From Campylobacterales bacterium (lineage in GTDB: Bacteria; Campylobacterota; Campylobacteria; Campylobacterales; QNZT01), in the NCBI GenBank assembly GCA_027023305.1, contig JALVVR010000048.1:150907-214906 (forward strand): 64,000 nucleotides of DNA. The letters run 5' to 3'. The notes under the pieces were generated by a model that worked only from the letters and a program-made list of their open reading frames with translations, had not been told where the DNA came from and searched no databases. The stretch's first letter is position 1; every line of letters starts with the position of its first letter. Both the position numbers and the translations under genes were made by a program. Below, one piece after another: positions 1 to 64,000 of this stretch.

Positions 1-2
1 AC

Positions 3-524
3 GATTACAGTGGAAAGAGTTTAAAAAGTGCAGTTTATGTAGTTTATGGACCTAGAGTTGAACTAGTTATAGCTGGGGATGATGTAAAACTATATAGGCT
101 GATTGATGGTGAGTTTAAGTTTATAAAAGTCATGAGACTAAACCAAGAAGGCAAGTTAAATGCTCCTGGGGGAACTCAACAACACTGGCCACCTCATCAC
201 AAAGAGATGATAGATGATATATTTAAAAGTGGTTATAGACTTAGATACTCTGGTGGAATGGTTCCAGATCTTCATCAGATTTTACTAAAAGGTGGTGGAC
301 TTTTTAGCTATCCAGCAACAACAGATGTACCAAATGGAAAGCTTAGGATGACTTTTGAAGTATTTCCTTTTGCTTTTGTATATGAAAAAGCTGCTGGAGA
401 AGCGATAGATGGGAAGAAAAGACTGCTTGATTTAACTCCAAAACATATTCATGATACTACACCTTGCTTTTTTGGCTCACTTGAAGAGATAAAACTAGTA
501 AAAGAAAGATATAATGGAAAGTAA
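3..524 (+). CDS. fbp: Fructose-1,6-bisphosphatase class 1, 5'-truncated by the window edge
   Basis: Frame is open from position 3 ([18 protein letters not shown]...); motifs [19 protein letters not shown] and [14 protein letters not shown]. Confidence 0.93.
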
Positions 525-717
525 CCAAGAGGAATTAGATGAGTTTGAAAAGGACTTACAAGAGAAACTAAAACTTCTCCAAGAATGCCAAAAATCAAAT
601 AACTTGGATAGTTGTCTAAAATGTGATAAAATACTTGATTGCGAAACAAGAGAAACTTATATAAAGGCAGTTTACATGAGTATGAATAAAGGTGCAACAG
701 GAGGATTTGAGTTTTGA
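514..717 (+). CDS. Small conserved hypothetical protein with 4 Cys, C-terminus GGFEF
   Basis: Overlaps the fbp stop; C-x8-CxxC-x5-C pattern; resembles the small gene that follows fbp in Campylobacterota. Confidence 0.75.
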
Positions 718-911
718 TAGGATTAAGATTTATATCAGGTATGCTAGTTGGGGCTCTTTTAACCTCTATCTACTACAACCCACAAAAAACAAAAGAAATA
801 GTAAATAAAGCAATAGACTTTATCTCAAAACAAAGTCAAGAGTTACCAAAGCATAAAGAACAGATAGAAAACACTTATCAAAAAGCCAAAGATTTACAGC
901 AAGGTTGGTAG
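714..911 (+). CDS. Small hypothetical protein with N-terminal hydrophobic helix (YtxH-like layout)
   Basis: TTG start overlaps the upstream TGA; GGAGG just upstream; FISGMLVGALL followed by a charged helical tail. Confidence 0.55.
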   Translation: MIGLRFISGMLVGALLTSIYYNPQKTKEIVNKAIDFISKQSQELPKHKEQIENTYQKAKDLQQGW

Positions 912-986
912 ATAACTTACCTCTAAAAGTTTTTAAGTAACTATGTACTAAAATAGGAACATATATCAATCAAAAGGCAAAACAAA

Positions 987-1916
987 ATGAGAGGTTACAA
1001 AGTATTTAGTGGTACTGCAAACGAAGAGTTTTCAAAGTCAGTAGCAAAGTATCTATCTATCCCACTTTCAGAGGCTACTATAAAGAGATTTAGTGATGGA
1101 GAGATAAGTGTTCAGATAAATGAAAGTGTAAGAGGAAAAGATGTTTTTATAGTTCAATCGACTTGTGCACCAGCAAATGCAAATCTTATGGAACTTCTTA
1201 TCATGACAGATGCTCTAAGACGTAGTTCAGCAAACTCTATCACAGCTATCATCCCTTACTTTGGATATGCTAGACAAGATAGAAAAGCAGCTCCAAGAGT
1301 TCCAATCACAGCAAAACTTGTTGCAAACTTGATAGAAACTGCAGGTATAGACAGAGTTGTTACTGTTGACCTTCATGCAGGACAAATCCAAGGATTTTTC
1401 AACATTCCAGTGGATAACCTTTATGGTTCAATAGTTTTTCAAGACTATATACAAAGAAAAAATCTTAAAAATCCTATCATAGCTAGTCCAGATATTGGTG
1501 GAGTTGCAAGGGCAAGAGCTTTTGCTAAAAACCTAAATCTAGACTTAGTAATAGTAGATAAAAGAAGAGAAAAAGCAAACGAATCAGAAGTTATGAATAT
1601 CATCGGAGATGTAGAAGGTAAAGATGTAATCTTGATAGATGACATGATTGATACAGCAGGAACTATGGTAAAAGCAGCAGCAGCCCTAAAAAATCAAGGT
1701 GCAACCTCTGTTATGGCATTTTGCACACACCCAGTTTTGAGTGGTCCAGCCTATGATAGGATAGAAAATGGCGAACTAGATGAACTTGTAGTAACAGACA
1801 CTATACCACTAGCAAAAGAGAGTGATAAAGTTAAAGTTCTTTCTATCTCTAAAGTATTTGCAGAAGTTATAAGAAGAATCTACCACAACGAAAGTGTAAA
1901 CGGACTGTTTGTTTAA
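987..1916 (+). CDS. prs: Ribose-phosphate pyrophosphokinase
   Basis: [28 protein letters not shown] and DDMIDTAGT motifs. Confidence 0.98.
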
Positions 1917-3709
1917 TGCAAAACAAGATTAGAAACTTCTCTATAATCGCCCATATAGACCATGGAAAAAGTACCCTAGCAGATAGACTTATCCAAGAGT
2001 GTGGAGCTATCACTGAGAGAGAGATGAGTAGCCAAGTGATGGACACTATGGATATAGAAAAAGAGAGAGGTATCACTATAAAAGCCCAAAGTGTTAGGCT
2101 AAAGTATGAGAAAGATGGGGAAATTTACACTCTAAACCTTATAGACACACCAGGTCATGTTGATTTTTCTTATGAAGTAAGTAGAAGTTTAGCTTCAAGT
2201 GAAGGAGCTCTGTTGATAGTAGATGCTTCTCAGGGAGTAGAAGCTCAAACCATCGCAAATGTATATATAGCACTTGACAATGACTTAGAACTAATCCCCG
2301 TAATAAACAAAATCGACCTTCCAGCAGCCGACCCAGATCGAGTAAAAGAAGAGATTGAAACAACTATCGGACTTGACTGCACTGACTCCATAGAAACTAG
2401 TGCAAAAGCAGGTATCGGAATAAAAGAGCTTCTTGATACCATAGTTGACAGAATACCAGCTCCTGCTGGAGATGAAAAAGCCCCTACAAAAGCTCTTATC
2501 TATGATAGTTGGTTTGATAGTTATTTAGGCTCTTTAGCACTTGTTAGAGTTTTTGATGGAGAGATAAAAAAAGGTCAAGAAGTTCTTGTCATGGGAACTA
2601 AAAACAAACATGAAGTTTTATCTCTTACATATCCACATCCCATAAAAGCAGTACCTACAAAGTCTATTAAAACTGGAGAGATAGGTATAGTTTCTTTAGG
2701 ACTTAAAACAGTTGGAGATTTGCAAGTTGGAGATACTATAACAGATGCTAAAAATCCTACTAAAAATCAGATAGATGGTTTTGAAGAAGCTAAAAGTTTT
2801 GTATTTGCAGGTATATATCCTATTGAAACTGATAAGTTTGAAGACTTAAGAGATGCCCTAGATAAACTAAGACTAAATGATGCTTCCCTAACCTATGAAC
2901 CAGAAACTTCAACAGCACTAGGATTTGGTTTTAGAGTCGGTTTTTTAGGTATGCTTCATATGGAAGTTATAAAAGAGAGGTTAGAGAGAGAGTTTAACTT
3001 AGACTTGATAGCAACTGCACCAACAGTTATCTACAAAGTCATAAAAACTGACGGTGAAGAGATAGAGATACACAACCCAAGCGAACTACCCCCAGTAAAT
3101 GAGATGGACAAAATACTCGAACCCTATGTAAAAGCTACTATCCTAACTCCAACTGAGTTTTTAGGAAATATCATAACCTTAGTAAATGACAAAAGAGGTA
3201 TCCAAACAAAGATGGATTATATCACCCCTGAGCGAGTTTTACTAGAGTATGATATCCCTATGAATGAAATAGTAATGGACTTTTATGACAAACTAAAATC
3301 AGTTTCAAAAGGTTATGCTTCATTTGACTATGATCAAAGTGGATATAGAGAGGGAGACTTGGTAAAGCTAGATATCAGAGTTGCTGGAGAAGTTGTAGAT
3401 GCTCTCTCTATCATAGTTCCAAACTCTAAAGCTCTATCAAAAGGTAGAGAGTTTGTAAAAGCTATGAAAGAGTTAGTTCCAAGACAACTTTTTGAAGTAG
3501 CCATCCAAGCAAGTATAGGAAATAAAGTCATATCTCGTGAAACTGTAAAATCGATGGGTAAAAATGTTACTGCAAAGTGTTATGGTGGAGATATAACAAG
3601 AAAAAGAAAACTTCTTGAGAAACAAAAAGCAGGTAAAAAGAGAATGAAAGCTATCGGAAAAGTACAACTTCCCCAAGAAGCTTTCTTAACAGTTCTAAAG
3701 ATAGATTAG
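1916..3709 (+). CDS. lepA: Elongation factor 4 (LepA)
   Basis: [28 protein letters not shown]-terminal [18 protein letters not shown]. Confidence 0.99.
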
Positions 3710-3721
3710 TGGAGTAATAAA

Positions 3722-4324
3722 ATGTACGATGTAGTAATTATAGGTGGAGGAGCAGCTGGTGTTGGATGTGGAATAACTTTAGCATCAGCAAATGGAAAAT
3801 TTGAATGGGCAAAAAACAAAAGATACCTAATCCTAGATGCAAATGAAAGTGATTTAGAAAAAGCATCCCTATATAATGTACCTGTATTTGACTATGGTAT
3901 AAGTGGTGAAAATGCTATAAAACAGATGAAAGACCATCTATCTTTTTTTCCATCTATCGAATTTAAAGATGACCATGTCTTATCCATAACTGGTGGAAGA
4001 GGTGATTTTACTATACATACTTCATCAGCCAACTATAAAGCTGATATCATTGTACTTGCAACGGGTATGCACAAGTTTGATATAGAAGGTTTAGATGTAG
4101 AGATAACTACTCATGACAAAGTTATGAAACCTGGTAAAATCAAGATAGAACATATAAATAACCGTGTAACTGATGGGATATATGTAGCTGGACTTGCAAG
4201 TGGTGTAAAAACTATGTACCTGATAGCTGCTGGTGATGGAACTAAAGTAGCTTGTGATATATTTGAAGAGTGGACAGGTAAGCTTGCAGTAAGTCATGAC
4301 TCCGTAAAAGATGCAATCTGTTGA
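3722..4324 (+). CDS. Short FAD-dependent oxidoreductase (thioredoxin-reductase-like FAD domain only)
   Basis: DVVIIGGGAAG Rossmann motif, IVLATG, GIYVAG and AAGDG; only 200 aa. Confidence 0.8.
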   Translation: MYDVVIIGGGAAGVGCGITLASANGKFEWAKNKRYLILDANESDLEKASLYNVPVFDYGISGENAIKQMKDHLSFFPSIEFKDDHVLSITGGRGDFTIHTSSANYKADIIVLATGMHKFDIEGLDVEITTHDKVMKPGKIKIEHINNRVTDGIYVAGLASGVKTMYLIAAGDGTKVACDIFEEWTGKLAVSHDSVKDAIC

Positions 4325-4367
4325 TTTTTGAAACATTGTTTAATCTAAAACTATAAATTTATAAAAA

Positions 4368-4397
4368 AAAGTTAAAGTTTTTTTAATCTTTAACTTT
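4368..4397. repeat. 10-bp inverted repeat AAAGTTAAAG-N10-CTTTAACTTT (weak terminator or operator)
   Basis: Seen in the intergenic gap just upstream of a TGnTACAAT -10 element. Confidence 0.45.
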
Positions 4398-4416
4398 AAT
4401 CTGCTACAATTTCCTT

Positions 4417-5187
4417 ATGAAAACTTTACTTATACTTTTATTTTTGCCTTTATTATTGTTAGCAGAAGAAAATCCTTTCGAGAAAAAACTTCCTTTTAAA
4501 GAAGCTATTATTGAGTATTCATTAGCTGGAAATCAAAAGGGAGTTGAAACTCTATATATAAAAGATTTTGGGAGACAAAAAGTTCTTTACACAAATACAA
4601 ACTCAAAAATCATCTCAAAAGATAAAGAACAACTAAGAGTCATGACACCAAAATGGATATATAGTATTGATAAAAACTCTGATATTGCTAATAGAATTCC
4701 AAATTTAAACTATCTTTTATATATAAGATATCAAGAGCTTACTAAAGCAGAACAAGAAAAGGTTTTAAAAAATTTAAAAACTATAAACTATCTACCTATC
4801 CAAGGAAGTAGATTTAAGATAGAAAAAAACTTTACTAAGATAAACAATATCTCATGCAATCAACTTATACAAAAGTCTAAAAAAAAATGCTATGGATATG
4901 ATGGTTCTCTTCTTTTAAAATCAGAGATAAAGTTTTTAGGATTTAACAAATCAAAGATTCTTACAAATATCTTTGAAACCAAAGTTGATCCTGCCCTTTT
5001 TAATTTAAAAGATTATGAGATAAAAGACAACAAGATAAAAAGTGTTCAAGAGTATGAAAAATCAAAAAAGATAATAGACTTTCTAAAAAGAAATATCAAC
5101 AAAAAAACTATATTTGTAAAAACAAAAAACTCTCATGATTATAACCAAGACATACAAGAAGGAATAAAAGCTTTAAAGAAAATATAA
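4417..5187 (+). CDS. Exported hypothetical protein
   Basis: Signal-peptide-like N-terminus MKTLLILLFLPLLLLA-E; 256-aa ORF. Confidence 0.75.
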   Translation: MKTLLILLFLPLLLLAEENPFEKKLPFKEAIIEYSLAGNQKGVETLYIKDFGRQKVLYTNTNSKIISKDKEQLRVMTPKWIYSIDKNSDIANRIPNLNYLLYIRYQELTKAEQEKVLKNLKTINYLPIQGSRFKIEKNFTKINNISCNQLIQKSKKKCYGYDGSLLLKSEIKFLGFNKSKILTNIFETKVDPALFNLKDYEIKDNKIKSVQEYEKSKKIIDFLKRNINKKTIFVKTKNSHDYNQDIQEGIKALKKI

Positions 5188-5191
5188 AAAG

Positions 5192-5224
5192 TTTTAAGTA
5201 AAGACTCTCGGTCTTTACTTAAAA
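5192..5224. terminator. Bidirectional intrinsic terminator between convergent genes
   Basis: Perfect 14-bp stem TTTTAAGTAAAGAC-TCTCG-GTCTTTACTTAAAA with a T-run after it on the minus strand. Confidence 0.8.
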
Positions 5225-5262
5225 GAAATTAGGAAAAAGGAAAGGAAAAGGTTCCTCAATTA

Positions 5263-5357
5263 CTTGAGGATCTCTATCTATAATAAGGGCACATCTAAAA
5301 GCTATGAGCTATGTATAGCTTTTAGATGTGCCCTCCGTATAGATACAAATCCTCAAG
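5263..5357. repeat. 95-nt nested inverted repeat (9+8+20-bp stems, two 3x3 internal loops); possible MITE/IS-end remnant or structured RNA
   Basis: CTTGAGGAT/ATCCTCAAG, TATCTATA/TATAGATA and AGGGCACATCTAAAAGCTAT/ATAGCTTTTAGATGTGCCCT. Confidence 0.85.
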
Positions 5358-5381
5358 CAAAGAGTGTTCCAACTTTAAAAA

Positions 5382-7361
5382 TTAGTACATAGAATCAAAG
5401 ATTACTTTAGCAAAACTATCCATTTGTAACTTTTTCTTTAACTCTATATTAGAATTTGCTTTACTAAACATAGCCTTACTTGATGCAATAGCAAAATCAC
5501 TTTTTGAACTTTGTAAGTTTTTGCCACTCACAACAAGTTTATACTCTCCTACTGGAAGATTATCAACCTCTATTTGTTCTGTATTATCTACATGATTCTC
5601 ACCTTTTGTGATATTTAAGCCACTTAAAACATAAGGATAATATTTATCGCCACTCTCTGTATTTACCAAATAACAATCTATATCATTTACCAATGTCCTA
5701 CCACCTGCACTATTTCCAGCTATATCAACCCAACTAATAGTAACTTTAAACTTTCCACTTGATTGTTTATAAAAACTATACTCCTTAACACCACCTCTAG
5801 CTATACTATCCATCTTTACTTTTTGTAAATCTTCATCTATCGTTTTTACTACATCCACTGCCTTTTTGGCATCTATCATCCCAAAACCTGCATATATATC
5901 AGGTCCACTACTTCCTTTATCAACTGCTGTATTTAACAAAACAGCTTTTAAAAGATCTACTCTCATATCACACCCACCATTTCCACACTCTGTCAAGTTT
6001 TTATACTCTTGCATAACCAAAGTTGCAAGTCCAAGTGCTGCAGGAGTAGCCATAGATGTCCCACTCATATAAGCATAACCTCCATCACTTGATGTAGAAT
6101 ATATACTACTTCCACCTACACTCAAATCAGGCTTTATTCTTCCATCATTTGTAGGTCCACTACTACTATAGTAAGCTACATCACTTGAGTTACTGTTCAA
6201 TGCTCCAACAGTTATAATGTTTTTTGCATTTGCTGCACCTTTAATAATCCCAGTATCTGCATATCCACTTCTTCCTCTATCATTTCCTGCTGCTACAAAC
6301 ATAGTGATATATGGATTATTATAAATAACACTATCTTCACTACTAGCATCACTATTATAACTACCCAAATCAGCCCTATCAGTAAATCCATAAGAGTGGT
6401 TTGATACTAAGATTTTATCTTTATTGTATAAACTATTTAAAGCACTAGCAAAATATGCATCTTGATAACTGTAATTATAAATAATTGCTTCATTTGCCAT
6501 ACCTCTAGCATAACTATCAACTCCTTTTGCAGCTATGATCCCTGCTACATGAGTAGTATGTAAAGATAGTGAACCTTTACCCACCCTATTTTTTACTCTA
6601 CTTACTGCTCCCTCTTTGAATTCAACATGATCTCTCTTTGCTTGACCTTCATCTACTATCCCAACTTTTATATTTGAACCATCAAGTCCTCCACTCCAAG
6701 CTTCTGTTGCATTTGTACTTCTTGCTGTATATATATCATCACTACTTATTTTTTTTGAAAACGGCTTTATCAAACCTATATCATGATACTTTGAGATATA
6801 TTTTACAACACTTAGATTTGCCAAAGTTTCTATATCTATTCCAGCTATATTTAACTCTACTATATTAAAATCATTGCTAACTTTTATTTTTGATGCATCT
6901 ATTCCACTATTTAAAAGTATTGTTTTAAATTCACTCTCATTTAGTGATTTTAAAAGCTCAACTTTAACTCTAATCACATCATTTAATGCTACATTTTTTA
7001 AATCATTTGATATTTTATATTTAAAATCTAACAGTGCAACACCATCTAAATCCTTAATACTATCTAGTAAAGTATCTATATCATTTCTACTACTTAATAG
7101 ATAAAAACTATTTTCACCACTATAAGTAACACTCTTTGCCCCTAACTTATACAAAGTATCCTTTTGTACTCTATTCAAAGGTTTGTAAGTTTTCACTACT
7201 ACTGTTATATCCTTATCTTCACTATCTAAAGACTCTAGTGCATGAAGTGATAACTTCTTGCTAAACTCTACCCTCTTGCCACCAAGTTCCAAATCACTAG
7301 CATGAGATAATCCACTCAGTATTGCAGTACTTAAAGCTACACTTAAAATTGACCTTTTCAT
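5382..7361 (-). CDS. Secreted S8 (subtilisin-like) serine peptidase with C-terminal beta domain
   Basis: Signal peptide; catalytic triad motifs VGIVDEG, HTTHVAGII and SGTSMATP; AAGN oxyanion motif; DGRIKPDL. Confidence 0.95.
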   Translation of the reverse strand: MKRSILSVALSTAILSGLSHASDLELGGKRVEFSKKLSLHALESLDSEDKDITVVVKTYKPLNRVQKDTLYKLGAKSVTYSGENSFYLLSSRNDIDTLLDSIKDLDGVALLDFKYKISNDLKNVALNDVIRVKVELLKSLNESEFKTILLNSGIDASKIKVSNDFNIVELNIAGIDIETLANLSVVKYISKYHDIGLIKPFSKKISSDDIYTARSTNATEAWSGGLDGSNIKVGIVDEGQAKRDHVEFKEGAVSRVKNRVGKGSLSLHTTHVAGIIAAKGVDSYARGMANEAIIYNYSYQDAYFASALNSLYNKDKILVSNHSYGFTDRADLGSYNSDASSEDSVIYNNPYITMFVAAGNDRGRSGYADTGIIKGAANAKNIITVGALNSNSSDVAYYSSSGPTNDGRIKPDLSVGGSSIYSTSSDGGYAYMSGTSMATPAALGLATLVMQEYKNLTECGNGGCDMRVDLLKAVLLNTAVDKGSSGPDIYAGFGMIDAKKAVDVVKTIDEDLQKVKMDSIARGGVKEYSFYKQSSGKFKVTISWVDIAGNSAGGRTLVNDIDCYLVNTESGDKYYPYVLSGLNITKGENHVDNTEQIEVDNLPVGEYKLVVSGKNLQSSKSDFAIASSKAMFSKANSNIELKKKLQMDSFAKVIFDSMY

Positions 7362-7558
7362 TTTTCTTCCTTTATTTTCCTAATTTTTCTTTCCCTTGTA
7401 AACTAATTCGGTCAATTTTGGCTTAACAGTACAATTTTTCTTTACTTTTGTAGTTTTTTTTGCTTTTGTAAATATTTTTTTACTAAAGGTAACAAATAAT
7501 TAACTTGTAGGATATTAATCACTTATTTTGTATAATCAATAAAAAGATAAAGGCAATC

Positions 7559-8521
7559 ATGAGAGTTTTAACAGGAATCCAATCATCAGGAACTTTACAT
7601 ATAGGAAACTACTTTGGAGCTATCAAACAAATGATGGAGCTTCAAAACAGTAGTGATTTATATATTTTCATAGCAAACTACCACTCACTAAGTTCACTTA
7701 AAGATGCAGATGCAGTTAGGAAAAACACTATTGATGCAGCTATCACTTATCTCTCCCTTGGAATAGATCCAAACAAAGTAACTATGTGGGTACAGTCAGA
7801 TGTAAAAGAAGTATTAGAGCTTTACTGGATACTCTCAGCATATACTCCAATGGGGCTGTTAGAGAGAGCTCATAGCTATAAAGATAAAGTAGCAAAAGGT
7901 ATAGGAGCAAATCATGCTCTATTTTCATATCCAGTTTTAATGGCAGCAGATATACTATTGTATGATGCGAACATAGTTCCAGTTGGGAAAGATCAAATCC
8001 AACATGTAGAAATAACAAGAGATATAGCAGTAAAGTTTAACAATGAGCATGGAGATGTTTTAACTATGCCAGAGTTCAAGATAGATGAGACCGTAGCAAC
8101 AGTTCCAGGAACAGATGGTGCTAAGATGAGTAAGAGTTATGGAAATACTATAGATATATTTTGTACTCCAAAACAACTTAAAAAACAAGTTGGAAAGATT
8201 GTAACTGAGGCTGTTAGCCTAGAAGAACCAAAAGAGTGGAAAGATTGTAATGTTTACAACCTATGCAAACTCTTTTTAGATGAAGATGGACAAAAAGAGT
8301 TACAACAAAGATATAAAAAAGGTGGAGAGGGACATGGGCATTTTAAAATGTACCTAGCTGACTTGATTACTGATGAGTTTAAAGAGGCAAGTGAAAAAAA
8401 AGAGTACTATGAAAACCACTTAGATGAAGTAAAAGAGATACTAGCTTTTGGGGCTGAGAAAGCAAGAAAAAATGCAAGTAAAAAGATGGAAATAATAAGA
8501 GAGAAGGTAGGTATATTATAA
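7559..8521 (+). CDS. trpS: Tryptophan--tRNA ligase
   Basis: TGIQSSG, HIGNY, VPVGKDQ and KMSKS. Confidence 0.98.
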   Translation: MRVLTGIQSSGTLHIGNYFGAIKQMMELQNSSDLYIFIANYHSLSSLKDADAVRKNTIDAAITYLSLGIDPNKVTMWVQSDVKEVLELYWILSAYTPMGLLERAHSYKDKVAKGIGANHALFSYPVLMAADILLYDANIVPVGKDQIQHVEITRDIAVKFNNEHGDVLTMPEFKIDETVATVPGTDGAKMSKSYGNTIDIFCTPKQLKKQVGKIVTEAVSLEEPKEWKDCNVYNLCKLFLDEDGQKELQQRYKKGGEGHGHFKMYLADLITDEFKEASEKKEYYENHLDEVKEILAFGAEKARKNASKKMEIIREKVGIL

Positions 8522-9769
8522 ATGATAGATTTAAAACTGCTAGAGAAAGATTTTGAAAATACAGCAAATAAACTAAAAAAGAAAAAAGTTGATGAAGAGC
8601 TTTTAGCCACTTTAAAAGATGAGTTCTCACTACTAAAATCAAAAAAAGCTAATCTTGAAGAACTCCAAGCAGAGCAAAACAAAAAAAGTAAACTCTTTCC
8701 ACAGTACAAAAAAGAGGGAAAAGATATAGGAGAGTTAAAAAAAGAGTTAGAAGAAAATAAAAAGAAAATTCAAGAAGCTACAGAGATAGTTAGAGTTGTT
8801 GAAGAAAAACTTCAAAACATCGCTTTAAATATCCCAAATCTTCCAGATGACAAAGTTCCTGAAGGTGAAGATGAAGAGGATAATATAGAGATTAAAAAAG
8901 TTGGTTCTCTTCCAAACTTTGACTTCACTCCAAAAGAACACTGGGATTTAGATAGTGAACAAAACATCATAGACTTCAAAAGAGGAGTTAAGTTAGCAAA
9001 GAGTAGATTTTCAGTTTTAAAAGGTATTGGTGCAAAACTAGAGAGAGCTTTAATAAACTATATGCTTGATTTTAACAGACAAAGAGGTTTTGAAGAAGTT
9101 GTAGTTCCATATATAGTAAACAAAGAAACTCTTCAAGGAACTGGACAACTTCCAAAATTTGCTGACGATTTGTTTAAAATAGAAGATGAAGAACTCTATC
9201 TTATCCCAACTGCAGAAGTGCCAGTAACAAACCTTTTTAGAGATGAAATACTAAGTAGCGATGAACTACCTATCTCTCTCACAGCATACTCAGCTTGTTT
9301 TAGAAAAGAAGCTGGAAGTGCAGGAAGAGATACGAGAGGAATGATAAGACAACATCAGTTTGATAAAGTAGAACTTGTTTGTATAACAAAACCAGAGCAA
9401 AGTGATGAAGTATTTGACAAAATGGTATCTTGTGCAAGTGATCTTTTAACCTCTTTAGGACTTCCTCATAGATTAGTAGAGCTTTGTGGAGGGGATTTGG
9501 GATTTAGTGCTGCTAAAACTATCGACTTAGAAGTATGGCTACCTGGACAAAAGAGATATAGAGAGATAAGCTCTATATCAAACACTAGAGATTTTCAAGC
9601 TCGTCGAGCAAAGATAAGATATAAAGATGGCAAGAAAAACATACTTGCTAATACACTAAATGGCTCATCTTTAGCAGTTGGTAGAACTCTAATAGCTATC
9701 ATGGAAAACTATCAAAAAGAGGATGGTAGCTTTGAAATACCTCAAGTTTTGAAAAAATACATGGAATAA
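8522..9769 (+). CDS. serS: Serine--tRNA ligase
   Basis: N-terminal coiled coil; [29 protein letters not shown] and [10 protein letters not shown]. Confidence 0.98.
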
Positions 9770-9772
9770 CAT

Positions 9773-12076
9773 ATGGCAGAAAATGAAGAGCTAGATGAAG
9801 TTATCCTTATTGATGATGAAATTGATGAGGAAGAAGAGCTACTTTTAGATAGTGATAAAGAAGAGCATAAAGAGAAAAAAAGCTCCAATACAACCAAATA
9901 TGTCATCATCTCTATAATATCTCTTCTAATTTTGCTAGCTCTCATAGGTACATACTTTCTTTTAAACCAAGATAAAGAGGAGATTGGATCTACTGAAACA
10001 AACTCCTCAAAAATACTTTCTAACATAAAAAAACATAAATCTTTTGCTAAACCTATGACAAACTTAGAATCACTAACAAAAAAAGCTAATAACCTATACA
10101 ATAGTGGTAAAAAAGAAGAAGCTTTAAAAATATACAAAAAGATATCTACTTTTCACAAATACTTATCTATCTTTAATCTTGGAGTATCAAGTCTTCAAAA
10201 AAATGATTTTAACAAATCTATAGGATATTTTGAAGAGTCTTTAAAGTTTGAAGAACTTAGCTTTGAAAGCTCTTTAAATCTTAGTATTTGCTATAAAAGT
10301 TTAAACAATCCTGAAAAATACAAACACTATCTAAACCAAGCAGATAAACTTGTGATAAACAAGTACAACTCACCACTTTTTGACTACTACTATGCACTTA
10401 TTTACTACTATAAAAACAAGCCTTTGGAGTCTATGATACTTTTAAACAAATACAAAGCTGCCTACTTTAGCTATGATAAAAACCTTCTACTAGCAAAGGA
10501 TTATATTTTGTTAAAAGATTATCCAAAAGCTCTCTCTCACCTTTTAAAACTAAAAGATAGTGACTATTATTTCACTATAGGGACACTTTACTCCAACTTT
10601 GGTAAGTATGATTTGGCACAAAACTATTTTATAAAAGCGATAAACTCAAAAAAAGATGTAGAAAAATCTCTAGTAGCTCTTAGTTTAGCTCAAAACAAGC
10701 TAGGAATGTTTGCTGATTGTAGTTCTACTTTAAAAACTATAAGCAAGAAACATCCAAAAGCTACAAAACTATTTCCTATAACTGTAAAGATAAAAGAGTC
10801 TTTATATGACCCTGTAAAGGCTCAAAAAGAGTTTAAAAACTCTATATTTTCAGATAAATTCAACAAATACACTCTACTGTTTTACTTTGCCCCTTATAAG
10901 CTATTTAACCCTGAGCAAACTAACTCTTTACTTAAAAGAGGTGTAAAAGAGATATATATAGATAACATAAATTCTGCAGATAACTACCTCAAAAAAGCTT
11001 CAAACATATCTGAGATAAATACAAAGATAGTGCAAGGATTAAAACTTTTACAAAGTCATAAAGTATATGAAGCAAACAAGCTTTTTAAAAATCTTATCAA
11101 AATCTATCCAAATCACTCAATCTTACATTACAACTTAGCACTAAGTTATGCAAACATAAATGATTTCCAAAATGCAAAAAAACACTTTGAGAAAAGTTAC
11201 CTATTGGATAAAACAAACTATCTATCTGCTTTTTTCTCTGCTTTTAGCTCAATACTAACTAACAAAAAATTTGATGATAAAACTATACTAAATATTGTAA
11301 AAAACAACAAAAAACATACAAAACAGATAATCCTTCTGAACAAAATCCTACAAGATGACCCAACTATACACTTAAGAGATGAAAAAAATCTTACCTCTTT
11401 TGATTTAATACTAAACATCATACTCTCTAATCTATCAAACAATTATACAAACTATAAACTTTTTACAAAAAAACTGCATATCATGATGCCAAAGGATTTA
11501 GTTACAAACATACTCTATGTTGACATGATTTCACAAACAAAAGATATAAAAGGTTATGCTAAAAATGTCCAAAACTATCTTGCAATAAAATCTTTAAATA
11601 AAAAACCTCTGCTTTATGGTGAAACTATTGCGAGAGAATTGTATATAAAAGTTTTAAATATAGCTGGTATAACAAGATTTGCAAAAGAACTTTTAGAAAA
11701 TGAACTTCCAACAAATCAAAACCAGATAGCACTTTTACAATCTTTAGCTTACACTTACATATATACAAAAGATTATGAAAAAGCTTACAAAATATATAAC
11801 AATCTTATTGACAACCTAAAAGTAGATGATCCACATACCCTACTTTTAGCTTCAGTTTCATCCATAGGAGCTAATCATCATGCAAATGCCATAGCACTTC
11901 AAGAGTTAGCAAATATAAACGACCGAACATTATTTGAAAGCAGATTTGCTTTAGGGATTCTTTATCAAGAGGCAAAAAATTTTGAGGGAGCTTCAATCCA
12001 ATTTTTAAAAATAGGAAATAGTGGGTTTAAGCCAAAGTACTTTGACTTTGACTTAAGAAACAAGGCTCAAAAATAA
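9773..12076 (+). CDS. pflB: Membrane-anchored TPR protein, probable flagellar motor accessory protein PflB
   Basis: Acidic N-terminus, single TM helix, TPR-like helices; trpS-serS-pflB synteny as in Campylobacter jejuni. Confidence 0.75.
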   Translation: MAENEELDEVILIDDEIDEEEELLLDSDKEEHKEKKSSNTTKYVIISIISLLILLALIGTYFLLNQDKEEIGSTETNSSKILSNIKKHKSFAKPMTNLESLTKKANNLYNSGKKEEALKIYKKISTFHKYLSIFNLGVSSLQKNDFNKSIGYFEESLKFEELSFESSLNLSICYKSLNNPEKYKHYLNQADKLVINKYNSPLFDYYYALIYYYKNKPLESMILLNKYKAAYFSYDKNLLLAKDYILLKDYPKALSHLLKLKDSDYYFTIGTLYSNFGKYDLAQNYFIKAINSKKDVEKSLVALSLAQNKLGMFADCSSTLKTISKKHPKATKLFPITVKIKESLYDPVKAQKEFKNSIFSDKFNKYTLLFYFAPYKLFNPEQTNSLLKRGVKEIYIDNINSADNYLKKASNISEINTKIVQGLKLLQSHKVYEANKLFKNLIKIYPNHSILHYNLALSYANINDFQNAKKHFEKSYLLDKTNYLSAFFSAFSSILTNKKFDDKTILNIVKNNKKHTKQIILLNKILQDDPTIHLRDEKNLTSFDLILNIILSNLSNNYTNYKLFTKKLHIMMPKDLVTNILYVDMISQTKDIKGYAKNVQNYLAIKSLNKKPLLYGETIARELYIKVLNIAGITRFAKELLENELPTNQNQIALLQSLAYTYIYTKDYEKAYKIYNNLIDNLKVDDPHTLLLASVSSIGANHHANAIALQELANINDRTLFESRFALGILYQEAKNFEGASIQFLKIGNSGFKPKYFDFDLRNKAQK

Positions 12077-12120
12077 CTTAATTTTAGGAATCTTTGCTAT
12101 ACGATATAATTAATAAATAG

Positions 12121-15100
12121 TTGTCTAAAAAAGATATAGTATTGATTATGCTTTAGTGAAATAATATATTCTTTTAGATAAACTATATTTAAACAAAAAG
12201 CTATAAATATTATAAAATGATATATTTTATTTACAAATAAAAATCGTTTTGCTAAGATTTTAAAAAATTTAAGGATACCTAGAAATGAATTTAAAACAAT
12301 ACTATAATGAATTTGATAATAAATTTAATAATTTAAAATTTATAGATAAAAAGTTTTATGAAAATATGGGCATTGTTGCATTTAATTCAAAAGCTAAGGT
12401 AAAAGATTCACAAAATAGATATAGTGAAGAATATATTAGAGCAAGATTTGTTTATGCACTTATTCATAGTGGTCTTTATCCAAAAGAATATATTTGTATA
12501 GAATTTGGTTTTCCCAAAGGTAATACAAAAACAAAATTAAAACCTGACATAGTAATATTTAAAAATAAGGAGTGGCAAAAAGATTTTAAAGAAGCTGTGT
12601 CTAATAAAAATTTTTCAAAAATTAGACAAAATATTTTAGTTATTTTTGAAACAAAAAAAAATAATAAATCAATAGAAAATGCTATTGAAAATCAACTTCG
12701 TTCTGCCATGAATGAGAATGAATCAAAAGATAAAATATTTGGTATTTATTTTGATGATGAAGATGATATCTTAATATTTAAAAAGTTTGGTAATTCACCT
12801 ATTAGAAGATTTAATGAAAATTTAGAAAGAAGTAGTGGTGGTATAACAAATTTAAATTTTGATAAGAGAGATCTTTTAAATGAAATTCCATCATTTGAAG
12901 ATTTTAAAAATAACAATGAAAGCATTTCAAATCTTGAAAAATTAACAATAGATTCTCTTGAAGCAATAGATGAAACAAATTTTGAAAAATTTATGTCTGT
13001 ATTGAGTAAAGATGCTGATAGGATAAGACCAAAACATGAGGAAAGAGATTTAATTGTAGAGTTTTTAACATTAAAAGTATTTGATGAAAAACGAAGTAAA
13101 AGAGATAAAACAAATTTGTTATTTTATATTAAATCAAGTGAAATAAAAAAAGATGGTCTGGCAGAGCTTAGTTTTAGACAACGAATAATAAATCTTTATA
13201 AAGATGCTAAGAAAGAATATAAAACAATTCTTTCTAAACCATATTTTACTTATGATAAAAGTTTTAGACCTAGTGATGCAAACGAAGAAAGATTTTTAAT
13301 AGCATTAGTGGAAAATTTTCAAAAACGAGCTATCCTAAAATCAAAAAATGAAAGTTTTAATCAGATTATTTTTAATAATTTTGGAAGTGAAAAACAAAAA
13401 GCAGATAAAGGACAATTTTTCACTCCTATTCCAGTTGTAAAAACAATTATTAAAATATTAAATCCAATTAAAAATGAAGAGCTGTGTGATCCTTGCTGTG
13501 GTATAGCAGATTTCCCAACTATGGCATTTAGACATTCATATAGAGATAAGGTTGATGATTTTCCAAATGCAAGTCATTATTATGGCTTTGATCTTGAACC
13601 CAATAATTTAAAATTAGCAGAACTAAATCTTGTACTAAATGGGGATGGTGGTGCTACACTTAAACAAATGGATTCTTTATTTCAAAAAATGCTTATTTCT
13701 GGTGAAGTAAATAATATAGGAGAGTTTACAGATAAATTCTATGATACAAACTGGTTTCACAAAGATGATAGTGATAAAGATTTAAGAAAATTTAAAATAA
13801 TAGCAACTAATCCTCCATTTGGTAAAGGTCGGGATTTATTAATAACTAAATCTAATAAATCAACAATAAACCTATATGAAACATATCATGAAAAACTTGA
13901 ACTTGATACAAGGGGTAATAAGAAATTACCAAATAGTATGGATATGGGAGTTTTATTTTTAGAAAATAGCTATAAATTGCTTGAAGCTGGTGGTAGGATG
14001 GGTATTGTTCTTTCCAACTCAATTGCAAGTATAAAAGAATGGGAAAGAGTTAGACTCTGGTTACTAGATAAGATGAGGATTGTGGCATTATTTGATTTAC
14101 CAGCAAATACATTTGGTGAGACAGGTGTTTCCACAACTGTAATAATTGCTTATAAACCAAAAGAAAATGAACAACATTTATTAAATAATAATTATGAAAT
14201 ATTTATAAAAGAAATACAAAATCTCGGTTATAAAGTACATGAAAAACAAAGAATAGTTCAATTTAAACCACAATTTATAATCAATGAAGAAACTTTTGAA
14301 TTTACAAGTGACTTAAATGAAGATTTTACGGCTATGATAAAAGATTTTAAACAATATCTTCAAAGACAGGAAGAAGAAATAAAAGATGCTTTTCATTTAA
14401 AGGAGTTTGAATAATGAAAAGTTATATATCTAAAAATTTATTGATTAATAAAAAAGATATATTAAATAAAAAATCTTTTCTTCCTAAAGATTATAGAATG
14501 ATTGAATCAAACAATAGTAATTTTTATACAATTAATCAATATATTATAGAAGAAAAAGTAGGTGAACAAATAAATGTAGAAAATTATCTAACTTTTAATA
14601 GTGATTTTAAATTAATCACTATATCTAATATGGAGAATTTATTATTAGATTTTTCAAAAGGTGAATGGATTCCTCCAAAATTATATAAAAAATCATCAAA
14701 AAAAATCCGAAAAGGTGAATTTTTAATTAGTAGAAATGCTTCATTGGGAAAAATATCTTTTGTAAATAAAAAATGCAATGCAATACTAAATGGTGGAATA
14801 TCCAAACTACTTATAGATGATAAAAAAAAGTGGTATATCTTTGCCTTTTTTATTTCTAATTATGGAAAAGATTACTTATCCCTATTAACTTCTGGTGGCG
14901 GTACACAACAAAATGCAAAAAGACAAAATCTTCTTGATGTTAAAATTCCTTTTCCAACTAGTTATAATCATGATAATCCAAATGATATTGAGTTATTGGT
15001 ATCTTTAATTACCCAAAATATAATTGATAAAGAAGAACAAATTAATTTTAAAAGAGAACAAATAGATAATTTTATAGAAAATGAATTGAAAAATCATCAA

Positions 15101-15942
15101 AAATCAAACTCTCAACAATATAGTTATCCAAAATTAAATTTATTAAAAAAAGAAATTAGACTTGATACAGGATTATATGAAAAAGAATACCAACTAAATA
15201 ATAATTTAATAACAAATTATATAAATGGGTATTTTAATATACCAATAGAAAAATTTAAAAGTGGATCTACTCCAAAAATAAGAATATTTAATGGTGGTAA
15301 ACTTAATTACAATTGGGTTACACCTACAGATATTAAAGATTTTGGTTTTTACACTCCTATTGAAAAAATATCTATGCCAACAATCTATAATTTAACACAG
15401 GATGCTATTTTATTTATAAACAGAACTTCAAAAGGAAAAAAAGGTGAATATGTTGGGATATCTTGTTTTTACGATTATAGTTACTATAGCAAGGGACACC
15501 ATAACCAAGGTATATATAGAGTTGAGGATTTTTCAAAACTAGAGAAGTTATTTATAACAACTTTTATGAATAGTAAAATAGTGAGAAAAATTTGTGGAAG
15601 AGTATCAATCGGTTCAAAAATGAAAGAGATGAAATCTTATGATTTTTCTAAATTAAATTTTCCAAATTTTCCAATAAATAAACAAAAAAAAGTAGTAAAA
15701 CATTATTACAATTATATAGATAACTTAAATGATATTACATTTGATAATTACTTAGATAAAAATAAAAAGCGAAATAATAAATTAGGTGTGTATCAGCTCT
15801 CTATTGAAATATTTACTTTGAAGAAAAAATTGGAAATAATAATTGATAAAATAATATTAAATAGTAAAATAAATATAGAAGAGTATTTATTAGACAACAA
15901 TACCTACCACCAAACAGGTAAACCTGTCGGTGAAGTCAATCA
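12121..15942 (+). mobile_element. Solitary integron gene cassette carrying a two-gene R-M system, inserted at a secondary (attG-like) site
   Basis: Left end G|TTGTCTAA (12120-12128) is the exact reverse complement of TTAGACAAC (15890-15898), the R'' box of a downstream attC; interior is visibly more AT-rich than the flanks. Confidence 0.8.
12285..14414 (+). CDS. Fused restriction endonuclease / N6-adenine methyltransferase (Type IIB/IIG-like RM subunit)
   Basis: N-terminal EEYIR and PD-(D/E)xK motif (KPDIVIF...FETK); GQFFTP; motif I DPCCG; motif IV NPPF; DLPANTF. Confidence 0.9.
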   Translation: MNLKQYYNEFDNKFNNLKFIDKKFYENMGIVAFNSKAKVKDSQNRYSEEYIRARFVYALIHSGLYPKEYICIEFGFPKGNTKTKLKPDIVIFKNKEWQKDFKEAVSNKNFSKIRQNILVIFETKKNNKSIENAIENQLRSAMNENESKDKIFGIYFDDEDDILIFKKFGNSPIRRFNENLERSSGGITNLNFDKRDLLNEIPSFEDFKNNNESISNLEKLTIDSLEAIDETNFEKFMSVLSKDADRIRPKHEERDLIVEFLTLKVFDEKRSKRDKTNLLFYIKSSEIKKDGLAELSFRQRIINLYKDAKKEYKTILSKPYFTYDKSFRPSDANEERFLIALVENFQKRAILKSKNESFNQIIFNNFGSEKQKADKGQFFTPIPVVKTIIKILNPIKNEELCDPCCGIADFPTMAFRHSYRDKVDDFPNASHYYGFDLEPNNLKLAELNLVLNGDGGATLKQMDSLFQKMLISGEVNNIGEFTDKFYDTNWFHKDDSDKDLRKFKIIATNPPFGKGRDLLITKSNKSTINLYETYHEKLELDTRGNKKLPNSMDMGVLFLENSYKLLEAGGRMGIVLSNSIASIKEWERVRLWLLDKMRIVALFDLPANTFGETGVSTTVIIAYKPKENEQHLLNNNYEIFIKEIQNLGYKVHEKQRIVQFKPQFIINEETFEFTSDLNEDFTAMIKDFKQYLQRQEEEIKDAFHLKEFE

Positions 15943-16015
15943 TTATCTAGGATCTATAACAAACTTAAAACCAGCATATGCTTTACTATCTAGTTTAAAA
16001 TCTCCACTTTTATAG
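14414..16015 (+). CDS. Restriction-modification specificity (S) subunit; ORF reads through attC into the end of the YfaZ-like gene
   Basis: TAATG coupling to the RM gene; two HsdS-like half-repeats ending LLDVKIPFP and SKLNFPNFPINKQKKVV. Confidence 0.8.
   Translation: MKSYISKNLLINKKDILNKKSFLPKDYRMIESNNSNFYTINQYIIEEKVGEQINVENYLTFNSDFKLITISNMENLLLDFSKGEWIPPKLYKKSSKKIRKGEFLISRNASLGKISFVNKKCNAILNGGISKLLIDDKKKWYIFAFFISNYGKDYLSLLTSGGGTQQNAKRQNLLDVKIPFPTSYNHDNPNDIELLVSLITQNIIDKEEQINFKREQIDNFIENELKNHQKSNSQQYSYPKLNLLKKEIRLDTGLYEKEYQLNNNLITNYINGYFNIPIEKFKSGSTPKIRIFNGGKLNYNWVTPTDIKDFGFYTPIEKISMPTIYNLTQDAILFINRTSKGKKGEYVGISCFYDYSYYSKGHHNQGIYRVEDFSKLEKLFITTFMNSKIVRKICGRVSIGSKMKEMKSYDFSKLNFPNFPINKQKKVVKHYYNYIDNLNDITFDNYLDKNKKRNNKLGVYQLSIEIFTLKKKLEIIIDKIILNSKINIEEYLLDNNTYHQTGKPVGEVNHYLGSITNLKPAYALLSSLKSPLL
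15892..15948 (+). other. attC recombination site (57 bp) with degenerate R' (ATT instead of GTT)
   Basis: R'' AGACAAC, 5-nt spacer AATAC, L'' CTACCACC, stem AA-(A)-CAGGT-AA-ACCTG-TC, L' GGTGAAG, 6-nt spacer TCAATC, R' ATTATCT. Confidence 0.8.
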
Positions 16016-16524
16016 TTTGTATTTACTCTTCTAGCTCCTACATAGACATTTACATTTGGGATGATATTTGTATCTAGTTCCACTCTATAGTCTCCATAGT
16101 TTTCACCATCTTGAAAAGTTAAAACACTTGGTGCATAATCAGCCTTTATACCAAGATAAGTTTCAGGAAGTCCCTCTAAGCCAAGTCTAGCTTTTGCACC
16201 AAAAGTTATAGGCATAGCTGTAAAACTATCAGCACCATTACTACTATGAACACCTTTTAAACCTATACTAAACAAAAGATTTTGGTAGTTTATCGGAGAA
16301 TTCTCTGCACTTACTCCTAATCCATAAAGATTTTTTTTAGCATTTAGATAGTTACCCTCTAGAAAAAAGTTTCTATACTCTGGAACATCAGTAAAATACT
16401 CTATAGAACTCTTACCCTCTATCTCAACATCATCTTGATTTATATTGATTCCTATTGAAGCTCTCTCAAAACTAAACAAACTTGTTGCTACTAGTAACGA
16501 AACTAAGGAAATTTTCTTTAACAT
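15943..16524 (-). CDS. YfaZ-family outer-membrane beta-barrel protein
   Basis: Signal peptide; YAPSVLTF motif; alternating beta pattern; C-terminal YAGFKF. Confidence 0.8.
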   Translation of the reverse strand: MLKKISLVSLLVATSLFSFERASIGININQDDVEIEGKSSIEYFTDVPEYRNFFLEGNYLNAKKNLYGLGVSAENSPINYQNLLFSIGLKGVHSSNGADSFTAMPITFGAKARLGLEGLPETYLGIKADYAPSVLTFQDGENYGDYRVELDTNIIPNVNVYVGARRVNTNYKSGDFKLDSKAYAGFKFVIDPR

Positions 16525-16581
16525 TTCTTACTCCTTGGTAATTTTTTTATATTTTAAGATAACTTTTATTATAGTTTGTTT

Positions 16582-18078
16582 ATGAAATATTTAATTTTAC
16601 TAATTTTTTTTATAAATAATTTAGTTTCGTCAAGTTTACACCTCTCAATTAGTTCTAGTCCAAGTAGATTAAACCCTATGTTAGCGACTGATAGTGCTAG
16701 TAGTGAGATATCAGGATGGATTTTTAACTCATTAGTTGAATATGATAAAAATGGCACTATTATTCCAAGACTATCATCAAGTTGGCACTTTATAGATGAT
16801 AAAACCTTAATTTTTAAACTTAAAAAAAATATTAAGTGGAGTGATGGTAAACAATTTGGAGCAGATGATGTTGTCTTTACATACAAGCTCATAACCTCTC
16901 CAAAAATCTACACTCCATACTCTAATGAGTTTAGATATGTAAAATCAGTTGAGAAAATAGATGACTTTACCATAAAGGTTACCTATAAAAAACCATATTT
17001 TAAAGCTCTAAATACATGGATGACCTCCATAGTCCCAAAACATATCCTAGAAAAGCAAAAAGATATTATGACAAGTCCTTTTAATCAACACCCTATTGGA
17101 ACTGGAGCTTATACCATAGATGGCTTTGAAGTGAGCAAAGATATAGTCCTAAAAGCTAATCCAAACTATTTCATACATAAACCAAATATTGATAAAATCA
17201 TATATCATTTTATTCCTGACCCATCAACCTCTTTTCTCATGCTAAAAACAAAAAAACTAGATGTAGGAGGACTTACACCTCTTCAAGTCGAGAGACAATT
17301 AACAAAAGATTTCAAATCAACCTACAATATCTTTGAAAAAATGTCAAACTCATATACATACCTAGGTTTCAACTTAAAAAACAAAAAGTTTCAAAATCCT
17401 CTAGTTAGAAAAGCTATCTCTATGGCGATAGACAAGCAACAACTCATTGATATACTTTTTTTCGGTCATGGAAGAGTTTGTAATGGTCCATTTATGCCAA
17501 AAACTTGGGGCTATAACAAAGATATAAAAACTCCTTACAATCCACAAAAAGCAAAAGAGTTACTTAAAGAAGCTGGATATACAAAAAAAAATCCACTTAC
17601 TTTTACCATAACAACTAATTCAAACAATGATATAAGAGTAAATGCAGTTCAAATAATCCAATACCAACTAGCAAAAATAGGAGTAAAAGTAAAGATAAAA
17701 ACTATGGAGTGGCAAGCTTTTTTAAATACTGTTGTCATGCCAAAAAACTTTGAAGCTGTAGTTCTTGGTTGGGGATTATCCATCTCTCCTGATGCCTACT
17801 CTATTTGGCATAGTGATGGAGCTAAAAAAGGTGGTTTTAACTTTGTTAGTTACAAAAACCAAAAAGTTGATAAACTCATAAAAAAAGCTGAAACAACTAT
17901 CGATAAAAAATTACTATCTAGTTACTATAAAGAGATTTTCAAACTTATAGTAAATGACCACCCTTATGTCTTTTTATATATTCCAAACTCTATAACTGCT
18001 GTAAGTAAATCTATAAAAAATGTAAGCCCTAGTATCATAGGTATCATGCATAATGAGATTGATTGGATAAAGCCCTAA
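16582..18078 (+). CDS. Peptide ABC transporter substrate-binding protein (family 5)
   Basis: LNPMLATDSAS, KWSDGKQFGADDVVFTY and PIGTGAY; ATG at 16582 preferred over the TTG at 16576. Confidence 0.92.
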   Translation: MKYLILLIFFINNLVSSSLHLSISSSPSRLNPMLATDSASSEISGWIFNSLVEYDKNGTIIPRLSSSWHFIDDKTLIFKLKKNIKWSDGKQFGADDVVFTYKLITSPKIYTPYSNEFRYVKSVEKIDDFTIKVTYKKPYFKALNTWMTSIVPKHILEKQKDIMTSPFNQHPIGTGAYTIDGFEVSKDIVLKANPNYFIHKPNIDKIIYHFIPDPSTSFLMLKTKKLDVGGLTPLQVERQLTKDFKSTYNIFEKMSNSYTYLGFNLKNKKFQNPLVRKAISMAIDKQQLIDILFFGHGRVCNGPFMPKTWGYNKDIKTPYNPQKAKELLKEAGYTKKNPLTFTITTNSNNDIRVNAVQIIQYQLAKIGVKVKIKTMEWQAFLNTVVMPKNFEAVVLGWGLSISPDAYSIWHSDGAKKGGFNFVSYKNQKVDKLIKKAETTIDKKLLSSYYKEIFKLIVNDHPYVFLYIPNSITAVSKSIKNVSPSIIGIMHNEIDWIKP

Positions 18079-20354
18079 GGCTCATCTATAAGTTTCAAAC
18101 TTTCACTACAAAGTTTTTGCCACATCTTACTCTTTATATCTGTTCCACACTTTGTAAAAAACTCTTTAGCTTGTTTTATCTTTTTAAGTTTTAAACTAGC
18201 TTCACCTGCCAAGTACAATAGTTCTCCTTTTTGTGAATCGCTTTTACTTTTATCAAGATAAGCATCAGCAAAATATTTCAATGCCTCATTATTCTTCCCT
18301 AATCTTACTAGTGATTGCACCAAAATAACATCTACCTGTACCGAGTAAGTATTTACTTTCAACTCTTTTTGTAAATTTAAAAGTTTTTTTGCATAGTAAA
18401 TTATTAGTAAATTACCAGATTTCTTTCCTATTAAATAATTTATAGTTTTATAATAAACATCTAAGTTTTTTGATTTCCTTGGAAAGAGTTTTTCTATCTT
18501 TTCAACAGAGTTAAAAATACTGTTTCTATCTTTTTTAGCATAGTAAATGTCAAATATATCATAATAAATATCACTATACTTACTATTGTCAACATCCTCT
18601 ATTTTTTTAAAATCTTTAAATAATTCTATCGCTTTATCATACTTTTCTAACTTAATAAAACTTTTTATAGCTAAATAATACCATTTAGCTATATTATCAC
18701 TATGTGATTTTAAAAATTTAGAAGTTAACACTGAACTCTCTTTATAAAAAGCTAACCCATAATAACAATAAGCTAATTTATACAACCTATCAAAATTTTT
18801 AATAATAACTTTATATCTATCTACTAAATTTACTGCTTTACTACAACTATCTTTATCTATATAACTCTTAAATAATTCATTTGCTGAAAAGTCAAGATAT
18901 TTTGTTTCATTTATATCTTTTAACTTTTTTTCTAACTTTAAGATATCTGCATATTTTTTCTTTTCTTTTAAAAGCTCAACTTTTTTAATCAAAGCTTTTT
19001 TATAAATCGGATCTTTTGAATACTTTTTCATGACACTATCTATATCAGCTATTTTTTTACTAAAATTTGATTCTTTTACATCTATAAGCACTTTTTGCAT
19101 TCTCTCATTAACAAAGTTAGCAAACTGCCCTTTTGGATACTCTTTTAAGTAAGCTTTATACTCTTTATAAGCATCATCTTTTTCTCCTGCTCTATCTTTC
19201 CAAAAAGCTAAATTTTTTAAAAACTCTTCACTTTTCATCTTTTTTTTCAATATCTCAGCTATCCTAACTGCATTTTTAAAATCTTTAAGAGATGCAAATC
19301 CTTTTGCTAACTTATAACTCTCTTTCTTATCTTTTAAAAAATATTTTTGATCTGAGTTTAGTATCTTATCTATATATATTTTTGCATCTATAATCTTTTT
19401 ATCTTTTAGTGAGTATTTTGTCAAAAGATATGCACTCTTTAATGCAATAGAGATATTTTTAGTATTATAAAGCTCATATTTGAGTATCTTGTAACTATCT
19501 GACCTTTTAGAATCAATATTATATAAAAATTTTGCCATCTCGATTTGTGAAAGTTCGCTATATTTATCATCTTTAAAACTATCATCTAATTTTTTAGCCA
19601 AATCTATAGCTTGTTTCTTCTTACCAATCTTAAATAATGCTTTTATCTTAATATACATAACTTTAGTAAAATCACTACTTGATGGATACTTTTTTAAAAA
19701 CTTATCGGAGATTTTAACTATATCACTATAGCTATACTTTTTATCTTTGGTTAGTAAAAGTTTGTCTAATGTCTCTAGTTTAAGTAAAAGTAGATCACTT
19801 TCAAAGTTGCTTCCTCTTTTAAGCTCTCTATCTATACTTCGTACAACAGAATAATAATCATTTTTTTTAACTAACTCTCTTATATAACTTAGTTTATTTG
19901 CATCCATTATTGTCATATCTGGTTTTAGATTTTCATCAAGTACCGAGATATAAAATTTATGAGGTTTATTAAGTTTTACATCAAAATTTAATCCTTTAAA
20001 ATCTTTTTTTCCAAAAGTCTCATCATCACCTTTAAAAAATATGATATCTTTATAGTAGATATTATTGTTTTTAAATGAGACTATCTTATATTGATTTTTT
20101 GTTTTAAAGTATATATTTTTAGAAGTATAGAAGGAAAATAAATCAAAACTTTTACTTTCATTTTTATCACTATTTACATCACAAGCTATGTTTTTTGACT
20201 GATCAAATCCAACAGCAGTATTACACTCTATTTTGTGACTATCTTTTAGATGGACTAAGTTATATGTCTTTCCTTCATACCTGAACTTAGTTATCTCTAA
20301 ACTAAAAGAATTTAAATATATTGATAATAATATTAAAAATACAAAATTTTTCAT
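18075..20354 (-). CDS. pflA: Paralysed-flagella protein PflA-like periplasmic TPR protein
   Basis: Signal peptide; N-terminal LVHLKD...C beta domain; TPR helices; C-terminal C-x8-WQKLC; about 760 aa. Confidence 0.72.
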   Translation of the reverse strand: MKNFVFLILLSIYLNSFSLEITKFRYEGKTYNLVHLKDSHKIECNTAVGFDQSKNIACDVNSDKNESKSFDLFSFYTSKNIYFKTKNQYKIVSFKNNNIYYKDIIFFKGDDETFGKKDFKGLNFDVKLNKPHKFYISVLDENLKPDMTIMDANKLSYIRELVKKNDYYSVVRSIDRELKRGSNFESDLLLLKLETLDKLLLTKDKKYSYSDIVKISDKFLKKYPSSSDFTKVMYIKIKALFKIGKKKQAIDLAKKLDDSFKDDKYSELSQIEMAKFLYNIDSKRSDSYKILKYELYNTKNISIALKSAYLLTKYSLKDKKIIDAKIYIDKILNSDQKYFLKDKKESYKLAKGFASLKDFKNAVRIAEILKKKMKSEEFLKNLAFWKDRAGEKDDAYKEYKAYLKEYPKGQFANFVNERMQKVLIDVKESNFSKKIADIDSVMKKYSKDPIYKKALIKKVELLKEKKKYADILKLEKKLKDINETKYLDFSANELFKSYIDKDSCSKAVNLVDRYKVIIKNFDRLYKLAYCYYGLAFYKESSVLTSKFLKSHSDNIAKWYYLAIKSFIKLEKYDKAIELFKDFKKIEDVDNSKYSDIYYDIFDIYYAKKDRNSIFNSVEKIEKLFPRKSKNLDVYYKTINYLIGKKSGNLLIIYYAKKLLNLQKELKVNTYSVQVDVILVQSLVRLGKNNEALKYFADAYLDKSKSDSQKGELLYLAGEASLKLKKIKQAKEFFTKCGTDIKSKMWQKLCSESLKLIDEP

Positions 20355-20381
20355 AGGGATATTATGACATAATATCCCTAT
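20353..20381. repeat. Perfect palindrome with 14-bp arms at the pflA start (terminator and/or promoter-operator)
   Basis: ATAGGGATATTATG-A-CATAATATCCCTAT. Confidence 0.8.
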
Positions 20382-20394
20382 CTATTTACTTTTA

Positions 20395-21582
20395 TTACGC
20401 TATTGTTTCTTTTAAAATATTGTTTAATATGGAAAATACTTCTTTAGAACTATCTTCCATATATGCAAATGTATTTTTCATTCTTTTATAATTAATCTCT
20501 TCATCATTTTCTTTTAGTAAATCAAAAATTTTCTGTGTAGTATCATGAACACCTGCATGATGATTATCTAATTTATGAAAACTTGGTGCATTTGAAAAGT
20601 ACTTTATACCATCTCCATCATTATACCATTTACCTAGTCTACAATTATTAGAATTTACAAACTTAAATGCAGGTTTTTTAACATATACAGATTTATATGT
20701 ATTTACCTTCCATATTACATGATCTATTTTAGCTAAGTTCATAAATACACTATCAGATAAATTTGATAATTCTGTTAATGATTTACTAGTTAAATGATGT
20801 AAATCATGAATCTCACTGTTATAATCATTTGTATTTAAATGTATAGTATTTATTGTGCCATCTATTTCTTTGAACTCACTATGTGTATTTTTTATACTTT
20901 CCTGGATAGATTTTACAGTTTTTTCTATATCTGTAGCTACATAAGCAGTTTTATTTGCTAGATTTTTAACTTCGCTTGCGACAACAGCAAATCCTTTTCC
21001 TGCATCTCCAGCACTTGCTGCTTCAACTGATGCATTTAGTGATAGGATATTTATCTGCATAACTACTTCATTAATTTGAGCTATAAATTTCTCTATATTT
21101 ACAGCTTTTTTTGATAAGTCATCTATAACTGAAGCTACGCTATGTGATTTAGAAAGTAACTTGTCCAAGTTTGTTACTATTGCTTCTATATCATTAAAAG
21201 CTTTTTTAAAGTTATTATCAACATCTGAAGATAGTTTTAAACTGTCTTTAGCTTTAGCTGTAGATTCAGCTATATTTGATTGAATATCAATTAATGAATA
21301 AGCAAGATTTTCATTTTCAAACCCATATAATTCTAAAAGGTCTTTATACTGTAATTTAAAATCATCAGTTTTTTTCTCTTTATTATTCTCTTTTTCTTCA
21401 CTTAACTTCCACTTCAAACTCTCAATCTCGTCATCTTTAAGCTTTATTTGCTCTTTATATTTATTAAGTTCATCTTCTAAGAGTTTAATTGTTGACTCTT
21501 TTTTAGCTAAGTTTTCTTCAAACTCTAAACTTTTATCTTCAACAACTTCATTATCAGTGCTTGATTTAAAAATTGATAACAT
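20395..21582 (-). CDS. Soluble methyl-accepting chemotaxis protein with C-terminal CZB zinc-binding domain (TlpD-like)
   Basis: No TM segments; LSLNASVEAASAGDAGKGFAVVASEVKNLA; CZB motifs DHVIWK, CRLGKWY and HAGVH. Confidence 0.92.
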   Translation of the reverse strand: MLSIFKSSTDNEVVEDKSLEFEENLAKKESTIKLLEDELNKYKEQIKLKDDEIESLKWKLSEEKENNKEKKTDDFKLQYKDLLELYGFENENLAYSLIDIQSNIAESTAKAKDSLKLSSDVDNNFKKAFNDIEAIVTNLDKLLSKSHSVASVIDDLSKKAVNIEKFIAQINEVVMQINILSLNASVEAASAGDAGKGFAVVASEVKNLANKTAYVATDIEKTVKSIQESIKNTHSEFKEIDGTINTIHLNTNDYNSEIHDLHHLTSKSLTELSNLSDSVFMNLAKIDHVIWKVNTYKSVYVKKPAFKFVNSNNCRLGKWYNDGDGIKYFSNAPSFHKLDNHHAGVHDTTQKIFDLLKENDEEINYKRMKNTFAYMEDSSKEVFSILNNILKETIA

Positions 21583-21611
21583 ATTTACCCCTATATTGTA
21601 TTTACAAAAGT

Positions 21612-21638
21612 AAATCGACAGTTCTTAAAATTATTTTA
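21612..21638 (-). promoter_or_regulatory. Sigma-28 (FliA) promoter of the chemoreceptor gene
   Basis: Minus strand TAAA-N15-GTCGATTT versus consensus TAAA-N15-GCCGATAA. Confidence 0.7.
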
Positions 21639-21675
21639 GTAATTTTGAAATAATTTGTAGATTTTAGGAGGTTTC

Positions 21676-23166
21676 CTAAAATCCACTCATTTTCACATAT
21701 TCAGTGATTATTTTTAGCATTGGATTAGCCATAAATATAGCGAACAATGTTCCAGCAGCTGCAACACCTAAAACAACTTTTAGTGAAGCAGAAGAGTTTT
21801 TAAGATAAATAGTTCCATCATTTGAGATTGGATCTTTTAAAAACATATAAACTACAAGTTTTAAGTAGTAGTAAACAGATATAGCACTATTTAATGCCAT
21901 AATAAGTGCTAAACCAACAAATCCTGCATCAACAGCAGCACTCATGATATATAATTTTCCCCAAAACAGAGAAAAAGGAGGAACTCCTGCAAGACTTAAC
22001 ATAAACATACCCATAATAACTGCATTTACAGGCATTATAGCAATCATACCAGAAAACTTTTCATAAGGATGATCAAATCTAGTTCCAGCCCAACCTTTTG
22101 ATTTATGACGAGAAACCCAAAGCATAGTAAATGCTCCAAGGTTTGTAAAAGTAAATAGTACCCAGTATAAAAACAGAGCAGAATTTGCTTGAGTTGTTCC
22201 TATAAGTATAGCACTCATAGCAAAACCAGCATGACTTATAGAACTATAAGCAAGCATTCTTTTAACACTTTGTTGAACAAGCGCCATTATATTTGTCAAA
22301 GTCATAGTTAATACTGCTACTAGATAAAGTACATCTTGTACCCAAACTACATTTGCATGAATCAAAAACTCAAACATTCTCATAGCAACTACAAATCCAG
22401 CTATTTTAGGAACAATTGACATATACCCAGCTAGTGCTGCACTAGCTCCTTCATAAACATCTGGTGTCCAAGTATGAAAAGGAACCATTGATAGTTTAAA
22501 TCCAAAAGCTGCTATCATAAAAACTACACCCGTAAGTACAAAAGGAAGTCCAGCAAATCCTTTACTTCCCACTACCTCTGCCATTTTGTGTATTTCTAAA
22601 CTTCCAGTTGCATAGTAAAACATAACTGCTGCAAACACATAAAGTCCAGAGGCTAAAGCACCCATTGTAAAATATTTTATAGCAGCTTCTATACTTCTGC
22701 TTCTGTTATGCATAGCAATCATAGTGTAAAGTGCTAAAGATGAAGTTTCAAGTCCTATAAATATCATAATCAGGTTATCACTACTTACCATAAACTCAAA
22801 ACCACCTATCATAAAAAGAAAAAGTGCAAAAAACTCTGGATATGCAAACTCATGAAATCTTTTAGTTGTAAGTGCTAGAAGTATAAATAGTGCTGAAGCT
22901 ATCAAAACTATTGCTTCCCCAAGCTTTGCTATACCGTCAATTAGTATAACATCAAAAAACCCCCTACTATCTCCACTATATCCAAAAACTGCACCTAAGC
23001 TTAAAAGTATAAAAAGCTCACTCATCATTACATAAAAGCTCTTATTCAACTTATCATTTGTCAAGTCTATTACTAAGATTACTAAACCACCTACAATAGC
23101 AAGTATCATAGGTACTAGTGAAACAAAGTTTAAGCTTCCCATATCTATGTTTATTGGCTGTATCAT
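21676..23166 (-). CDS. nuoN: NADH-quinone oxidoreductase subunit N
   Basis: [26 protein letters not shown] and [13 protein letters not shown]. Confidence 0.97.
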
Positions 23167-24692
23167 TTTGTAGCCTCCCCTATAGTGTTTACTTTTTTAA
23201 GAAAATCTCTAGTCTCTTGAACTTGAGCTTTTTTATACATATTTACTATCATATTTTTTACGGTGCTATCCATAGGATGAAGTACTGGTTTTGGATAAAT
23301 ACCAAGATAAATAACTATTGCAACCAAAGGTATAAGTGCTGTTAACTCTTTTGCATCGAGGTCTTTTAGTTTTTCATTTGCCTTGTTTGTAAGAGGACCA
23401 AAAAATGATTTTTTATAAAGTGTTAGCATATAAACAGCACCAATAATAATACCAGTTCCAGCAAGTGCAGTCATCATTGGGGAAACTTTATAAAATCCCA
23501 TCAATGATAAAAACTCACCAACAAATCCAATAGTAAGTGGAAGTCCAACTGCAGCCATCATCATAATACCAAATATAGTTGCATAGTATGGCATAACAGA
23601 AGCCAGTCCTCCAAACTCACTCATAAGCTTAGTATGTCTTCTATCATATATAACCCCAACAAGCATAAACAGTGCACCACTAACAACACCATGACTTATC
23701 ATCAAAAACAAACTACCAGCTATACCCTCAGCATTCAGTGCAAAAGTACCAAGTACTATAACACCCATATGAGAAACTGAACTATATGCAATAACTTGCT
23801 TCATATCTTTTTGAGCATAAGCGACCATCGCAGTATAAATTATCATGATAATTGCAACAGTAGCTATCGGAGTTACAAAGTGAACACTCGCATCAGGAAA
23901 CATTGGAAGTGAAAATCTGACAAATCCATAAGTACCCATTTTTAGTAGTACTGCTGCTAGTATAACCGAACCAATAGTTGGTGCTTGTCCGTGAGCATAA
24001 GGTAACCAAGTATGAAATGGGAACATAGGAACTTTAATAGCAAAACCAACAAAAAATGCACCAAATAACCACAACTGAGTTTCAAATGGTATCTTCATAG
24101 CCTGCCATGCTGGGATTGAAAAACTCCAAACTCCATGAATTTCATGATAAAGATGAGCCATATATAAAATACCAACAAGCATTATCAAAGAACCTGCAAA
24201 TGTATATAAGAAAAATTTAACAGCTGCATAAACTCTTAGATTTCCTCCCCAAGCACCTATAATATATAACATAGGAACAAGTGAAAATTCCCAAAATACA
24301 TAAAATAGCATAACATCAAGAGCAGAGAAAACACCAACCATTGTCATCTCTAAAAATAGTAAAGTGATAATAAGATTTTTTAAATCTTTTGTAATACTAA
24401 GTCCTATTATCGCTATCATACTCATAAAAGTACTAAGTATTATAAGAAAAAGACTTATTCCATCTATTCCAATCGCATAATTTATACCAAACTCACTAAT
24501 AAGTGGTATATTTTGTACAAATTGAAAACCTGGATTTGAGGCATCATACCCTATCCAAAGTCCTAAAGAGAAAACAAACTCTACAGCAGTAACTGCTATA
24601 CCATAAGCTCTAATACCTTCTTTTTCTATCAAAAAACCCAATACAGCTGCAACTGCTGGGAAAAAAATCAAAAGTGTTAATATTGAATCCAT
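23163..24692 (-). CDS. nuoM: NADH-quinone oxidoreductase subunit M
   Basis: [21 protein letters not shown] and LLKMGTYG. Confidence 0.97.
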
Positions 24693-24703
24693 CCATTTTC
24701 TCC

Positions 24704-26590
24704 TTACATACCTGGTTTATAAAATACTACAAACATAAGTAGCACTACTAAACCAACTACCATCCATTTTAAGTTTTTAGATAAATTACCACTCTGCATA
24801 GCAGTTGATTTACCACCTAATTTATAGATAATAGCTGCTATACCATCAACTGAGGCATCTACTATCTTCATATCTATCTTTTCCCAAGCTATTTTAGAAA
24901 GTTCATAGTATGGTTTAGTAATAACTTTCTCATAAAACTGTGGAATATAATACTGATTAAGTAAAAGAGAGTGAATAGGAGTTCCCTCAAATAAATCTTT
25001 AAGCTTATTATTTCTAAATTTCAACACTGCAAATACTATACCACCAAGAGCTATTCCCAAAGTTACAACAAGTAAGAAAAGGAAAGTTCCTGTACTTACT
25101 TCTGGCTCGTATTCTGGTAAAAACTCTGTAACAAAATGAACAAAACTATGTTCAAAAAATCCAGCTATAGTAGCCAAGATTGCAAGTGGTGCCATAGCAG
25201 CAATCGCAAACCATTTTGCTTCATGAGGATGAGCACCTATCTCTTTATATCTAGGTTTTCCAGTAAACACTATCATGACAAGTCTAAAACTATAAAATGC
25301 AGTCATACCAGCACCTAACCATAACATTGCCCAAAGTACATAGTGATGTGAACTAAAAGCAGTCTCTAAAATCTTATCTTTTGAGAAGAATCCAGCAAAT
25401 GGATAAATACCAGCAAGTGCCAAAGATGCTACTGTCATGATAATCATAGTCCACTTCATCTCTTTTCCAAGTGCACCCATTTTTTTGATATTTAACTCAT
25501 CATGCATCGCATGCATAACATTACCTGCACCTAAAAATAAAACTGATTTAAAGAAAGCATGAGTCATCAAATGAAATAGTGCTATCCAATAAGCTCCAAG
25601 TCCTCCAGCAACAAACATATATCCAAGTTGTGAAAGAGTTGAGTAAGCGATTATTTTTTTCAAGTCATTGTTTACCAAAGCCATAGAAGCTGCAAATACT
25701 GCAACAAAAGCTCCTACCATAGCTATAATAAATCCAATCTCCGGAATAGTTTGATATATAGGAAAACTTCTAACAACTAGATAAACTCCAGCTGTTACCA
25801 TTGTAGCTGCATGAATCAAAGCAGAAACTGGAGTTGGACCCTCCATAGCATCAGCTAGCCAAGTATGTAGTGGAAATTGAGCCGATTTTCCCATAGCACC
25901 AATAAATAAAAATATACCAATAAGTACAACTGTTGAATGAGATAAACTACCAACATGAGCAAATACGACATCATAATCTAAACTTCCAAGATTCCAGTAA
26001 ATTAAAAAGATACCAATAAGCATACCAAGGTCTGCTATTCTGTTCATGATAAATGCTTCATTTGCTGCCCATGATGGAGATATAGCTGGGTAAACCTCTC
26101 TCGGTAAATCCTCTTTGTGATACCAAAATCCAATAAGCAACCAAGAACAAACACCAACACCTTCCCAACCTATAAAAAGTCCTAAGAAATTATCACTCAT
26201 AACAAGTATCATCATGGAGAAAACAAAAGCTGATAAATAACTAAAAAATCTGTTAAAACTCTTATCATGCTCCATATAGTAGTTTGAGTAAATATGAACT
26301 AAAGCAGAAACTGTTGTAACTGTTACCATCATGATAACAGAAGCCTGATCAACTACAAATCCAAAGTCAAGATGAAAGTTTCCTGCACTAATCCAGTTAA
26401 AAAGTTTTGATTTTACTATATGCTCACCATCTACATAAAAAAGCAATCTCATAGATGCAAACCAAGATAAAGCTAAAAGAGATGATGTTACTACTCCAAC
26501 AAAAAGTTTCTTAGGTGTTGTAGCAAACAAAGCTGCAAAAAGTGAACCAACTATTGGTGCAAAAAGTGCTATATATAAATATTTTTCCAT
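24704..26590 (-). CDS. nuoL: NADH-quinone oxidoreductase subunit L
   Basis: GKSAQFPLHTWLADAMEGPTPVSALIHAATMV. Confidence 0.98.
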   Translation of the reverse strand: MEKYLYIALFAPIVGSLFAALFATTPKKLFVGVVTSSLLALSWFASMRLLFYVDGEHIVKSKLFNWISAGNFHLDFGFVVDQASVIMMVTVTTVSALVHIYSNYYMEHDKSFNRFFSYLSAFVFSMMILVMSDNFLGLFIGWEGVGVCSWLLIGFWYHKEDLPREVYPAISPSWAANEAFIMNRIADLGMLIGIFLIYWNLGSLDYDVVFAHVGSLSHSTVVLIGIFLFIGAMGKSAQFPLHTWLADAMEGPTPVSALIHAATMVTAGVYLVVRSFPIYQTIPEIGFIIAMVGAFVAVFAASMALVNNDLKKIIAYSTLSQLGYMFVAGGLGAYWIALFHLMTHAFFKSVLFLGAGNVMHAMHDELNIKKMGALGKEMKWTMIIMTVASLALAGIYPFAGFFSKDKILETAFSSHHYVLWAMLWLGAGMTAFYSFRLVMIVFTGKPRYKEIGAHPHEAKWFAIAAMAPLAILATIAGFFEHSFVHFVTEFLPEYEPEVSTGTFLFLLVVTLGIALGGIVFAVLKFRNNKLKDLFEGTPIHSLLLNQYYIPQFYEKVITKPYYELSKIAWEKIDMKIVDASVDGIAAIIYKLGGKSTAMQSGNLSKNLKWMVVGLVVLLMFVVFYKPGM

Positions 26591-26592
26591 GC

Positions 26593-26895
26593 CTATCCTT
26601 TCATCTCTTGAAGTGAATCTAAATCAATAGTTCCATTTCTTTTATACCATAAAACTAAAAGTCCAAGTCCAACTGCAACTTCACTAGCTGCAACTGCTAT
26701 GATAAAAAATGAAAACATTTGACCTGTTAAATCGTGATAATACTTTGATATTGCAGCAAAAGCTATATTTACTGCATTTAGTAAAATCTCAGTTGAAAAA
26801 AACAGTAAAAGAAGATTTTTTCTTCTTATTACACCAATCAAACCTATTACAAACAGTATTGCTGCCAATACCAAATAATGAGTTAATGTTATCAT
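26593..26895 (-). CDS. nuoK: NADH-quinone oxidoreductase subunit K
   Basis: 100 aa, three TM helices, EILLN and AASEVAVGL. Confidence 0.96.
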   Translation of the reverse strand: MITLTHYLVLAAILFVIGLIGVIRRKNLLLLFFSTEILLNAVNIAFAAISKYYHDLTGQMFSFFIIAVAASEVAVGLGLLVLWYKRNGTIDLDSLQEMKG

Positions 26896-27476
26896 TTGTT
26901 ATCCTTTATATCAAACTCTTCAGCTTCTATTTTTTTCTCAGCATTTATATCAAGAGTTATACTTTCATCCATTTTTTTACCAACAAGTATAATACCAGCT
27001 ATCATAGCTACTAGTAACATTACAGCTGCTAATTCAAACTGAGCCAAATACTTTGTAAATAAAACTATACCAACTGCTTGAGGATTGTTTGTTCCAAAAA
27101 GAATATTTTGATTTAGTGGTGCATCAAGATTTAACAAACTCGGTACAAATGGAGCAGAGATTATACAAAGAAGTAAAATACCACTTGCCACCCAAAGGAT
27201 ATTTGTTATAAGTGGTGTATCAATACTCTCTTTAACATCTTTTGTTGTATCAAAAAACATCATTCCAAAAGCATATATCGCCATAACAGCACCTGTATAA
27301 ACTATGATTTGAACTACACCCAAAAAGTCTGCATCAAGCAGAAAGAAAAATCCAGATATAAGTATCATACCAGCTGCCAATGCACTCATCGCATAGAGTG
27401 CATTTTTACTCAATACCACGATAAGAAATAATCCTATCGTTAGAGCCGAAAATAAATAAAATGCTATTGCTTCCAT
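26892..27476 (-). CDS. nuoJ: NADH-quinone oxidoreductase subunit J
   Basis: QIIVYTGAV and FELAAVMLLVAMIAGI; ATG at 27476 has AAGGA 6 nt upstream. Confidence 0.95.
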   Translation of the reverse strand: MEAIAFYLFSALTIGLFLIVVLSKNALYAMSALAAGMILISGFFFLLDADFLGVVQIIVYTGAVMAIYAFGMMFFDTTKDVKESIDTPLITNILWVASGILLLCIISAPFVPSLLNLDAPLNQNILFGTNNPQAVGIVLFTKYLAQFELAAVMLLVAMIAGIILVGKKMDESITLDINAEKKIEAEEFDIKDNK

Positions 27477-27485
27477 ACTCAATCC

Positions 27486-28106
27486 TTAATATGCCAGAGG
27501 CGTTTTTTTGATGTTTTCATCTGCATTTGGACTAACACTACCAAATCCAGCAAATTCTTTTTGCTTACCAGCACGAAATTGATCCATAGGAGTTACAAGC
27601 TCAGCCATAGTTGTAAAGTGTGCTCTTTGCTCACTTACATGCTCATAATCTTGACCATGTGTAATAGCAAGTTCTGGACAAACTTCAGCACAATATCCAC
27701 AATAAATACATCTTCCAAGATTTATCGTATAACTATTAACTACTTTTCTACCCTTAGAACCATACTTTGTACCAATCTCTATACAATTTGCTATACAAAT
27801 CTTTTCACAAAGTCCACAACCTATACATCTTTGATTTCCACTCTCCATCAACCTTTTTATCTGATGCAAAGCTCTATATCTTGGACTAATAGGTAACTTT
27901 TCTAAAGGATATTGTATTGTATGGATATTAAATTTAAGCATTTCACGAAACACTATCCATAATCCTACAAAAAGTTCTCCACTTAGAGTTCTTTTCAGTA
28001 CTTGAGAAAACTTCTCTTTCCAACCAACAGGATTTGAACTTCCCTCAACATACATATAATCAACTGATATATCTCTGTTTTTATAATCTTTAAAATCTAT
28101 CATCAT
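27486..28106 (-). CDS. nuoI: NADH-quinone oxidoreductase subunit I
   Basis: CIGCGLCEKIC and CIYCGYCAEVCP 2x[4Fe-4S] motifs. Confidence 0.97.
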   Translation of the reverse strand: MMIDFKDYKNRDISVDYMYVEGSSNPVGWKEKFSQVLKRTLSGELFVGLWIVFREMLKFNIHTIQYPLEKLPISPRYRALHQIKRLMESGNQRCIGCGLCEKICIANCIEIGTKYGSKGRKVVNSYTINLGRCIYCGYCAEVCPELAITHGQDYEHVSEQRAHFTTMAELVTPMDQFRAGKQKEFAGFGSVSPNADENIKKTPLAY

Positions 28107-28113
28107 CCCTCTC

Positions 28114-29067
28114 CTATATAAGAACTATACCAGTTATAAGTATATTTACAACTGCTAACGGCATAAGCACTTTCCAACATAACCACATCAACTGATCTGG
28201 TCTAACATGAGGCCAAGCTGCTCTAACCCATAAAAATAAAAATATCAAAATAGCAACTTTTATGATGATAGCAAGTCCACCAGGAATAAACCACATATCA
28301 TTATATCCACCAAGAAAAACTAAAGCTGCAACAAAAGCAACTGTAAACATATTTGCATACTCACCTATTGCAAAAAGTCCCCATCTCATACCACTATATT
28401 CAGTAGCATAACCAGTAACAATCTCGGCTTCATGCTCTAGTAAGTCAAACGGTGTTCTGTTTGTCTCTGCATATCCAGCTATCAAGTATAAAACAAAAGC
28501 AACTGGTTGAGCAAAAACTATCCATCCATGAGTTGTTTGATAATTGTTTATATCTATCAAAGACAAACTTCCAACCATCATAAGAGGAGCTATAAGTGAA
28601 AGTCCTGTTACAACTTCAAAAGATAACATTTGAACTACTGTTCTTGCTGCACCCAAAATTGACCACTTATTATCAGATGCCATACCAGCAAGTAGTGGTG
28701 CATACATACCAACTGCCATAACACCAACAACAAATAATATCCCTATATTTACATCTGCAACTATAATACCAGGCAAAAATGGAACTGCACTCATAGCTAT
28801 AAAAGCAGTTGCTGCAGCTATAACAGGTGCTATTCTAAATATAGGTTTTATAGCATTTTGAGGAATTATATCCTCTTTTGTAAAAAGCTTTATACCATCA
28901 GCTGCAACTTGCAAAACTCCATAAGGACCAACATGCATAGGTCCTAGTCTTCTTTGCATAAATGCTAAAACCTTTCTTTCAAAATATGTTGTAATACCAG
29001 CAAGAGCTGAAAATACAGTAAGTATTACAACTACTTTTACCAGTGTCCACAATATGTATGAATCCAT
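28114..29067 (-). CDS. nuoH: NADH-quinone oxidoreductase subunit H
   Basis: ERKVLAFMQRRLGP, ADGIKLFTKED and AETNRTPFDL. Confidence 0.98.
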   Translation of the reverse strand: MDSYILWTLVKVVVILTVFSALAGITTYFERKVLAFMQRRLGPMHVGPYGVLQVAADGIKLFTKEDIIPQNAIKPIFRIAPVIAAATAFIAMSAVPFLPGIIVADVNIGILFVVGVMAVGMYAPLLAGMASDNKWSILGAARTVVQMLSFEVVTGLSLIAPLMMVGSLSLIDINNYQTTHGWIVFAQPVAFVLYLIAGYAETNRTPFDLLEHEAEIVTGYATEYSGMRWGLFAIGEYANMFTVAFVAALVFLGGYNDMWFIPGGLAIIIKVAILIFLFLWVRAAWPHVRPDQLMWLCWKVLMPLAVVNILITGIVLI

Positions 29068-29068
29068 C

Positions 29069-31327
29069 TTATACCCCTTCTACTTTTATTTTAGCAAATC
29101 TATATCCACTTTCAAATATAGCTTTTGTATCAATGTTTTTATCAAAAGTTGGAAGATATCCTATCTCTCCACTAAGTTGCTTATCAACTTTAACTTCAAG
29201 TTCAAGTTCTCCAACTTTTACTCGGCTTCCCTCTTCTAAACCTTTATCACTACTTACATAAAATCCACCATTTGTTTTTAACTGTTTAGCCATATTTGTA
29301 AATGGACTAAACTGATTTATAGGATTTGATAAATAAACAACATCATCTCCAAAATCCTCTACATCATTAGCACTCTCTACATCATCACTAGCTTCACACT
29401 CACTTATACCAAGTAGATAACCTCTATGCTCGACTCCACCATTATCATAATAGTTAGGTAGTTCATCAAAATCTCTAGCTTCATAGCCTTTACTCTCTGG
29501 TAACTCTTTAGTATAAAGTGCTGTGTACTCTTTTTCTACTCCAAGTGCTGATGCTACTTGATTTAATGTATAACCTTTATAACCAACTGCTGCATTTGTA
29601 AGAACAACTCTTTTATCTATGTTTGTAAATGTCCCCTCTTGTTGGTTTAAAGCTGGCATATCAAGATCACCATCACCAAGAGCTGATATTTTTATATCTC
29701 CATCTTCATTATATCCAACTACTTTACTTCCAGCTTCTTCATCTAACTCACAAATATTTGCAACTCCAAGTGTGTTTGTTGAAGTTGGGATAATAGTTAC
29801 TGTTACATCTAAAAGTCTATCGATTAATCCTACTATCTTAGCTAAATTTTCACTTCTTGGATGAGTATAACAATCACTTCCAACTACTAAAGTAAACTTG
29901 TCTTTTTTAGCAAGCATTTTTGTAATCTTAGCTTCAAAATCTTCTGGAAGATTTACTAGTGAACTATCATACTCAACACTTGGAACATCTGTTTCTAAAC
30001 TTTTTCCTAAGAACTCTAAGATAAAAGCTAGAGTATGCTCTTCACTTCCTACCTTGTTTTGTACTGCCATGAAGTTTTTAGCAAATGTAGGAACAACTGT
30101 GTCTCCAACTGGATGAAAGTAAAGTCCAGCACCCTTGTTCATAGTTAAAGCATTATTTACAGCAAATCCAACATTTGGTGCATCTCTTCTTATATCACTT
30201 CCAACTACTACCACAAAGTTTGACTCTTTTATATCTTTTAAACTTCCACTATAAAGACTTTTTCCACTTGTAGAACTATATGCTTCTAAAAACTTTTGAT
30301 AAGCCAATGCATCATTATTTACAAGTTTGTAACCTTTAGCTTCTTTTAGTTTTTGAAGCATTAAAGCCTCTTCATTCGTAATATATGAGTTAAATTTGAT
30401 ACTGTCTGCTTCACTCATAAACTCAAGCACTTTGTTAAATGCAGCTTCATCTTGTCCTGTAACTCTATTTTGAAAGTCATATCCAAATCTAGCAGCCCCA
30501 TTAAGAGTTGCAAAATGATGTTCATTTGTTACTCTTAAAATCTCACCATTTTTCACTTCATAGTTGATTAAAGAACAGTCACTTGAGTGAGGATTTGATG
30601 CTGGAACTTTTACTAGCTCCCAAGCATTTGATTTGTATTGGAAATCTTTACTTATCAAAGCACCAACAGGACAAACACTTATACACTCACCACAATCTTG
30701 GCACTCTAAGCTATCATCTTCATTTACAGTTCCGATTATAGATTTTTGAAGTTTGTTCCACATAGCATAGCTATCTTTTGGCATAGTAGCTTTTAACTCT
30801 TTATCAAGTGGTTCTCCACCTCTAGGAACAGTTTTAAGTACAGAATCACCTATCATATCTTTACAAACAGTTACACACTTTTCACAAACTATACAAAGTC
30901 CTGCATCGTACTTCATAAGTCCCCAATCTTTTATAGGTCTAAAAGTATCTTTTGTAGCATATTTTTGTTCATGTACTCTCATGTAAAGTGTATAGTTTTG
31001 AAGTTCGCACTCTCCACTTTGGTCACAAACACCACATTGAAGAGGATGATTTACATCATATACACTCATGATAGATTCTCTCTCTTGTTCTATCTCTTCA
31101 TTTGAAGTTGTTATAACCATTCCGTCCTTTGCTTTGGCATTACAAGAGTAAACTCTCTTACCATCAGCTTCTACTAGACACAACCTACAAGCTAAAGTTG
31201 GAGAACATCCTGTAAGATAGCAAAGAGCTGGTATAAATATATCATTTCTCCTTGCTATATTTAGGATAAATTCACCCTCAGTAGCTTCGCAAACTTTTCC
31301 GTTTATCTCTACATTGATTTTACTCAT
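29069..31327 (-). CDS. nuoG: NADH-quinone oxidoreductase subunit G (nuoH-proximal copy)
   Basis: 2Fe-2S motif (CY...CRLC...C), HPLQCGVCDQSGEC, CIVCEKCVTVC and CQDCGECISVCPVGAL. Confidence 0.93.
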   Translation of the reverse strand: MSKINVEINGKVCEATEGEFILNIARRNDIFIPALCYLTGCSPTLACRLCLVEADGKRVYSCNAKAKDGMVITTSNEEIEQERESIMSVYDVNHPLQCGVCDQSGECELQNYTLYMRVHEQKYATKDTFRPIKDWGLMKYDAGLCIVCEKCVTVCKDMIGDSVLKTVPRGGEPLDKELKATMPKDSYAMWNKLQKSIIGTVNEDDSLECQDCGECISVCPVGALISKDFQYKSNAWELVKVPASNPHSSDCSLINYEVKNGEILRVTNEHHFATLNGAARFGYDFQNRVTGQDEAAFNKVLEFMSEADSIKFNSYITNEEALMLQKLKEAKGYKLVNNDALAYQKFLEAYSSTSGKSLYSGSLKDIKESNFVVVVGSDIRRDAPNVGFAVNNALTMNKGAGLYFHPVGDTVVPTFAKNFMAVQNKVGSEEHTLAFILEFLGKSLETDVPSVEYDSSLVNLPEDFEAKITKMLAKKDKFTLVVGSDCYTHPRSENLAKIVGLIDRLLDVTVTIIPTSTNTLGVANICELDEEAGSKVVGYNEDGDIKISALGDGDLDMPALNQQEGTFTNIDKRVVLTNAAVGYKGYTLNQVASALGVEKEYTALYTKELPESKGYEARDFDELPNYYDNGGVEHRGYLLGISECEASDDVESANDVEDFGDDVVYLSNPINQFSPFTNMAKQLKTNGGFYVSSDKGLEEGSRVKVGELELEVKVDKQLSGEIGYLPTFDKNIDTKAIFESGYRFAKIKVEGV

Positions 31328-33564
31328 GACTCACCTTGCCCTACTTTTATTTTATTATACCTATAAATTCCCCACAACTTTTGTCCTTCAAAATTCATAT
31401 CAAAGTTTGGTAAAATTCCGATAGTTCCTTTTAAGTTTTCATCTACTCTAAACTCTTTACAAACTTTTAATCCATCTATTTCAAAGTTTATCGTATCTCC
31501 ATCTTTAATCTTAGCTGCAACTGCAAACTGAGCTGAACCAACTACTCTTCCATCTTTTGGAAGGTGTTCACAGATGTTAGAGAAAACATTTTTTTGTGAG
31601 TTAGGATTACAACTATATATAACTACACCATCATAACTATCTATCTCACTAACTTCATCCAGCTTAATCCTTGCAGTGACTTTTTTAGTTTCTAAGTCAT
31701 AACCTCTGATCTCTTCACCTGCATTTGTAAAAACATTTGGTAAGTGATCAAAATCTTCACTTTTGAAGCCTTTATCAGTTGGTAACTCTTTTGTGTAATC
31801 AATAGTGTATTTTTGATTTACTCCTAACTCATTTGCTATATCATTTAGACAAAATCCATCAAATTTTACAGCAGGATTTGTAGGAACTACTTTTTTGTTT
31901 ATGTTTGTAAATGTTCCCTCTTGTTGATTAAGAGCTGGAATATTTACATCTCCACCATCTTCAAGAGCACTTAGAACAAAATCTCCAACTTGATTATATC
32001 CGATAGAGTAACTTCCCTCTTTATCATCAAGATCACATATCAAACTAACACCAAGAGTGTTTACAAGTGGTGGGATTATTATCACATGAAAATCACTATA
32101 TTTTTCAATCAATCCTAAAATCTTAGCTATATTTTTAGCATTTGGATGAGCATAGAGATCATTTCCTACCACAAACGAAAGAGATTTTTTTCTTTTTAAA
32201 TCTTTTGCAAACTTTTCTATCTCTTCTTCACCTACATTACTCTCAGCACTTAGGTATCCATCATCTAACTCTTCTAAAAATTCCTTAGCACCTTTTACCA
32301 ACTTTTTATTTTCACCGATGATAGCTTTTGCCAAAAGAGCTATAACACCTTCTTCACTTCCTACTTCGTATTTGATATGAGTAGATGCTATCCCCTCCAA
32401 TGCTTTATCTTCTATTGGATGACAATAATAATAAGTTGCACGATGCTTTTTAACTGCATCATTTATCCTAAACTTCATGCTAGACATATCATCAGCTATT
32501 TTAGTCCCCAAAGTTACTATAAAATCACTATTTTTAACTTTATCACTAAGTCCATGATACAAAGTATCTCCAGTTATAGAAGAAAATGCCTTTAAAAAGT
32601 TTTGATAATTTTTAGCTTCTGGATTTATCAGTTTATATCCATATTTTTCTTTCAGTTTTTGAAGAATTAAAGCTTCTTCATTTGTAATAAGAGAGGTAAA
32701 CTTGATAGTATCGGCTTTTTTAAAATTTTCTACACATTTTGTCAAATCTTCTTTTGTATTTTCACCTCTGTTTTCATAGTCATAACCATATCTACAAATA
32801 CCACTTATACTATCAAACTCATACTCACTTCTAACTCTGTATATAGTATCTCTTTTTACCTCATAGTAAATCAAACTTGCTAGTGGTGAGTGGATACATG
32901 AAGCTGGAATTCTTTTTTGCTCCCAAGCATTTGTTTTATAGTTAAAATCTTTATCACTCAAAGCTCCAACAGGACAAACAGCTGCACATTCTCCCCAATC
33001 TACATTTTTATCATCAGGTTTTGTGTTTATAATAGTTGAGTTATAACCACCAGCTTTTACTTTTAAAGCACCATCCCCTACTATTTCGTTTGAAACTCTT
33101 ACACATCTCTCACAAAGTATGCAAAGATATGGATCATAAGTGATATTTCCCCAGTCTTGAACTTCTCTTTTTTGCTCTTTTGCACTAAAGTTTTGGCTGA
33201 CTACTCCCATCTCCATAGTTTTACCTTGAAGATCACACTCTCCACTTTTTGGACAAGCTCCACACTGCAAAGGGTGATTTACATCATACATTTTCAAGAT
33301 ATTTTGTCTTTGTTTGTAAAGTTCATCACTATTTGTAGTAACTTTTATACCCTCGAGAGCTTTTTCTTGACATGAAAGGATATTTCCTTCCATACCTTCA
33401 ACCTCTACAATACAAACTCTACAACTTGAAATAGGCTTTACTTTTGAAAGGTAGCACATAGTTGGGATGTACATACCATTTCTTCTAGCAGCTTGAAGTA
33501 TGCTATCACCCTTGTGGGCAACTACCTCTTTTCCATCTATATTAAGTTTTATTGTTTCACTCAT
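31324..33564 (-). CDS. nuoG: Second, divergent NuoG-like subunit
   Basis: CY...CRVC...C, HPLQCGACPKSGEC, CILCERC...CPVGAL; shares PALNQQEGTFTNI with its neighbour. Confidence 0.88.
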   Translation of the reverse strand: MSETIKLNIDGKEVVAHKGDSILQAARRNGMYIPTMCYLSKVKPISSCRVCIVEVEGMEGNILSCQEKALEGIKVTTNSDELYKQRQNILKMYDVNHPLQCGACPKSGECDLQGKTMEMGVVSQNFSAKEQKREVQDWGNITYDPYLCILCERCVRVSNEIVGDGALKVKAGGYNSTIINTKPDDKNVDWGECAAVCPVGALSDKDFNYKTNAWEQKRIPASCIHSPLASLIYYEVKRDTIYRVRSEYEFDSISGICRYGYDYENRGENTKEDLTKCVENFKKADTIKFTSLITNEEALILQKLKEKYGYKLINPEAKNYQNFLKAFSSITGDTLYHGLSDKVKNSDFIVTLGTKIADDMSSMKFRINDAVKKHRATYYYCHPIEDKALEGIASTHIKYEVGSEEGVIALLAKAIIGENKKLVKGAKEFLEELDDGYLSAESNVGEEEIEKFAKDLKRKKSLSFVVGNDLYAHPNAKNIAKILGLIEKYSDFHVIIIPPLVNTLGVSLICDLDDKEGSYSIGYNQVGDFVLSALEDGGDVNIPALNQQEGTFTNINKKVVPTNPAVKFDGFCLNDIANELGVNQKYTIDYTKELPTDKGFKSEDFDHLPNVFTNAGEEIRGYDLETKKVTARIKLDEVSEIDSYDGVVIYSCNPNSQKNVFSNICEHLPKDGRVVGSAQFAVAAKIKDGDTINFEIDGLKVCKEFRVDENLKGTIGILPNFDMNFEGQKLWGIYRYNKIKVGQGES

Positions 33565-33565
33565 A

Positions 33566-35566
33566 CTACACCGCCACCATTGCTATATAATAACATCTCA
33601 TACATCTACTAGCTTCATCAACTGCTTGCTCATTTGTAAATCCAAAGTTTACCTCTTCTTGTGTAAACTTTCTACTCTCAGCTGGAAGTTTTTCGCTTAC
33701 CTCTCTTGGAAGTCCTTTTATCCATCCCGTTACTTCTTCTTTTTTGTTATAAACTTTTAGTTTTGATAAGTGATCTTCCATGATTTCTTCATCAGTTAAA
33801 GTAAGCTTATCACTATGCACATATCTACTCATGACAGAAGCTGCTCTTTTTGCTTGACCAACTGCATTTACGATAGTCATAGGACCATATTCACAGTCTC
33901 CTGCAGCAAAGATACCTTTTCTACTTGTTTGATAAGTTTTACCATCAGTTTTCAAAGTTCTCCAACTTGTCATTTCTAATTCCCATTCTTCAGGAAGATA
34001 GCTCAAATCTGCATCTTGACTAACTGCAGGGATAAGATAATCACACTCTATCTCAAAATCAGCACCCTCTATTTTAACAAGTTGAGCTCTTCCCCCATCA
34101 GGATCAGGAACTAACTCAAATCTGTTTACTTTTAACTTTGTAAGTTTATCATTTTCATCAAATATCTCTTCAATAGCAGAGTGAAATATAAACTCAACAC
34201 CCTCTTCTACTGCTTCATGATACTCTTCCCATGAAGTATTTCTTACAATTGTTTTTTCATCTCTACGATAAAGCATGATGACTTTTTTGGCCCCTGCTCT
34301 TATAGAACATCTAACAACATCCATAGAAGTAAATCCACCACCAACACAAACAACTGTTTTTCCACTCAAATCAACTGGTTCACAAAGATTCCATTTTACA
34401 GATAGGTTTATATCATCCAAAAACTGTATAGCTGGCCAATATCCTTCTATCTCTGGTCTTTCATTTGTTGCTCTTACTTTTTTACTTATTCTAGTTCCAC
34501 TAGCAAGTAATACTGCATCATAACTCTCTTCAAACTCTCTGAGCATATCAGCCGTAACTTTAGTATTTAGTATAAATTCTACTCCATCCAATGCTCCAAC
34601 AGCTTCTATATCTTTACTATAAGCATCATAAGGCATCCTATACTCTGGAACTCCAACTGCAACCTCTCCACCTAAAACTGGTAACTCATCATAAACATCA
34701 CAAGCAACACCATCAAGAGCCAAATAATAAGCTCCTGCAAGTCCAGCAGGTCCTGCTCCAACAATCGCTACTTTTTTACCATTCAAAGGTTTTTGAGGAT
34801 ATGGATAGTTAAAATCAAGTCCATGATCACTCTCATAATCAGCACCTATTCTCTTAAGTTCCATGATAGACACTGCTTCATCCAAATTTGCTCTTCTACA
34901 AGCATCTTCACAAGGATGAGGACAAACCCTACCACAAGTATGAGCTAGAGGCATTGTTTGTTTTGTAGCTTTTAAACTATCTATAAACTGTAAATCTCTA
35001 ACACCCTCTATATAAGCTGGTATATCAACATGATCTGGACATGCATCTGAACAAGGAGCTGTTATTTTTGCTATATAGTTTATATCTTCGTTACTATAAT
35101 CTTTTGAAGCTTTTTTAGTCTTTATAAGTTCATCTACATCATCTTTGAAGTAATTTAAAATATCTAAAAGAGGTTTTGGAACTGTTCTTCCTATCTCACA
35201 CTTTGAAGTTTTCATCATAGTATCACTTATCTCTTTTAAGTGTTCTACATCATCAGTTGTTCCAGCACCTCTTGCTATCTTGTCGAAAAGATCATAAAGT
35301 ATTCTACCACCCCATCTTCCAGGAGCACATCTTCCACAAGCTTCACTATATTCTTGATATTGAGCTGCATACATAGTACCTGCTTTTATGACATCAACAT
35401 CTTCACTAAAAACAACTAATCCATCCCATCCGATGAAAATCTTACTGTTTTTATTTCCATCATAAGTAGAAGGTACTTTAAAAGCACTCTCACTCCACTC
35501 CTCTACTGGCTTACCACGGTTATCTATAAACTCGTCTTGCCAAGTGGAGAAAAGGACTTTACTCAA
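33566..35566 (-). CDS. GltD/SfrB/NfnL-like FAD- and NAD(P)H-binding Fe-S oxidoreductase with N-terminal NuoF-type Fe-S domain, at the nuoF position
   Basis: SEACGRCAPG...KCEIG; PCSDACP, CGRVCPHPCEDAC, VAIVGAGPAGL, VGGGFTSMD, YRR, IFAAGD and EASRCMRC. Confidence 0.9.
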   Translation of the reverse strand: MSKVLFSTWQDEFIDNRGKPVEEWSESAFKVPSTYDGNKNSKIFIGWDGLVVFSEDVDVIKAGTMYAAQYQEYSEACGRCAPGRWGGRILYDLFDKIARGAGTTDDVEHLKEISDTMMKTSKCEIGRTVPKPLLDILNYFKDDVDELIKTKKASKDYSNEDINYIAKITAPCSDACPDHVDIPAYIEGVRDLQFIDSLKATKQTMPLAHTCGRVCPHPCEDACRRANLDEAVSIMELKRIGADYESDHGLDFNYPYPQKPLNGKKVAIVGAGPAGLAGAYYLALDGVACDVYDELPVLGGEVAVGVPEYRMPYDAYSKDIEAVGALDGVEFILNTKVTADMLREFEESYDAVLLASGTRISKKVRATNERPEIEGYWPAIQFLDDINLSVKWNLCEPVDLSGKTVVCVGGGFTSMDVVRCSIRAGAKKVIMLYRRDEKTIVRNTSWEEYHEAVEEGVEFIFHSAIEEIFDENDKLTKLKVNRFELVPDPDGGRAQLVKIEGADFEIECDYLIPAVSQDADLSYLPEEWELEMTSWRTLKTDGKTYQTSRKGIFAAGDCEYGPMTIVNAVGQAKRAASVMSRYVHSDKLTLTDEEIMEDHLSKLKVYNKKEEVTGWIKGLPREVSEKLPAESRKFTQEEVNFGFTNEQAVDEASRCMRCYYIAMVAV

Positions 35567-35799
35567 GATGCTTTCCTTTTAACAACAAGACTCCAATCAA
35601 CCTCGTTGAATTTCAAAGAGTTTCTTACTTCATGACCGGCTTCACTCATAATATCAAAGCTCTTTTGTATAGGAGAAAAGTCACCTATCTCAAACAAAAA
35701 TATACAAACTTCATTTGGTTTTATATCTTTTTCCATAATCTCTAACATTCTGTTATAAAGTTTCTCTTCTTTATGTTTTCTTAAATCATATCTTTGCAT
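35563..35799 (-). CDS. Epsilonproteobacterial NuoE-replacement small subunit (NuoX-like)
   Basis: MQRYDLR...LFEIGDFS...NSLKFNEVDW; directly downstream of nuoD; no Fe-S motif. Confidence 0.85.
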   Translation of the reverse strand: MQRYDLRKHKEEKLYNRMLEIMEKDIKPNEVCIFLFEIGDFSPIQKSFDIMSEAGHEVRNSLKFNEVDWSLVVKRKAS

Positions 35800-35808
35800 A
35801 TTTTTTCC

Positions 35809-37041
35809 TTATCTATCGATCTCGCCAAATACGATATTTAAGTTACCTATAATAGTAACAACATCAGCTATATAAGTTCCTACTAGCATCTCTTGTAAAA
35901 CACTTGTATGCCAAAAACTAGGAGCTCTTAGTTTTATTCTATGTGGATACGGCTCACCTTGAGAATTTATATAGAATCCAAGTTCACCTTTTGGAGACTC
36001 AGTTGCCACATAAACTTCACCTACTGGTGGTCTCATGCCTTGTGTAACAAGTACAAAGTGCTGCATCAAAGCAAAGTTATCAGTCATTAATGACTCTTTT
36101 GGTGCTGAAATATACTCAGGAACTTTAGCCATAAGCTGAGGCTGAGTTTTTTTATACATTGGAATTAATTGCTCTATAATCTTGATAGATTGTCTCATCT
36201 CTTGCATATAAAGCTTATACCTTCCGTAACTATCATTTGTATCACTAACAGGTACTTGAAACTCCAACTCATCATAAAGTTCATAAGGCTCTTCTTTTCT
36301 TATATCCCAAGCAACTCCACTACCTCTAAGAGTTGCACCAGTGCATCCCCAACTAATAGCATTTTCTGCACTCAACACACCAACATGCTCTAGTCTCATT
36401 TTCCAAATTCTATTTTGGTCTAGTAAACCTTCATAATCTTCTATATCCTTAGGAAATCTTGTTATAAATGCCCTAAGTTTTTCTATCCATCCAGGAGCTA
36501 AGTCTAGTGGAACTCCACCAATTCTAACTGCACTATGAGTAAGTCTTGCACCACAATAATCCTCCATCAAGTCCATAGCAAATTCTCTTTCTCTAAAACA
36601 ATAAAGGAATATACTCATTGCTCCTACATCAAGTGCATGAGTTGCTAACCAAAAAAGGTGTGAGATTATTCTGTTTAACTCTAAAAGCATAGTTCTTATA
36701 ACTTTTGCTCTTCTTGGAACTTTTTCTTCTATCCCTAAAAGTCTCTCAACTGCTAGGGCATATCCATAGTTGTTTGAAGTAGCTGCTATATAATCCATCC
36801 TATCTGTTGTAGGTAAAAACTCATTATATATCATGTTCTCAGCCATCTTCTCCATACCACGATGAAGATAACCAACATCAGGAGTAGCTTTTACAACCTG
36901 TTCACCATCAAGTTCAAGTATAAGTCTAAGCTGACCATGAGCTGAAGGGTGTTGAGGTCCGAAGTTTACTATCATAGTATTATCTTCTCTCTCAAAAGCC
37001 AAGTTTTCATAAAAAGGTTTTAATCTATTTCTTGTTTGCAT
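35809..37041 (-). CDS. nuoD: NADH-quinone oxidoreductase subunit D
   Basis: [24 protein letters not shown] and GEIDR. Confidence 0.98.
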
Positions 37042-37043
37042 GG

Positions 37044-37847
37044 CTACTTCCTATCTGATAATATTTTTTGATTTTTCTTACTAAACTTAGTAATAAGTGG
37101 TACTCCACCCTCTTCTTGGAACTCTTCAAAGTTTGCATCAACTTCTTTTGGATTAGCTCCTCTTGCAACTTCTTTACCTATTCTTGCAAAATGCTCAGTA
37201 TCTTTTGGATCTATTCTTTTAGTATCTCTTATTTCTGGTCCAACTACTTCTCTATGCTCTTTTCCAAAGATAGTATCTATCTCGTACCATTGAGCATCTT
37301 CATCACCTTGAAGTGGATAAGATTTTCTAAGTGGATGACCAGTCCAATCATCAGGCATAAGAATTCTTTTTAAGTTAGGATGTCCATTTGATACTATTCC
37401 TAGCATATCATACATCTCTCTTTCAGCCCAATCAGCACTTTTATATATATCATATAAACTATCTATTGCTTGATTTTCTTTGATAGAGTATTTTACTCTT
37501 AATCTTTTTCTTTTATCCATAGATAAAAATTGATAAAAAACTTCCAACTCTCCACTCTTAGCTAAAAAGTCATTTGCACTCATCTCACTTAACTGAGTAT
37601 AAGTCAATTTCTCTTTTAAAAGTTTAGCAACAGTTACTATATCATGTCTGTTTTCAAGTATGATAACTAACTGACCTTTTTGTATATAAGCTTCTTTTAC
37701 CTTAGCTTTTTTACTAATAACTGCTAAATCTTTACTAAATACCTCATCACTCTCTACTTCCTCTTTTGGAACTTGAGGAGCAACAAAAAATCTATCTTTA
37801 TAGTAAACCTTTGCTTGTGCATTACTTTTATCTTGATAAGTTCTCAT
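37044..37847 (-). CDS. nuoC: NADH-quinone oxidoreductase subunit C
   Basis: [14 protein letters not shown] and [23 protein letters not shown]. Confidence 0.97.
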
Positions 37848-38356
37848 TACACCAACCTCTTAGTTTTTGCTTTTTGAAAAGCTGATTGTTTTCTTATTTT
37901 CTTTTGTAGCATCATGACTGCATATTGCAAAGTCTCAGGTCTAGGTGCACATCCAGGGAGATATATATCAACCGGTATTATCCTATCAACACCTTGAACA
38001 GTTGCATAAGTATTAAACATTCCACCTGTATTTGCACAACTTCCCATGCTGATAACCCATTTTGGCTCTGTCATCTGATCATATAATCTTCTGATAAATT
38101 GAGCATGTTTTTTTGTTAGGGTTCCAGCAACTACCATAACATCTGCTTGTCTAGGACTAGCTCTAAAAATAGTACCAAATCTATCAAAGTCATAACGACT
38201 TGCTCCCGAAGCCATCATCTCGATAGCACAACAAGCTAAACCATAAGTCAAAGCCCACAAAGAGTTACTTCTACCCCACTGAACAAGTTTATCAACCGTA
38301 GTTAGAGCTACTGGTAGCCCACTATCTGCCATATAATTTACTTTATGCTGTGCCAT
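37847..38356 (-). CDS. nuoB: NADH-quinone oxidoreductase subunit B
   Basis: [19 protein letters not shown] and PGCAPRPE; probable start MAQHK overlapping the nuoA end. Confidence 0.98.
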
Positions 38357-38727
38357 TCTAATGCTCCTTTTTTCCATGCATATACAAAACCAATTGTTAA
38401 CAATACTATAAATATAACCATCTCAGCAAAACCAAACATACCAAGAACTTTAAAATCAATAGCCCATGGAAACATAAATATAATCTCTACATCAAACAAT
38501 ATAAATAAAAGTGCAAACAGATAAAACTGTGCTGACATAGTATTTGGCTGTTTAGAAACCTCAGGTCCACACTCATAAACACTAAGCTTCAACTTCTCAT
38601 TGTCAAGTCTTGCTAACTTTCTACTTACAAATCTTGAGATATTTGTAGTAGCAGTAAAAGCTATAAATGTCAAAACAAAAAAGACAAATGCCCCAAAATA
38701 TGGATGATTAACTACTGTATGTTCCAT
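38338..38727 (-). CDS. nuoA: NADH-quinone oxidoreductase subunit A
   Basis: [19 protein letters not shown] and WKKGALEW. Confidence 0.97.
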
Positions 38728-38868
38728 ACTCTTCCTTTTTTTTAAATTTTATTACTCAAATATTACTTTTTATAATATTTCACCGTATCTATAATTCTAC
38801 ATTAAAAATCTTAATAATGCTTCACAATTTTAACACAAATTTGAAGTTACTTTTTGTAACACTCACTT

Positions 38869-40599
38869 TTAAAACTCAAATCCCATCTTCTTCTCCTCTC
38901 CGAAAGTACCTTTTATCTCTCTTTGTATCTCTTCTAAAAAGTCCTTGTTTTCAAAGGTTGGTTCATCTTTTATAGCCACTTTTATAGCTGTATTTTTAAC
39001 TACAACACTTATCTGTCCTCCACTAAGATTTGCTTTTGCTAACTCTTCTATATTTACTGTTTTACTATCAAGTGCTACTTTTGGTAACATTTTAGCCCAT
39101 AGCTTTACTCGCTGTTCAAGGTTTGGTTTTGAGAACTCTATCTTATAATCAAACCGTCTTGAAAATGCACTATCCAAAGTCTCTAAAAGGTTTGTAGTTG
39201 CTATCAAAATCCCACTAAACTTCTCTATCTGCTCTAAAAAGATATTTTGCATCTGATTATGCATCTTATCACTTCCACTTCCTCCAGTCGTTCTACTACT
39301 TAAAAACTGATCAGCTTCATTTAAAAGTAGTACTGGATGAGACTTACTCTTTTTTGTAAGGTCATTGTATGTGTCAAAAATCTTTCTTACATTTTTCTCA
39401 CTCTCTCCCACATACATAGAAAGAATCTTTGAACAATCAAAACTTAAAACCTTTCTTTTCAAATTTTTTGCCAAGGAGTATGCAGTCATAGTCTTTCCAG
39501 TCCCTGGAGGTCCATAAAAAAGTAACTTGGCATCTACATTTGAGTTTGTTTTTATACCCCACTCTTTAAGCCTTTTTGCTACTTTTTTATCTACTTGTTT
39601 AAGAACTCCTTTTAAAAGCTCATCAGTTTTTGGATGAAGCACTACATCTTTTAAAGTAGTCTTGGGTGTAACAAGCTCAAATATCTCTTGCTCTTTTATA
39701 AGTGTATCGATTGTTATCTTCTCACTCTTTTTAAGCTTATTTGGATGCATGATAGTTTGTAAAATTTCCTCTTCGATAAAAAAGCTTCTACTAACCCCAC
39801 CAAAAGCTGTAAGCATCTCATCATAATCGATAATCTCTTTTTCTATCAAAGTAGATCCCTCTTCTAAAAGACTTCTGTTTTTTATCTTGTCATAGTCATT
39901 TTCACTTATCAAGTTTATAAGATTATTCATCTCTCTTAAAGAATCTATCTCACTAGAATACTCCTCTTTTAAAAGTACCAAAAATATAATCTGCTCTTTT
40001 TGCTTTAACTCATACTTTGAAAATAGCTCCTCAACAGTAAGCTTGTTTTTTGTACTTGTAACTCTTTCATTGATTCTAGTTTCAAGTAGTTTAAGCCTAT
40101 TTTTTAGTCTATCAATACTAAGTGAGTTATCAGGATAGTTTTCTCTTATATTAGCTATCTTTTGGTAAATCTCTATACGAGAAAACTGGTCTCTTAGATA
40201 CTCCAAGTGGTCACTGTAAGCAGTAGATTCAGGAAGCTCAACCTCTAAAGTCCCCTCCTCTAAAAGCTTTTGAAAACTTGGACTTAAAGTAACAGAAGAG
40301 TTTATAAGCTCTAAAGTAGATACATCTATACTCTTTGATTCAAAAAGACTACTGATACTAAGCCAACCAAGATGTAAAAGATTTTTCACCATAGGAAGCT
40401 TCTGCACATAGTTATACTCTCCATTATCTGGATAAATCTCATTTAAAACCATATATACTAAACTCTCACTAGAGCCCTCGATATGCTTTTTTACTATATT
40501 TTGCAAAATCTCAGCTTCATCTTTTGAACATTTTAGATGAGAGTAAATTTTTGCTTTTGTTATATCTTTTACTTTTATAAAGTCTATTAGGTATTCCAA
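38869..40599 (-). CDS. AAA+ family ATPase
   Basis: GPPGTGKT, SMYVGESEKN, LLLNEAD and LDSAFSRRF; likely TTG start at 40599 after AAGGA. Confidence 0.9.
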   Translation of the reverse strand: MEYLIDFIKVKDITKAKIYSHLKCSKDEAEILQNIVKKHIEGSSESLVYMVLNEIYPDNGEYNYVQKLPMVKNLLHLGWLSISSLFESKSIDVSTLELINSSVTLSPSFQKLLEEGTLEVELPESTAYSDHLEYLRDQFSRIEIYQKIANIRENYPDNSLSIDRLKNRLKLLETRINERVTSTKNKLTVEELFSKYELKQKEQIIFLVLLKEEYSSEIDSLREMNNLINLISENDYDKIKNRSLLEEGSTLIEKEIIDYDEMLTAFGGVSRSFFIEEEILQTIMHPNKLKKSEKITIDTLIKEQEIFELVTPKTTLKDVVLHPKTDELLKGVLKQVDKKVAKRLKEWGIKTNSNVDAKLLFYGPPGTGKTMTAYSLAKNLKRKVLSFDCSKILSMYVGESEKNVRKIFDTYNDLTKKSKSHPVLLLNEADQFLSSRTTGGSGSDKMHNQMQNIFLEQIEKFSGILIATTNLLETLDSAFSRRFDYKIEFSKPNLEQRVKLWAKMLPKVALDSKTVNIEELAKANLSGGQISVVVKNTAIKVAIKDEPTFENKDFLEEIQREIKGTFGEEKKMGFEF

Positions 40600-40751
40600 A
40601 TTTATTTCCTTGACTAAAAATATCTTCAATGACAGCTTCATCTGTTCATTGCTAGATATTATTACATTAGTTTTCATATTTCAAAGAATTATTATATGAT
40701 TATTAACTTATTGGGAGTAAAATCGGACAATTTTTATATCAAAGGATAATC

Positions 40752-42080
40752 ATGAAACACATAGTGAAAAAAGTTTTACCCCTTTCACTTATAGTTGCCC
40801 TAAGATTTTTTGGGCTTTTTATCGTACTATCAGTTTTATCACAATATGCAAAAGACATAGATGGTGGAACTGCATTTTTAGCTGGTCTTGCAATTGGTGG
40901 ATATGCACTTACTCAAGCAGTGCTACAAGTACCATTTGGTGTCATGAGTGACAAGTTTGGCAGAAAAAAGACTCTGCTTTTTGGACTTTTACTCTTTGCT
41001 TTTGGTTCAATCGTAGCAGCAGAGGCTACAAATATATATATGCTTTTACTAGGTAGATTTTTACAAGGAGCTGGAGCAATAGGAAGTGTTGTAACAGCTA
41101 TGATCGCTGACCAAGTAAGAGAAGATGAAAGAGCTCACTCAATGGCAGTGATGGGAATGGTTATAGCTATGAGTTTTGCAGCAGCTATGATTATAGGACC
41201 TTTGTTAGCAGGTGCATATAGTGTTGCTTCTCTTTTTTGGCTAACTGCCATCCTTGCAATCTCAGCTTTAGTGATACTCTTTACTGCAGTTCCTGAACCT
41301 CCAAAAATAGTTCACCACTACTCAGAAGAGGAAGCAAAGATAAAAGAAGTTTTCAAAGATAAAGATTTAGTTAGAATGTACATAACTTTTCTTTTCCATA
41401 GTTCAACTATGGCGATAGCATTTTTTATAATCCCGATTTTACTAAAAAACAAGTTTCATATGGAAACTGTTGAGTACTGGAAAGTATATCTTCCAGCTGT
41501 AATCTTTGGAATCTTAGCTATGGCACCTGCAGCGATACTTGGAGAGAAGTACGGAAAAGGTAAAGAGATATTTTTAGCTTCTATTGGATTTATAATAGCC
41601 TCTTTTTTACTGATGGGATTTACATCTAGCTTTTTTCTTTTTGCAGTTGGAGCAACATTTTTCTTTATAGGATTTAACATGTTTGAGCCACTTCTACAAA
41701 GCTTTGTAAGTAAGTTCGCAAAAGTTCACCAAAAAGGAGCAGCATTAGGAGTTGCAAATACTTTTTCTTATGTAGGTATATTTTTAGGTGGAGCAATAGG
41801 TGGTTGGCTATATGGAGTCGTCGGAGAAAAAGGTTTAGCTATAGCTGTAACCATTTTATCTATATTTTGGATAGCTTGGATAATTGGCATGAGAAATCCA
41901 GCTCTAAGAGCTAACCTTTTCTTATCAACTGATGAGTATGACGACTCAAAACTTCCAGCCTTAAAAACTATAAAAGGTATAAATGATTTTTATACAAACC
42001 ATACTGAAAACTTGATAGTTATCAAATATGAAGATGGTGTTATCAGTGAAGATGAGATAAAAGAGGTATTACGGGCTTAA
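40752..42080 (+). CDS. MFS transporter (YajR-like)
   Basis: Motif A GVMSDKFGRK; GRFLQGAGA; about 12 TM helices plus a small C-terminal domain. Confidence 0.92.
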   Translation: MKHIVKKVLPLSLIVALRFFGLFIVLSVLSQYAKDIDGGTAFLAGLAIGGYALTQAVLQVPFGVMSDKFGRKKTLLFGLLLFAFGSIVAAEATNIYMLLLGRFLQGAGAIGSVVTAMIADQVREDERAHSMAVMGMVIAMSFAAAMIIGPLLAGAYSVASLFWLTAILAISALVILFTAVPEPPKIVHHYSEEEAKIKEVFKDKDLVRMYITFLFHSSTMAIAFFIIPILLKNKFHMETVEYWKVYLPAVIFGILAMAPAAILGEKYGKGKEIFLASIGFIIASFLLMGFTSSFFLFAVGATFFFIGFNMFEPLLQSFVSKFAKVHQKGAALGVANTFSYVGIFLGGAIGGWLYGVVGEKGLAIAVTILSIFWIAWIIGMRNPALRANLFLSTDEYDDSKLPALKTIKGINDFYTNHTENLIVIKYEDGVISEDEIKEVLRA

Positions 42081-42142
42081 CGACATTATTCTTATCATTT
42101 CATGATATTATTAAGTCATTATTCTTATCACAAGGAAAAACT

Positions 42143-43957
42143 TTGCAAAGATATGGACTTGATTTTTGGAGTGATGATAACTTTTTTATAAAAGATGGGG
42201 TAGTTAAACTCAACTACCTCTCATCACCATCTCTTTATAAGATAGTTTCTAACATACGAAAAGATGGACTAAAAGGTCCTCTTCTTTTAAGATTTCCTCA
42301 TCTTATAAAAAAACAAATTGACAAAATTTTTTCTGAATTTAGTCGAGCTTTTAGTGAGCTTGATTATAGTGGAAAATTTAATGCAGTTTATCCTCTAAAA
42401 GTCAACCAAAATCCAAACCTTTTAAACTCTATTTTAGAAGCTTCAACCTCTTATGAGTATGGGCTAGAAGCTGGAAGTAAGGCTGAGCTTTTGATAGCTA
42501 TGGGAAGTATAAAAGACAACTCCCCTATCACTGTAAATGGCTTTAAAGATAAAGAACTTATCTCTTTAGGATTTTTATCTGCAAGTATTGGACAAAATAT
42601 CACTCTAACAATAGAGGGCATAAATGAACTAGAAACCATTATAAAAATGTCAAAAGATTATAAAATCCTACCAAAAATAGGGCTTAGAGTAAGACTTCAC
42701 TCTTTGGGTGAGGGACTTTGGGCAAAAAGTGGTGGAATAAACTCAAAATTTGGACTGAGTGCAACTGAACTTATAACAGCAATAGAGCTTTTAAAAAAGC
42801 ATAACCTACTAGAAAACTTTACCATGATACACTTTCATATAGGTAGTCAAATCACCTCCATATCTCCACTAAAAAAGGCTTTAAGAGAGGTAGGAAATAT
42901 CTATGGTGATCTTATCAAAATGGGAGCAAAAAATCTAAACACTATAAACTTAGGAGGAGGACTTGCAGTTGAATATGGACAAAGCTCAAAATCAAAAGTT
43001 GCAAACTACTCTTTAAATGAGTATGCAAATGATATAGTCTTTATGCTTCAAACTATTTCTAAAGATAAAAGAGTAAAAGAACCAAATATCATGATAGAAT
43101 CAGGCAGATATATAACAGCTTCTCATGCAGTGCTTGTAGCTCCAGTTTATGAGCTTTTCTCTCATGATTATCAAGAGAGCTTACTAAATCTAAAGTCTAA
43201 AAACCCTCCACTAGTTGATGAACTAAAGGAGCTTTATGATTTTATAGAGCCATCAAATGCTTTAGAGTTTTTACATGACAGCCTTGATCATTTAAACTCA
43301 CTTTTAACTCTTTTTGATTTAGGTTATATTGATTTACAAGATAGATCAAACAGTGAGATTTTAACTCACCTCATCATCCAAAAAGCTATCCTCTTACTTG
43401 ATAATACAAACTCTAATGAGCTTTTAAAACTAGAAAATCAAATCCAAGAAAAGTACTTAGTAAACTTCTCTATCTTTCAAAGTATGCCAGATTTTTGGGG
43501 ACTTAGACAAAATTTTCCAGTTATGCCACTAACAAAACTAGACAAAAAGCCAACCAGAAGTGCTTCTTTGTGGGATATAACTTGTGATAGTGATGGAGAA
43601 ATGAGTTTTGATGAAAACAACCCACTTTATCTTCATGATATAGATATAAAAAAGGAGGATTACTTTTTGGGTTTTTTTCTAGTTGGTGCTTATCAAGAAG
43701 TACTTGGCATGAAACACAATCTTTTTGAAAAACCAACCGAAGTTACTGTAAATATAGATAAAAATTCTTATAGATTAGAAAATCTAATCCCTGCAAACAG
43801 TATTTATGATACATTAAACTCTTTGGGATATGATGTCAAAAATCTTGAAAACAGACTAAAAAAAAGTATCAAAAATAGTAAAGATTTTAAAAAACTAGAT
43901 GAACTTTTAAAAGATAATTCATATCTAAGAACATTTATAAATCAGGATGATAGATGA
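42143..43957 (+). CDS. speA: Biosynthetic arginine decarboxylase
   Basis: YPLKVNQ, GLEAGSKAEL, HFHIGSQI, TCDSDG and GAYQEVLG. Confidence 0.96.
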   Translation: MQRYGLDFWSDDNFFIKDGVVKLNYLSSPSLYKIVSNIRKDGLKGPLLLRFPHLIKKQIDKIFSEFSRAFSELDYSGKFNAVYPLKVNQNPNLLNSILEASTSYEYGLEAGSKAELLIAMGSIKDNSPITVNGFKDKELISLGFLSASIGQNITLTIEGINELETIIKMSKDYKILPKIGLRVRLHSLGEGLWAKSGGINSKFGLSATELITAIELLKKHNLLENFTMIHFHIGSQITSISPLKKALREVGNIYGDLIKMGAKNLNTINLGGGLAVEYGQSSKSKVANYSLNEYANDIVFMLQTISKDKRVKEPNIMIESGRYITASHAVLVAPVYELFSHDYQESLLNLKSKNPPLVDELKELYDFIEPSNALEFLHDSLDHLNSLLTLFDLGYIDLQDRSNSEILTHLIIQKAILLLDNTNSNELLKLENQIQEKYLVNFSIFQSMPDFWGLRQNFPVMPLTKLDKKPTRSASLWDITCDSDGEMSFDENNPLYLHDIDIKKEDYFLGFFLVGAYQEVLGMKHNLFEKPTEVTVNIDKNSYRLENLIPANSIYDTLNSLGYDVKNLENRLKKSIKNSKDFKKLDELLKDNSYLRTFINQDDR

Positions 43958-44667
43958 AGCAAACACTATGGCAACAAATAAAAGAAGATCTTCTAACCCC
44001 ATGGAGAAATGACCCTGCAATAGAGTCAAAAATAGAACTTTTTACAAACTACCCAGGAGTTTGGGCTATCATTCACTATCGTATAGCAAGCAGACTTTAC
44101 AAAAAAGGATGGATAAGATTATCCAGATTTTTGATGGGATTAACTCAATTTGTTACAAATGTTGATATACATCCATGTGCAACTATCGGAAGAAGAGTTT
44201 TTATAGATCATGCCTTTGGAGTTGTGATAGGAGAAACAACCGTTATAGAAGATGATGTACTTATCTATCAAGGAGTTACACTTGGTGGAGTAAATCTTGA
44301 TAAAGGTATAAAAAGACATCCTACTATCAAACAAGGTGCAGTTATAGGCGGTGGAGCTAAAGTCTTAGGAGATATAACCATAGGAAAAAACTCTAGGATA
44401 GGAGCAAACTCTGTAGTAGTAAAAGATGTTCCAGACGAATCAACAGCAGTAGGAATCCCAGCTCGTATAGTTACAAAAGGAAAAGATAAATCCCAACTAA
44501 GCCACAACAAGCTTCCAGATATAAATCAACAACTTTTTATCTACCTAACAAAAAGGATAGAAAGCTTAGAACAAGCTATCATGACTCACACAGAAAAAGA
44601 GCTTCCTAAAAAAGATGAAGAGTTAGAAAATATTTATCAAGAGTTTATTAACTCTATCAAAAACTAA
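43954..44667 (+). CDS. cysE: Serine O-acetyltransferase
   Basis: DPA, DIHPCATIG, FIDHAFGVVIGET, KRHPTI and VGIPARIV. Confidence 0.96.
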   Translation: MKQTLWQQIKEDLLTPWRNDPAIESKIELFTNYPGVWAIIHYRIASRLYKKGWIRLSRFLMGLTQFVTNVDIHPCATIGRRVFIDHAFGVVIGETTVIEDDVLIYQGVTLGGVNLDKGIKRHPTIKQGAVIGGGAKVLGDITIGKNSRIGANSVVVKDVPDESTAVGIPARIVTKGKDKSQLSHNKLPDINQQLFIYLTKRIESLEQAIMTHTEKELPKKDEELENIYQEFINSIKN

Positions 44668-45367
44668 GTCCAAAATCTAAGTTTTGACCAAAGTTTGGAT
44701 CTATATAGCCATACTTTGCACTTTTTGCTCTTAAGTTCATAATATCCATCTTTGGATCTATATTTTGAGGACAAACTGCACTACATTCTCCACAAAGAGT
44801 ACAATCCCAAATACCATTTTGTTGAACTAAATCTATCTTTTGCTTTTCATCTTCACATCTTTTATCATTCGTATATCTTAAAACTCTAGTTAAGGTAAAA
44901 GGTCCTAAAAACTCTTTATTGACTTCTAAAACAGGACAAGAACTAAAGCAAGAGTTACAAAGGATACAATCACTCTGTCTCTCTATCAACTTCTCATCCT
45001 CTTTTGTTTGTTTAACTATTTTTTGCTCTTCTAAAAAAGCTCTAGTTTTTACCAAAGTCATAAAACTAGCATCAGCCTCAACAACCAAATCTTTTATGAT
45101 AGGAAGCTTTGAAAGTGGTGTTATAACATCTCCATCTTGCAACTTATATCCACAAGAAAGCTTCTCTCTACCATTTACCCTAACTGCACAACTTCCACAA
45201 ACTTCACTTCTACATCCACTGTCAAATGTCAAAGTTTGATCTATATTTATCTTTATAAAGCTTAAAGCTTCTAAAAGTATAGGACTCTCTAGTGGTATCT
45301 CATACTCAACTTCAACTTTAGGCTCAGGTTTTCTATATGTACAATATCTTTGAACTATTATTTTCAT
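44657..45367 (-). CDS. Succinate dehydrogenase/fumarate reductase iron-sulfur subunit
   Basis: CRSEVCGSC...C, CILCNSCFSSCP and CTLCGECSAVCP. Confidence 0.92.
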   Translation of the reverse strand: MKIIVQRYCTYRKPEPKVEVEYEIPLESPILLEALSFIKINIDQTLTFDSGCRSEVCGSCAVRVNGREKLSCGYKLQDGDVITPLSKLPIIKDLVVEADASFMTLVKTRAFLEEQKIVKQTKEDEKLIERQSDCILCNSCFSSCPVLEVNKEFLGPFTLTRVLRYTNDKRCEDEKQKIDLVQQNGIWDCTLCGECSAVCPQNIDPKMDIMNLRAKSAKYGYIDPNFGQNLDFGLSF

Positions 45368-46851
45368 GATAATCTCCCTAAAGCTTGATTTACTATCTCT
45401 TTAGACAAAACAAGAGAGTTTTTAAACTTCAAAAAGTCAACTAAAGTATTATTATAAGTTTTACTTTTATCTATAATCCCTAACTTTGGCAACTCTTCTA
45501 AAAACTTCATAACACCCAAAAGATTTTCTTTCTCTCTTTTTATACCCACTTTAAAGTAAAGTATTTCTCCTAACTCATCTCTTTTTTTATAAAAGTTATC
45601 ATGACAATCAAACTCAAAAATCTCATCTATATAACTCTTAACACTCTCAATAGTTGAACATTCTACTAAGCTTTTATCTTTAGCATATAAAGCTGAGTTT
45701 TCACCAACTATCATCCCAAAAGCCACTATTTCCAAAAGTGAATTTCCACCAAGTCTATTTGCTCCGTGAACCCTTGCATCACTACACTCTCCAACTGCAA
45801 AAAGTCCCTTAACATCACTCATTAGATTTTCATCAACTTCGATACCTCCCATAGAGTAGTGAGCAACTGGTTTGATAGGTATAAGCTCATCTATGGGATC
45901 AATATTTTCATAAAACATTGCTAGTTTTCTCTCTTGAGGTAGATTTTCATCTATAAACTTCTCTCCAAGATCTCTTATATCCAAAAAGACTTGATTTCCT
46001 CTCTCTATCTGCTCCCAAATAGCAAGGCTCACTTTATCTCGAGGCAAAAGCTCATCTACAAATTTCTCTCCATCCTGATTTAAAAGTTTACCACCTGCCC
46101 CTCTAGCACTCTCACTTATAAGTACTGAAGAATTTTTAAGTCCTGTTGGATGAAACTGTATGAAATCCAGATTAGAAACTTTAACCCCTTGTTTGATACA
46201 AAGAGCTATCGCATCCCCAGTTGAAGAGTACATATTTGTAGTATATGAGTGATAAATCCCTGCATAGCCTCCAGTTGCCAACACAACACTTTTAGCAAAA
46301 ACCTCTTTTAACTCTCCACTCCTTATATCTAAAAATACTGCTCCTCCAACAACACCTTCATATATAATAAGTTCAACTAAATAATGCTCATATAAAAAAT
46401 CTACCTCCTCTTTAAGGCAATTATCATATAGAGTTTGAAGTATTTTTAGCCCTGTATAATCTTGCGAATAACAAGCTCTGTTATACTTTGTTCCACCTAA
46501 CTTTCTTTGAGCTATATTCCCCTCATCATCCCTACTAAAAACAACACCTATACTATCTAACCACTCGATAGCTTTAGGAGCATTTTCACACATCTTTGTA
46601 ACCATCTTTTCATCTGCTAAATCATGAGATGCTTTTAAAGTATCTTCTATATGTTTTTCTATACTATCTCCATCAGAGGAACTTAAAACTGCATTTATCC
46701 CACCTTGAGCCATAGATGTTTGGGATCTTGTAGGATAACTTTCACTCACTACTAAAACTTTAGCCCCACTCTTTTTTGCCCAAATTGCAGAGGTTAAACC
46801 AGCCCCACCAGAGCCTATAACAAGAGTATCCACTTTTATACTTTTATCCAT
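45364..46851 (-). CDS. Fumarate reductase/succinate dehydrogenase flavoprotein-like subunit (short form)
   Basis: IGSGGAG, AQGGINA, QFHPTG, SESARG, PRD, HYSMGG and HGANRLGGNSL. Confidence 0.9.
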   Translation of the reverse strand: MDKSIKVDTLVIGSGGAGLTSAIWAKKSGAKVLVVSESYPTRSQTSMAQGGINAVLSSSDGDSIEKHIEDTLKASHDLADEKMVTKMCENAPKAIEWLDSIGVVFSRDDEGNIAQRKLGGTKYNRACYSQDYTGLKILQTLYDNCLKEEVDFLYEHYLVELIIYEGVVGGAVFLDIRSGELKEVFAKSVVLATGGYAGIYHSYTTNMYSSTGDAIALCIKQGVKVSNLDFIQFHPTGLKNSSVLISESARGAGGKLLNQDGEKFVDELLPRDKVSLAIWEQIERGNQVFLDIRDLGEKFIDENLPQERKLAMFYENIDPIDELIPIKPVAHYSMGGIEVDENLMSDVKGLFAVGECSDARVHGANRLGGNSLLEIVAFGMIVGENSALYAKDKSLVECSTIESVKSYIDEIFEFDCHDNFYKKRDELGEILYFKVGIKREKENLLGVMKFLEELPKLGIIDKSKTYNNTLVDFLKFKNSLVLSKEIVNQALGRLS

Positions 46852-46912
46852 ATTTATCTCTCATAATCTTTTTTGTTATACTATCATGATAGATTTATAT
46901 TAGGAGAAATAC

Positions 46913-47506
46913 TTGAAAATTTTATCACAACCTATGGGGGCATATCAAACAAATTGCTACATAGTTTCTAAAAATAACAAAGAGCTAATAATAGACCCAG
47001 GAATGGGTGCAACATCTTTGGTTTTAGAGCATGTAAAAAATCCAATTGCTATTTTGAACACTCATGGACATTTTGACCATATTTGGAGTAACAAAGAGTT
47101 AAAAGATAAGTTAAATATACCTATATACTGCCCAAAAGATGACTGTTTTATGCTTGAAAATGACCCATTTTCACAAGGCACTCCAAAAAGCAAAGCTGAT
47201 GTTATGCCAAATGGAGATGTAGAGTTTAAGATAGATGACTTTGAAGTAAAGTTCATTCACTTTGCAGGACATACTCCAGGATGCTCAGTCATAGAGATAG
47301 AAGATAGTTGGTTTAGTGGAGATTTTATATTTGAAAACTCAATAGGTAGAGTTGATTTTCCCTACTCTTCACCAGAGGATATGAAAAAAAGTATAAACAA
47401 GTTTTTAAAAATAGATTATGATAAAAAAGTTTATACTGGTCATGGAAATCCAACTAGTATAAAAGTTGAACAATCAAGAATAGGAGCTTGGCTAAATTAT
47501 ATATAG
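46913..47506 (+). CDS. MBL-fold metallo-hydrolase (glyoxalase II-like)
   Basis: THGHFDH, GHTPG, FSGD and GHG. Confidence 0.93.
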   Translation: MKILSQPMGAYQTNCYIVSKNNKELIIDPGMGATSLVLEHVKNPIAILNTHGHFDHIWSNKELKDKLNIPIYCPKDDCFMLENDPFSQGTPKSKADVMPNGDVEFKIDDFEVKFIHFAGHTPGCSVIEIEDSWFSGDFIFENSIGRVDFPYSSPEDMKKSINKFLKIDYDKKVYTGHGNPTSIKVEQSRIGAWLNYI

Positions 47507-47510
47507 AAAG

Positions 47511-47586
47511 TGGTGGCTTGAGACAGAATCGAACTGCCGACACGGTGATTTTCAGTCACCTGCTCTACCGACTGAGCTATCAAGCC
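47511..47586 (-). tRNA. tRNA-Phe (GAA)
   Basis: Minus strand GGCTTGATAGCTCAG...GGTGA-CT-GAA-AA-TCACC...GTTCGATT...TCAAGCC-ACCA; 76 nt with encoded CCA. Confidence 0.98.
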
Positions 47587-47682
47587 ATTTGTAATTGAGT
47601 TGAGATTATACATAAAGAAGATAAAATTTAGCTTAAGATTAAGACAATTTGAAAAAAATCCAAATTATCTTATATCAATATA

Positions 47683-48504
47683 CTATACAGATTCTGTTTG
47701 AAAGTGATTTTCGTAAACTTCATTAAATTTATCTTTATCTAAAGAGTACTTTTCAACTATGCTAAGAGCTATATTTAAACTCTCTTCTCTATCAAAAGAT
47801 ATAGTAGTGATCAGTGATTTTACAGCTTCAAGTGATGCAGAATATGCTCTTACATCTTCATCAGCTAAATCAGGGCTATTTAAGTATTTTAGTGAGTTAA
47901 ACATTTTAGGGTCAAAGTTCCAATCTTCTAAAATAAGTGCTGAAACTTCTTCATTTGTTATACCAAAAACATTATCTTCTAACTCTTTAAGCTCACTTAG
48001 ATTTTTACATTTTAAAACTGCTGATTTAAACTCATCAGCCTTGTTATGTTCTATAACTATACTAGCTAAAACTATTTTTCCAATTTCCATCAAAAAAGAT
48101 GTCAAACTAAGTACATCTAAAGACTTTTTTTTACCTCTATACCATTTAGATATAAAAGCATTTTGTTCTTGAGTGATTTTCGAAAAACTGTTTGTATCTA
48201 GTCCATAAGGCGATAGGTCTAAGTCAGGTTTTTTTTGTAAAAATGAGCTAAATGCAAACCCTTTTACCGTCTCCATTCCAAAAATAGAAACAGCTTGAGC
48301 TACACTTTTTATCTCTCTACTAAAGCCATAAAGTGGAGAATTTGCAGCTTTTAATATATTTGCTGTTGTCATAGGGTCACCTTCAATAACTTTTGCAAGT
48401 TCCATAACTGAACCATCAGGGTCATTACAAACAGCCATGATTTTGTTTACAGTATCATCTAGTGGTGGGAAAGCACCCACTTTTTCCAATATCTTATCTT
48501 TCAT
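47683..48504 (-). CDS. HDOD domain-containing protein
   Basis: FPPL, DPMTTANILKAANSPLYGFSREI and EIGK. Confidence 0.92.
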   Translation of the reverse strand: MKDKILEKVGAFPPLDDTVNKIMAVCNDPDGSVMELAKVIEGDPMTTANILKAANSPLYGFSREIKSVAQAVSIFGMETVKGFAFSSFLQKKPDLDLSPYGLDTNSFSKITQEQNAFISKWYRGKKKSLDVLSLTSFLMEIGKIVLASIVIEHNKADEFKSAVLKCKNLSELKELEDNVFGITNEEVSALILEDWNFDPKMFNSLKYLNSPDLADEDVRAYSASLEAVKSLITTISFDREESLNIALSIVEKYSLDKDKFNEVYENHFQTESV

Positions 48505-48535
48505 CTAGAACACCTTTTATTTTAAGTATGAAACT

Positions 48536-48562
48536 ATATCGGCAAAAGTGAGTTTTATTTTA
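48536..48562 (-). promoter_or_regulatory. Sigma-28 (FliA) promoter of the HDOD gene
   Basis: Minus strand TAAA-N15-GCCGATAT, near-perfect consensus. Confidence 0.8.
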
Positions 48563-48574
48563 GTAAAAATTATA

Positions 48575-50266
48575 CTAAAATTCTGTTTTCAGTACACCAC
48601 CTTGACTAGCATTTGTTACAAGTAGTCTGTATTGTTTTAACCAGCTACCTTTTAACTCTTTTTGTTTTGGTTCAAACACATCTCTCCTCTTTTGTATCTC
48701 TTCATCACTAAGCTCAACACTTAAAGAGTAGTTATCTATATCTATGTTGATAATATCTCCATCTTTAAGTAGGCCTATCACTCCACCCTCAGCAGCTTCA
48801 GGCGAAACATGACCTATACTAGCTCCATGAGTTGCACCACTAAATCTACCATCAGTTAGTAAAGCAACTTTATCTCCAAGTCCCATACCCATGATAAGGC
48901 TTGTAGGAGCTAACATCTCTTGCATACCTGGACCTCCTTTTGGTCCTTCATATCTTATAACAACCACATCTCCAGCTTTAACTTTTCCACCAACAATTCC
49001 TCTCAAAGCTTCATCTTGTGAGTCAAAACAAACAGCTTTCCCACTAAACTTTCTCATGCTAGGAATCACACCTGCACTTTTGATAACAGCACCCTCACGA
49101 GCCAAGTTTCCATAAAGGATAGCAAGTCCTCCAACTTCTGAGTAAGGATTGTCTATGGTATGGATTATATTTGTATCTTTTATCTCACAACTTTCTATTC
49201 TCTCACCTATACTCTCTCCCTCAATGGTCAAGTTATCAGTAGCTAAAATATTTCCTCTTTTGTTAAGCTCTTTCATAACAGCACTAACTCCACCAGCTTT
49301 GTTTATATCTTCCATATGAACTGTACTTAGAGATGGAGATATTTTTGCTATGTGAGAAACTTTTTTACTCATCTCATTGATGTTTTCAAGATTAAAATTA
49401 ACTCCAGCTTCTTTTGCAATAGCTAACATATGAAGTACGGTATTTGAGCTTCCACCCATCGCCATATCCACGGCAAAGGCATTGTGAACTGCTTTATCAT
49501 TTAGGATATTTCTTATTTTAAACTTCTCTGTGAGTTCTTCACTTTTTGCTATTTCGCAAACTCTTCTAGCAGCTTTTCTTAAAAGCTCTTCTCTCTCAGG
49601 AGTCAAAGCCAAAATAGTTCCATTTCCTTTAAGTGCTATACCCATAGCTTCCATCAAAGTATTCATACTATTTGCTGTAAACATACCAGAACAACTTCCT
49701 CCACTAGGACATGCTGCACACTCTATTTGAGTTAGTTTTTCCTCATCTATCTCTCCACTCTCAAACTGTCCAACAGCTTCAAAAGCAGTAGCTAAATCTA
49801 TACTAGTTCCATCTTTTAAAGCTCCAGCTTTCATAGGTCCACCACTTACAAAAACAGTAGGAACATTTACTCTTAAAGCCCCCATTATCATACCTGGAGT
49901 TATCTTGTCGCAGTTTGGTATAGCTATCATGGCATCTAATTTATGAGCATTCATGACTGTTTCTATTGAGTTTGCGATAATCTCACGACTTGGCAAACTA
50001 TAAAGCATACCATCATGTCCCATCGCTATACCATCATCTACACCTATAGTGTTAAACTCAAACGGAACACAATCATTTTTTCTAATCTCATCTTTGATAA
50101 TCTCACTATATTTGTTTAAGAAAAAGTGCCCTGGAATAATCTCAATAAAAGAGTTTGCAACTCCGATAAATGGTTTGTCAAAATCTTCATCTTTAAGTCC
50201 AGTTGCTCTAAGCAAGCTTCTATGTGGTGCTCTTTGATAGCCTTTTTTTACTATATCACTTCTCAT
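48575..50266 (-). CDS. ilvD: Dihydroxy-acid dehydratase
   Basis: [39 protein letters not shown] and TDGRFSG. Confidence 0.98.
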
Positions 50267-50339
50267 CAGTAAATCCTTAATAATAAATTTAGCCTACTAT
50301 AACAAAAAATTAAGTAAAGTTTTATTATAATCTCACCCA

Positions 50340-51140
50340 ATGAATATAAAAGCAAAGAAAAGATTTGGACAAAACTTCCTTAAAGATGAGTCCATAAAAC
50401 AAAAAATCATCCAAGCGATGCCCAATGATAGTCTAAAAATTATCGAGATTGGACCTGGCTTAGGTGATTTGACAAAAAAGTTGTTAGAAAAAGATAAAGA
50501 TATAACAGCTTTTGAAATTGACTTAGAGTTGTGTGATTATTTGCAAGACTCTTTAAAAAGTGAGATAAACAAAGGGCAACTTAGTTTAGTTTGTAAAGAT
50601 GTATTAGAGTGTTGGGATGATTCCTTACACAGTGAAGACTATCATCTTATAGCAAATCTACCATACTATGTTGCTACAAATATAATCTTAAAAGCACTTG
50701 GTGACAGCAAGTGTAGAAGCATGCTTGTCATGATACAAAAAGAGGTGGCTTTGAAGTTCTCTGCGAAAGTAGGGGATAAAGAGTTTTCATCTTTGGGTAT
50801 TTTGGCTAGTTTAGTTGGAGAAAGTGAGTTACTATTTGATGTAGGAGGAGAGTGTTTTGATCCTCCACCAAAAGTAACCTCTTCTATTTTGAGGATAGAA
50901 AAGACAAAAGATTATATTTGTAATGAACTTTTTAAAGATGAAAAAGAGTTTGAGAGTTTTAAAAAGTTTTTAAAAACTGCTTTTGTGGCTCCAAGAAAAA
51001 TCTTAGCAAAAAATCTACAAAGTAGGTATGATAAAAAAAAGATAAAAGAGTTTTTTGAGAAAAACAATTTATCTCCTACTTTAAGACCTCACCAACTTTC
51101 AGTTAAGGAATATCACCTATTATTTCAAATAATAGGATAA
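50340..51140 (+). CDS. rsmA: 16S rRNA dimethyladenosine transferase
   Basis: KKRFGQNFL, EIGPGLG, ANLPY and FDPPPKVTS. Confidence 0.97.
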   Translation: MNIKAKKRFGQNFLKDESIKQKIIQAMPNDSLKIIEIGPGLGDLTKKLLEKDKDITAFEIDLELCDYLQDSLKSEINKGQLSLVCKDVLECWDDSLHSEDYHLIANLPYYVATNIILKALGDSKCRSMLVMIQKEVALKFSAKVGDKEFSSLGILASLVGESELLFDVGGECFDPPPKVTSSILRIEKTKDYICNELFKDEKEFESFKKFLKTAFVAPRKILAKNLQSRYDKKKIKEFFEKNNLSPTLRPHQLSVKEYHLLFQIIG

Positions 51141-51143
51141 ACA

Positions 51144-53057
51144 ATGGCAGAAGAAAACAAACCAAAAGAGCAGGGAAGTAAACCTGCACAAAACAAGCAA
51201 GAAAATCAAAATAGCCAAGCAAAGAATGGCAATCAACCAAATCAAAACAGACCCAAAAAGAACAATAACAGAAGAAATAAATTTTCTGCAAAACTTGGAA
51301 ACCAACAGTGGGAACTTGATATAAAAGATGCTATAAATGCAAACAAACAAGTAAGACAAAGAGCCTTACAAAGTTACAACAAAATGAACCAAAACAATCC
51401 TCATAAGATAAAGATAACTCCACTTGGAGGTCTAGGTGAAATTGGTGGAAACTTCATGGTTATGGAGACAAATACAAGTGCTATCATTATAGATATTGGG
51501 ATGAGTTTCCCAAGTGAAGATATGCATGGAGTTGATATACTTATTCCTGATTTTTCATATATCAAAAAGGTAAAAGATAAAATAGAAGGTATAGTGATAA
51601 CACATGCTCATGAAGACCATATTGGAGCAGTAGCATACTTTTTTAAACAGTTTAAGTTTCCTATATATGCAACTCCTTTACCTTTAGGAATGTTAGCAAA
51701 CAAATTTGATGAACACGGACTTAAAAAAGAAAAAAGTTACTTTAAACCTGTACAAAAAAGAAAGACTTATAAGATAGGAGATTTTGAAGTAGAGTGGATG
51801 CACATAACTCACTCTGTTATTGATGCTTCATCTCTAGCTATCACAACTGATGCTGGAACTATTATTCATACTGGAGATTTTAAGATAGACCATACTCCAA
51901 TAGACGGATATCCTACTGATTTGCATAGATTTGCTTACTATGGAGAAAAAGGGGTGCTTTGTCTTTTAAGTGATAGTACAAACTCTTATAAAGCTGGTAT
52001 TACAAAAAGTGAGAGTACTGTTGGACCTACATTTGATAACATTTTTTCAAAAGCAAAGGGCAGAGTTATCATGTCAACTTTCTCTTCAAATATACATAGA
52101 GTTTACCAAGCTATAGAGCATGGAATCAAATATAACAGAAAAGTATGTGTTATAGGTAGAAGTATGGAGAGAAATCTTGATATTGCTATGGAGTTAGGAT
52201 ATATAAATCTTGATAGAAGAATCTTTATAGACCCTCATGAAGTAAGTAGATATAACGACAAAGATGTACTTATCGTTACAACAGGAAGTCAAGGTGAAAC
52301 TATGAGTGCACTTTATCGTATGGCGATAGATGAACATAGACACATCAAGATAAAACCAAGTGACCAAATAATAATCTCAGCAAAAGCAATACCAGGAAAT
52401 GAAGCAAGTGTTTCAAGAGTACTAAATTTTTTGATAAAAGCTGGTGCAAAAGTTGCATATCAAGACTTTAGTGAGATTCATGTAAGTGGACATGCTGCAC
52501 AAGAGGAACAAAAACTTATGTTAAGACTTATAAAACCTAAGTTTTTCTTACCAGTTCATGGAGAGTATAACCATATCCATAAACACAAACAAACAGCAGT
52601 AGCTTGTGGAGTAAATCCTAAAAATATACTTCTTATGAGTGATGGCGACCAAGTAGAAGTATGTGCAAAATTCATCAAAAAAGTAGGCTCAGTAAAAACT
52701 GGTAAAACTTACATAGATAACCAAATCAACAGAAAGATAGAGAATGATGTCATAGAAGATAGACAAAATCTAGCAGAATCTGGAGTTATCATGATAGTAG
52801 CACAGATAGAAAAAGACAGTAAAAAACTCTTTTCAAACCCAGTTGTTAGAAGTTATGGTATAGTTCCTGATAAAGATGACAAAACTTTCTCTAAAGAGAT
52901 GGAAGACTTAATAGATCAGTTTTTGATAAACTGTAAACCTGAACTTTTTGACAATAAAAGAGAACTTGAAAAAGCTATGAGACAAATTATAAGAAAACAT
53001 GTTTTCAGAAAGCTAAAAAAATATCCAACTATAGTTCCAACTGTATTTTTGATGTAG
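51144..53057 (+). CDS. rnj: Ribonuclease J
   Basis: PLGGLGEIGGN, THAHEDHIG, HTGDFKID, HVSGH and PVHGE; Q/N/K-rich N-terminal extension. Confidence 0.97.
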   Translation: MAEENKPKEQGSKPAQNKQENQNSQAKNGNQPNQNRPKKNNNRRNKFSAKLGNQQWELDIKDAINANKQVRQRALQSYNKMNQNNPHKIKITPLGGLGEIGGNFMVMETNTSAIIIDIGMSFPSEDMHGVDILIPDFSYIKKVKDKIEGIVITHAHEDHIGAVAYFFKQFKFPIYATPLPLGMLANKFDEHGLKKEKSYFKPVQKRKTYKIGDFEVEWMHITHSVIDASSLAITTDAGTIIHTGDFKIDHTPIDGYPTDLHRFAYYGEKGVLCLLSDSTNSYKAGITKSESTVGPTFDNIFSKAKGRVIMSTFSSNIHRVYQAIEHGIKYNRKVCVIGRSMERNLDIAMELGYINLDRRIFIDPHEVSRYNDKDVLIVTTGSQGETMSALYRMAIDEHRHIKIKPSDQIIISAKAIPGNEASVSRVLNFLIKAGAKVAYQDFSEIHVSGHAAQEEQKLMLRLIKPKFFLPVHGEYNHIHKHKQTAVACGVNPKNILLMSDGDQVEVCAKFIKKVGSVKTGKTYIDNQINRKIENDVIEDRQNLAESGVIMIVAQIEKDSKKLFSNPVVRSYGIVPDKDDKTFSKEMEDLIDQFLINCKPELFDNKRELEKAMRQIIRKHVFRKLKKYPTIVPTVFLM

Positions 53058-53064
53058 GTTAGAG

Positions 53065-54024
53065 ATGAATTTTAAAGCTATACTCAAAGAGGTTTTACAA
53101 ACAGAAGCAGATGAGTTAATCTCTGCTTCAAACAACTTTGATGGAGATATAGACAAAATAGTAGAAATCATCTACAACACAAAAGGAAAACTCATAGTTA
53201 CAGGAGTTGGTAAAAGTGGACTTGTAGGGAGTAAAATAGCTGCTACACTAGCTAGTACTGGTACAAGTAGTTTCTTCTTACATCCAACGGAAGCTATGCA
53301 CGGTGATCTTGGTATGATAAGCAAAGGAGACTCTGTTTTAGCTATAAGTTTTTCAGGAGAGAGTGAAGAGCTTGTCAAGATAATCCCTCATATAAAAAGA
53401 TTTGACATACCACTTATCGGTATGGCTAGAAGTAAAGAGAGTACTCTAGGTAAAAACTCTGATAAATTTTTAAGTATAGATGTAAAAAAAGAGGCTTGTC
53501 CTTTAGGAGTAGCTCCTACAAGTTCTACAACTTTAACTATGGCTTTAGGTGATGCCTTGGCCGTTTGTTTGATGAAAAAAAGAGGATTTAAAAAAGAAGA
53601 TTTTGCCTCTTTTCATCCAGGTGGAAGCTTAGGAAAACAACTTTTTGTAAAATTAAGTGATATCATGCAAACTTCAAATCTCCCAATAGTTGACAAATCA
53701 ACAACCCTAAAAGATGCTATATCTATCATGAGTGAGGGAAGACTTGGAAATGTTTTAATATCAAATGAAAACAAACTAGTAGGTGTTTTAAGTGATGGAG
53801 ACCTAAGAAGAGGTATGATGAGAGATGACTTTTCTCTTGATGCAAATATCTTAGAGTATGCAACTTTGTCTCCAAAATGTATAGATGATGAAACTTTACT
53901 AGCAAGTGATGCTTTAAAGATTATAGAACAAAACAAAGTACAACTCTTAGTAATAACAGATAAACAAAAAAATATAAAAGGTGTGGTTCATATCCATACT
54001 TTAGTAGAAATGGGGATAAAATGA
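53065..54024 (+). CDS. kdsD: Arabinose-5-phosphate isomerase (KpsF/GutQ family, SIS + CBS domains)
   Basis: GVGKSG, HPTEAMHGDLG, APTSST, FHPGGSLG and DGDLRR. Confidence 0.93.
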   Translation: MNFKAILKEVLQTEADELISASNNFDGDIDKIVEIIYNTKGKLIVTGVGKSGLVGSKIAATLASTGTSSFFLHPTEAMHGDLGMISKGDSVLAISFSGESEELVKIIPHIKRFDIPLIGMARSKESTLGKNSDKFLSIDVKKEACPLGVAPTSSTTLTMALGDALAVCLMKKRGFKKEDFASFHPGGSLGKQLFVKLSDIMQTSNLPIVDKSTTLKDAISIMSEGRLGNVLISNENKLVGVLSDGDLRRGMMRDDFSLDANILEYATLSPKCIDDETLLASDALKIIEQNKVQLLVITDKQKNIKGVVHIHTLVEMGIK

Positions 54025-54800
54025 GCCAAGAAGAAGATGGAATAAGACTAAACAAGTTCCTTTCACACAACACAAGACACAGCAGAAGAGAAGCAGATGA
54101 ACTTATCAAAAATGGAAATGTCAAGATAAAAGGAAAAGTAATAACCGACCTTGCTACAAAGGTAAAAAGAGGTGATAAAGTTTTTCTAAGAGGAAGTTTT
54201 GTACATAGAAAAAATGAATTTACAGTTCTAGTTTACAACAAACAAAAGGGTGAACTTGTAACTAAAAAAGATGATAGAGGAAGAAAGACTATCTTTGATA
54301 ACTTATCAAAAAGATATCACCACTACTTACCAGTAGGAAGACTTGACTTTGCTAGTGAAGGACTTATACTTTTAACAGACTCACCAAGTGTTGCATCAGC
54401 TTTGATGGAGAGTTCTTTAGAGAGAGTTTATTACCTAAAGATAAAAGGAAAACTCACAGCAGGTATGGAAGAAGGTATGAAAAATGGACTTTATGCCGAA
54501 GATGCAACAGCTGGAGCTCATGAAAAAAGTGAGATAAAATCTATGGAATTTGCTCCTTTTTTATGGTACAAAGTCCAAAAAGAAGATAAAGGCTTTACAA
54601 AACTAAAAGTAGCCATAAGAGAGGGTAAAAACAGAGAACTAAGAAGATTTTTTGCCTACTATGGAAGTGAAGTGATGGATCTTAAAAGAGTAGAGTTTGG
54701 AGGGATAAGCCTTGATATTGCTCCTGGTAAAAAAAGATTTTTAACAAAAACAGAGTATCACTCTTTGCATACTTTTTTACAAGGGTTAGATAAAAAGTGA
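54021..54800 (+). CDS. rRNA pseudouridine synthase (RsuA/RluB family)
   Basis: S4 domain RLNKFL...SRREAD; VGRLDFASEGL; EGKNRELRR. Confidence 0.93.
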   Translation: MSQEEDGIRLNKFLSHNTRHSRREADELIKNGNVKIKGKVITDLATKVKRGDKVFLRGSFVHRKNEFTVLVYNKQKGELVTKKDDRGRKTIFDNLSKRYHHYLPVGRLDFASEGLILLTDSPSVASALMESSLERVYYLKIKGKLTAGMEEGMKNGLYAEDATAGAHEKSEIKSMEFAPFLWYKVQKEDKGFTKLKVAIREGKNRELRRFFAYYGSEVMDLKRVEFGGISLDIAPGKKRFLTKTEYHSLHTFLQGLDKK

Positions 54801-55981
54801 TTCAAAACCTAGCCCAAACTCTCAGACCTAAAAAACTTGATGATGTCATAGGGCAAACTCATATATTAGCAGAAGACAAGCCACTTTATAAACTGATAAA
54901 AAAAGGCTCACTTCCTCACTCATTTTTTTATGGTCCAGCAGGATGTGGAAAAACTACAGTAGCTAAGATAATAGCAAATGAGCTTGGAAGTGATTTTTAC
55001 TTTTTAGATGCTACTAGTATCAAAGTAGAAGAGATAAGAAAGATACTTAAAACTCATAAAAACTCACTCATAAAACCAACTATCTTTATCGACGAAGTGC
55101 ATAGACTCTCAAAAACTCAACAAGAAGTACTCCTACTTCCTATGGAGAGCAATGAAGCTCTAATCCTTGGAGCAAGTACAGAAAATCCTTACTTTACACT
55201 AACCTCAGGGATAAGAAGTCGAAGTATGCTTTTTGAGTTTAAAGCTATCAAAAAAGAGGAGTTTGAAAAACTTTTTGTGAGGGTAGAAAAAGAGTTTAGC
55301 ATAGAGATAAACAAAGAAGCAAGAGAGTATCTAGTAGATAGTAGTGCAGGAGATGTAAGAGCTCTTCTAAATCTTTTAGAGTTTGGTTTAAAAGCTGATG
55401 AGAGTTTAGATATAAAAACTTTAAAAGAGCTTAGACCACAGGCTTTAAAAGATGGAGTTAGCTCCTCTGATACTCACTACAACTTAGCCTCTGCACTTAT
55501 AAAAAGTCTTAGAGGAAGTGATATAGATGCTTCACTTTACTATCTAGCAAGACTTATAGATGGTGGAGAGAGTGCTGATTTTATAGCTAGAAGATTAGTT
55601 ATATTTTCAAGTGAAGATATAGGAAATGCCAACCCTCATGCTCTAAACTTAGCAACTTCAACCCTGACTGCAGTAAAAAATATAGGCTATCCAGAAGCTA
55701 GGATAATCTTAGCTCAATGTACAGTTTACTTAGCTTCATCTCCAAAATCAAACTCATCTTACAAAGCTATAAATCAAGCACTAGATTATGTAAAAAACAA
55801 TCCACCTTTAACAGTTCCAAATCACTTAAAAAGCCCACCATCTTCTGAGTACCTATATCCTCATGACTTTGGTGGATATGTGGGACAAAAGTATTTAGAA
55901 AAAGATTTGAGTTTTTATGAAAGTTTTGGTGTAGGATTTGAAAAAACTCTTAGTGAGTGGATTGAGAAGATAAAGAAGTAG
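54797..55981 (+). CDS. rarA: Replication-associated recombination protein A
   Basis: GPAGCGKT, DEVHR, STENPYF, KSLRGSD, EDIGNA and PKSNS. Confidence 0.95.
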   Translation: MIQNLAQTLRPKKLDDVIGQTHILAEDKPLYKLIKKGSLPHSFFYGPAGCGKTTVAKIIANELGSDFYFLDATSIKVEEIRKILKTHKNSLIKPTIFIDEVHRLSKTQQEVLLLPMESNEALILGASTENPYFTLTSGIRSRSMLFEFKAIKKEEFEKLFVRVEKEFSIEINKEAREYLVDSSAGDVRALLNLLEFGLKADESLDIKTLKELRPQALKDGVSSSDTHYNLASALIKSLRGSDIDASLYYLARLIDGGESADFIARRLVIFSSEDIGNANPHALNLATSTLTAVKNIGYPEARIILAQCTVYLASSPKSNSSYKAINQALDYVKNNPPLTVPNHLKSPPSSEYLYPHDFGGYVGQKYLEKDLSFYESFGVGFEKTLSEWIEKIKK

Positions 55982-55989
55982 AAAAAACT

Positions 55990-56487
55990 CTACTTCATGT
56001 TGATAAAAGAGATAGCAACCTCCAAATCCATCTCACGAACTAGTTTCATAACAGCTTGAAGTTCATCTATGGATTTGCTTTTTATTCTTATCTCATCACC
56101 TTGGATTTGGGCATTTACTTTTAGTTTTTTGCTTTTTATCTCTTTTACTATCTTTTTTGAATCCTCTTTTGTTAGTACATCTCTGATAGTAAGAACAAGT
56201 TTAGTGTTTCCACCACCTACTTGCTCTCTTGAGTGTTCATTTACTGCTTTTGAACTGATACCTCTTTTTATAATCTTTGCGACAACTATGTCCATCATAG
56301 CTTCTGCTTTGTTATCAGTTGTAGTAGTTAGAGTTATAGTTTTTGCTTGTTCATTGTAGTCTATATCAGCCTTTAAACCTTTAAAGTCATACCTACTAGC
56401 TACCTCTTTTTTTGCTTGCTCAATTGCATTTTTCATCTCTTGTTTATCAATCTCAGCAGTTATATCTAAACTATGCTCTTTTGCCAT
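55990..56487 (-). CDS. yajQ: YajQ-family nucleotide/c-di-GMP-binding protein
   Basis: RYDFKG, AQIQGDEIR and DELQAVM. Confidence 0.93.
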   Translation of the reverse strand: MAKEHSLDITAEIDKQEMKNAIEQAKKEVASRYDFKGLKADIDYNEQAKTITLTTTTDNKAEAMMDIVVAKIIKRGISSKAVNEHSREQVGGGNTKLVLTIRDVLTKEDSKKIVKEIKSKKLKVNAQIQGDEIRIKSKSIDELQAVMKLVREMDLEVAISFINMK

Positions 56488-56491
56488 CTTT

Positions 56492-57817
56492 TTATCCTAG
56501 ATAGTTTGTATCGTAGTTGTTTTCTATAAAGTCAGGGTTTTCCATCATCTTAGAGTGAAAATCAATAACAGTTTTTATACCCTCTACTTCAAACTCTCTT
56601 AAAGCTTCTTTCATCTTTTCTATTGCTCTATCTCTATCTTCTGCCCAAACTATAAGCTTTCCTATCATGGAGTCATAGTACTGAGGAACTGTATAACCAC
56701 AGTATGCATGAGAGTCAACTCTTACATTTCTTCCACCAGGGATTATCCATTGTGTTATCTTCCCAGGACTTGGAAGAAATTTTACTGGGTCTTCAGCAGT
56801 TATCCTGCACTCGATAGAATGCCCACTAAAGTTTATACTCTCTTGTGAAAAAAGTTCTTCTCCCTCAGCAACTTTTATCATCCACTCTATGATATCAACT
56901 CCACTTACCATCTCACTTACTGGATGTTCAACTTGAAGTCTTGTGTTCATCTCCATAAAGTAAAAATCCCCATGCTTATCTACTAAAAACTCGAAAGTTC
57001 CTGCATTTTCATATCCGATATATTTTGTAGCATTTACTGCTGCTTCATGTATAGCTTTTCTTTTCTCAGGAGTCAAAACCATAGCTGGAGACTCTTCTAT
57101 AAGTTTTTGATGTCTTCTTTGAAGTGAACAGTCTCTTTCACCTAGATGAATTACATTTCCATGAGCATCTGCTAATACTTGAACTTCTACATGACGAGGA
57201 TTTTCGATAAACTTTTCCATATACATCGTACCATCACCAAAAGCTGTTAGGGCTTCATTTGATGCTGAAAGAAAAGCATTTTCTACTTCTGCTTCACAGT
57301 CTATCTTTCTCATACCTCTTCCACCACCACCAGCAGAAGCTTTTACTATAACAGGGTAACCCATCTCATTTGCTAGTTTTATAGCTTCCTCTGGAGTATC
57401 TATAGCTCCATCACTTCCTGGAACTACTGGAACTTTAGCTTTTTTCATAACCTCTTTTGCTTTTGATTTATCACTCATAAGTTGCATAACTTCAACAGAT
57501 GGTCCTATAAACTTGATATTGTGATGTTTACATATCTCAACAAAATCTTGATTTTCACTCAAAAATCCATATCCTGGAAATATAGCATCACACTCAGTCA
57601 TCTCAGCTGCACTTATGATAGCTGGGATATTTAAGTAACTTGTATCACTTCTATCTTTTCCGATACAAACAGTCATATCTGCATACTTTAGATAAAGAGC
57701 ATCTTTGTCAGCTTGAGAATAAACAGCAACAGCTTCTTTTCCCATCTCTTTTATAGTTCTTATCGCTCTTAGGGCTATCTCACCTCTGTTTGCGATAAGG
57801 ATTCTTTTTATTGACAT
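56492..57817 (-). CDS. accC: Acetyl-CoA carboxylase biotin carboxylase subunit
   Basis: ANRGEIA, PGYGFLSEN, GGGGRG and EMNTRLQVEH; adjacent to accB. Confidence 0.96.
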   Translation of the reverse strand: MSIKRILIANRGEIALRAIRTIKEMGKEAVAVYSQADKDALYLKYADMTVCIGKDRSDTSYLNIPAIISAAEMTECDAIFPGYGFLSENQDFVEICKHHNIKFIGPSVEVMQLMSDKSKAKEVMKKAKVPVVPGSDGAIDTPEEAIKLANEMGYPVIVKASAGGGGRGMRKIDCEAEVENAFLSASNEALTAFGDGTMYMEKFIENPRHVEVQVLADAHGNVIHLGERDCSLQRRHQKLIEESPAMVLTPEKRKAIHEAAVNATKYIGYENAGTFEFLVDKHGDFYFMEMNTRLQVEHPVSEMVSGVDIIEWMIKVAEGEELFSQESINFSGHSIECRITAEDPVKFLPSPGKITQWIIPGGRNVRVDSHAYCGYTVPQYYDSMIGKLIVWAEDRDRAIEKMKEALREFEVEGIKTVIDFHSKMMENPDFIENNYDTNYLG

Positions 57818-58275
57818 TATTTTTTCTCCACTAAAAACAGAGGTGTATCAAACTCAACAGGTTGTCCATCTTCAACCAAAATCTCTAAAATAGTACAATC
57901 AAACTCAGACTCTATCTCATTCATGATTTTCATAGCTTCTACGATACCTACAGCTTGTCCTTTGTTTATACTATCTCCAACTTTTGCAAAGTCAGGTGCT
58001 CCTGGGCTTGGTGCTTTATAAAATGTCCCAACCATAGGAGAGTTTATAGTAAGTCCTGAAGGTACTGGTGTTGGTGCACTCTCACTTGCTTGTTCAACAA
58101 CTGGTGCTGCTACAGAAACTGGTACTGGAGCTTGTGCCACTACTGGAGCAGATGCAACAACTGTTGCCTCTTTTGAAAGCGATATACTGAAATCCTTCTT
58201 CTCTATCTTTAACTTTGCAACATCGCTTTCATCAAATATTTGTATTATCTCTTTTATATCTTTTTGATTCATCAT
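57817..58275 (-). CDS. accB: Biotin carboxyl carrier protein
   Basis: Ala/Pro-rich linker; SPMVGTFY; EAMKIMNEI. Confidence 0.97.
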   Translation of the reverse strand: MMNQKDIKEIIQIFDESDVAKLKIEKKDFSISLSKEATVVASAPVVAQAPVPVSVAAPVVEQASESAPTPVPSGLTINSPMVGTFYKAPSPGAPDFAKVGDSINKGQAVGIVEAMKIMNEIESEFDCTILEILVEDGQPVEFDTPLFLVEKK

Positions 58276-58339
58276 CTCTCCTAAATTTTTTTAGTATATT
58301 TTTAGTATATTAGCCTAATTTATATAAAAAGGGATTTAT

Positions 58340-58900
58340 ATGGGACTAAAAGCTGATAAATGGATAAGAGAAATGTCACTAGAACACAAGATGATAGAGC
58401 CATTTTGTGAAGAGCAAGTTGGTAGTGGTGTTGTGAGCTATGGAGTTAGTAGCTATGGATATGATATAAGAGTTGGTAGAGAGTTTAAAATCTTTACAAA
58501 TGTAAACTCAACAGTAGTTGATCCAAAAAACTTTGATGAAGCAAATGTTATAGATATCCAAACTGATGTAGCGATAGTTCCACCAAACTCTTTTGCCTTA
58601 GCTAGAACTGTTGAGTACTTTAAAATGCCAAAAAATGTTTTAGCGATTTGTTTAGGAAAAAGTACCTATGCAAGATGTGGAATTATTGTAAATGTTACTC
58701 CATTTGAACCTGGGTTTGAAGGGCATATCACTATCGAGATAAGCAACACAACTCCTCTTCCTGCAAAAATCTATGCAAACGAGGGGATAGCTCAAGTTCT
58801 TTTCTTAGAAGGCGATGAGCCTTGTGAAGTAAACTATGCCGATAAAAAAGGTAAATACCAAAATCAAACAGGTATAACCCTGCCAAGAATTTTAAAGTAA
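58340..58900 (+). CDS. dcd: dCTP deaminase
   Basis: [19 protein letters not shown] and [10 protein letters not shown]. Confidence 0.97.
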
Positions 58901-58904
58901 TCTC

Positions 58905-60233
58905 ATGACAAGAAATCAACTCTTAGAAGTAGCAAACTTTTTAAAGCAACACAAAAAGATAAACACTATCTATAGAGTTGAAGATACTATTTTAAAAGTA
59001 GAGTTTGGAAAAAATGAAGCTATCTTTTTTGACTTAAAAAAAGGAGATAGTTATGCCTTTTTGAAGAGTAGTTATAAAGTTTTAAAGCGATACTCTGCAC
59101 CATTTGACATAGTTTTGAAAAAACGATTTTCAAATGCCCTTATAGAAAAGATAGAAGTTGAAGATGGAAATAGGATTTTAAAGTTTCATACCAAAAAAAG
59201 CTCAGGCTACAAAGAGCATAAAACTATCCTACAACTAGAGTTTACTGGAAGAAATACAAATGCCATAATCACAGATGAAAACAAAATTATCCTAGAAGCC
59301 CTTCGACATATAGATAGCTTCACTTCAACTAGGGAGGTAAAAGTAGGAGCTACTCTAAAAGATATACCACCAAGAGAGTTTAAATCAAAAGATGAAACGA
59401 TAGAGGATTGTGAGCAGTTTTTAAAAGATGAGTATCTAAAAAGAGAGGAGATAAAACTAAAGGTTATAAAGACTCAAAAAGCCTCACAAGTAACCAAAAA
59501 GATAAAAAAGTTTCAATCCCTTTTAAAATCTATCCCCTCACCCCAAGAGATAGAACAAAAGATGCAAAAAGCTTACAGTGATGCAGATATAGTCATGGCA
59601 AATCTTCAAAATATCAAATCTTACGAAAAAGAGTTCACTCTTGTAAACTTTGAGGGGAAAGAGGTTTTGATAACTCTTCCAAAAGAGGCAAAAAGTGCAA
59701 CTCATGCAAGTGAGCTTTTATACAAAATGGCTAAAAAACTAAAACAAAAACTAAAAAACTCCCACATAGAAAGAGAAAACCTAATCTCTAAAATAGAGTT
59801 TTATGAATCCTTAAAAGAGATGATAGAAAATGCAAAAAGCTTAGATGAAATAAATCTATATATTCCAAAAGCGAAAAAAAATGAAAAGCGAAAAAAAATA
59901 GATTCTAATATAGAGATTTTTTTCTATCAAGACTACAAAATCCTAGTTGGAAAAAACCAAAAAGGCAACATAAAACTACTAAAAGAAGCAAATGCTAGTG
60001 ACTTTTGGCTTCATGTAAAAGATATACCCTCAAGTCATGTTATAATCAAAAATAGTAAAAAATCTCTAAATTTAGATATAATAGAGTTTGGAGCAAAACT
60101 TTGTGTAAACTTGACAAAGCTAAACAAGGGCAACTATTTGGTTGATTACACACAAAGGAGAAATGTAAAAGTAAGAGAAGGAGCTAATGTTAACTATGTT
60201 GATTATAAAACGATAGCTATAGTCAAAGAGTAA
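58905..60233 (+). CDS. NFACT/RqcH (FbpA-like) ribosome quality-control protein
   Basis: LEFTGRNTNAI; coiled-coil middle region; C-terminal VGKN and WLHVKDIPSSHV. Confidence 0.88.
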   Translation: MTRNQLLEVANFLKQHKKINTIYRVEDTILKVEFGKNEAIFFDLKKGDSYAFLKSSYKVLKRYSAPFDIVLKKRFSNALIEKIEVEDGNRILKFHTKKSSGYKEHKTILQLEFTGRNTNAIITDENKIILEALRHIDSFTSTREVKVGATLKDIPPREFKSKDETIEDCEQFLKDEYLKREEIKLKVIKTQKASQVTKKIKKFQSLLKSIPSPQEIEQKMQKAYSDADIVMANLQNIKSYEKEFTLVNFEGKEVLITLPKEAKSATHASELLYKMAKKLKQKLKNSHIERENLISKIEFYESLKEMIENAKSLDEINLYIPKAKKNEKRKKIDSNIEIFFYQDYKILVGKNQKGNIKLLKEANASDFWLHVKDIPSSHVIIKNSKKSLNLDIIEFGAKLCVNLTKLNKGNYLVDYTQRRNVKVREGANVNYVDYKTIAIVKE

Positions 60234-60256
60234 CAAAATATCCAAAGAGGTTTGTC

Positions 60257-62140
60257 ATGATAAAAGAAATTTTTACAAAGAGTCTAAAATCTTTCCAGCG
60301 ATTTCCACTAGCTATGACTTCATCTTTGCTTGCTACTGCTATTATACTTTATTTTATACAATTTCATATAAAAGACTTTACTGGTATAAATTTGATTTTA
60401 GTAAAACTTGTACTTGTATTTTCTCTTGGATTTTTTGTTTTTACTGCTTTGAAACTTTTAAGATATAGTTTTGATAGTAAAATTTACAAGATACTTTTTG
60501 GAATTGTAGTTACAGGACTTGTTTCTTACTACTTTTTTCTACCAGATATAAACCGATGGCATAGTGTAAATCTTCAAAAACACTTCTTTTTGTTAGTTGC
60601 ATCATTTGTAGCTATATTATGGACTCCATTTTTAAAATCAAATTTAAGTGATGAGGATTATTGGGACTATGCAAAAAAGATAATATTTGCATTTTTTATA
60701 GCTGGTTTTTTTACTTTTGTACTTATAGCTGGAGTAAATGTTGCTCTTTTTTCTATAGAAGCACTATTTGACTTTAGAATAACTGGTGAGCATATTGGGA
60801 TGATAAATATATTTATAATAGGTGTCTTTTCAACTTCTTACTTTCTTTCCCAAATTCCAAAAGAACCTCTATCATCAAATAATTTAGAAAAAACTTCCAC
60901 GATAGAGAGATTTTTTACAAGATATATCCTTACTCCTCTCTCCATAGTTTATTTTATCATTCTTTATGTATATACTGCAAAAGTTTTGATTAGTATGGAT
61001 TGGCCAAAAGGTATTTTAGCTTGGCTTATAGTTGCATTTTCATTAGTGGCGATTTTAACCTATCTTTTTTGGACTCCATTTTTATCTAAAGAAAAGAGTA
61101 GATGGAGAAAAATCGTATGGCTTGGGATACTTTTACAAACAGGTATGCTTTTTACAGCAATCATTATGAGAATAAATGCTTACTCTTGGACAATAAATCG
61201 ATATATGGTATTTGTTTTGGGTATCTGGTTAGCTGGAGTTTCTATCTATTTTCTATTTTTCAAAAAAGCGAAGATAAAGTGGCTTTTTATCTCCTTAACT
61301 ATAATCTTAGCCATATCTCAAATAGGAGCATTATCTGCTTATAGTATTAGTAAACATGCACAAACAAAAAGACTACTAAATGCAGTAAAAACCTACAAAA
61401 ACTTAAAAGCTACTAAGCAACCTGTATCTTTAAAACTAAAGTATAATATCTCAAGCATAACAGAGTATCTATACAACCACTTTGGCTTAAAATCACTAAA
61501 AAACATCTATCCAAATATAGTAGCCGAGTTTAAAAGCTTAAAAGAAAAAGAGAAAAAGATAAGAAAAGAGCTAGAAAAAAAGGATTTAGAGTTTGAGTGG
61601 GAGGTTTTAAACAAAAGGCTAGATGAGTTATATGGTGGCAGACCACAGAGATTTCCAAACTTTGCAACTAATGAGTTAGGATTTAGATTTGTTTACCAGT
61701 GGGATTATAAAAACCAAGAGCTAAAAGAAAAGGAGCCTACATTTTATCAGTATGCAATCATAAAATCAAAAAAACAAATCCTAGCAGAAGATATACAAGA
61801 GTTTAACTACCTAGTTAGACTTGACTATATTTCAGATTCACCAAAAGAGATATATATAAAAAATCTTGATACTTATATCTTTGTAAAAGATGGGCTTTTA
61901 AAAATCAAAAGAAAAGATGAAGAGGTGGTTTTTAAACTATTTGAACTAGTAAAAAATCTCTCTAAAAAGTATGATACCATAAAAGAAGACTTAAAGCCTT
62001 CTGAGCTAACACTTCAAAAAAATACCAAATCACTCAAAGTAAGAGTTGAGTTTGATAACATCAGGGTCTTTATCAGCAAAAAAAGAAAAAATATCTTCTT
62101 AAATGCAATACTGCTTTTTGAGGTAAAGCATGACAAGTAG
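60257..62140 (+). CDS. DUF4153-family multi-pass membrane protein
   Basis: About 11 TM helices; YILTPL, WPKG, RINAYSWTINRY and SAYSISKHAQTKRL. Confidence 0.8.
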   Translation: MIKEIFTKSLKSFQRFPLAMTSSLLATAIILYFIQFHIKDFTGINLILVKLVLVFSLGFFVFTALKLLRYSFDSKIYKILFGIVVTGLVSYYFFLPDINRWHSVNLQKHFFLLVASFVAILWTPFLKSNLSDEDYWDYAKKIIFAFFIAGFFTFVLIAGVNVALFSIEALFDFRITGEHIGMINIFIIGVFSTSYFLSQIPKEPLSSNNLEKTSTIERFFTRYILTPLSIVYFIILYVYTAKVLISMDWPKGILAWLIVAFSLVAILTYLFWTPFLSKEKSRWRKIVWLGILLQTGMLFTAIIMRINAYSWTINRYMVFVLGIWLAGVSIYFLFFKKAKIKWLFISLTIILAISQIGALSAYSISKHAQTKRLLNAVKTYKNLKATKQPVSLKLKYNISSITEYLYNHFGLKSLKNIYPNIVAEFKSLKEKEKKIRKELEKKDLEFEWEVLNKRLDELYGGRPQRFPNFATNELGFRFVYQWDYKNQELKEKEPTFYQYAIIKSKKQILAEDIQEFNYLVRLDYISDSPKEIYIKNLDTYIFVKDGLLKIKRKDEEVVFKLFELVKNLSKKYDTIKEDLKPSELTLQKNTKSLKVRVEFDNIRVFISKKRKNIFLNAILLFEVKHDK

Positions 62141-62183
62141 TACTTTAAATATTGGATATTAGTGAAAAAGGTAAATATAAAAT

Positions 62184-62507
62184 ATGGTTAGATTACTTGG
62201 TATTTTATTTATATCTTTATCGATATTTTTATATTTTAAACTTAACAGCAAAATATATAGAGTCAATACTATTTTTGATATATCCCTAAGTAGTTTAAGG
62301 GTTCTTTCTTGGAGTGAAAACTGGAGTTTAAATGGAGATGGTGAGATAGTAGCCACCTTAGAGATAACTAAGGAAGACTACAATAAATTAGCTCCAATAG
62401 ACAAAAATGTTATAATAAAGATGCATAAACCTAGCGAAGATAAGGTTTTGATAAAATATAAAGACAAAAGTAGATTTTATCTTTATGGGTATTATAGTAC
62501 TAAATGA
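62184..62507 (+). CDS. Hypothetical protein with N-terminal membrane anchor
   Basis: AAGGT upstream; hydrophobic N-terminus; NGDG motif. Confidence 0.65.
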   Translation: MVRLLGILFISLSIFLYFKLNSKIYRVNTIFDISLSSLRVLSWSENWSLNGDGEIVATLEITKEDYNKLAPIDKNVIIKMHKPSEDKVLIKYKDKSRFYLYGYYSTK

Positions 62508-62869
62508 AATACAAAAACATAAACTCAGCAATCCACAACTTTGGGCATAGCTTTTTTAGTTTAATCAATTATATTGAAGATAGTTATATAATCGATGAGT
62601 TAGGTAAAATTCATAAAAAAGGGTATGATATAAAAATAGATTGGTTAAATATAGAGTTTGAACCAAAACAGATGTTAAATAGCAAAATTGAAAAAAGCAT
62701 AATCTATTATGCTAATATTTTAGAAAATTTTTTGTTAAAACAAGATGTTTTGCTACAAAAGATTACCACTTTATATTTTGTTTGGAATAGTGAAGAGAAT
62801 GATAAATATATGAAAGCAACTGATGATAGAGGTAAAAGTTATAAGATTAAAATTGCAAATACTCTTTAA
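62504..62869 (+). CDS. Hypothetical protein
   Basis: ATGA overlap with the previous gene; 121-aa ORF (HNFGHSF, DDRGKSY). Confidence 0.7.
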   Translation: MKYKNINSAIHNFGHSFFSLINYIEDSYIIDELGKIHKKGYDIKIDWLNIEFEPKQMLNSKIEKSIIYYANILENFLLKQDVLLQKITTLYFVWNSEENDKYMKATDDRGKSYKIKIANTL

Positions 62870-62877
62870 GAGCAATT

Positions 62878-63240
62878 ATGATTAGTTTAGATGAAATTTT
62901 TAACAAATATGAGGGTGTCTTAAAAAGCAAAGGCATATCATATGTAGATGAACCACATAGAACAATTATTGCTATTTATAGTGTGCAAGGCATTTTAGAT
63001 AATGGCAGATTTGAGTATCTATTTGAAAGTAAGTTTAACGATGGAATGTCCATAGAGGTTTTTTATAAAAGTTACGAAAATATTGGGCTAGATAAAATGG
63101 TAAAACTTTTAGCAAAAGCCTATGGGAAAAGAGATAATTTAAAAGAATTAGGATTGCTAAATGAAGATATGTTTAAACTAAGCGATGAGGTTTGGCAAAA
63201 GTTAGAAGAGTTTACAACAAAAAATAGAATATTATGCTAA
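62878..63240 (+). CDS. DUF4375/DMP19-like helical protein
   Basis: LDNGRFEYLF resembles the family motif VxNGGFxQYF; YENIGL helix follows. Confidence 0.55.
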   Translation: MISLDEIFNKYEGVLKSKGISYVDEPHRTIIAIYSVQGILDNGRFEYLFESKFNDGMSIEVFYKSYENIGLDKMVKLLAKAYGKRDNLKELGLLNEDMFKLSDEVWQKLEEFTTKNRILC

Positions 63241-63602
63241 AGATAGAACAAGAGATTTTAGCTCTATTTGAAAAAATATTTCCAAAATTAATAGAGGTAA
63301 TACAAACTTCTATAAAACAAGCACAAAAAGTAGAAAGAGAGTTTACTGGTGTTGGGACTTTTGTTTCTTTTTTCTATGAAAATACTGATATGTTCAGCAA
63401 TAAAATTTTAAAAAGTAAAAGATATAACTCTGTGATTATCAAATCAAAAGAGTTAGAACACGACTGCCCTGTTGATATTGTTTTTGGTAAAAATGGGCTT
63501 ATTGATTATATCGAACTTTCAATGGGGATAAGGGAGAAAAAATACCCTAAAGAGTATGAGATTTGTTATAATGAGCCTAATGTTATTGCTGACAAAGGTT
63601 GA
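63234..63602 (+). CDS. Hypothetical protein (REFTGVG motif)
   Basis: Overlaps the previous stop; REFTGVGTFVSF and NGLIDYIEL. Confidence 0.65.
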   Translation: MLKIEQEILALFEKIFPKLIEVIQTSIKQAQKVEREFTGVGTFVSFFYENTDMFSNKILKSKRYNSVIIKSKELEHDCPVDIVFGKNGLIDYIELSMGIREKKYPKEYEICYNEPNVIADKG

Positions 63603-63605
63603 AAA

Positions 63606-63932
63606 ATGAAAAATAGTATTTCTGTCAAAGCAAAACTTTGTTTGCTACCAACAAGTAATGGCGGAAGAAGCAACCCTATATTTGGACCAGGTAGTTATAG
63701 ACCTAATCATAATTTTGGCAAAATTGAAAATAGATTTATGTATATAGGATTTATAGAGATGTCAAAAGAATTTTATCTTAAGCCAGGAGAGTGTGCTGAG
63801 GTCAGGGTAGATTTTTTAAAGAGATGGCCTGAACTTGTTAAAAAACTAACTCTTGGTAGAAAGTGGTATATACAAGAGGGTGCAAAAGTTGTAGGTATAG
63901 CAACTGTTTTGGAGATTTTGGATGATATATAA
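63606..63932 (+). CDS. Stand-alone EF-Tu domain III-like protein
   Basis: GGRSNPI..SYRP, LKPGE and IQEGAKVVGIATV parallel EF-Tu C-terminal GGRHTPF..YRP, MPGD and IREGGRTVGAGVV. Confidence 0.75.
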   Translation: MKNSISVKAKLCLLPTSNGGRSNPIFGPGSYRPNHNFGKIENRFMYIGFIEMSKEFYLKPGECAEVRVDFLKRWPELVKKLTLGRKWYIQEGAKVVGIATVLEILDDI

Positions 63933-64000
63933 AACCCTATTTGAAACAAGCGATTATTGGCAAGATTTGATAATTTCTAAAAGTTTTACATTTTTATTCA

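Follow-up and report, generated by a model that had tools for sequence, protein, structure and literature searches.

In a Campylobacterales bacterium, a restriction-modification (RM) defense system occupies, as a solitary integron cassette, the space between two core genes, with a piece of attI before it and a mutated attC after it. This island is probably an integron-derived unit stranded outside any integron, made of a 43-nt Pc/attI fragment, a large RM cassette, and the cassette's own attC. The whole stretch of DNA analyzed (the window) covers 64,000 nt of the forward strand of GenBank assembly GCA_027023305.1 (contig JALVVR010000048.1, positions 150,907 to 214,906). The source genome, binned from a metagenome, has 5.28% contamination, and the origin of its contigs C17 and C48 from one cell is an assumption. 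The features of the island and of its flanks are as follows, in window coordinates.

9773..12076, +: left-flank gene after serS, 767 aa, TPR repeats (ORF list and Pfam TPR families)
~12078..12120, +: Pc/attI-region fragment (delta-attI), 43 nt, ending in AATAAATAG at the crossover (blastn, alignment)
12105..12110, +: TATAAT hexamer, preceding the cassette by 10 nt
12120..12128, +: junction G|TTGTCTAA, first cassette bases, exact complement of TTAGACAAC (15890-15898)
12121..15942, +: cassette proper, 3822 nt, two genes, from the attI-type junction to the attC crossover
12285..14414, +: RM subunit, 709 aa, N-terminal PD..ExK nuclease-like domain and gamma-class N6-adenine methyltransferase (NPPF) (Pfam, PDB, PADLOC)
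14414..16015, +: S subunit ORF, 533 aa, two target-recognition halves (PADLOC Specificity_I in two stretches; NCBIfam MAD5 and type I S)
15890..15945, +: attC, 57-bp element (family covariance model and family alignment)
15892-15898, +: R'' AGACAAC, within TTAGACAAC
15904-15911, +: L'' CTACCACC
15914-15927, +: central hairpin, stem ACAGG/CCTGT (15914-15918 / 15923-15927)
15929-15935, +: L' GGTGAAG
15936-15941, +: TCAATC spacer
15942-15945, +: degenerate R', ATTA where the family has GTTA (family alignment)
15943..16524, -: right-flank YfaZ-like outer-membrane gene (Pfam YfaZ, 24.6 bits; cut-off, 23)

The cassette genes and their neighbors

A re-reading of the sequence placed all the features reported in a first-pass annotation of this DNA at their coordinates. 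The AT-rich RM and S gene pair described there is genuine, as judged from its ORFs and domains, and the GC content of the island is 0.19-0.30 vs 0.28-0.33 outside. The two genes are predicted to encode a two-subunit type IIB-like RM enzyme (RM + S). The RM subunit matches Pfam N6_Mtase at 96.6 bits and HSDR_N_2 at 24.5 bits, just below the cut-off of 25, and the motifs KPD..ETK, DPCCG, and NPPF are intact in its translation. Its PDB matches are type I M subunits and RM.BsaXI, and its PADLOC matches are MTase_II, mad2, and REase_MTase_IIG; the best profile matches are type I and MADS-type methyltransferases, under their cut-offs. As in type IIB enzymes of the BcgI and BsaXI kind (PDB 8w0p for RM.BsaXI), whose RM and S subunits are separate chains, a nuclease-like N terminus and a gamma-class methyltransferase share one chain, and a separate S subunit carries two recognition halves. 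A difference is the weak similarity to RM.BsaXI, with an E of 7.6e-9 across the methyltransferase part; type IIB cleavage by the window enzyme is putative.

The closest RM homologue (locus L046) is 82% identical in amino acids, and its nucleotide homology to the window begins only at 12160. The S proteins of the two loci share 35% identity, with a conserved central region, and their alignment stops at residue 474 of 533 in the window vs 468 of 491 in the homologue. The window S ORF has no stop before attC, and 39 codons run through attC into the antisense strand of yfaZ. This extension, 73 nt into the YfaZ-like gene, had been missed in the first-pass annotation. A hairpin was absent after the S gene of the closest RM homologue (fold z -0.34).

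The left-flank gene had been named pflB in the first-pass annotation, and we keep this name as a label; Pfam gives only TPR repeats for it. Its last codons are unlike those of the island-free relatives.

The 57-bp element is an attC

The proposal that the 57-bp element is an attC held, and the element belongs to a genuine family. By blastn, copies with 85-89% identity are present in seven other genomes, and the source genome has a second one; the family thus occurs in 8 of 41 related genomes, the window's own included. A family-specific covariance model, built from nine copies without that of the window, gave the window element 64.8 bits (E 3.3e-14), the best match in the 64 kb. The limits of similarity among the copies are precisely the AAC and GTT(A) boxes. 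The 3' end reads ...C-GTTA in all nine other copies, and AAC is found at the R'' box in eight of these nine. The element has the architecture of an attC, with spacers of 5 nt (AATAC) and 6 nt (TCAATC) and an L'' of 8 nt vs an L' of 7 nt. Its bottom strand folds end to end, with 13 standard pairs among the 15 modeled and 2 non-standard ones.

The fold of the window copy by itself is weak (z -1.75 for the top strand and -1.44 for the bottom strand), and an Rfam search of the element gave no matches. GTTGTCTAA occurs four times in the window, counting both strands, vs 1.0 expected, and four occurrences were reached in 3 of 100 shuffles. The shared 9-mer by itself is weak evidence; the attC element taken whole is strongly non-random. 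The statement that the window contains no other attC nearly holds, the exception being a weak match to the model (34.6 bits, 40607-40676, minus strand) within the opening codons of an ORF. Metagenome contigs have loose ends at 15891-15903 and 15945-15950.

The R' of the window attC reads ATTATCT. A15942 stands in place of the crossover G, which is kept in all nine other family members (GTTA), and a second G-to-A change, at 15912, breaks a pair of the L stem. These two changes, read from the family alignment, suggest that the cassette is now fixed, and the RM cassette is probably immobile.

The cassette opens with the exact complement of its own R'' box (9 of 9 nt), as first described, and the cassette ends at 12121 and 15942 were upheld. 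The same complementarity is found in the first cassette of genome G027 (8 nt), in a further cassette at 388 kb of that genome (9 nt), in the G001:C30 cassette (8 nt), and at G029:C20 (10 of 12).

A fragment of attI precedes the cassette

The 43 nt at 12078-12120 are not native to the locus and are homologous to the Pc/attI region found upstream of intI in the host's bacterial family. When 12056-12122 was compared with the source genome by blastn, the best non-self match was C71:5749-5800 (E 1.1e-5, 79% over 52 nt), followed by C72:117-168 (E 9.6e-5), and the next had an E of 0.022. Both of these regions, on C71 and C72, have matches in the intI-attI spacers of G006, G014, and G021. Moreover, 13 of the last 14 nt of the window's left flank match the intI-proximal site on C17, and TAATNAATAAATAGTT is present in the genome at these two places only. 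In G000, G006, G021, and G027, the crossover motif AATAAATAG|TT precedes intI by about 250 nt, and one-letter variants of it are found upstream of intI in G008 and G004. As expected of an attI, the motif lies upstream of intI where conservation between genomes ends, and G|TT and a cassette follow. In G027, the first cassette begins with TTAGCTC, and the R'' box of its attC is GAGCTAAC. The window holds only a fragment of the intI-attI spacer, whose full length is about 250 nt. Since 12078-12120 is attI-like and ends in the attI crossover motif, 12120|12121 would be a junction of the attI x attC type. The homology to Pc/attI thus argues against the native GTTAT attG target that had been proposed for this position.

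The TATAAT hexamer of the fragment occupies the position that a -10-like box has in the attI regions of G006, G027, C71, and C72, suggesting a Pc-like promoter. A consensus promoter scan of the region was unenriched (34 found vs 32.3 expected), and the function of the box is therefore putative.

An integrase available in trans

A TIGR02249 profile search found no intI in the 64-kb window, as first noted; the five matches in the source genome are all on contig C17. The intI at C17:380-1348 is intact (419 bits vs a cut-off of 265, full length, no stops), in line with the proposed availability of an integrase in trans. Among the 41 related genomes, 14 have an intI over the cut-off. Seven of the eight genomes with the attC family have a match at E <= 1e-30, and G029 has none. 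Several copies of the attC family lie at contig ends, and the copy on G001:C30 stands one cassette downstream of another attC. Because the draft contigs end 0-1560 nt upstream of intI, the family is found in no assembled array next to intI.

Sister copies of the attC follow Gabija (gajB) and retron (RT-Toprim) genes. G027 provides a parallel to the window: a retron cassette that stands alone and has an attC of this family follows a copy of the genome's own intI-attI region, and its first bases complement its R'' box. The source genome too has intI-attI copies that lack intI, after dnaK (C71) and after a thioredoxin gene (C72), and G027 has two of them within 80 kb. Our literature search for native integrons of hydrothermal-vent Campylobacterota found none, its results all concerning resistance genes in waters.

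Island-free relatives define the inserted unit

Thirteen island-free pflB|yfaZ junctions were compared, from three genomes of the same genus, five Logan contigs (four runs), and five metagenome loci. Their spacers are of about 0-31 nt, and none of the 13 contains window positions 12078-12120. The left junction maps to 12060-12079, the homology of the relatives ending at 12056-12060, or at about 12078 by eye; homology resumes at 15943 or 15944, and in the Logan data the right junction is at 15943 in 3 of 4 runs and at 15944 in 2 runs. In the closest empty site, the left flank is about 99% identical and the spacer is 7 nt. Accordingly, of the prediction that relatives would lack the island with junctions at 12120 and 15943, the absence of the island and the right end stood and the left end did not. 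The first-pass annotation had itself named junctions elsewhere as evidence against its model, and this is what the left side gives. The empty site is not the AAATAG|TTATCT that it predicted, the 43 nt to the left of 12120 being absent from all 13 junctions.

From these comparisons, the inserted unit would comprise the attI fragment, the cassette, and attC, at about 12079-15942. Its right end falls exactly at the attC crossover, against the stop codon of yfaZ (TTA on the plus strand, 15943-15945), which is also the crossover TTA. This precision tells less than it seems to, since the yfaZ ORF finishes at the same point and similarity to the relatives would break off there anyway.

Origin of the island

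In our preferred reading, a stranded integron-derived unit, the G12120|T12121 junction would have been made by attI x attC recombination, and an integron integrase acting in trans would have put the whole unit at the yfaZ stop codon. The genes may be transcribed from the TATAAT box that the attI fragment carries, from a promoter within the cassette, or from both, and the later G-to-A changes in attC, one at the crossover G, would make excision unlikely and fix the defense system. Truncated attI of 8-238 nt travels in cassette arrays (PMC12901181), and the integrase puts cassettes at places that are not att sites, its excision being able to extend past the point of insertion (bioRxiv 10.1101/2022.09.11.507474). 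Some findings count against this reading. The competence of the window attC is putative because its crossover is ATT, not GTT, and homologues of the RM pair, expected to occur in integron context, were found next to the window's attC family in 0 of the 42 loci scanned. For the route, we favor a single step, if at somewhat less than even odds: a circle would have been cut out with one end at a GTT some 43 nt before an attI crossover and the other at the cassette's attC, the attI fragment thus being carried along, and inserted at C|TTA. Counted against it are the need for a C|TT target, the attG consensus in bioRxiv 10.1101/2022.09.11.507474 keeping the G at that position, and the closest empty sites, which hold two T's more than predicted.

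Alternatively, an intI-less attI fragment could have come to lie between pflB and yfaZ, capturing the RM cassette later by attI x attC recombination in trans. The other intI-less copies of the region, on C71 and C72 and twice in G027, make this two-step history thinkable, and the 12120|12121 junction is exactly what such recombination yields. We nevertheless hold it to be rather unlikely, as the fragment alone was seen in none of the 13 island-free junctions, is far shorter (about 43 nt) than the orphan regions of 170-250 nt elsewhere, and would still need an earlier event to reach the locus. Arrival of foreign attI-cassette-attC DNA by illegitimate or homology-assisted recombination, the attC being a relic of an array, is improbable. 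It would suit the mutated attC, the 12-nt indel at the 3' end of pflB relative to the closest empty sites, as if the flanks had been exchanged with another lineage, and natural transformability, which is assumed for the group. A random end, however, would hardly meet the yfaZ TTA at the crossover base of attC with no extra letters.

The model of the first-pass annotation, in which a plain circle of 12121-15942 entered a GTTAT attG site of the native DNA, 12078-12120 being original spacer, is disfavored and has little probability left. The cassette ends and the R''/R' complementarity fit it, and a distant relative (L118, YfaZ 58% identical in amino acids) reads ..ATAG|TTATCT at the same place. 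G|TTAT also agrees with GWT as given in bioRxiv 10.1101/2022.09.11.507474. Against this stand the 0 of 13 island-free junctions with the 43 nt, the 7-nt spacer of the closest one despite its left flank of about 99% identity, and the homology of the 43 nt to attI regions, 13 of the 14 nt before the crossover being those of the resident attI. Least probable by far is a terminator or a dispersed hairpin repeat located after defense genes by coincidence. Three weak own-genome matches (35-37 bits) do have a similar core without the AAC/GTT ends, and the weak fold z-scores and the empty Rfam search would suit such an element. Yet the copies are alike up to the AAC and GTT(A) boxes and no further, five cassettes begin with bases that pair with their own R'' box, the G001 copy lies one cassette downstream of another attC, and the genomes with the family also carry intI (7 of 8). 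Furthermore, no T-run follows the stem, and no terminator-like sites were found.

Relation to known systems and implications

Solitary cassettes are numerous in genomes, and their origin has been argued mostly from E. coli assays with the class 1 integrase. The stranded unit described here is a natural case that can be resolved to the base. It comes with both ends of the cassette, an integrase resident in the genome, 13 sites free of the island, and a sister case from another family. Loot et al. define a SALIN as a single attC without an integron integrase (bioRxiv 10.1101/2022.09.11.507474). The window resembles SALIN/attG insertions in that a single cassette and its attC stand between core genes, remote from any intI, with an integrase in trans and a right junction at the attC crossover. 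It differs in its left side, which is an attI fragment abutting the cassette rather than native GWT DNA; removing the cassette restores a native GWT site in none of the 13 island-free junctions, and the predicted attG site is not recovered from the relatives. The case shows a route other than attG, because an attI piece with its putative promoter came along.

Delta-attI cassettes of class 1 and class 2 mobile integrons, in which a truncated attI ends at the crossover and is recombination-proficient, are presented by Gonzales Machuca et al. (PMC12901181). Their class 2 core AATAAAATG|TT resembles the window's AATAAATAG|TT. In the cases given there, the truncated attI replaces attC downstream of an ORF inside an integron array, whereas the window fragment precedes a canonical cassette in a part of the chromosome that has no integron, and belongs to an uncharacterized chromosomal integrase family of Arcobacteraceae-like bacteria.

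The defense cargo of the attC family, which is common to several genera of hydrothermal-vent Campylobacterota, now includes a 3.8-kb two-gene restriction system, Gabija, and a retron. Kieffer et al. (bioRxiv 10.1101/2024.07.02.601719) reportedly described anti-phage defense cassettes of integrons. Those of Darracq et al. (bioRxiv 10.1101/2024.07.02.601686) are similar in their defense-system content, and the window's attC family also carries gajB and a retron RT-Toprim gene. Unlike them, the window cassette lies outside an array, is unusually long (3.8 kb, two genes), and has an ORF running through attC.

The attI piece with its predicted promoter would account for the expression of a stranded cassette. 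The integrase-less attI copies hint at receptor sites, and we can only speculate, with more doubt than conviction, that one chromosomal integrase serves several docking sites, scattered intI-less Pc/attI copies, whole or partial, that each hold a cassette, often anti-phage, with one conserved type of attC; the site at pflB-yfaZ would be one of them, besides those on C71 and C72 and in G027. If true, attI fragments would hitchhike with cassettes to new loci, and the integron of these bacteria would be a distributed system rather than a single array.

Organization of the locus

The contig carrying the window (C48, JALVVR010000048.1) belongs to a 1.82-Mb metagenome bin of 73 contigs, representing an AT-rich bacterium of the Arcobacteraceae group, and the only sequencing run with the entire stretch is labelled hydrothermal vent metagenome. 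Bin contamination is 5.28%, and we assume that the integron integrase gene (intI), located on contig C17, and the window belong to one genome. The genes concerned are the following.

8522-9769, serS, upstream of the TPR gene
9773-12076, TPR gene, 767 aa (called pflB in the first-pass annotation)
12285-14414, 709-aa ORF, RM subunit
14414-16015, 533-aa ORF, S subunit
15943-16524, YfaZ-like gene (yfaZ), on the strand opposite to the other genes listed

According to Pfam matches and motifs, the 709-aa protein combines a nuclease-like N terminus and a gamma-class adenine methyltransferase in one chain: HSDR_N_2 scores 24.5 bits, slightly below its cutoff, with a readable PD..ExK motif, and the N6_Mtase match, at 96.6 bits, is accompanied by an NPPF motif. 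The 533-aa protein is a specificity subunit with two domains. Based on the weak similarity of the 709-aa protein to RM.BsaXI and on the RM + S layout, the pair is best read as a putative type IIB-like enzyme. Its internal GC content is 0.19 to 0.30, versus 0.28 to 0.33 outside. Since the S ORF has no stop codon before or within attC, it continues 73 nt into yfaZ antisense, and the two genes overlap tail to tail at 15943-16015; in the closest homologue, the S ORF stops some 36 residues sooner.

The right-hand element belongs to a conserved attC family

All of the motifs that the first-pass annotation had listed for the element were present where it had placed them when the sequence was re-read. 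The window has four occurrences of the 9-mer GTTGTCTAA versus one expected, and the hairpin of the window copy folds only slightly better than shuffled sequences, with weak z-scores; alone, the 9-mer and the fold are not compelling. It is the relatives elsewhere that make the element real. Using 11000-17200 as the query against 41 related genomes, we found that seven other genomes carry copies of 15889-15947 (85-89% identity) and that the own genome has a second one. Ten copies align gap-free, their similarity beginning at the ..ACAAC box and ending at C-GTTA, with GTTA in all nine of the other copies and AAC in eight. A covariance model built from these nine, with the window copy left out, returned the window copy as its top match in the 64 kb (64.8 bits, E = 3.3e-14). 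Rfam gave no match at E <= 10 on 15700-16100, and a scan for promoters and terminators gave nothing above shuffles. Depth across 15825-16005 amounts to 6 to 100 times the flanking value in four vent metagenome runs, whose contigs diverge at 15891-15903 and 15945-15950, the ends of the attC family. In the window attC, G-to-A changes at 15912 and 15942 break 2 of 15 pairs, the latter change placing an A instead of the G where integron recombination sites are cut.

A weak model match at 40607-40676 (minus strand; 34.6 bits, E = 4e-6) was rejected as an attC, being located within coding sequence, at the first codons of a 602-aa ORF (38869-40677); it is without AAC/GTT ends. Similar weak hairpin matches occur at C17:93001 and C48:109687 of the same genome.

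The own genome holds a full-length, intact intI at C17:380-1348 (419 bits for TIGR02249, cutoff 265), and intI scores above the cutoff in 14 of 41 relatives. The C17 gene is convergent with recO, followed by gltB/gltD. Six relatives have contigs that break off 0-420 nt upstream of intI, and two others have contigs that do so 1.3-1.6 kb upstream. A scan for arrays beside intI in six relatives, with contigs stopping 0-1,560 nt upstream of the gene, gave no attC family match, and no draft has an assembled array of this family adjacent to intI. G027, a complete genome, has a region upstream of intI that ends in AATAAATAG/TTAGCTC (slashes mark breakpoints), and the R'' box of the first cassette's attC, GAGCTAAC, is the complement of the cassette start. 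This complementarity covers 9 of 9 nt in the window and is also seen in G027 at 388 kb and in two other relatives (G001:C30 and G029:C20). The conserved family, the intI of the own genome, and the pairing of cassette start and R'' in the window and in other cassettes uphold the identification of the element as an attC.

Defence genes are the cargo of this family: gajB (606 bits) precedes the second copy in the own genome, and a retron-type RT-Toprim gene (614 bits) precedes the copy in G027. The second own-genome copy, at C22:44394-44464 (minus strand, 83.7 bits), is intact and directly follows gajB of a Gabija system; then come a RelE/ParE-like toxin-antitoxin pair and the core genes purU, pyrH, rpoZ, and spoT. 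The contig ends inside the gene upstream, and the start of this cassette lies beyond the contig end.

The closest RM homologues are found in Halarcobacter and Arcobacter bins. That such homologues would lie beside an attC elsewhere was not borne out: the attC family model matched at none of the 42 loci scanned (E <= 1), namely, those with at least 42% identity among 60 homologue loci, and no fold was seen in the flank of the S gene in the closest homologue. In that homologue (L046, Halarcobacter bin, 82% at the amino acid level), IS transposase genes (DDE_Tnp_1 and rve) flank the pair at 4504-5673 and 11926-12912, and no att sites do. Hence, the same RM pair moves by other vehicles too.

The inserted DNA includes an attI-like fragment

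The first-pass annotation proposed that the cassette, 12121-15942, had entered a native GTTAT secondary (attG) site, and it predicted the corresponding empty site. We found 13 island-free pflB-yfaZ junctions: three in same-genus genomes, five in Logan contigs from four of four runs (two sharing one study and one belonging to that of the probable source), and five at metagenome loci found via the YfaZ protein (five of six were used, the sixth having no pflB alongside). The stop codons are about 0-31 nt apart in all 13. None holds 12078-12120, so that the predicted site is not the empty site and the inserted DNA, as judged from these junctions, is about 12079-15942 rather than 12121-15942. In the closest island-free junction, which has three differences in 259 nt of left flank, 12060 is joined to 15943 via seven letters; by eye, comparison with L115, a locus from the searches, extends the native sequence to about 12078. 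The G002 alignment, which BLAST extended to 15938, was rejected as spurious in that part, as the in-frame yfaZ stop codons align gap-free.

Within the genome, and itself excluded, 12056-12122 matches best on C71 (E = 1.1e-5) and C72 (E = 9.6e-5), the next match being at 0.022. Both regions end at the same AATAAATAG/TT as the window fragment, neither has an integrase alongside, and they match colinearly the spacer between intI and crossover of three relatives (G006, G014, and G021). They are intI-attI intergenic copies (C71:5500-5801, after grpE-dnaK, and C72:113-420, after a thioredoxin gene), both ending AATAAATAG/TTA, and may be orphan receptor sites. Moreover, 13 of the 14 nt preceding 12121 match the intI-proximal site on C17, a 16-mer pattern covering them occurs in the genome only in the window and on C17, and the TATAAT hexamer at 12105-12110 has the same position as in the attI regions of G006, G027, C71, and C72. 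Given these attI-like 43 nt up to the crossover, we read 12120/12121 as a putative attI x attC junction, and we take the island to consist of an attI fragment, a cassette, and its attC.

G027 contains two intI-less copies of the entire intI-attI spacer (~250 nt), each before G/TT and a cassette, and one of them precedes a retron cassette with the attC family of the window. Altogether, three intI-attI copies lie within 80 kb (G027:C1:311851, 382010, and 388141; L027, L030, and L031), only one with intI. G027 is a GC-richer genome of another family, and the retron RT-Toprim cassette behind its 388-kb copy is AT-rich; such a cassette, with the window's attC family in a GC-richer genome, suggests that cassettes have moved between families.

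A repeat of at least 300 nt, X, is present in four to five copies in the own genome (C17:1-123, C72:1-115, C47:95900-96394, and C11:892-1193) and on C17 and C72 comes immediately after the attI crossover. The C47 copy ends in a ~135-nt palindrome bounded by AAC and GTT, whose R''-like box pairs with the start of X. We read X as either a noncoding cassette or the leader of an rRNA; at E <= 1e-10, 24 relatives yielded no copy. With regard to the latter reading, the bin is without a 16S gene, as are all 15 same-family relatives scanned, and nothing similar to X lies upstream of 16S in three distant genomes. A role of the module as an rRNA promoter was dropped, as there is no 16S near the G027 intI.

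Discussion

The solitary integron cassette with an RM system is genuine, as first proposed; what does not stand is its entry into a native secondary site, since it appears to have arrived with a piece of attI. On its right side, the inserted DNA stops at the attC crossover base itself, directly against the TTA of the yfaZ stop codon. This speaks for an integrase, but less strongly than it otherwise would, since the yfaZ ORF boundary is where homology with relatives would stop anyway.

For the arrival we infer, our preference goes to a one-step path, which we hold as plausible rather than probable. A circle with the attI fragment would be excised between a GTT ~43 nt upstream of the attI crossover and the attC of the cassette, C71 reading G/TTAATTTTAGG exactly where the window fragment begins, and would then be inserted at C/TTA. 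This target, however, is without the G of the published attG consensus (bioRxiv 10.1101/2022.09.11.507474), and two additional T's are present in the closest empty sites. Alternatively, a fragment-only site may have existed first and later captured the cassette, a sequence of events that we consider unlikely. Both paths have published precedent: attI fragments of 8-238 nt move within mobile-integron arrays and recombine (PMC12901181), and the class 1 integrase can insert cassettes outside att sites, with excision beyond the insertion point possible (bioRxiv 10.1101/2022.09.11.507474). Once the unit was in place, attC was probably disabled by the two G-to-A changes, and the S ORF now runs across attC and 73 nt into yfaZ antisense.

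The cassette is thus probably now fixed. The intI-less attI copies hint at dispersed docking sites in this group of bacteria, and this hint is the part of the case worth following.

What the first reader, a model, noticed from the sequence alone, without database searches (positions are those of the whole stretch)
29069..35799. Complex I input module rebuilt from a NuoX-like subunit, an NfnL/GltD-like flavoprotein and two NuoG paralogues
Seen: between nuoD and nuoH lie a 78-aa cofactor-less NuoE substitute, a 666-aa flavoprotein and two full-length divergent nuoG genes, all tightly coupled. The flavoprotein joins a NuoF-type Fe-S domain (CGRCAPG, third Cys replaced by Gly) to a GltD-like core whose second Rossmann fold is followed by YRR, suggesting NADP(H). 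Established: Campylobacter/Helicobacter complex I lacks NuoEF and takes electrons from flavodoxin, and GltD-like folds form SfrB and the bifurcating Nfn large subunit. Inference: this complex may have alternative or simultaneous NADPH and flavodoxin/ferredoxin inputs, possibly for reverse electron transport or bifurcation. Similar operons probably exist in other free-living Campylobacterota, so the gene order may not be new; I know of no biochemical characterisation.
Basis: partly seen in the sequence, partly recalled or inferred. Interest (0 to 1): 0.7.

Follow-up and report, generated by a model that had tools for sequence, protein, structure and literature searches.

The report
Campylobacterial complex I with NADPH module
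This is the unusual respiratory complex I operon of sulfur-oxidising Campylobacterota, already described from the genome of Sulfurimonas, in which an NADPH-type flavoprotein and a second NuoG stand where the NADH-binding subunits normally are; it probably supplies NADPH and reduced ferredoxin for carbon fixation, but nobody has tested it biochemically.

Summary
On the minus strand lie nuoA-B-C-D, a 78-aa NuoX, a 666-aa flavoprotein, two full-length nuoG paralogues (41% identical) and nuoH-N, tightly coupled. The motifs CGRCAPG and YRR are present and invariant in 64 of 64 family members.

It is not new. A 2019 preprint (10.1101/717884) describes the same genes in Sulfurimonas denitrificans (Suden_1822-1824) and proposes the same idea: reverse electron flow to NADP+ and ferredoxin. 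The flavoprotein orthologue is in 93 of 401 sampled Campylobacterota genomes.

What I add:
- The flavoprotein's GltD module is circularly permuted like StnC/NfnABC. In StnC that flavin does not bifurcate.
- Both NuoGs keep full Fe-S ligand sets, and NuoGb has one extra [4Fe-4S].
- "NuoY" of the short-form operons, which from the sources I read are the Campylobacter/Helicobacter type, is a truncated NuoGa. The flavoprotein is absent wherever the Fe-S half of NuoGa is absent.
- NuoX's H. pylori homologue is reported to bind FMN.
- This genome shows ATP-citrate lyase and two 2-oxoacid:ferredoxin oxidoreductases, but no NuoF, flavodoxin, PntB or Rnf.

The function remains inferred.

The parts
38338..38727 (-). 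nuoA
   Evidence: PF00507, E 3.1e-32
37847..38377 (-). nuoB
   Evidence: PF01058, E 7.5e-29
37044..37847 (-). nuoC
   Evidence: PF00329, E 4.5e-40
35809..37041 (-). nuoD
   Evidence: PF00346, E 2.5e-106
35563..35799 (-). nuoX (78 aa). TusA-like small subunit, homologue of H. pylori HP1264.
   Evidence: PF16514, E 1.3e-34. Matches 2lxr_A at E 1.2e-22 over residues 1-77. FMN binding is reported for HP1264 (PMC6269979 passages).
33566..35566 (-). Flavoprotein (666 aa, TTG start overlapping the nuoX stop). It joins a NuoF C-terminal-type domain to a circularly permuted GltD/NfnB-type FAD-NADP(H) module.
35117..35485 (-). Flavoprotein residues 28-150: NuoF C-terminal-like domain with an invariant 3-Cys site (C77, C80, G83, C123).
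   Evidence: PF10589. TIGR01959 NuoF positions 292-408 of 410. Invariance in 64 of 64 members.
33797..35065 (-). Flavoprotein residues 168-590: GltD-like core. It holds six of the eight Cys for two [4Fe-4S] clusters (C172, C176, C211, C215, C219, C223), the FAD Rossmann fold (GAGPAG at 270-275), the NADP(H) Rossmann fold (GGGFTSMD at 409-416) and Y433-R434-R435.
33590..33709 (-). Flavoprotein residues 620-659: a segment that is N-terminal in NfnB/GltD and sits at the C-terminus here. It carries the invariant C655 and C658, which complete the first cluster motif.
   Evidence: Aligns to 4ylf_B residues 10-43 (E 0.0022), 5vj7_A and 5jca_L 2-45, 6s6s_G 14-51, and 9bov_A 528-567. Invariance.
31324..33564 (-). 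nuoGa (746 aa): first NuoG paralogue, with ligands for N1b, N5 and N4. Its middle and C-terminal part is the counterpart of NuoY in the short-form operons.
29069..31327 (-). nuoGb (752 aa): second NuoG paralogue, with ligands for N1b and N5 and an 8-Cys 2x[4Fe-4S] domain. It is the orthologue of the only full-length NuoG of short-form operons.
28114..29067 (-). nuoH
   Evidence: PF00146, E 2.5e-109
27486..28106 (-). nuoI
   Evidence: Fer4 families
26892..27482 (-). nuoJ
   Evidence: PF00499
26593..26895 (-). nuoK
   Evidence: PF00420
24704..26590 (-). nuoL
   Evidence: PF00361 and PF00662
23163..24692 (-). nuoM
   Evidence: PF00361
21676..23166 (-). nuoN
   Evidence: PF00361

Best explanation
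This operon encodes the 'long form' of the campylobacterial NuoX-type complex I. The eleven core subunits (NuoA-D, H-N) are ordinary.

Proposed architecture (inferred, not shown).
- NuoGb sits in the usual NuoG position. It carries N1b, N5, N4 and one extra [4Fe-4S].
- A second arm consists of NuoX, NuoGa and the flavoprotein. NuoGa's C-terminal half, the part that survives as NuoY in the short-form operons, anchors this arm together with NuoX.
- NuoGa's N-terminal Fe-S chain is contacted by the flavoprotein's NuoF-like domain, as NuoF contacts NuoG in canonical complex I.
- The flavoprotein exchanges a hydride with NADP(H) at FAD and passes single electrons through its two [4Fe-4S] clusters into this chain.
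- A low-potential one-electron carrier docks at the site that short-form complexes use for flavodoxin. In this genome that carrier is most likely ferredoxin.

Proposed function (inferred). In this organism, which has genes consistent with a reverse TCA cycle, the enzyme mainly runs backwards. Proton-motive force drives electrons from menaquinol up to NADP+ and to ferredoxin.

Shown: gene content, cofactor-ligand conservation, synteny, phylogeny, and absence of the flavoprotein together with absence of NuoGa's Fe-S half. Inferred: physical assembly, which NuoG contacts which partner, direction, stoichiometry.
For: 1. Integration in the operon. The flavoprotein lies between nuoD/nuoX and nuoG/nuoH with 4-nt overlaps or 1-nt gaps. 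Among the related loci, 57 of 57 with at least 1.6 kb upstream have nuoD and nuoX upstream. 42 of 44 with at least 5.2 kb downstream have two full-length nuoG genes.

2. A NuoF-type docking domain. Residues 28-146 match NuoF positions 292-408 of 410 and the C-terminal parts of HydB, HoxF and NuoF chains in the PDB.

3. A complete NADP(H)/FAD/2x[4Fe-4S] module. Eight Cys (172, 176, 211, 215, 219, 223, 655, 658), both Rossmann motifs, Y433-R434-R435 and R310 are invariant in 64 of 64 or 41 of 41 members. The preprint states that Tyr310 and Arg311-312 of T. maritima NfnB bind the NADP(H) phosphate and are conserved in Suden_1824.

4. Both NuoGs can act as wires. The N1b, N5 and N4 ligands are invariant in 56 NuoGa and 47 NuoGb sequences. 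NuoGb has 8 invariant Cys in its ferredoxin-like domain.

5. Absence together. In 26 of 26 operons examined that have NuoX but no flavoprotein, there is only one full-length NuoG, of NuoGb type. The gene after nuoX is a 215-351-aa protein lacking NuoG's Fe-S half. 25 of these 26 give NuoGa as their best BLASTP match. In the tree, the branch separating {18 NuoGa + 6 NuoY} from {17 NuoGb + 6 single NuoG} has support 100/99. hhalign of NuoY against NuoGa gives probability 100, E 1.9e-63, against E 2.8e-23 for NuoGb.

6. A natural NuoX-NuoY fusion. One genome has both in a single 351-aa ORF (L089), which argues that NuoX touches the NuoGa C-terminal domain.

7. Physiological need. The 99.97% complete assembly has the ATP-citrate lyase citrate-binding domain and two 2-oxoacid:ferredoxin oxidoreductases. 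A fumarate reductase-like pair lies in the window. No NuoF FMN domain, flavodoxin, PntB or Rnf was found. Its only other GltD-like gene is genuine gltD next to gltB.

8. Published support. The preprint reaches the same functional proposal from growth-yield modelling. It reports that both NuoG copies are transcribed at similar levels in S. denitrificans.
Against: - No biochemical, proteomic or structural data on any long-form complex turned up in my searches.
- The NuoF-like domain has only three Cys. The third position is invariably Gly, so the presence or type of a cluster there is unknown. Without one, the path from the GltD clusters to NuoGa might be broken.
- One locus (L034) has nuoX-flavoprotein-nuoGa followed by unrelated genes on the other strand instead of nuoGb-nuoH. 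The three proteins might therefore work apart from the membrane complex.
- Which NuoG sits on NuoI/NuoCD is inferred from orthology only.
- The direction of electron flow cannot be read from sequence. A forward NADPH:menaquinone reaction fits the same anatomy.
- The absence together of the flavoprotein and NuoGa's Fe-S half is counted over related genomes, which are not independent events. The AU test does not reject a single origin of NuoY (p 0.163).
Confidence: 0.55

Rival explanations
1. Forward-only NADPH dehydrogenase. The complex is a respiratory NADPH:menaquinone oxidoreductase in which the GltD-like flavoprotein simply replaces NuoEF as the hydride-accepting module. Ferredoxin plays no part.
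For: The flavoprotein has everything needed to oxidise NADPH. Its closest solved relative, StnC, passes electrons from NADPH linearly down an Fe-S chain (PMC10482914). The genome has no other NuoF-type module.
Against: NuoX and the NuoGa C-terminal domain are kept in the short-form operons. From the papers I read, C. jejuni complex I is of this type and uses flavodoxin, not NAD(P)H. So the long form inherits a second, non-pyridine-nucleotide site. Genes consistent with a reverse TCA cycle imply a need for NADPH and reduced ferredoxin, and no alternative producer was found.
Confidence: 0.15
2. Flavin-based bifurcation or confurcation on complex I. The FAD of the flavoprotein splits the electron pair of NADPH between a high-potential path (NuoG chain to menaquinone) and a low-potential path (its own two [4Fe-4S] clusters to ferredoxin). 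In reverse, it combines electrons, as the preprint proposes.
For: The module is homologous to bifurcating NfnB (4ylf_B E 3.4e-67; Foldseek E 1.3e-27, TM 0.73 normalised to the target). The Arg that protects FAD N5 in NfnB is conserved as invariant R310. Two separate NuoG chains could provide two exits. The hypothesis is stated.
Against: The module shares its permuted topology and best scores with StnC/NfnABC-type proteins. In StnC the FAD was shown not to bifurcate although the same Arg is present (PMC10482914). Sequence therefore cannot support bifurcation. The Bfu-type bifurcating partner, a NuoF-like FMN domain, is absent from the genome.
Confidence: 0.15
3. Soluble side enzyme. NuoX, the flavoprotein and NuoGa form a cytoplasmic SfrAB-like NADPH:ferredoxin oxidoreductase. 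It is co-transcribed with complex I but not bound to it.
For: L034 carries nuoX-flavoprotein-nuoGa with no nuoGb/nuoH after it. Pairs of a GltD-like protein with a NuoG/FdhA-like protein exist as soluble enzymes: SfrAB as named in PMC7483475, and StnC as a fusion. The same domain architecture occurs in clusters from other phyla.
Against: 42 of 44 loci keep the genes inside the nuo operon with translational coupling. In the short-form operons the NuoGa remnant (NuoY) and NuoX are kept in the operon (26 of 26). L034 is a metagenome-assembled contig cut just upstream of nuoX, so a misassembly or a second copy cannot be excluded.
Confidence: 0.1

Closest known systems
Sulfurimonas denitrificans non-canonical complex I (Suden_1822/1823 NuoG copies, Suden_1824 NfnB-like 'NuoF'), described in bioRxiv 10.1101/717884
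   Same: Same gene set and order. Same NfnB-like flavoprotein with the Tyr-Arg-Arg NADP(H) signature. Two NuoG copies, one with a roughly 30-residue insert between Cys motifs. Same functional proposal. Metagenome-assembled genomes (MAGs) labelled Sulfurimonas carry 69-72% identical flavoproteins in the same order.
   Different: This is a different lineage: the window's family has only 3 of the 401 sampled genomes. The two NuoGs here are nearly equal in length (746 and 752 aa) and both lack N7. I did not fetch the Suden proteins themselves.
Campylobacter jejuni / Helicobacter pylori complex I with NuoX (Cj1575c/HP1264) and NuoY (Cj1574c/HP1265)
   Same: NuoEF are absent and NuoX follows nuoD. 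The only full-length NuoG of the short-form operons is a NuoGb orthologue with the same 8-Cys domain. Their NuoY is homologous to NuoGa residues about 340-500 and 624-745.
   Different: The short form lacks the flavoprotein and the whole Fe-S half of NuoGa (26 of 26 loci). It is reported to use flavodoxin, which was not found in this genome. The genomes I examined are unnamed. That they include Campylobacter and Helicobacter rests on the NuoX match to HP1264 and on the papers.
StnABC (Sporomusa ovata, 8oh5) and Bfu-type NfnABC (9bov, 9n5u)
   Same: Best sequence and fold matches of the flavoprotein (E 2.6e-82 to 7.7e-69; Foldseek E about 1e-30). Same permuted order, with the 'EAxRCxxC' segment after the FAD/NADPH domains. 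The GltD module works together with a NuoG-like Fe-S chain.
   Different: In Stn/Nfn the GltD module is inserted inside a NuoG-like polypeptide and serves a soluble NuoEF-like FMN bifurcating module. Here it is fused to a NuoF C-terminal domain, NuoG is a separate gene, no FMN domain exists in the genome, and the partner is a membrane complex.
NfnB/NfnL of NfnAB (Thermotoga maritima 4ylf_B, Pyrococcus furiosus 5jca_L)
   Same: GltD fold, FAD, NADPH site and two [4Fe-4S] clusters.
   Different: NfnB has the canonical, non-permuted order and no NuoF-like domain, and it pairs with NfnA. No NfnB-like gene other than gltD was found in this genome.
SfrAB, NADPH-dependent oxidoreductase of Geobacter sulfurreducens
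   Same: A GltD-like beta subunit paired with a NuoG/FdhA-like alpha subunit that has no catalytic molybdopterin. This is as summarised in PMC7483475 and otherwise recalled.
   Different: SfrAB is soluble and not in a nuo operon. I made no sequence comparison with SfrAB here.
NUO-2 of Nitrospina gracilis / Kuenenia stuttgartiensis
   Same: A complex I variant with a modified NuoF lacking the FMN site, extra Fe-S clusters in NuoF/NuoG, and a proposed role in quinol-to-ferredoxin reverse electron transport (PMC3578206).
   Different: NuoF2 there keeps the NADH-binding domain and gains ferredoxin-like clusters. It has no GltD module, no NuoX and no duplicated NuoG in tandem.

Membership tests
NuoX-type (campylobacterial) complex I | Eleven core subunits NuoA-D and NuoH-N in one operon | tested here: met
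   Pfam families for all eleven
NuoX-type (campylobacterial) complex I | NuoE/NuoF absent; a PF16514 protein directly after nuoD | tested here: met
   PF16514 E 1.3e-34. No PF01512 in the 99.97% complete genome.
NuoX-type (campylobacterial) complex I | Flavodoxin or ferredoxin, not NADH, as redox partner | not testable with these tools
   Known for C. jejuni only from papers
Long form as in Sulfurimonas denitrificans (Suden_1822-1824) | NfnB/GltD-like flavoprotein with the Tyr-Arg-Arg NADP(H) signature in the place of NuoF | tested here: met
   description
Long form as in Sulfurimonas denitrificans (Suden_1822-1824) | Two tandem full-length nuoG genes | tested here: met
Long form as in Sulfurimonas denitrificans (Suden_1822-1824) | Direct orthology to the Suden proteins | tested here: inconclusive
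   The named proteins were not fetched. MAGs labelled Sulfurimonas share 69-72% identity and the same order.
NuoF | FMN/NADH-binding domain (PF01512) | tested here: not met
   Not in the protein and not in the genome
NuoF | C-terminal N3 cluster domain with four Cys | tested here: not met
   The domain is present (PF10589). The third Cys is Gly83, invariant in 64 of 64.
NfnB / NfnL (NfnAB large subunit) | GltD fold with FAD, NADPH site and eight ligands for two [4Fe-4S] clusters | tested here: met
NfnB / NfnL (NfnAB large subunit) | Canonical order, with the Fe-S segment 'EAxRCxxC' at the N-terminus | tested here: not met
   That segment is at residues 620-659. Pfam Fer4_20 matches only profile positions 29-111 here, whereas the genome's own GltD matches 1-111.
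NfnB / NfnL (NfnAB large subunit) | Bifurcating FAD | not testable with these tools
   The relevant Arg (R310) is conserved but is also conserved in non-bifurcating StnC
StnC / Bfu-type NfnA | Permuted GltD module | tested here: met
StnC / Bfu-type NfnA | GltD module inserted in one polypeptide with NuoG-like domains | tested here: not met
   The protein is 666 aa, begins with a NuoF-like domain and ends after the permuted segment. NuoG is a separate gene.
StnC / Bfu-type NfnA | Partner NuoE/NuoF-like FMN bifurcating module | tested here: not met
   No PF01512 in the genome
NuoG (both paralogues) | Ligands of N1b (4 Cys), N5 (His + 3 Cys) and N4 (4 Cys) | tested here: met
   Invariant in 56 NuoGa and 47 NuoGb sequences
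NuoG (both paralogues) | Score above NCBIfam NF006305 cut-off | tested here: met
   825.3 and 1032.7 bits, cut-off 591
NuoG (both paralogues) | N7 cluster motif CxxCxxxC...C | tested here: not met
   Absent in both window proteins. Present in 36 of 52 NuoGa and 17 of 38 NuoGb orthologues that have the anchor motif.

The most novel reading that the evidence does not exclude
The four-gene input module (NuoX, flavoprotein, NuoGa, NuoGb) is the older state of campylobacterial complex I. The NuoX-NuoY-NuoG form of Campylobacter and Helicobacter is a reduced derivative: NuoY, usually labelled a NuoF substitute, is the C-terminal stump of NuoGa. The site for the low-potential carrier (ferredoxin or flavodoxin) would then lie on NuoX plus the NuoGa C-terminal domain in both forms. 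The long form would be one machine that uses proton-motive force to make both reduced ferredoxin and NADPH from menaquinol. That would be the missing reductant source of Campylobacterota that use the reverse TCA cycle.
Probability: 0.3. Interest if true: 0.75.

Novelty: already known. Interest (0 to 1): 0.4.

Why it matters
How sulfur- and hydrogen-oxidising Campylobacterota obtain reduced ferredoxin and NADPH for the reverse TCA cycle is still unsettled. These organisms dominate dark carbon fixation at vents and in sulfidic waters. This operon is the leading published candidate.

The window adds no new kind of system. The comparisons made here do sharpen the experiment in four ways.
- NuoGa plus the flavoprotein emerge as one separable arm.
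- NuoX and the NuoGa C-terminal domain are the parts shared with the short-form enzyme, which is reported to use flavodoxin.
- Bifurcation at the FAD is less likely, because the module is of the non-bifurcating StnC type.
- If the NuoY-NuoGa relationship is not already in print, it re-labels a subunit of the Campylobacter/Helicobacter enzyme that databases call 'NuoF'.

Tried and rejected
1. Complex prediction. I set up the flavoprotein N-domain as partner with the N-terminal halves of NuoGa and NuoGb, from alignments A1-A3. The tool's queue was full, the resend came too early, and the tool was then declared unavailable. Nothing was folded, so which NuoG the flavoprotein binds stays open.

2. 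RNA evidence. No RNA holder was listed for window:29069-35799.

3. Idea that NuoY equals the NuoF-like N-domain of the flavoprotein: rejected. Searching residues 1-165 in 10 genomes gave one orthologous flavoprotein (G300) and three weak matches in 407-425-aa ORFs, probably true NuoF-like proteins. NuoY instead matches NuoGa.

4. The 'shorter' protein search with residues 1-165 returned 80 proteins. As far as I can judge they are pieces of the same fusion cut at contig ends, with no separate small family.

5. Idea that the extra invariant Cys41 of NuoGb supplies the missing fourth ligand of the flavoprotein's 3-Cys site: dropped. The Cys is also present at that column in 4 of 6 single NuoGs from genomes without the flavoprotein, and one position away in the other 2.

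6. Number of NuoGa-to-NuoY truncations: unresolved. NuoY falls in 4 places in the best tree, but starred branches force only 1. The AU test does not reject monophyly (p 0.163).

7. My first N7 count was wrong because the regular expression caught the ferredoxin-type motif. I redid it with an anchor.

8. Weerakoon & Olson 2008 is not held. Their statements are known to me only through citing papers. The supplements of the bioRxiv preprint (Figs S5, S6) could not be seen.

10. Literature searches found no biochemical or structural study of the long form and no statement that NuoY derives from NuoG. One search was swamped by personal names and only 25 of its 405 papers were listed. One search failed on a malformed term. 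These searches cover open-access papers only.

11. One search used a wrong reading frame and was not repeated, because the residue in question cannot separate bifurcating from non-bifurcating enzymes.


Full report
**1. What is there**

The window carries one complete nuo operon on the minus strand, from 38727 down to 21676. Pfam assigns nuoA, B, C, D, H, I, J, K, L, M and N without ambiguity.

Four genes lie between nuoD and nuoH.
- A 78-aa PF16514 protein (NuoX, 35563-35799).
- A 666-aa flavoprotein (33566-35566), whose TTG start overlaps the nuoX stop by 4 nt.
- NuoGa (31324-33564, 746 aa).
- NuoGb (29069-31327, 752 aa).

Both NuoG proteins pass the NCBIfam model of campylobacterial NuoG: NF006305 gives 825 and 1033 bits against a cut-off of 591. 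They are 41% identical end to end.

**2. The flavoprotein**

- Residues 28-146 match the last 120 positions of NuoF (TIGR01959 positions 292-408 of 410). They also match the C-terminal parts of HydB, HoxF and NuoF chains in the PDB (E 2e-16 and weaker). The FMN/NADH domain of NuoF (PF01512) is absent from the protein and from the whole genome.
- In an alignment of the window protein with 63 full-length orthologues from fetched loci, C77, C80, G83 and C123 are invariant. The loss of the third N3 cysteine is therefore a fixed feature of the family and not decay.
- Residues 168-590 are a GltD/NfnB-type module. C172, C176, C211, C215, C219, C223, both Rossmann motifs, Y433-R434-R435 and R310 are invariant.
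- The last 45 residues carry a further invariant pair, C655 and C658. Searched alone, the C-terminal 77 residues align with the N-termini of canonical relatives: 4ylf_B residues 10-43 (E 0.0022), 5vj7_A and 5jca_L 2-45, and 6s6s_G 14-51. They align with residues 528-567 of 9bov_A, which lie after that protein's flavin domains. Each E-value is weak, but all alignments place the same 'EAxRCxxC' segment.
- The genome's own gltD gives an internal control. It lies next to gltB and matches Pfam Fer4_20 positions 1-111 at its N-terminus. The flavoprotein matches only positions 29-111.
- The module is therefore circularly permuted relative to NfnB/GltD, in the same way as the StnC/NfnABC type. With the C-terminal pair it has eight Cys for two [4Fe-4S] clusters.

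The best sequence matches in the PDB are 9bov_A (E 2.6e-82), 9n5u_A (2.5e-72) and 8oh5_C (7.7e-69), ahead of T. maritima NfnB 4ylf_B (3.4e-67). An AlphaFold model built from 41 sequences has mean pLDDT 74.2, lowest around the cluster-binding loops. Foldseek ranks the same three entries first. Their titles name C. saccharolyticus Nfn-ABC, T. sibiricus NfnABC and S. ovata StnABC.

**3. The two NuoGs**

- In 56 NuoGa sequences the ligands of N1b (C37, C48, C51, C65), N5 (H97, C101, C104, C110) and N4 (C148, C151, C154, C197) are invariant.
- In 47 NuoGb sequences N1b and N5 are likewise invariant. The ferredoxin-like domain has eight invariant Cys (145, 148, 151, 155, 209, 212, 215, 219), which is N4 plus one extra [4Fe-4S].
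- The N7 motif is missing from both window proteins. It is present in 36 of 52 NuoGa and 17 of 38 NuoGb orthologues that have the anchor motif.
- Both paralogues thus look like working electron wires.

**4. Distribution**

A scan of one genome per species found 201 stretches encoding a relative of the flavoprotein. The best 80 gave 68 loci. All but one come from MAGs labelled as Campylobacterota groups, including Sulfurimonas, Sulfurovum, Nitratifractor, Nitratiruptor, Hydrogenimonas, Sulfurospirillum, Arcobacteraceae and Helicobacteraceae. The exception, L054, is labelled Chloroflexota.

- 57 of 57 loci with at least 1.6 kb upstream have nuoD and nuoX upstream.
- 42 of 44 loci with at least 5.2 kb downstream have two full-length nuoG genes.
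- The two exceptions are L076, where nuoGb is split into two ORFs, and L034. In L034, nuoX-flavoprotein-nuoGa is followed by unrelated genes on the other strand.

In an even sample of 401 genomes of the phylum, NuoX is present in 337. A full-length flavoprotein orthologue is present in 93. I counted these from the match table, where scores drop sharply from E 8.8e-178 to 8.0e-59.
- Families f1, f6, f8, f9, f10, f12, f13 and f14: every sampled genome has it.
- f4: 19 of 20. f7: 3 of 23. f2: 15 of 118.
- f3 (0 of 158), f5 (0 of 7) and f11 (0 of 19): none.

**5. NuoY is a truncated NuoGa**

- All have a single full-length NuoG whose best match is NuoGb.
- All have a 215-351-aa gene between nuoX and nuoG.
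- The 6 such proteins I scanned have no convincing Pfam family: three have none, and three show only single chance-level hits with E above 0.007.
- All six hit only the NuoG model NF006305, below threshold, at model positions about 350-570 and 747-798.
- 25 of the 26 give window NuoGa as their best BLASTP match, to its middle and C-terminal parts.
- The 26th (L088) falls below threshold but keeps the motif LSAES..GEEE.

Pairwise, an Arcobacteraceae-type NuoY aligns to NuoGa residues 343-499 (37% identity, E 2e-31) and 624-745 (34%, E 1e-12). It aligns more weakly to NuoGb (29%, E 3e-22). Profile against profile, 26 NuoY sequences versus 41 NuoGa give probability 100, E 1.9e-63 and 34% identity over 272 columns. 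Against NuoGb they give E 2.8e-23 and 23% identity.

I built a maximum-likelihood tree on the 250 shared columns. It used a chosen subset: 18 of 56 NuoGa, 17 of 47 NuoGb, 6 NuoY and 6 single NuoG. The split NuoGb of L076 was left out. The branch separating {all NuoGa + all NuoY} from {all NuoGb + all single NuoG} has support 100/99. How often the truncation happened is unresolved (p-AU 0.163 for one NuoY clade).

One genome encodes NuoX and NuoY as one 351-aa ORF (L089).

Databases label H. pylori HP1265 as 'chain F'. I found no open paper stating the NuoG relationship. The two most likely sources, Weerakoon & Olson 2008 and Smith et al. 2000, are not held.

**6. What this implies for the mechanism**

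- Wherever the flavoprotein is missing, the Fe-S half of NuoGa is missing too. NuoX, the NuoGa C-terminal domain and NuoGb stay. This suggests that the flavoprotein feeds or drains the Fe-S chain of NuoGa.
- NuoX plus the NuoGa C-terminal domain would then form the part shared with the short-form enzyme, which is reported to use flavodoxin.
- NuoGb would be the canonical subunit on NuoI/NuoCD.
- NuoX matches H. pylori HP1264 (2lxr_A, E 1.2e-22). A review describes HP1264 as TusA-like and FMN-binding in vitro.

**7. Genome context**

The assembly is 99.97% complete.
- Present: an ATP-citrate lyase citrate-binding domain, two 2-oxoacid:ferredoxin oxidoreductases, and a fumarate reductase-like flavoprotein/Fe-S pair at 44657-46851 in the window.
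- Not found: NuoF FMN domain, flavodoxin, PntB and Rnf.

An organism with this gene content needs a source of both NADPH and reduced ferredoxin, and this operon is the obvious candidate.

**8. Comparison with the literature**

McNichol & Sievert (bioRxiv 10.1101/717884; passages read, supplements closed) describe the following.
- Suden_1824 is an NfnB-like substitute for NuoF with the Tyr-Arg-Arg NADP(H) residues and cluster cysteines.
- Suden_1822 and Suden_1823 are two NuoG copies, 36% identical, both transcribed.
- The arrangement is conserved in Sulfurimonas and Sulfurovum.
- They credit Weerakoon & Olson 2008 with noting the two NuoG copies.

Kumar et al. 2023 (PMC10482914, passages) showed that the FAD of StnC does not bifurcate, although the NfnB arginine is conserved. 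The window protein is of the StnC-like permuted type and lacks any NuoF-like FMN partner. Sequence therefore gives no support for bifurcation, though it cannot exclude it.

The same domain architecture (PF10589 + PF14691 + PF07992, about 610-750 aa) appears in Atlas clusters from Pseudomonadota, Bacillota, Deferribacterota, Thermodesulfobacteriota and Actinomycetota. The flavoprotein type itself is therefore not confined to this phylum.

**9. Verdict**

- Novelty of the feature: already known.
- The added points are the permuted StnC-type module, the invariant 3-Cys site, the ligand audit of both NuoGs, NuoY as a NuoGa remnant, the NuoX-NuoY fusion, and the absence of the flavoprotein together with the Fe-S half of NuoGa. 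They refine the model and point to specific experiments.
- The complex prediction that could have tested the proposed contacts was not available.

Noticed in passing
L073-L075, L077, L081, L083, L085-L104 (short-form nuo operons of unnamed Campylobacterota genomes): The gene after nuoX ('NuoY', 215-351 aa; no convincing Pfam family in the 6 scanned) is homologous to the middle and C-terminal parts of NuoGa. It groups with NuoGa, not NuoGb, in a tree (support 100/99). In the reading offered here it is a truncated NuoG paralogue, not a NuoF substitute.
   Followed up: yes
L089:212-1267 (+): NuoX and NuoY are encoded as one continuous 351-aa ORF in one genome (G313). This natural fusion suggests that the two proteins touch.
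   Followed up: partly
L047:5303-6001, L050, L056:5246-6001, L061, L062, L067: In loci of MAGs labelled Sulfurovum, NuoX is 232-253 aa. It has the usual 74-residue PF16514 domain plus a C-terminal extension of about 160-175 aa. The two that were scanned show no Pfam family in the extension.
   Followed up: partly
L078:2885-5773 and L079:6812-9595 (family f2, genus g48): A variant flavoprotein of 927-962 aa carries an insertion of about 270 aa between the NuoF-like domain and the GltD Fe-S domain. Its NuoGa and NuoGb are also enlarged (813-1046 aa).
   Followed up: no
L034:359-4898 and downstream: nuoX-flavoprotein-nuoGa is followed not by nuoGb/nuoH but by queD-like, NAD(P)H-hydrate repair and murF-like genes on the other strand. 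This could be a stand-alone three-gene module or a misassembly.
   Followed up: partly
L076:6681-9051: In a complete 2.11-Mb genome (G216) nuoGb is split into two overlapping ORFs (309 and 537 aa). This could be a frameshift or a pseudogene.
   Followed up: no
window 31324-33564 (NuoGa residues about 430-450) and the NuoY alignment A4: An acidic motif, LD.GY(L/I)SAES..GEEE, is conserved in NuoGa and NuoY (D434 and E448 of NuoGa are invariant; E120, E125, E126 and E127 of the first NuoY are invariant). It is absent from NuoGb. It is a candidate contact surface of unknown partner.
   Followed up: no
window 33566-35566 (flavoprotein C407, C420, C558): Three further Cys in the Rossmann domains are invariant or nearly so in this family. 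They are not Cys at the aligned positions of 9bov_A. Their role is unknown.
   Followed up: no
window 44657-46851 (-): A fumarate reductase/succinate dehydrogenase-like pair (FAD_binding_2 protein of 495 aa and Fe-S protein of 236 aa) lies 4 kb from the nuo operon.
   Followed up: no
window 12285-16015 (+): An N6 DNA methylase-domain protein (709 aa) is followed by a 533-aa protein with no Pfam family. The stretch has markedly low G+C (0.23-0.24 against about 0.33 elsewhere). It may be a foreign restriction-modification or defence island.
   Followed up: no
window 62184-63932 (+): Five consecutive small ORFs (107-122 aa) have no Pfam family at E up to 1e-6.
   Followed up: no
window 3722-5187 (+): A 200-aa ORF matches only the first half of Pyr_redox_2. 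It is followed by a 256-aa ORF with no family. This may be a split or decayed flavoprotein gene.
   Followed up: no
window 38869-40677 (-): A 602-aa AAA+ ATPase with a winged-helix domain lies directly upstream of nuoA on the same strand.
   Followed up: no
L054: One locus with the campylobacterial nuoD-nuoX-flavoprotein order (70% identity) comes from a MAG labelled Chloroflexota. This is probably a binning error.
   Followed up: no
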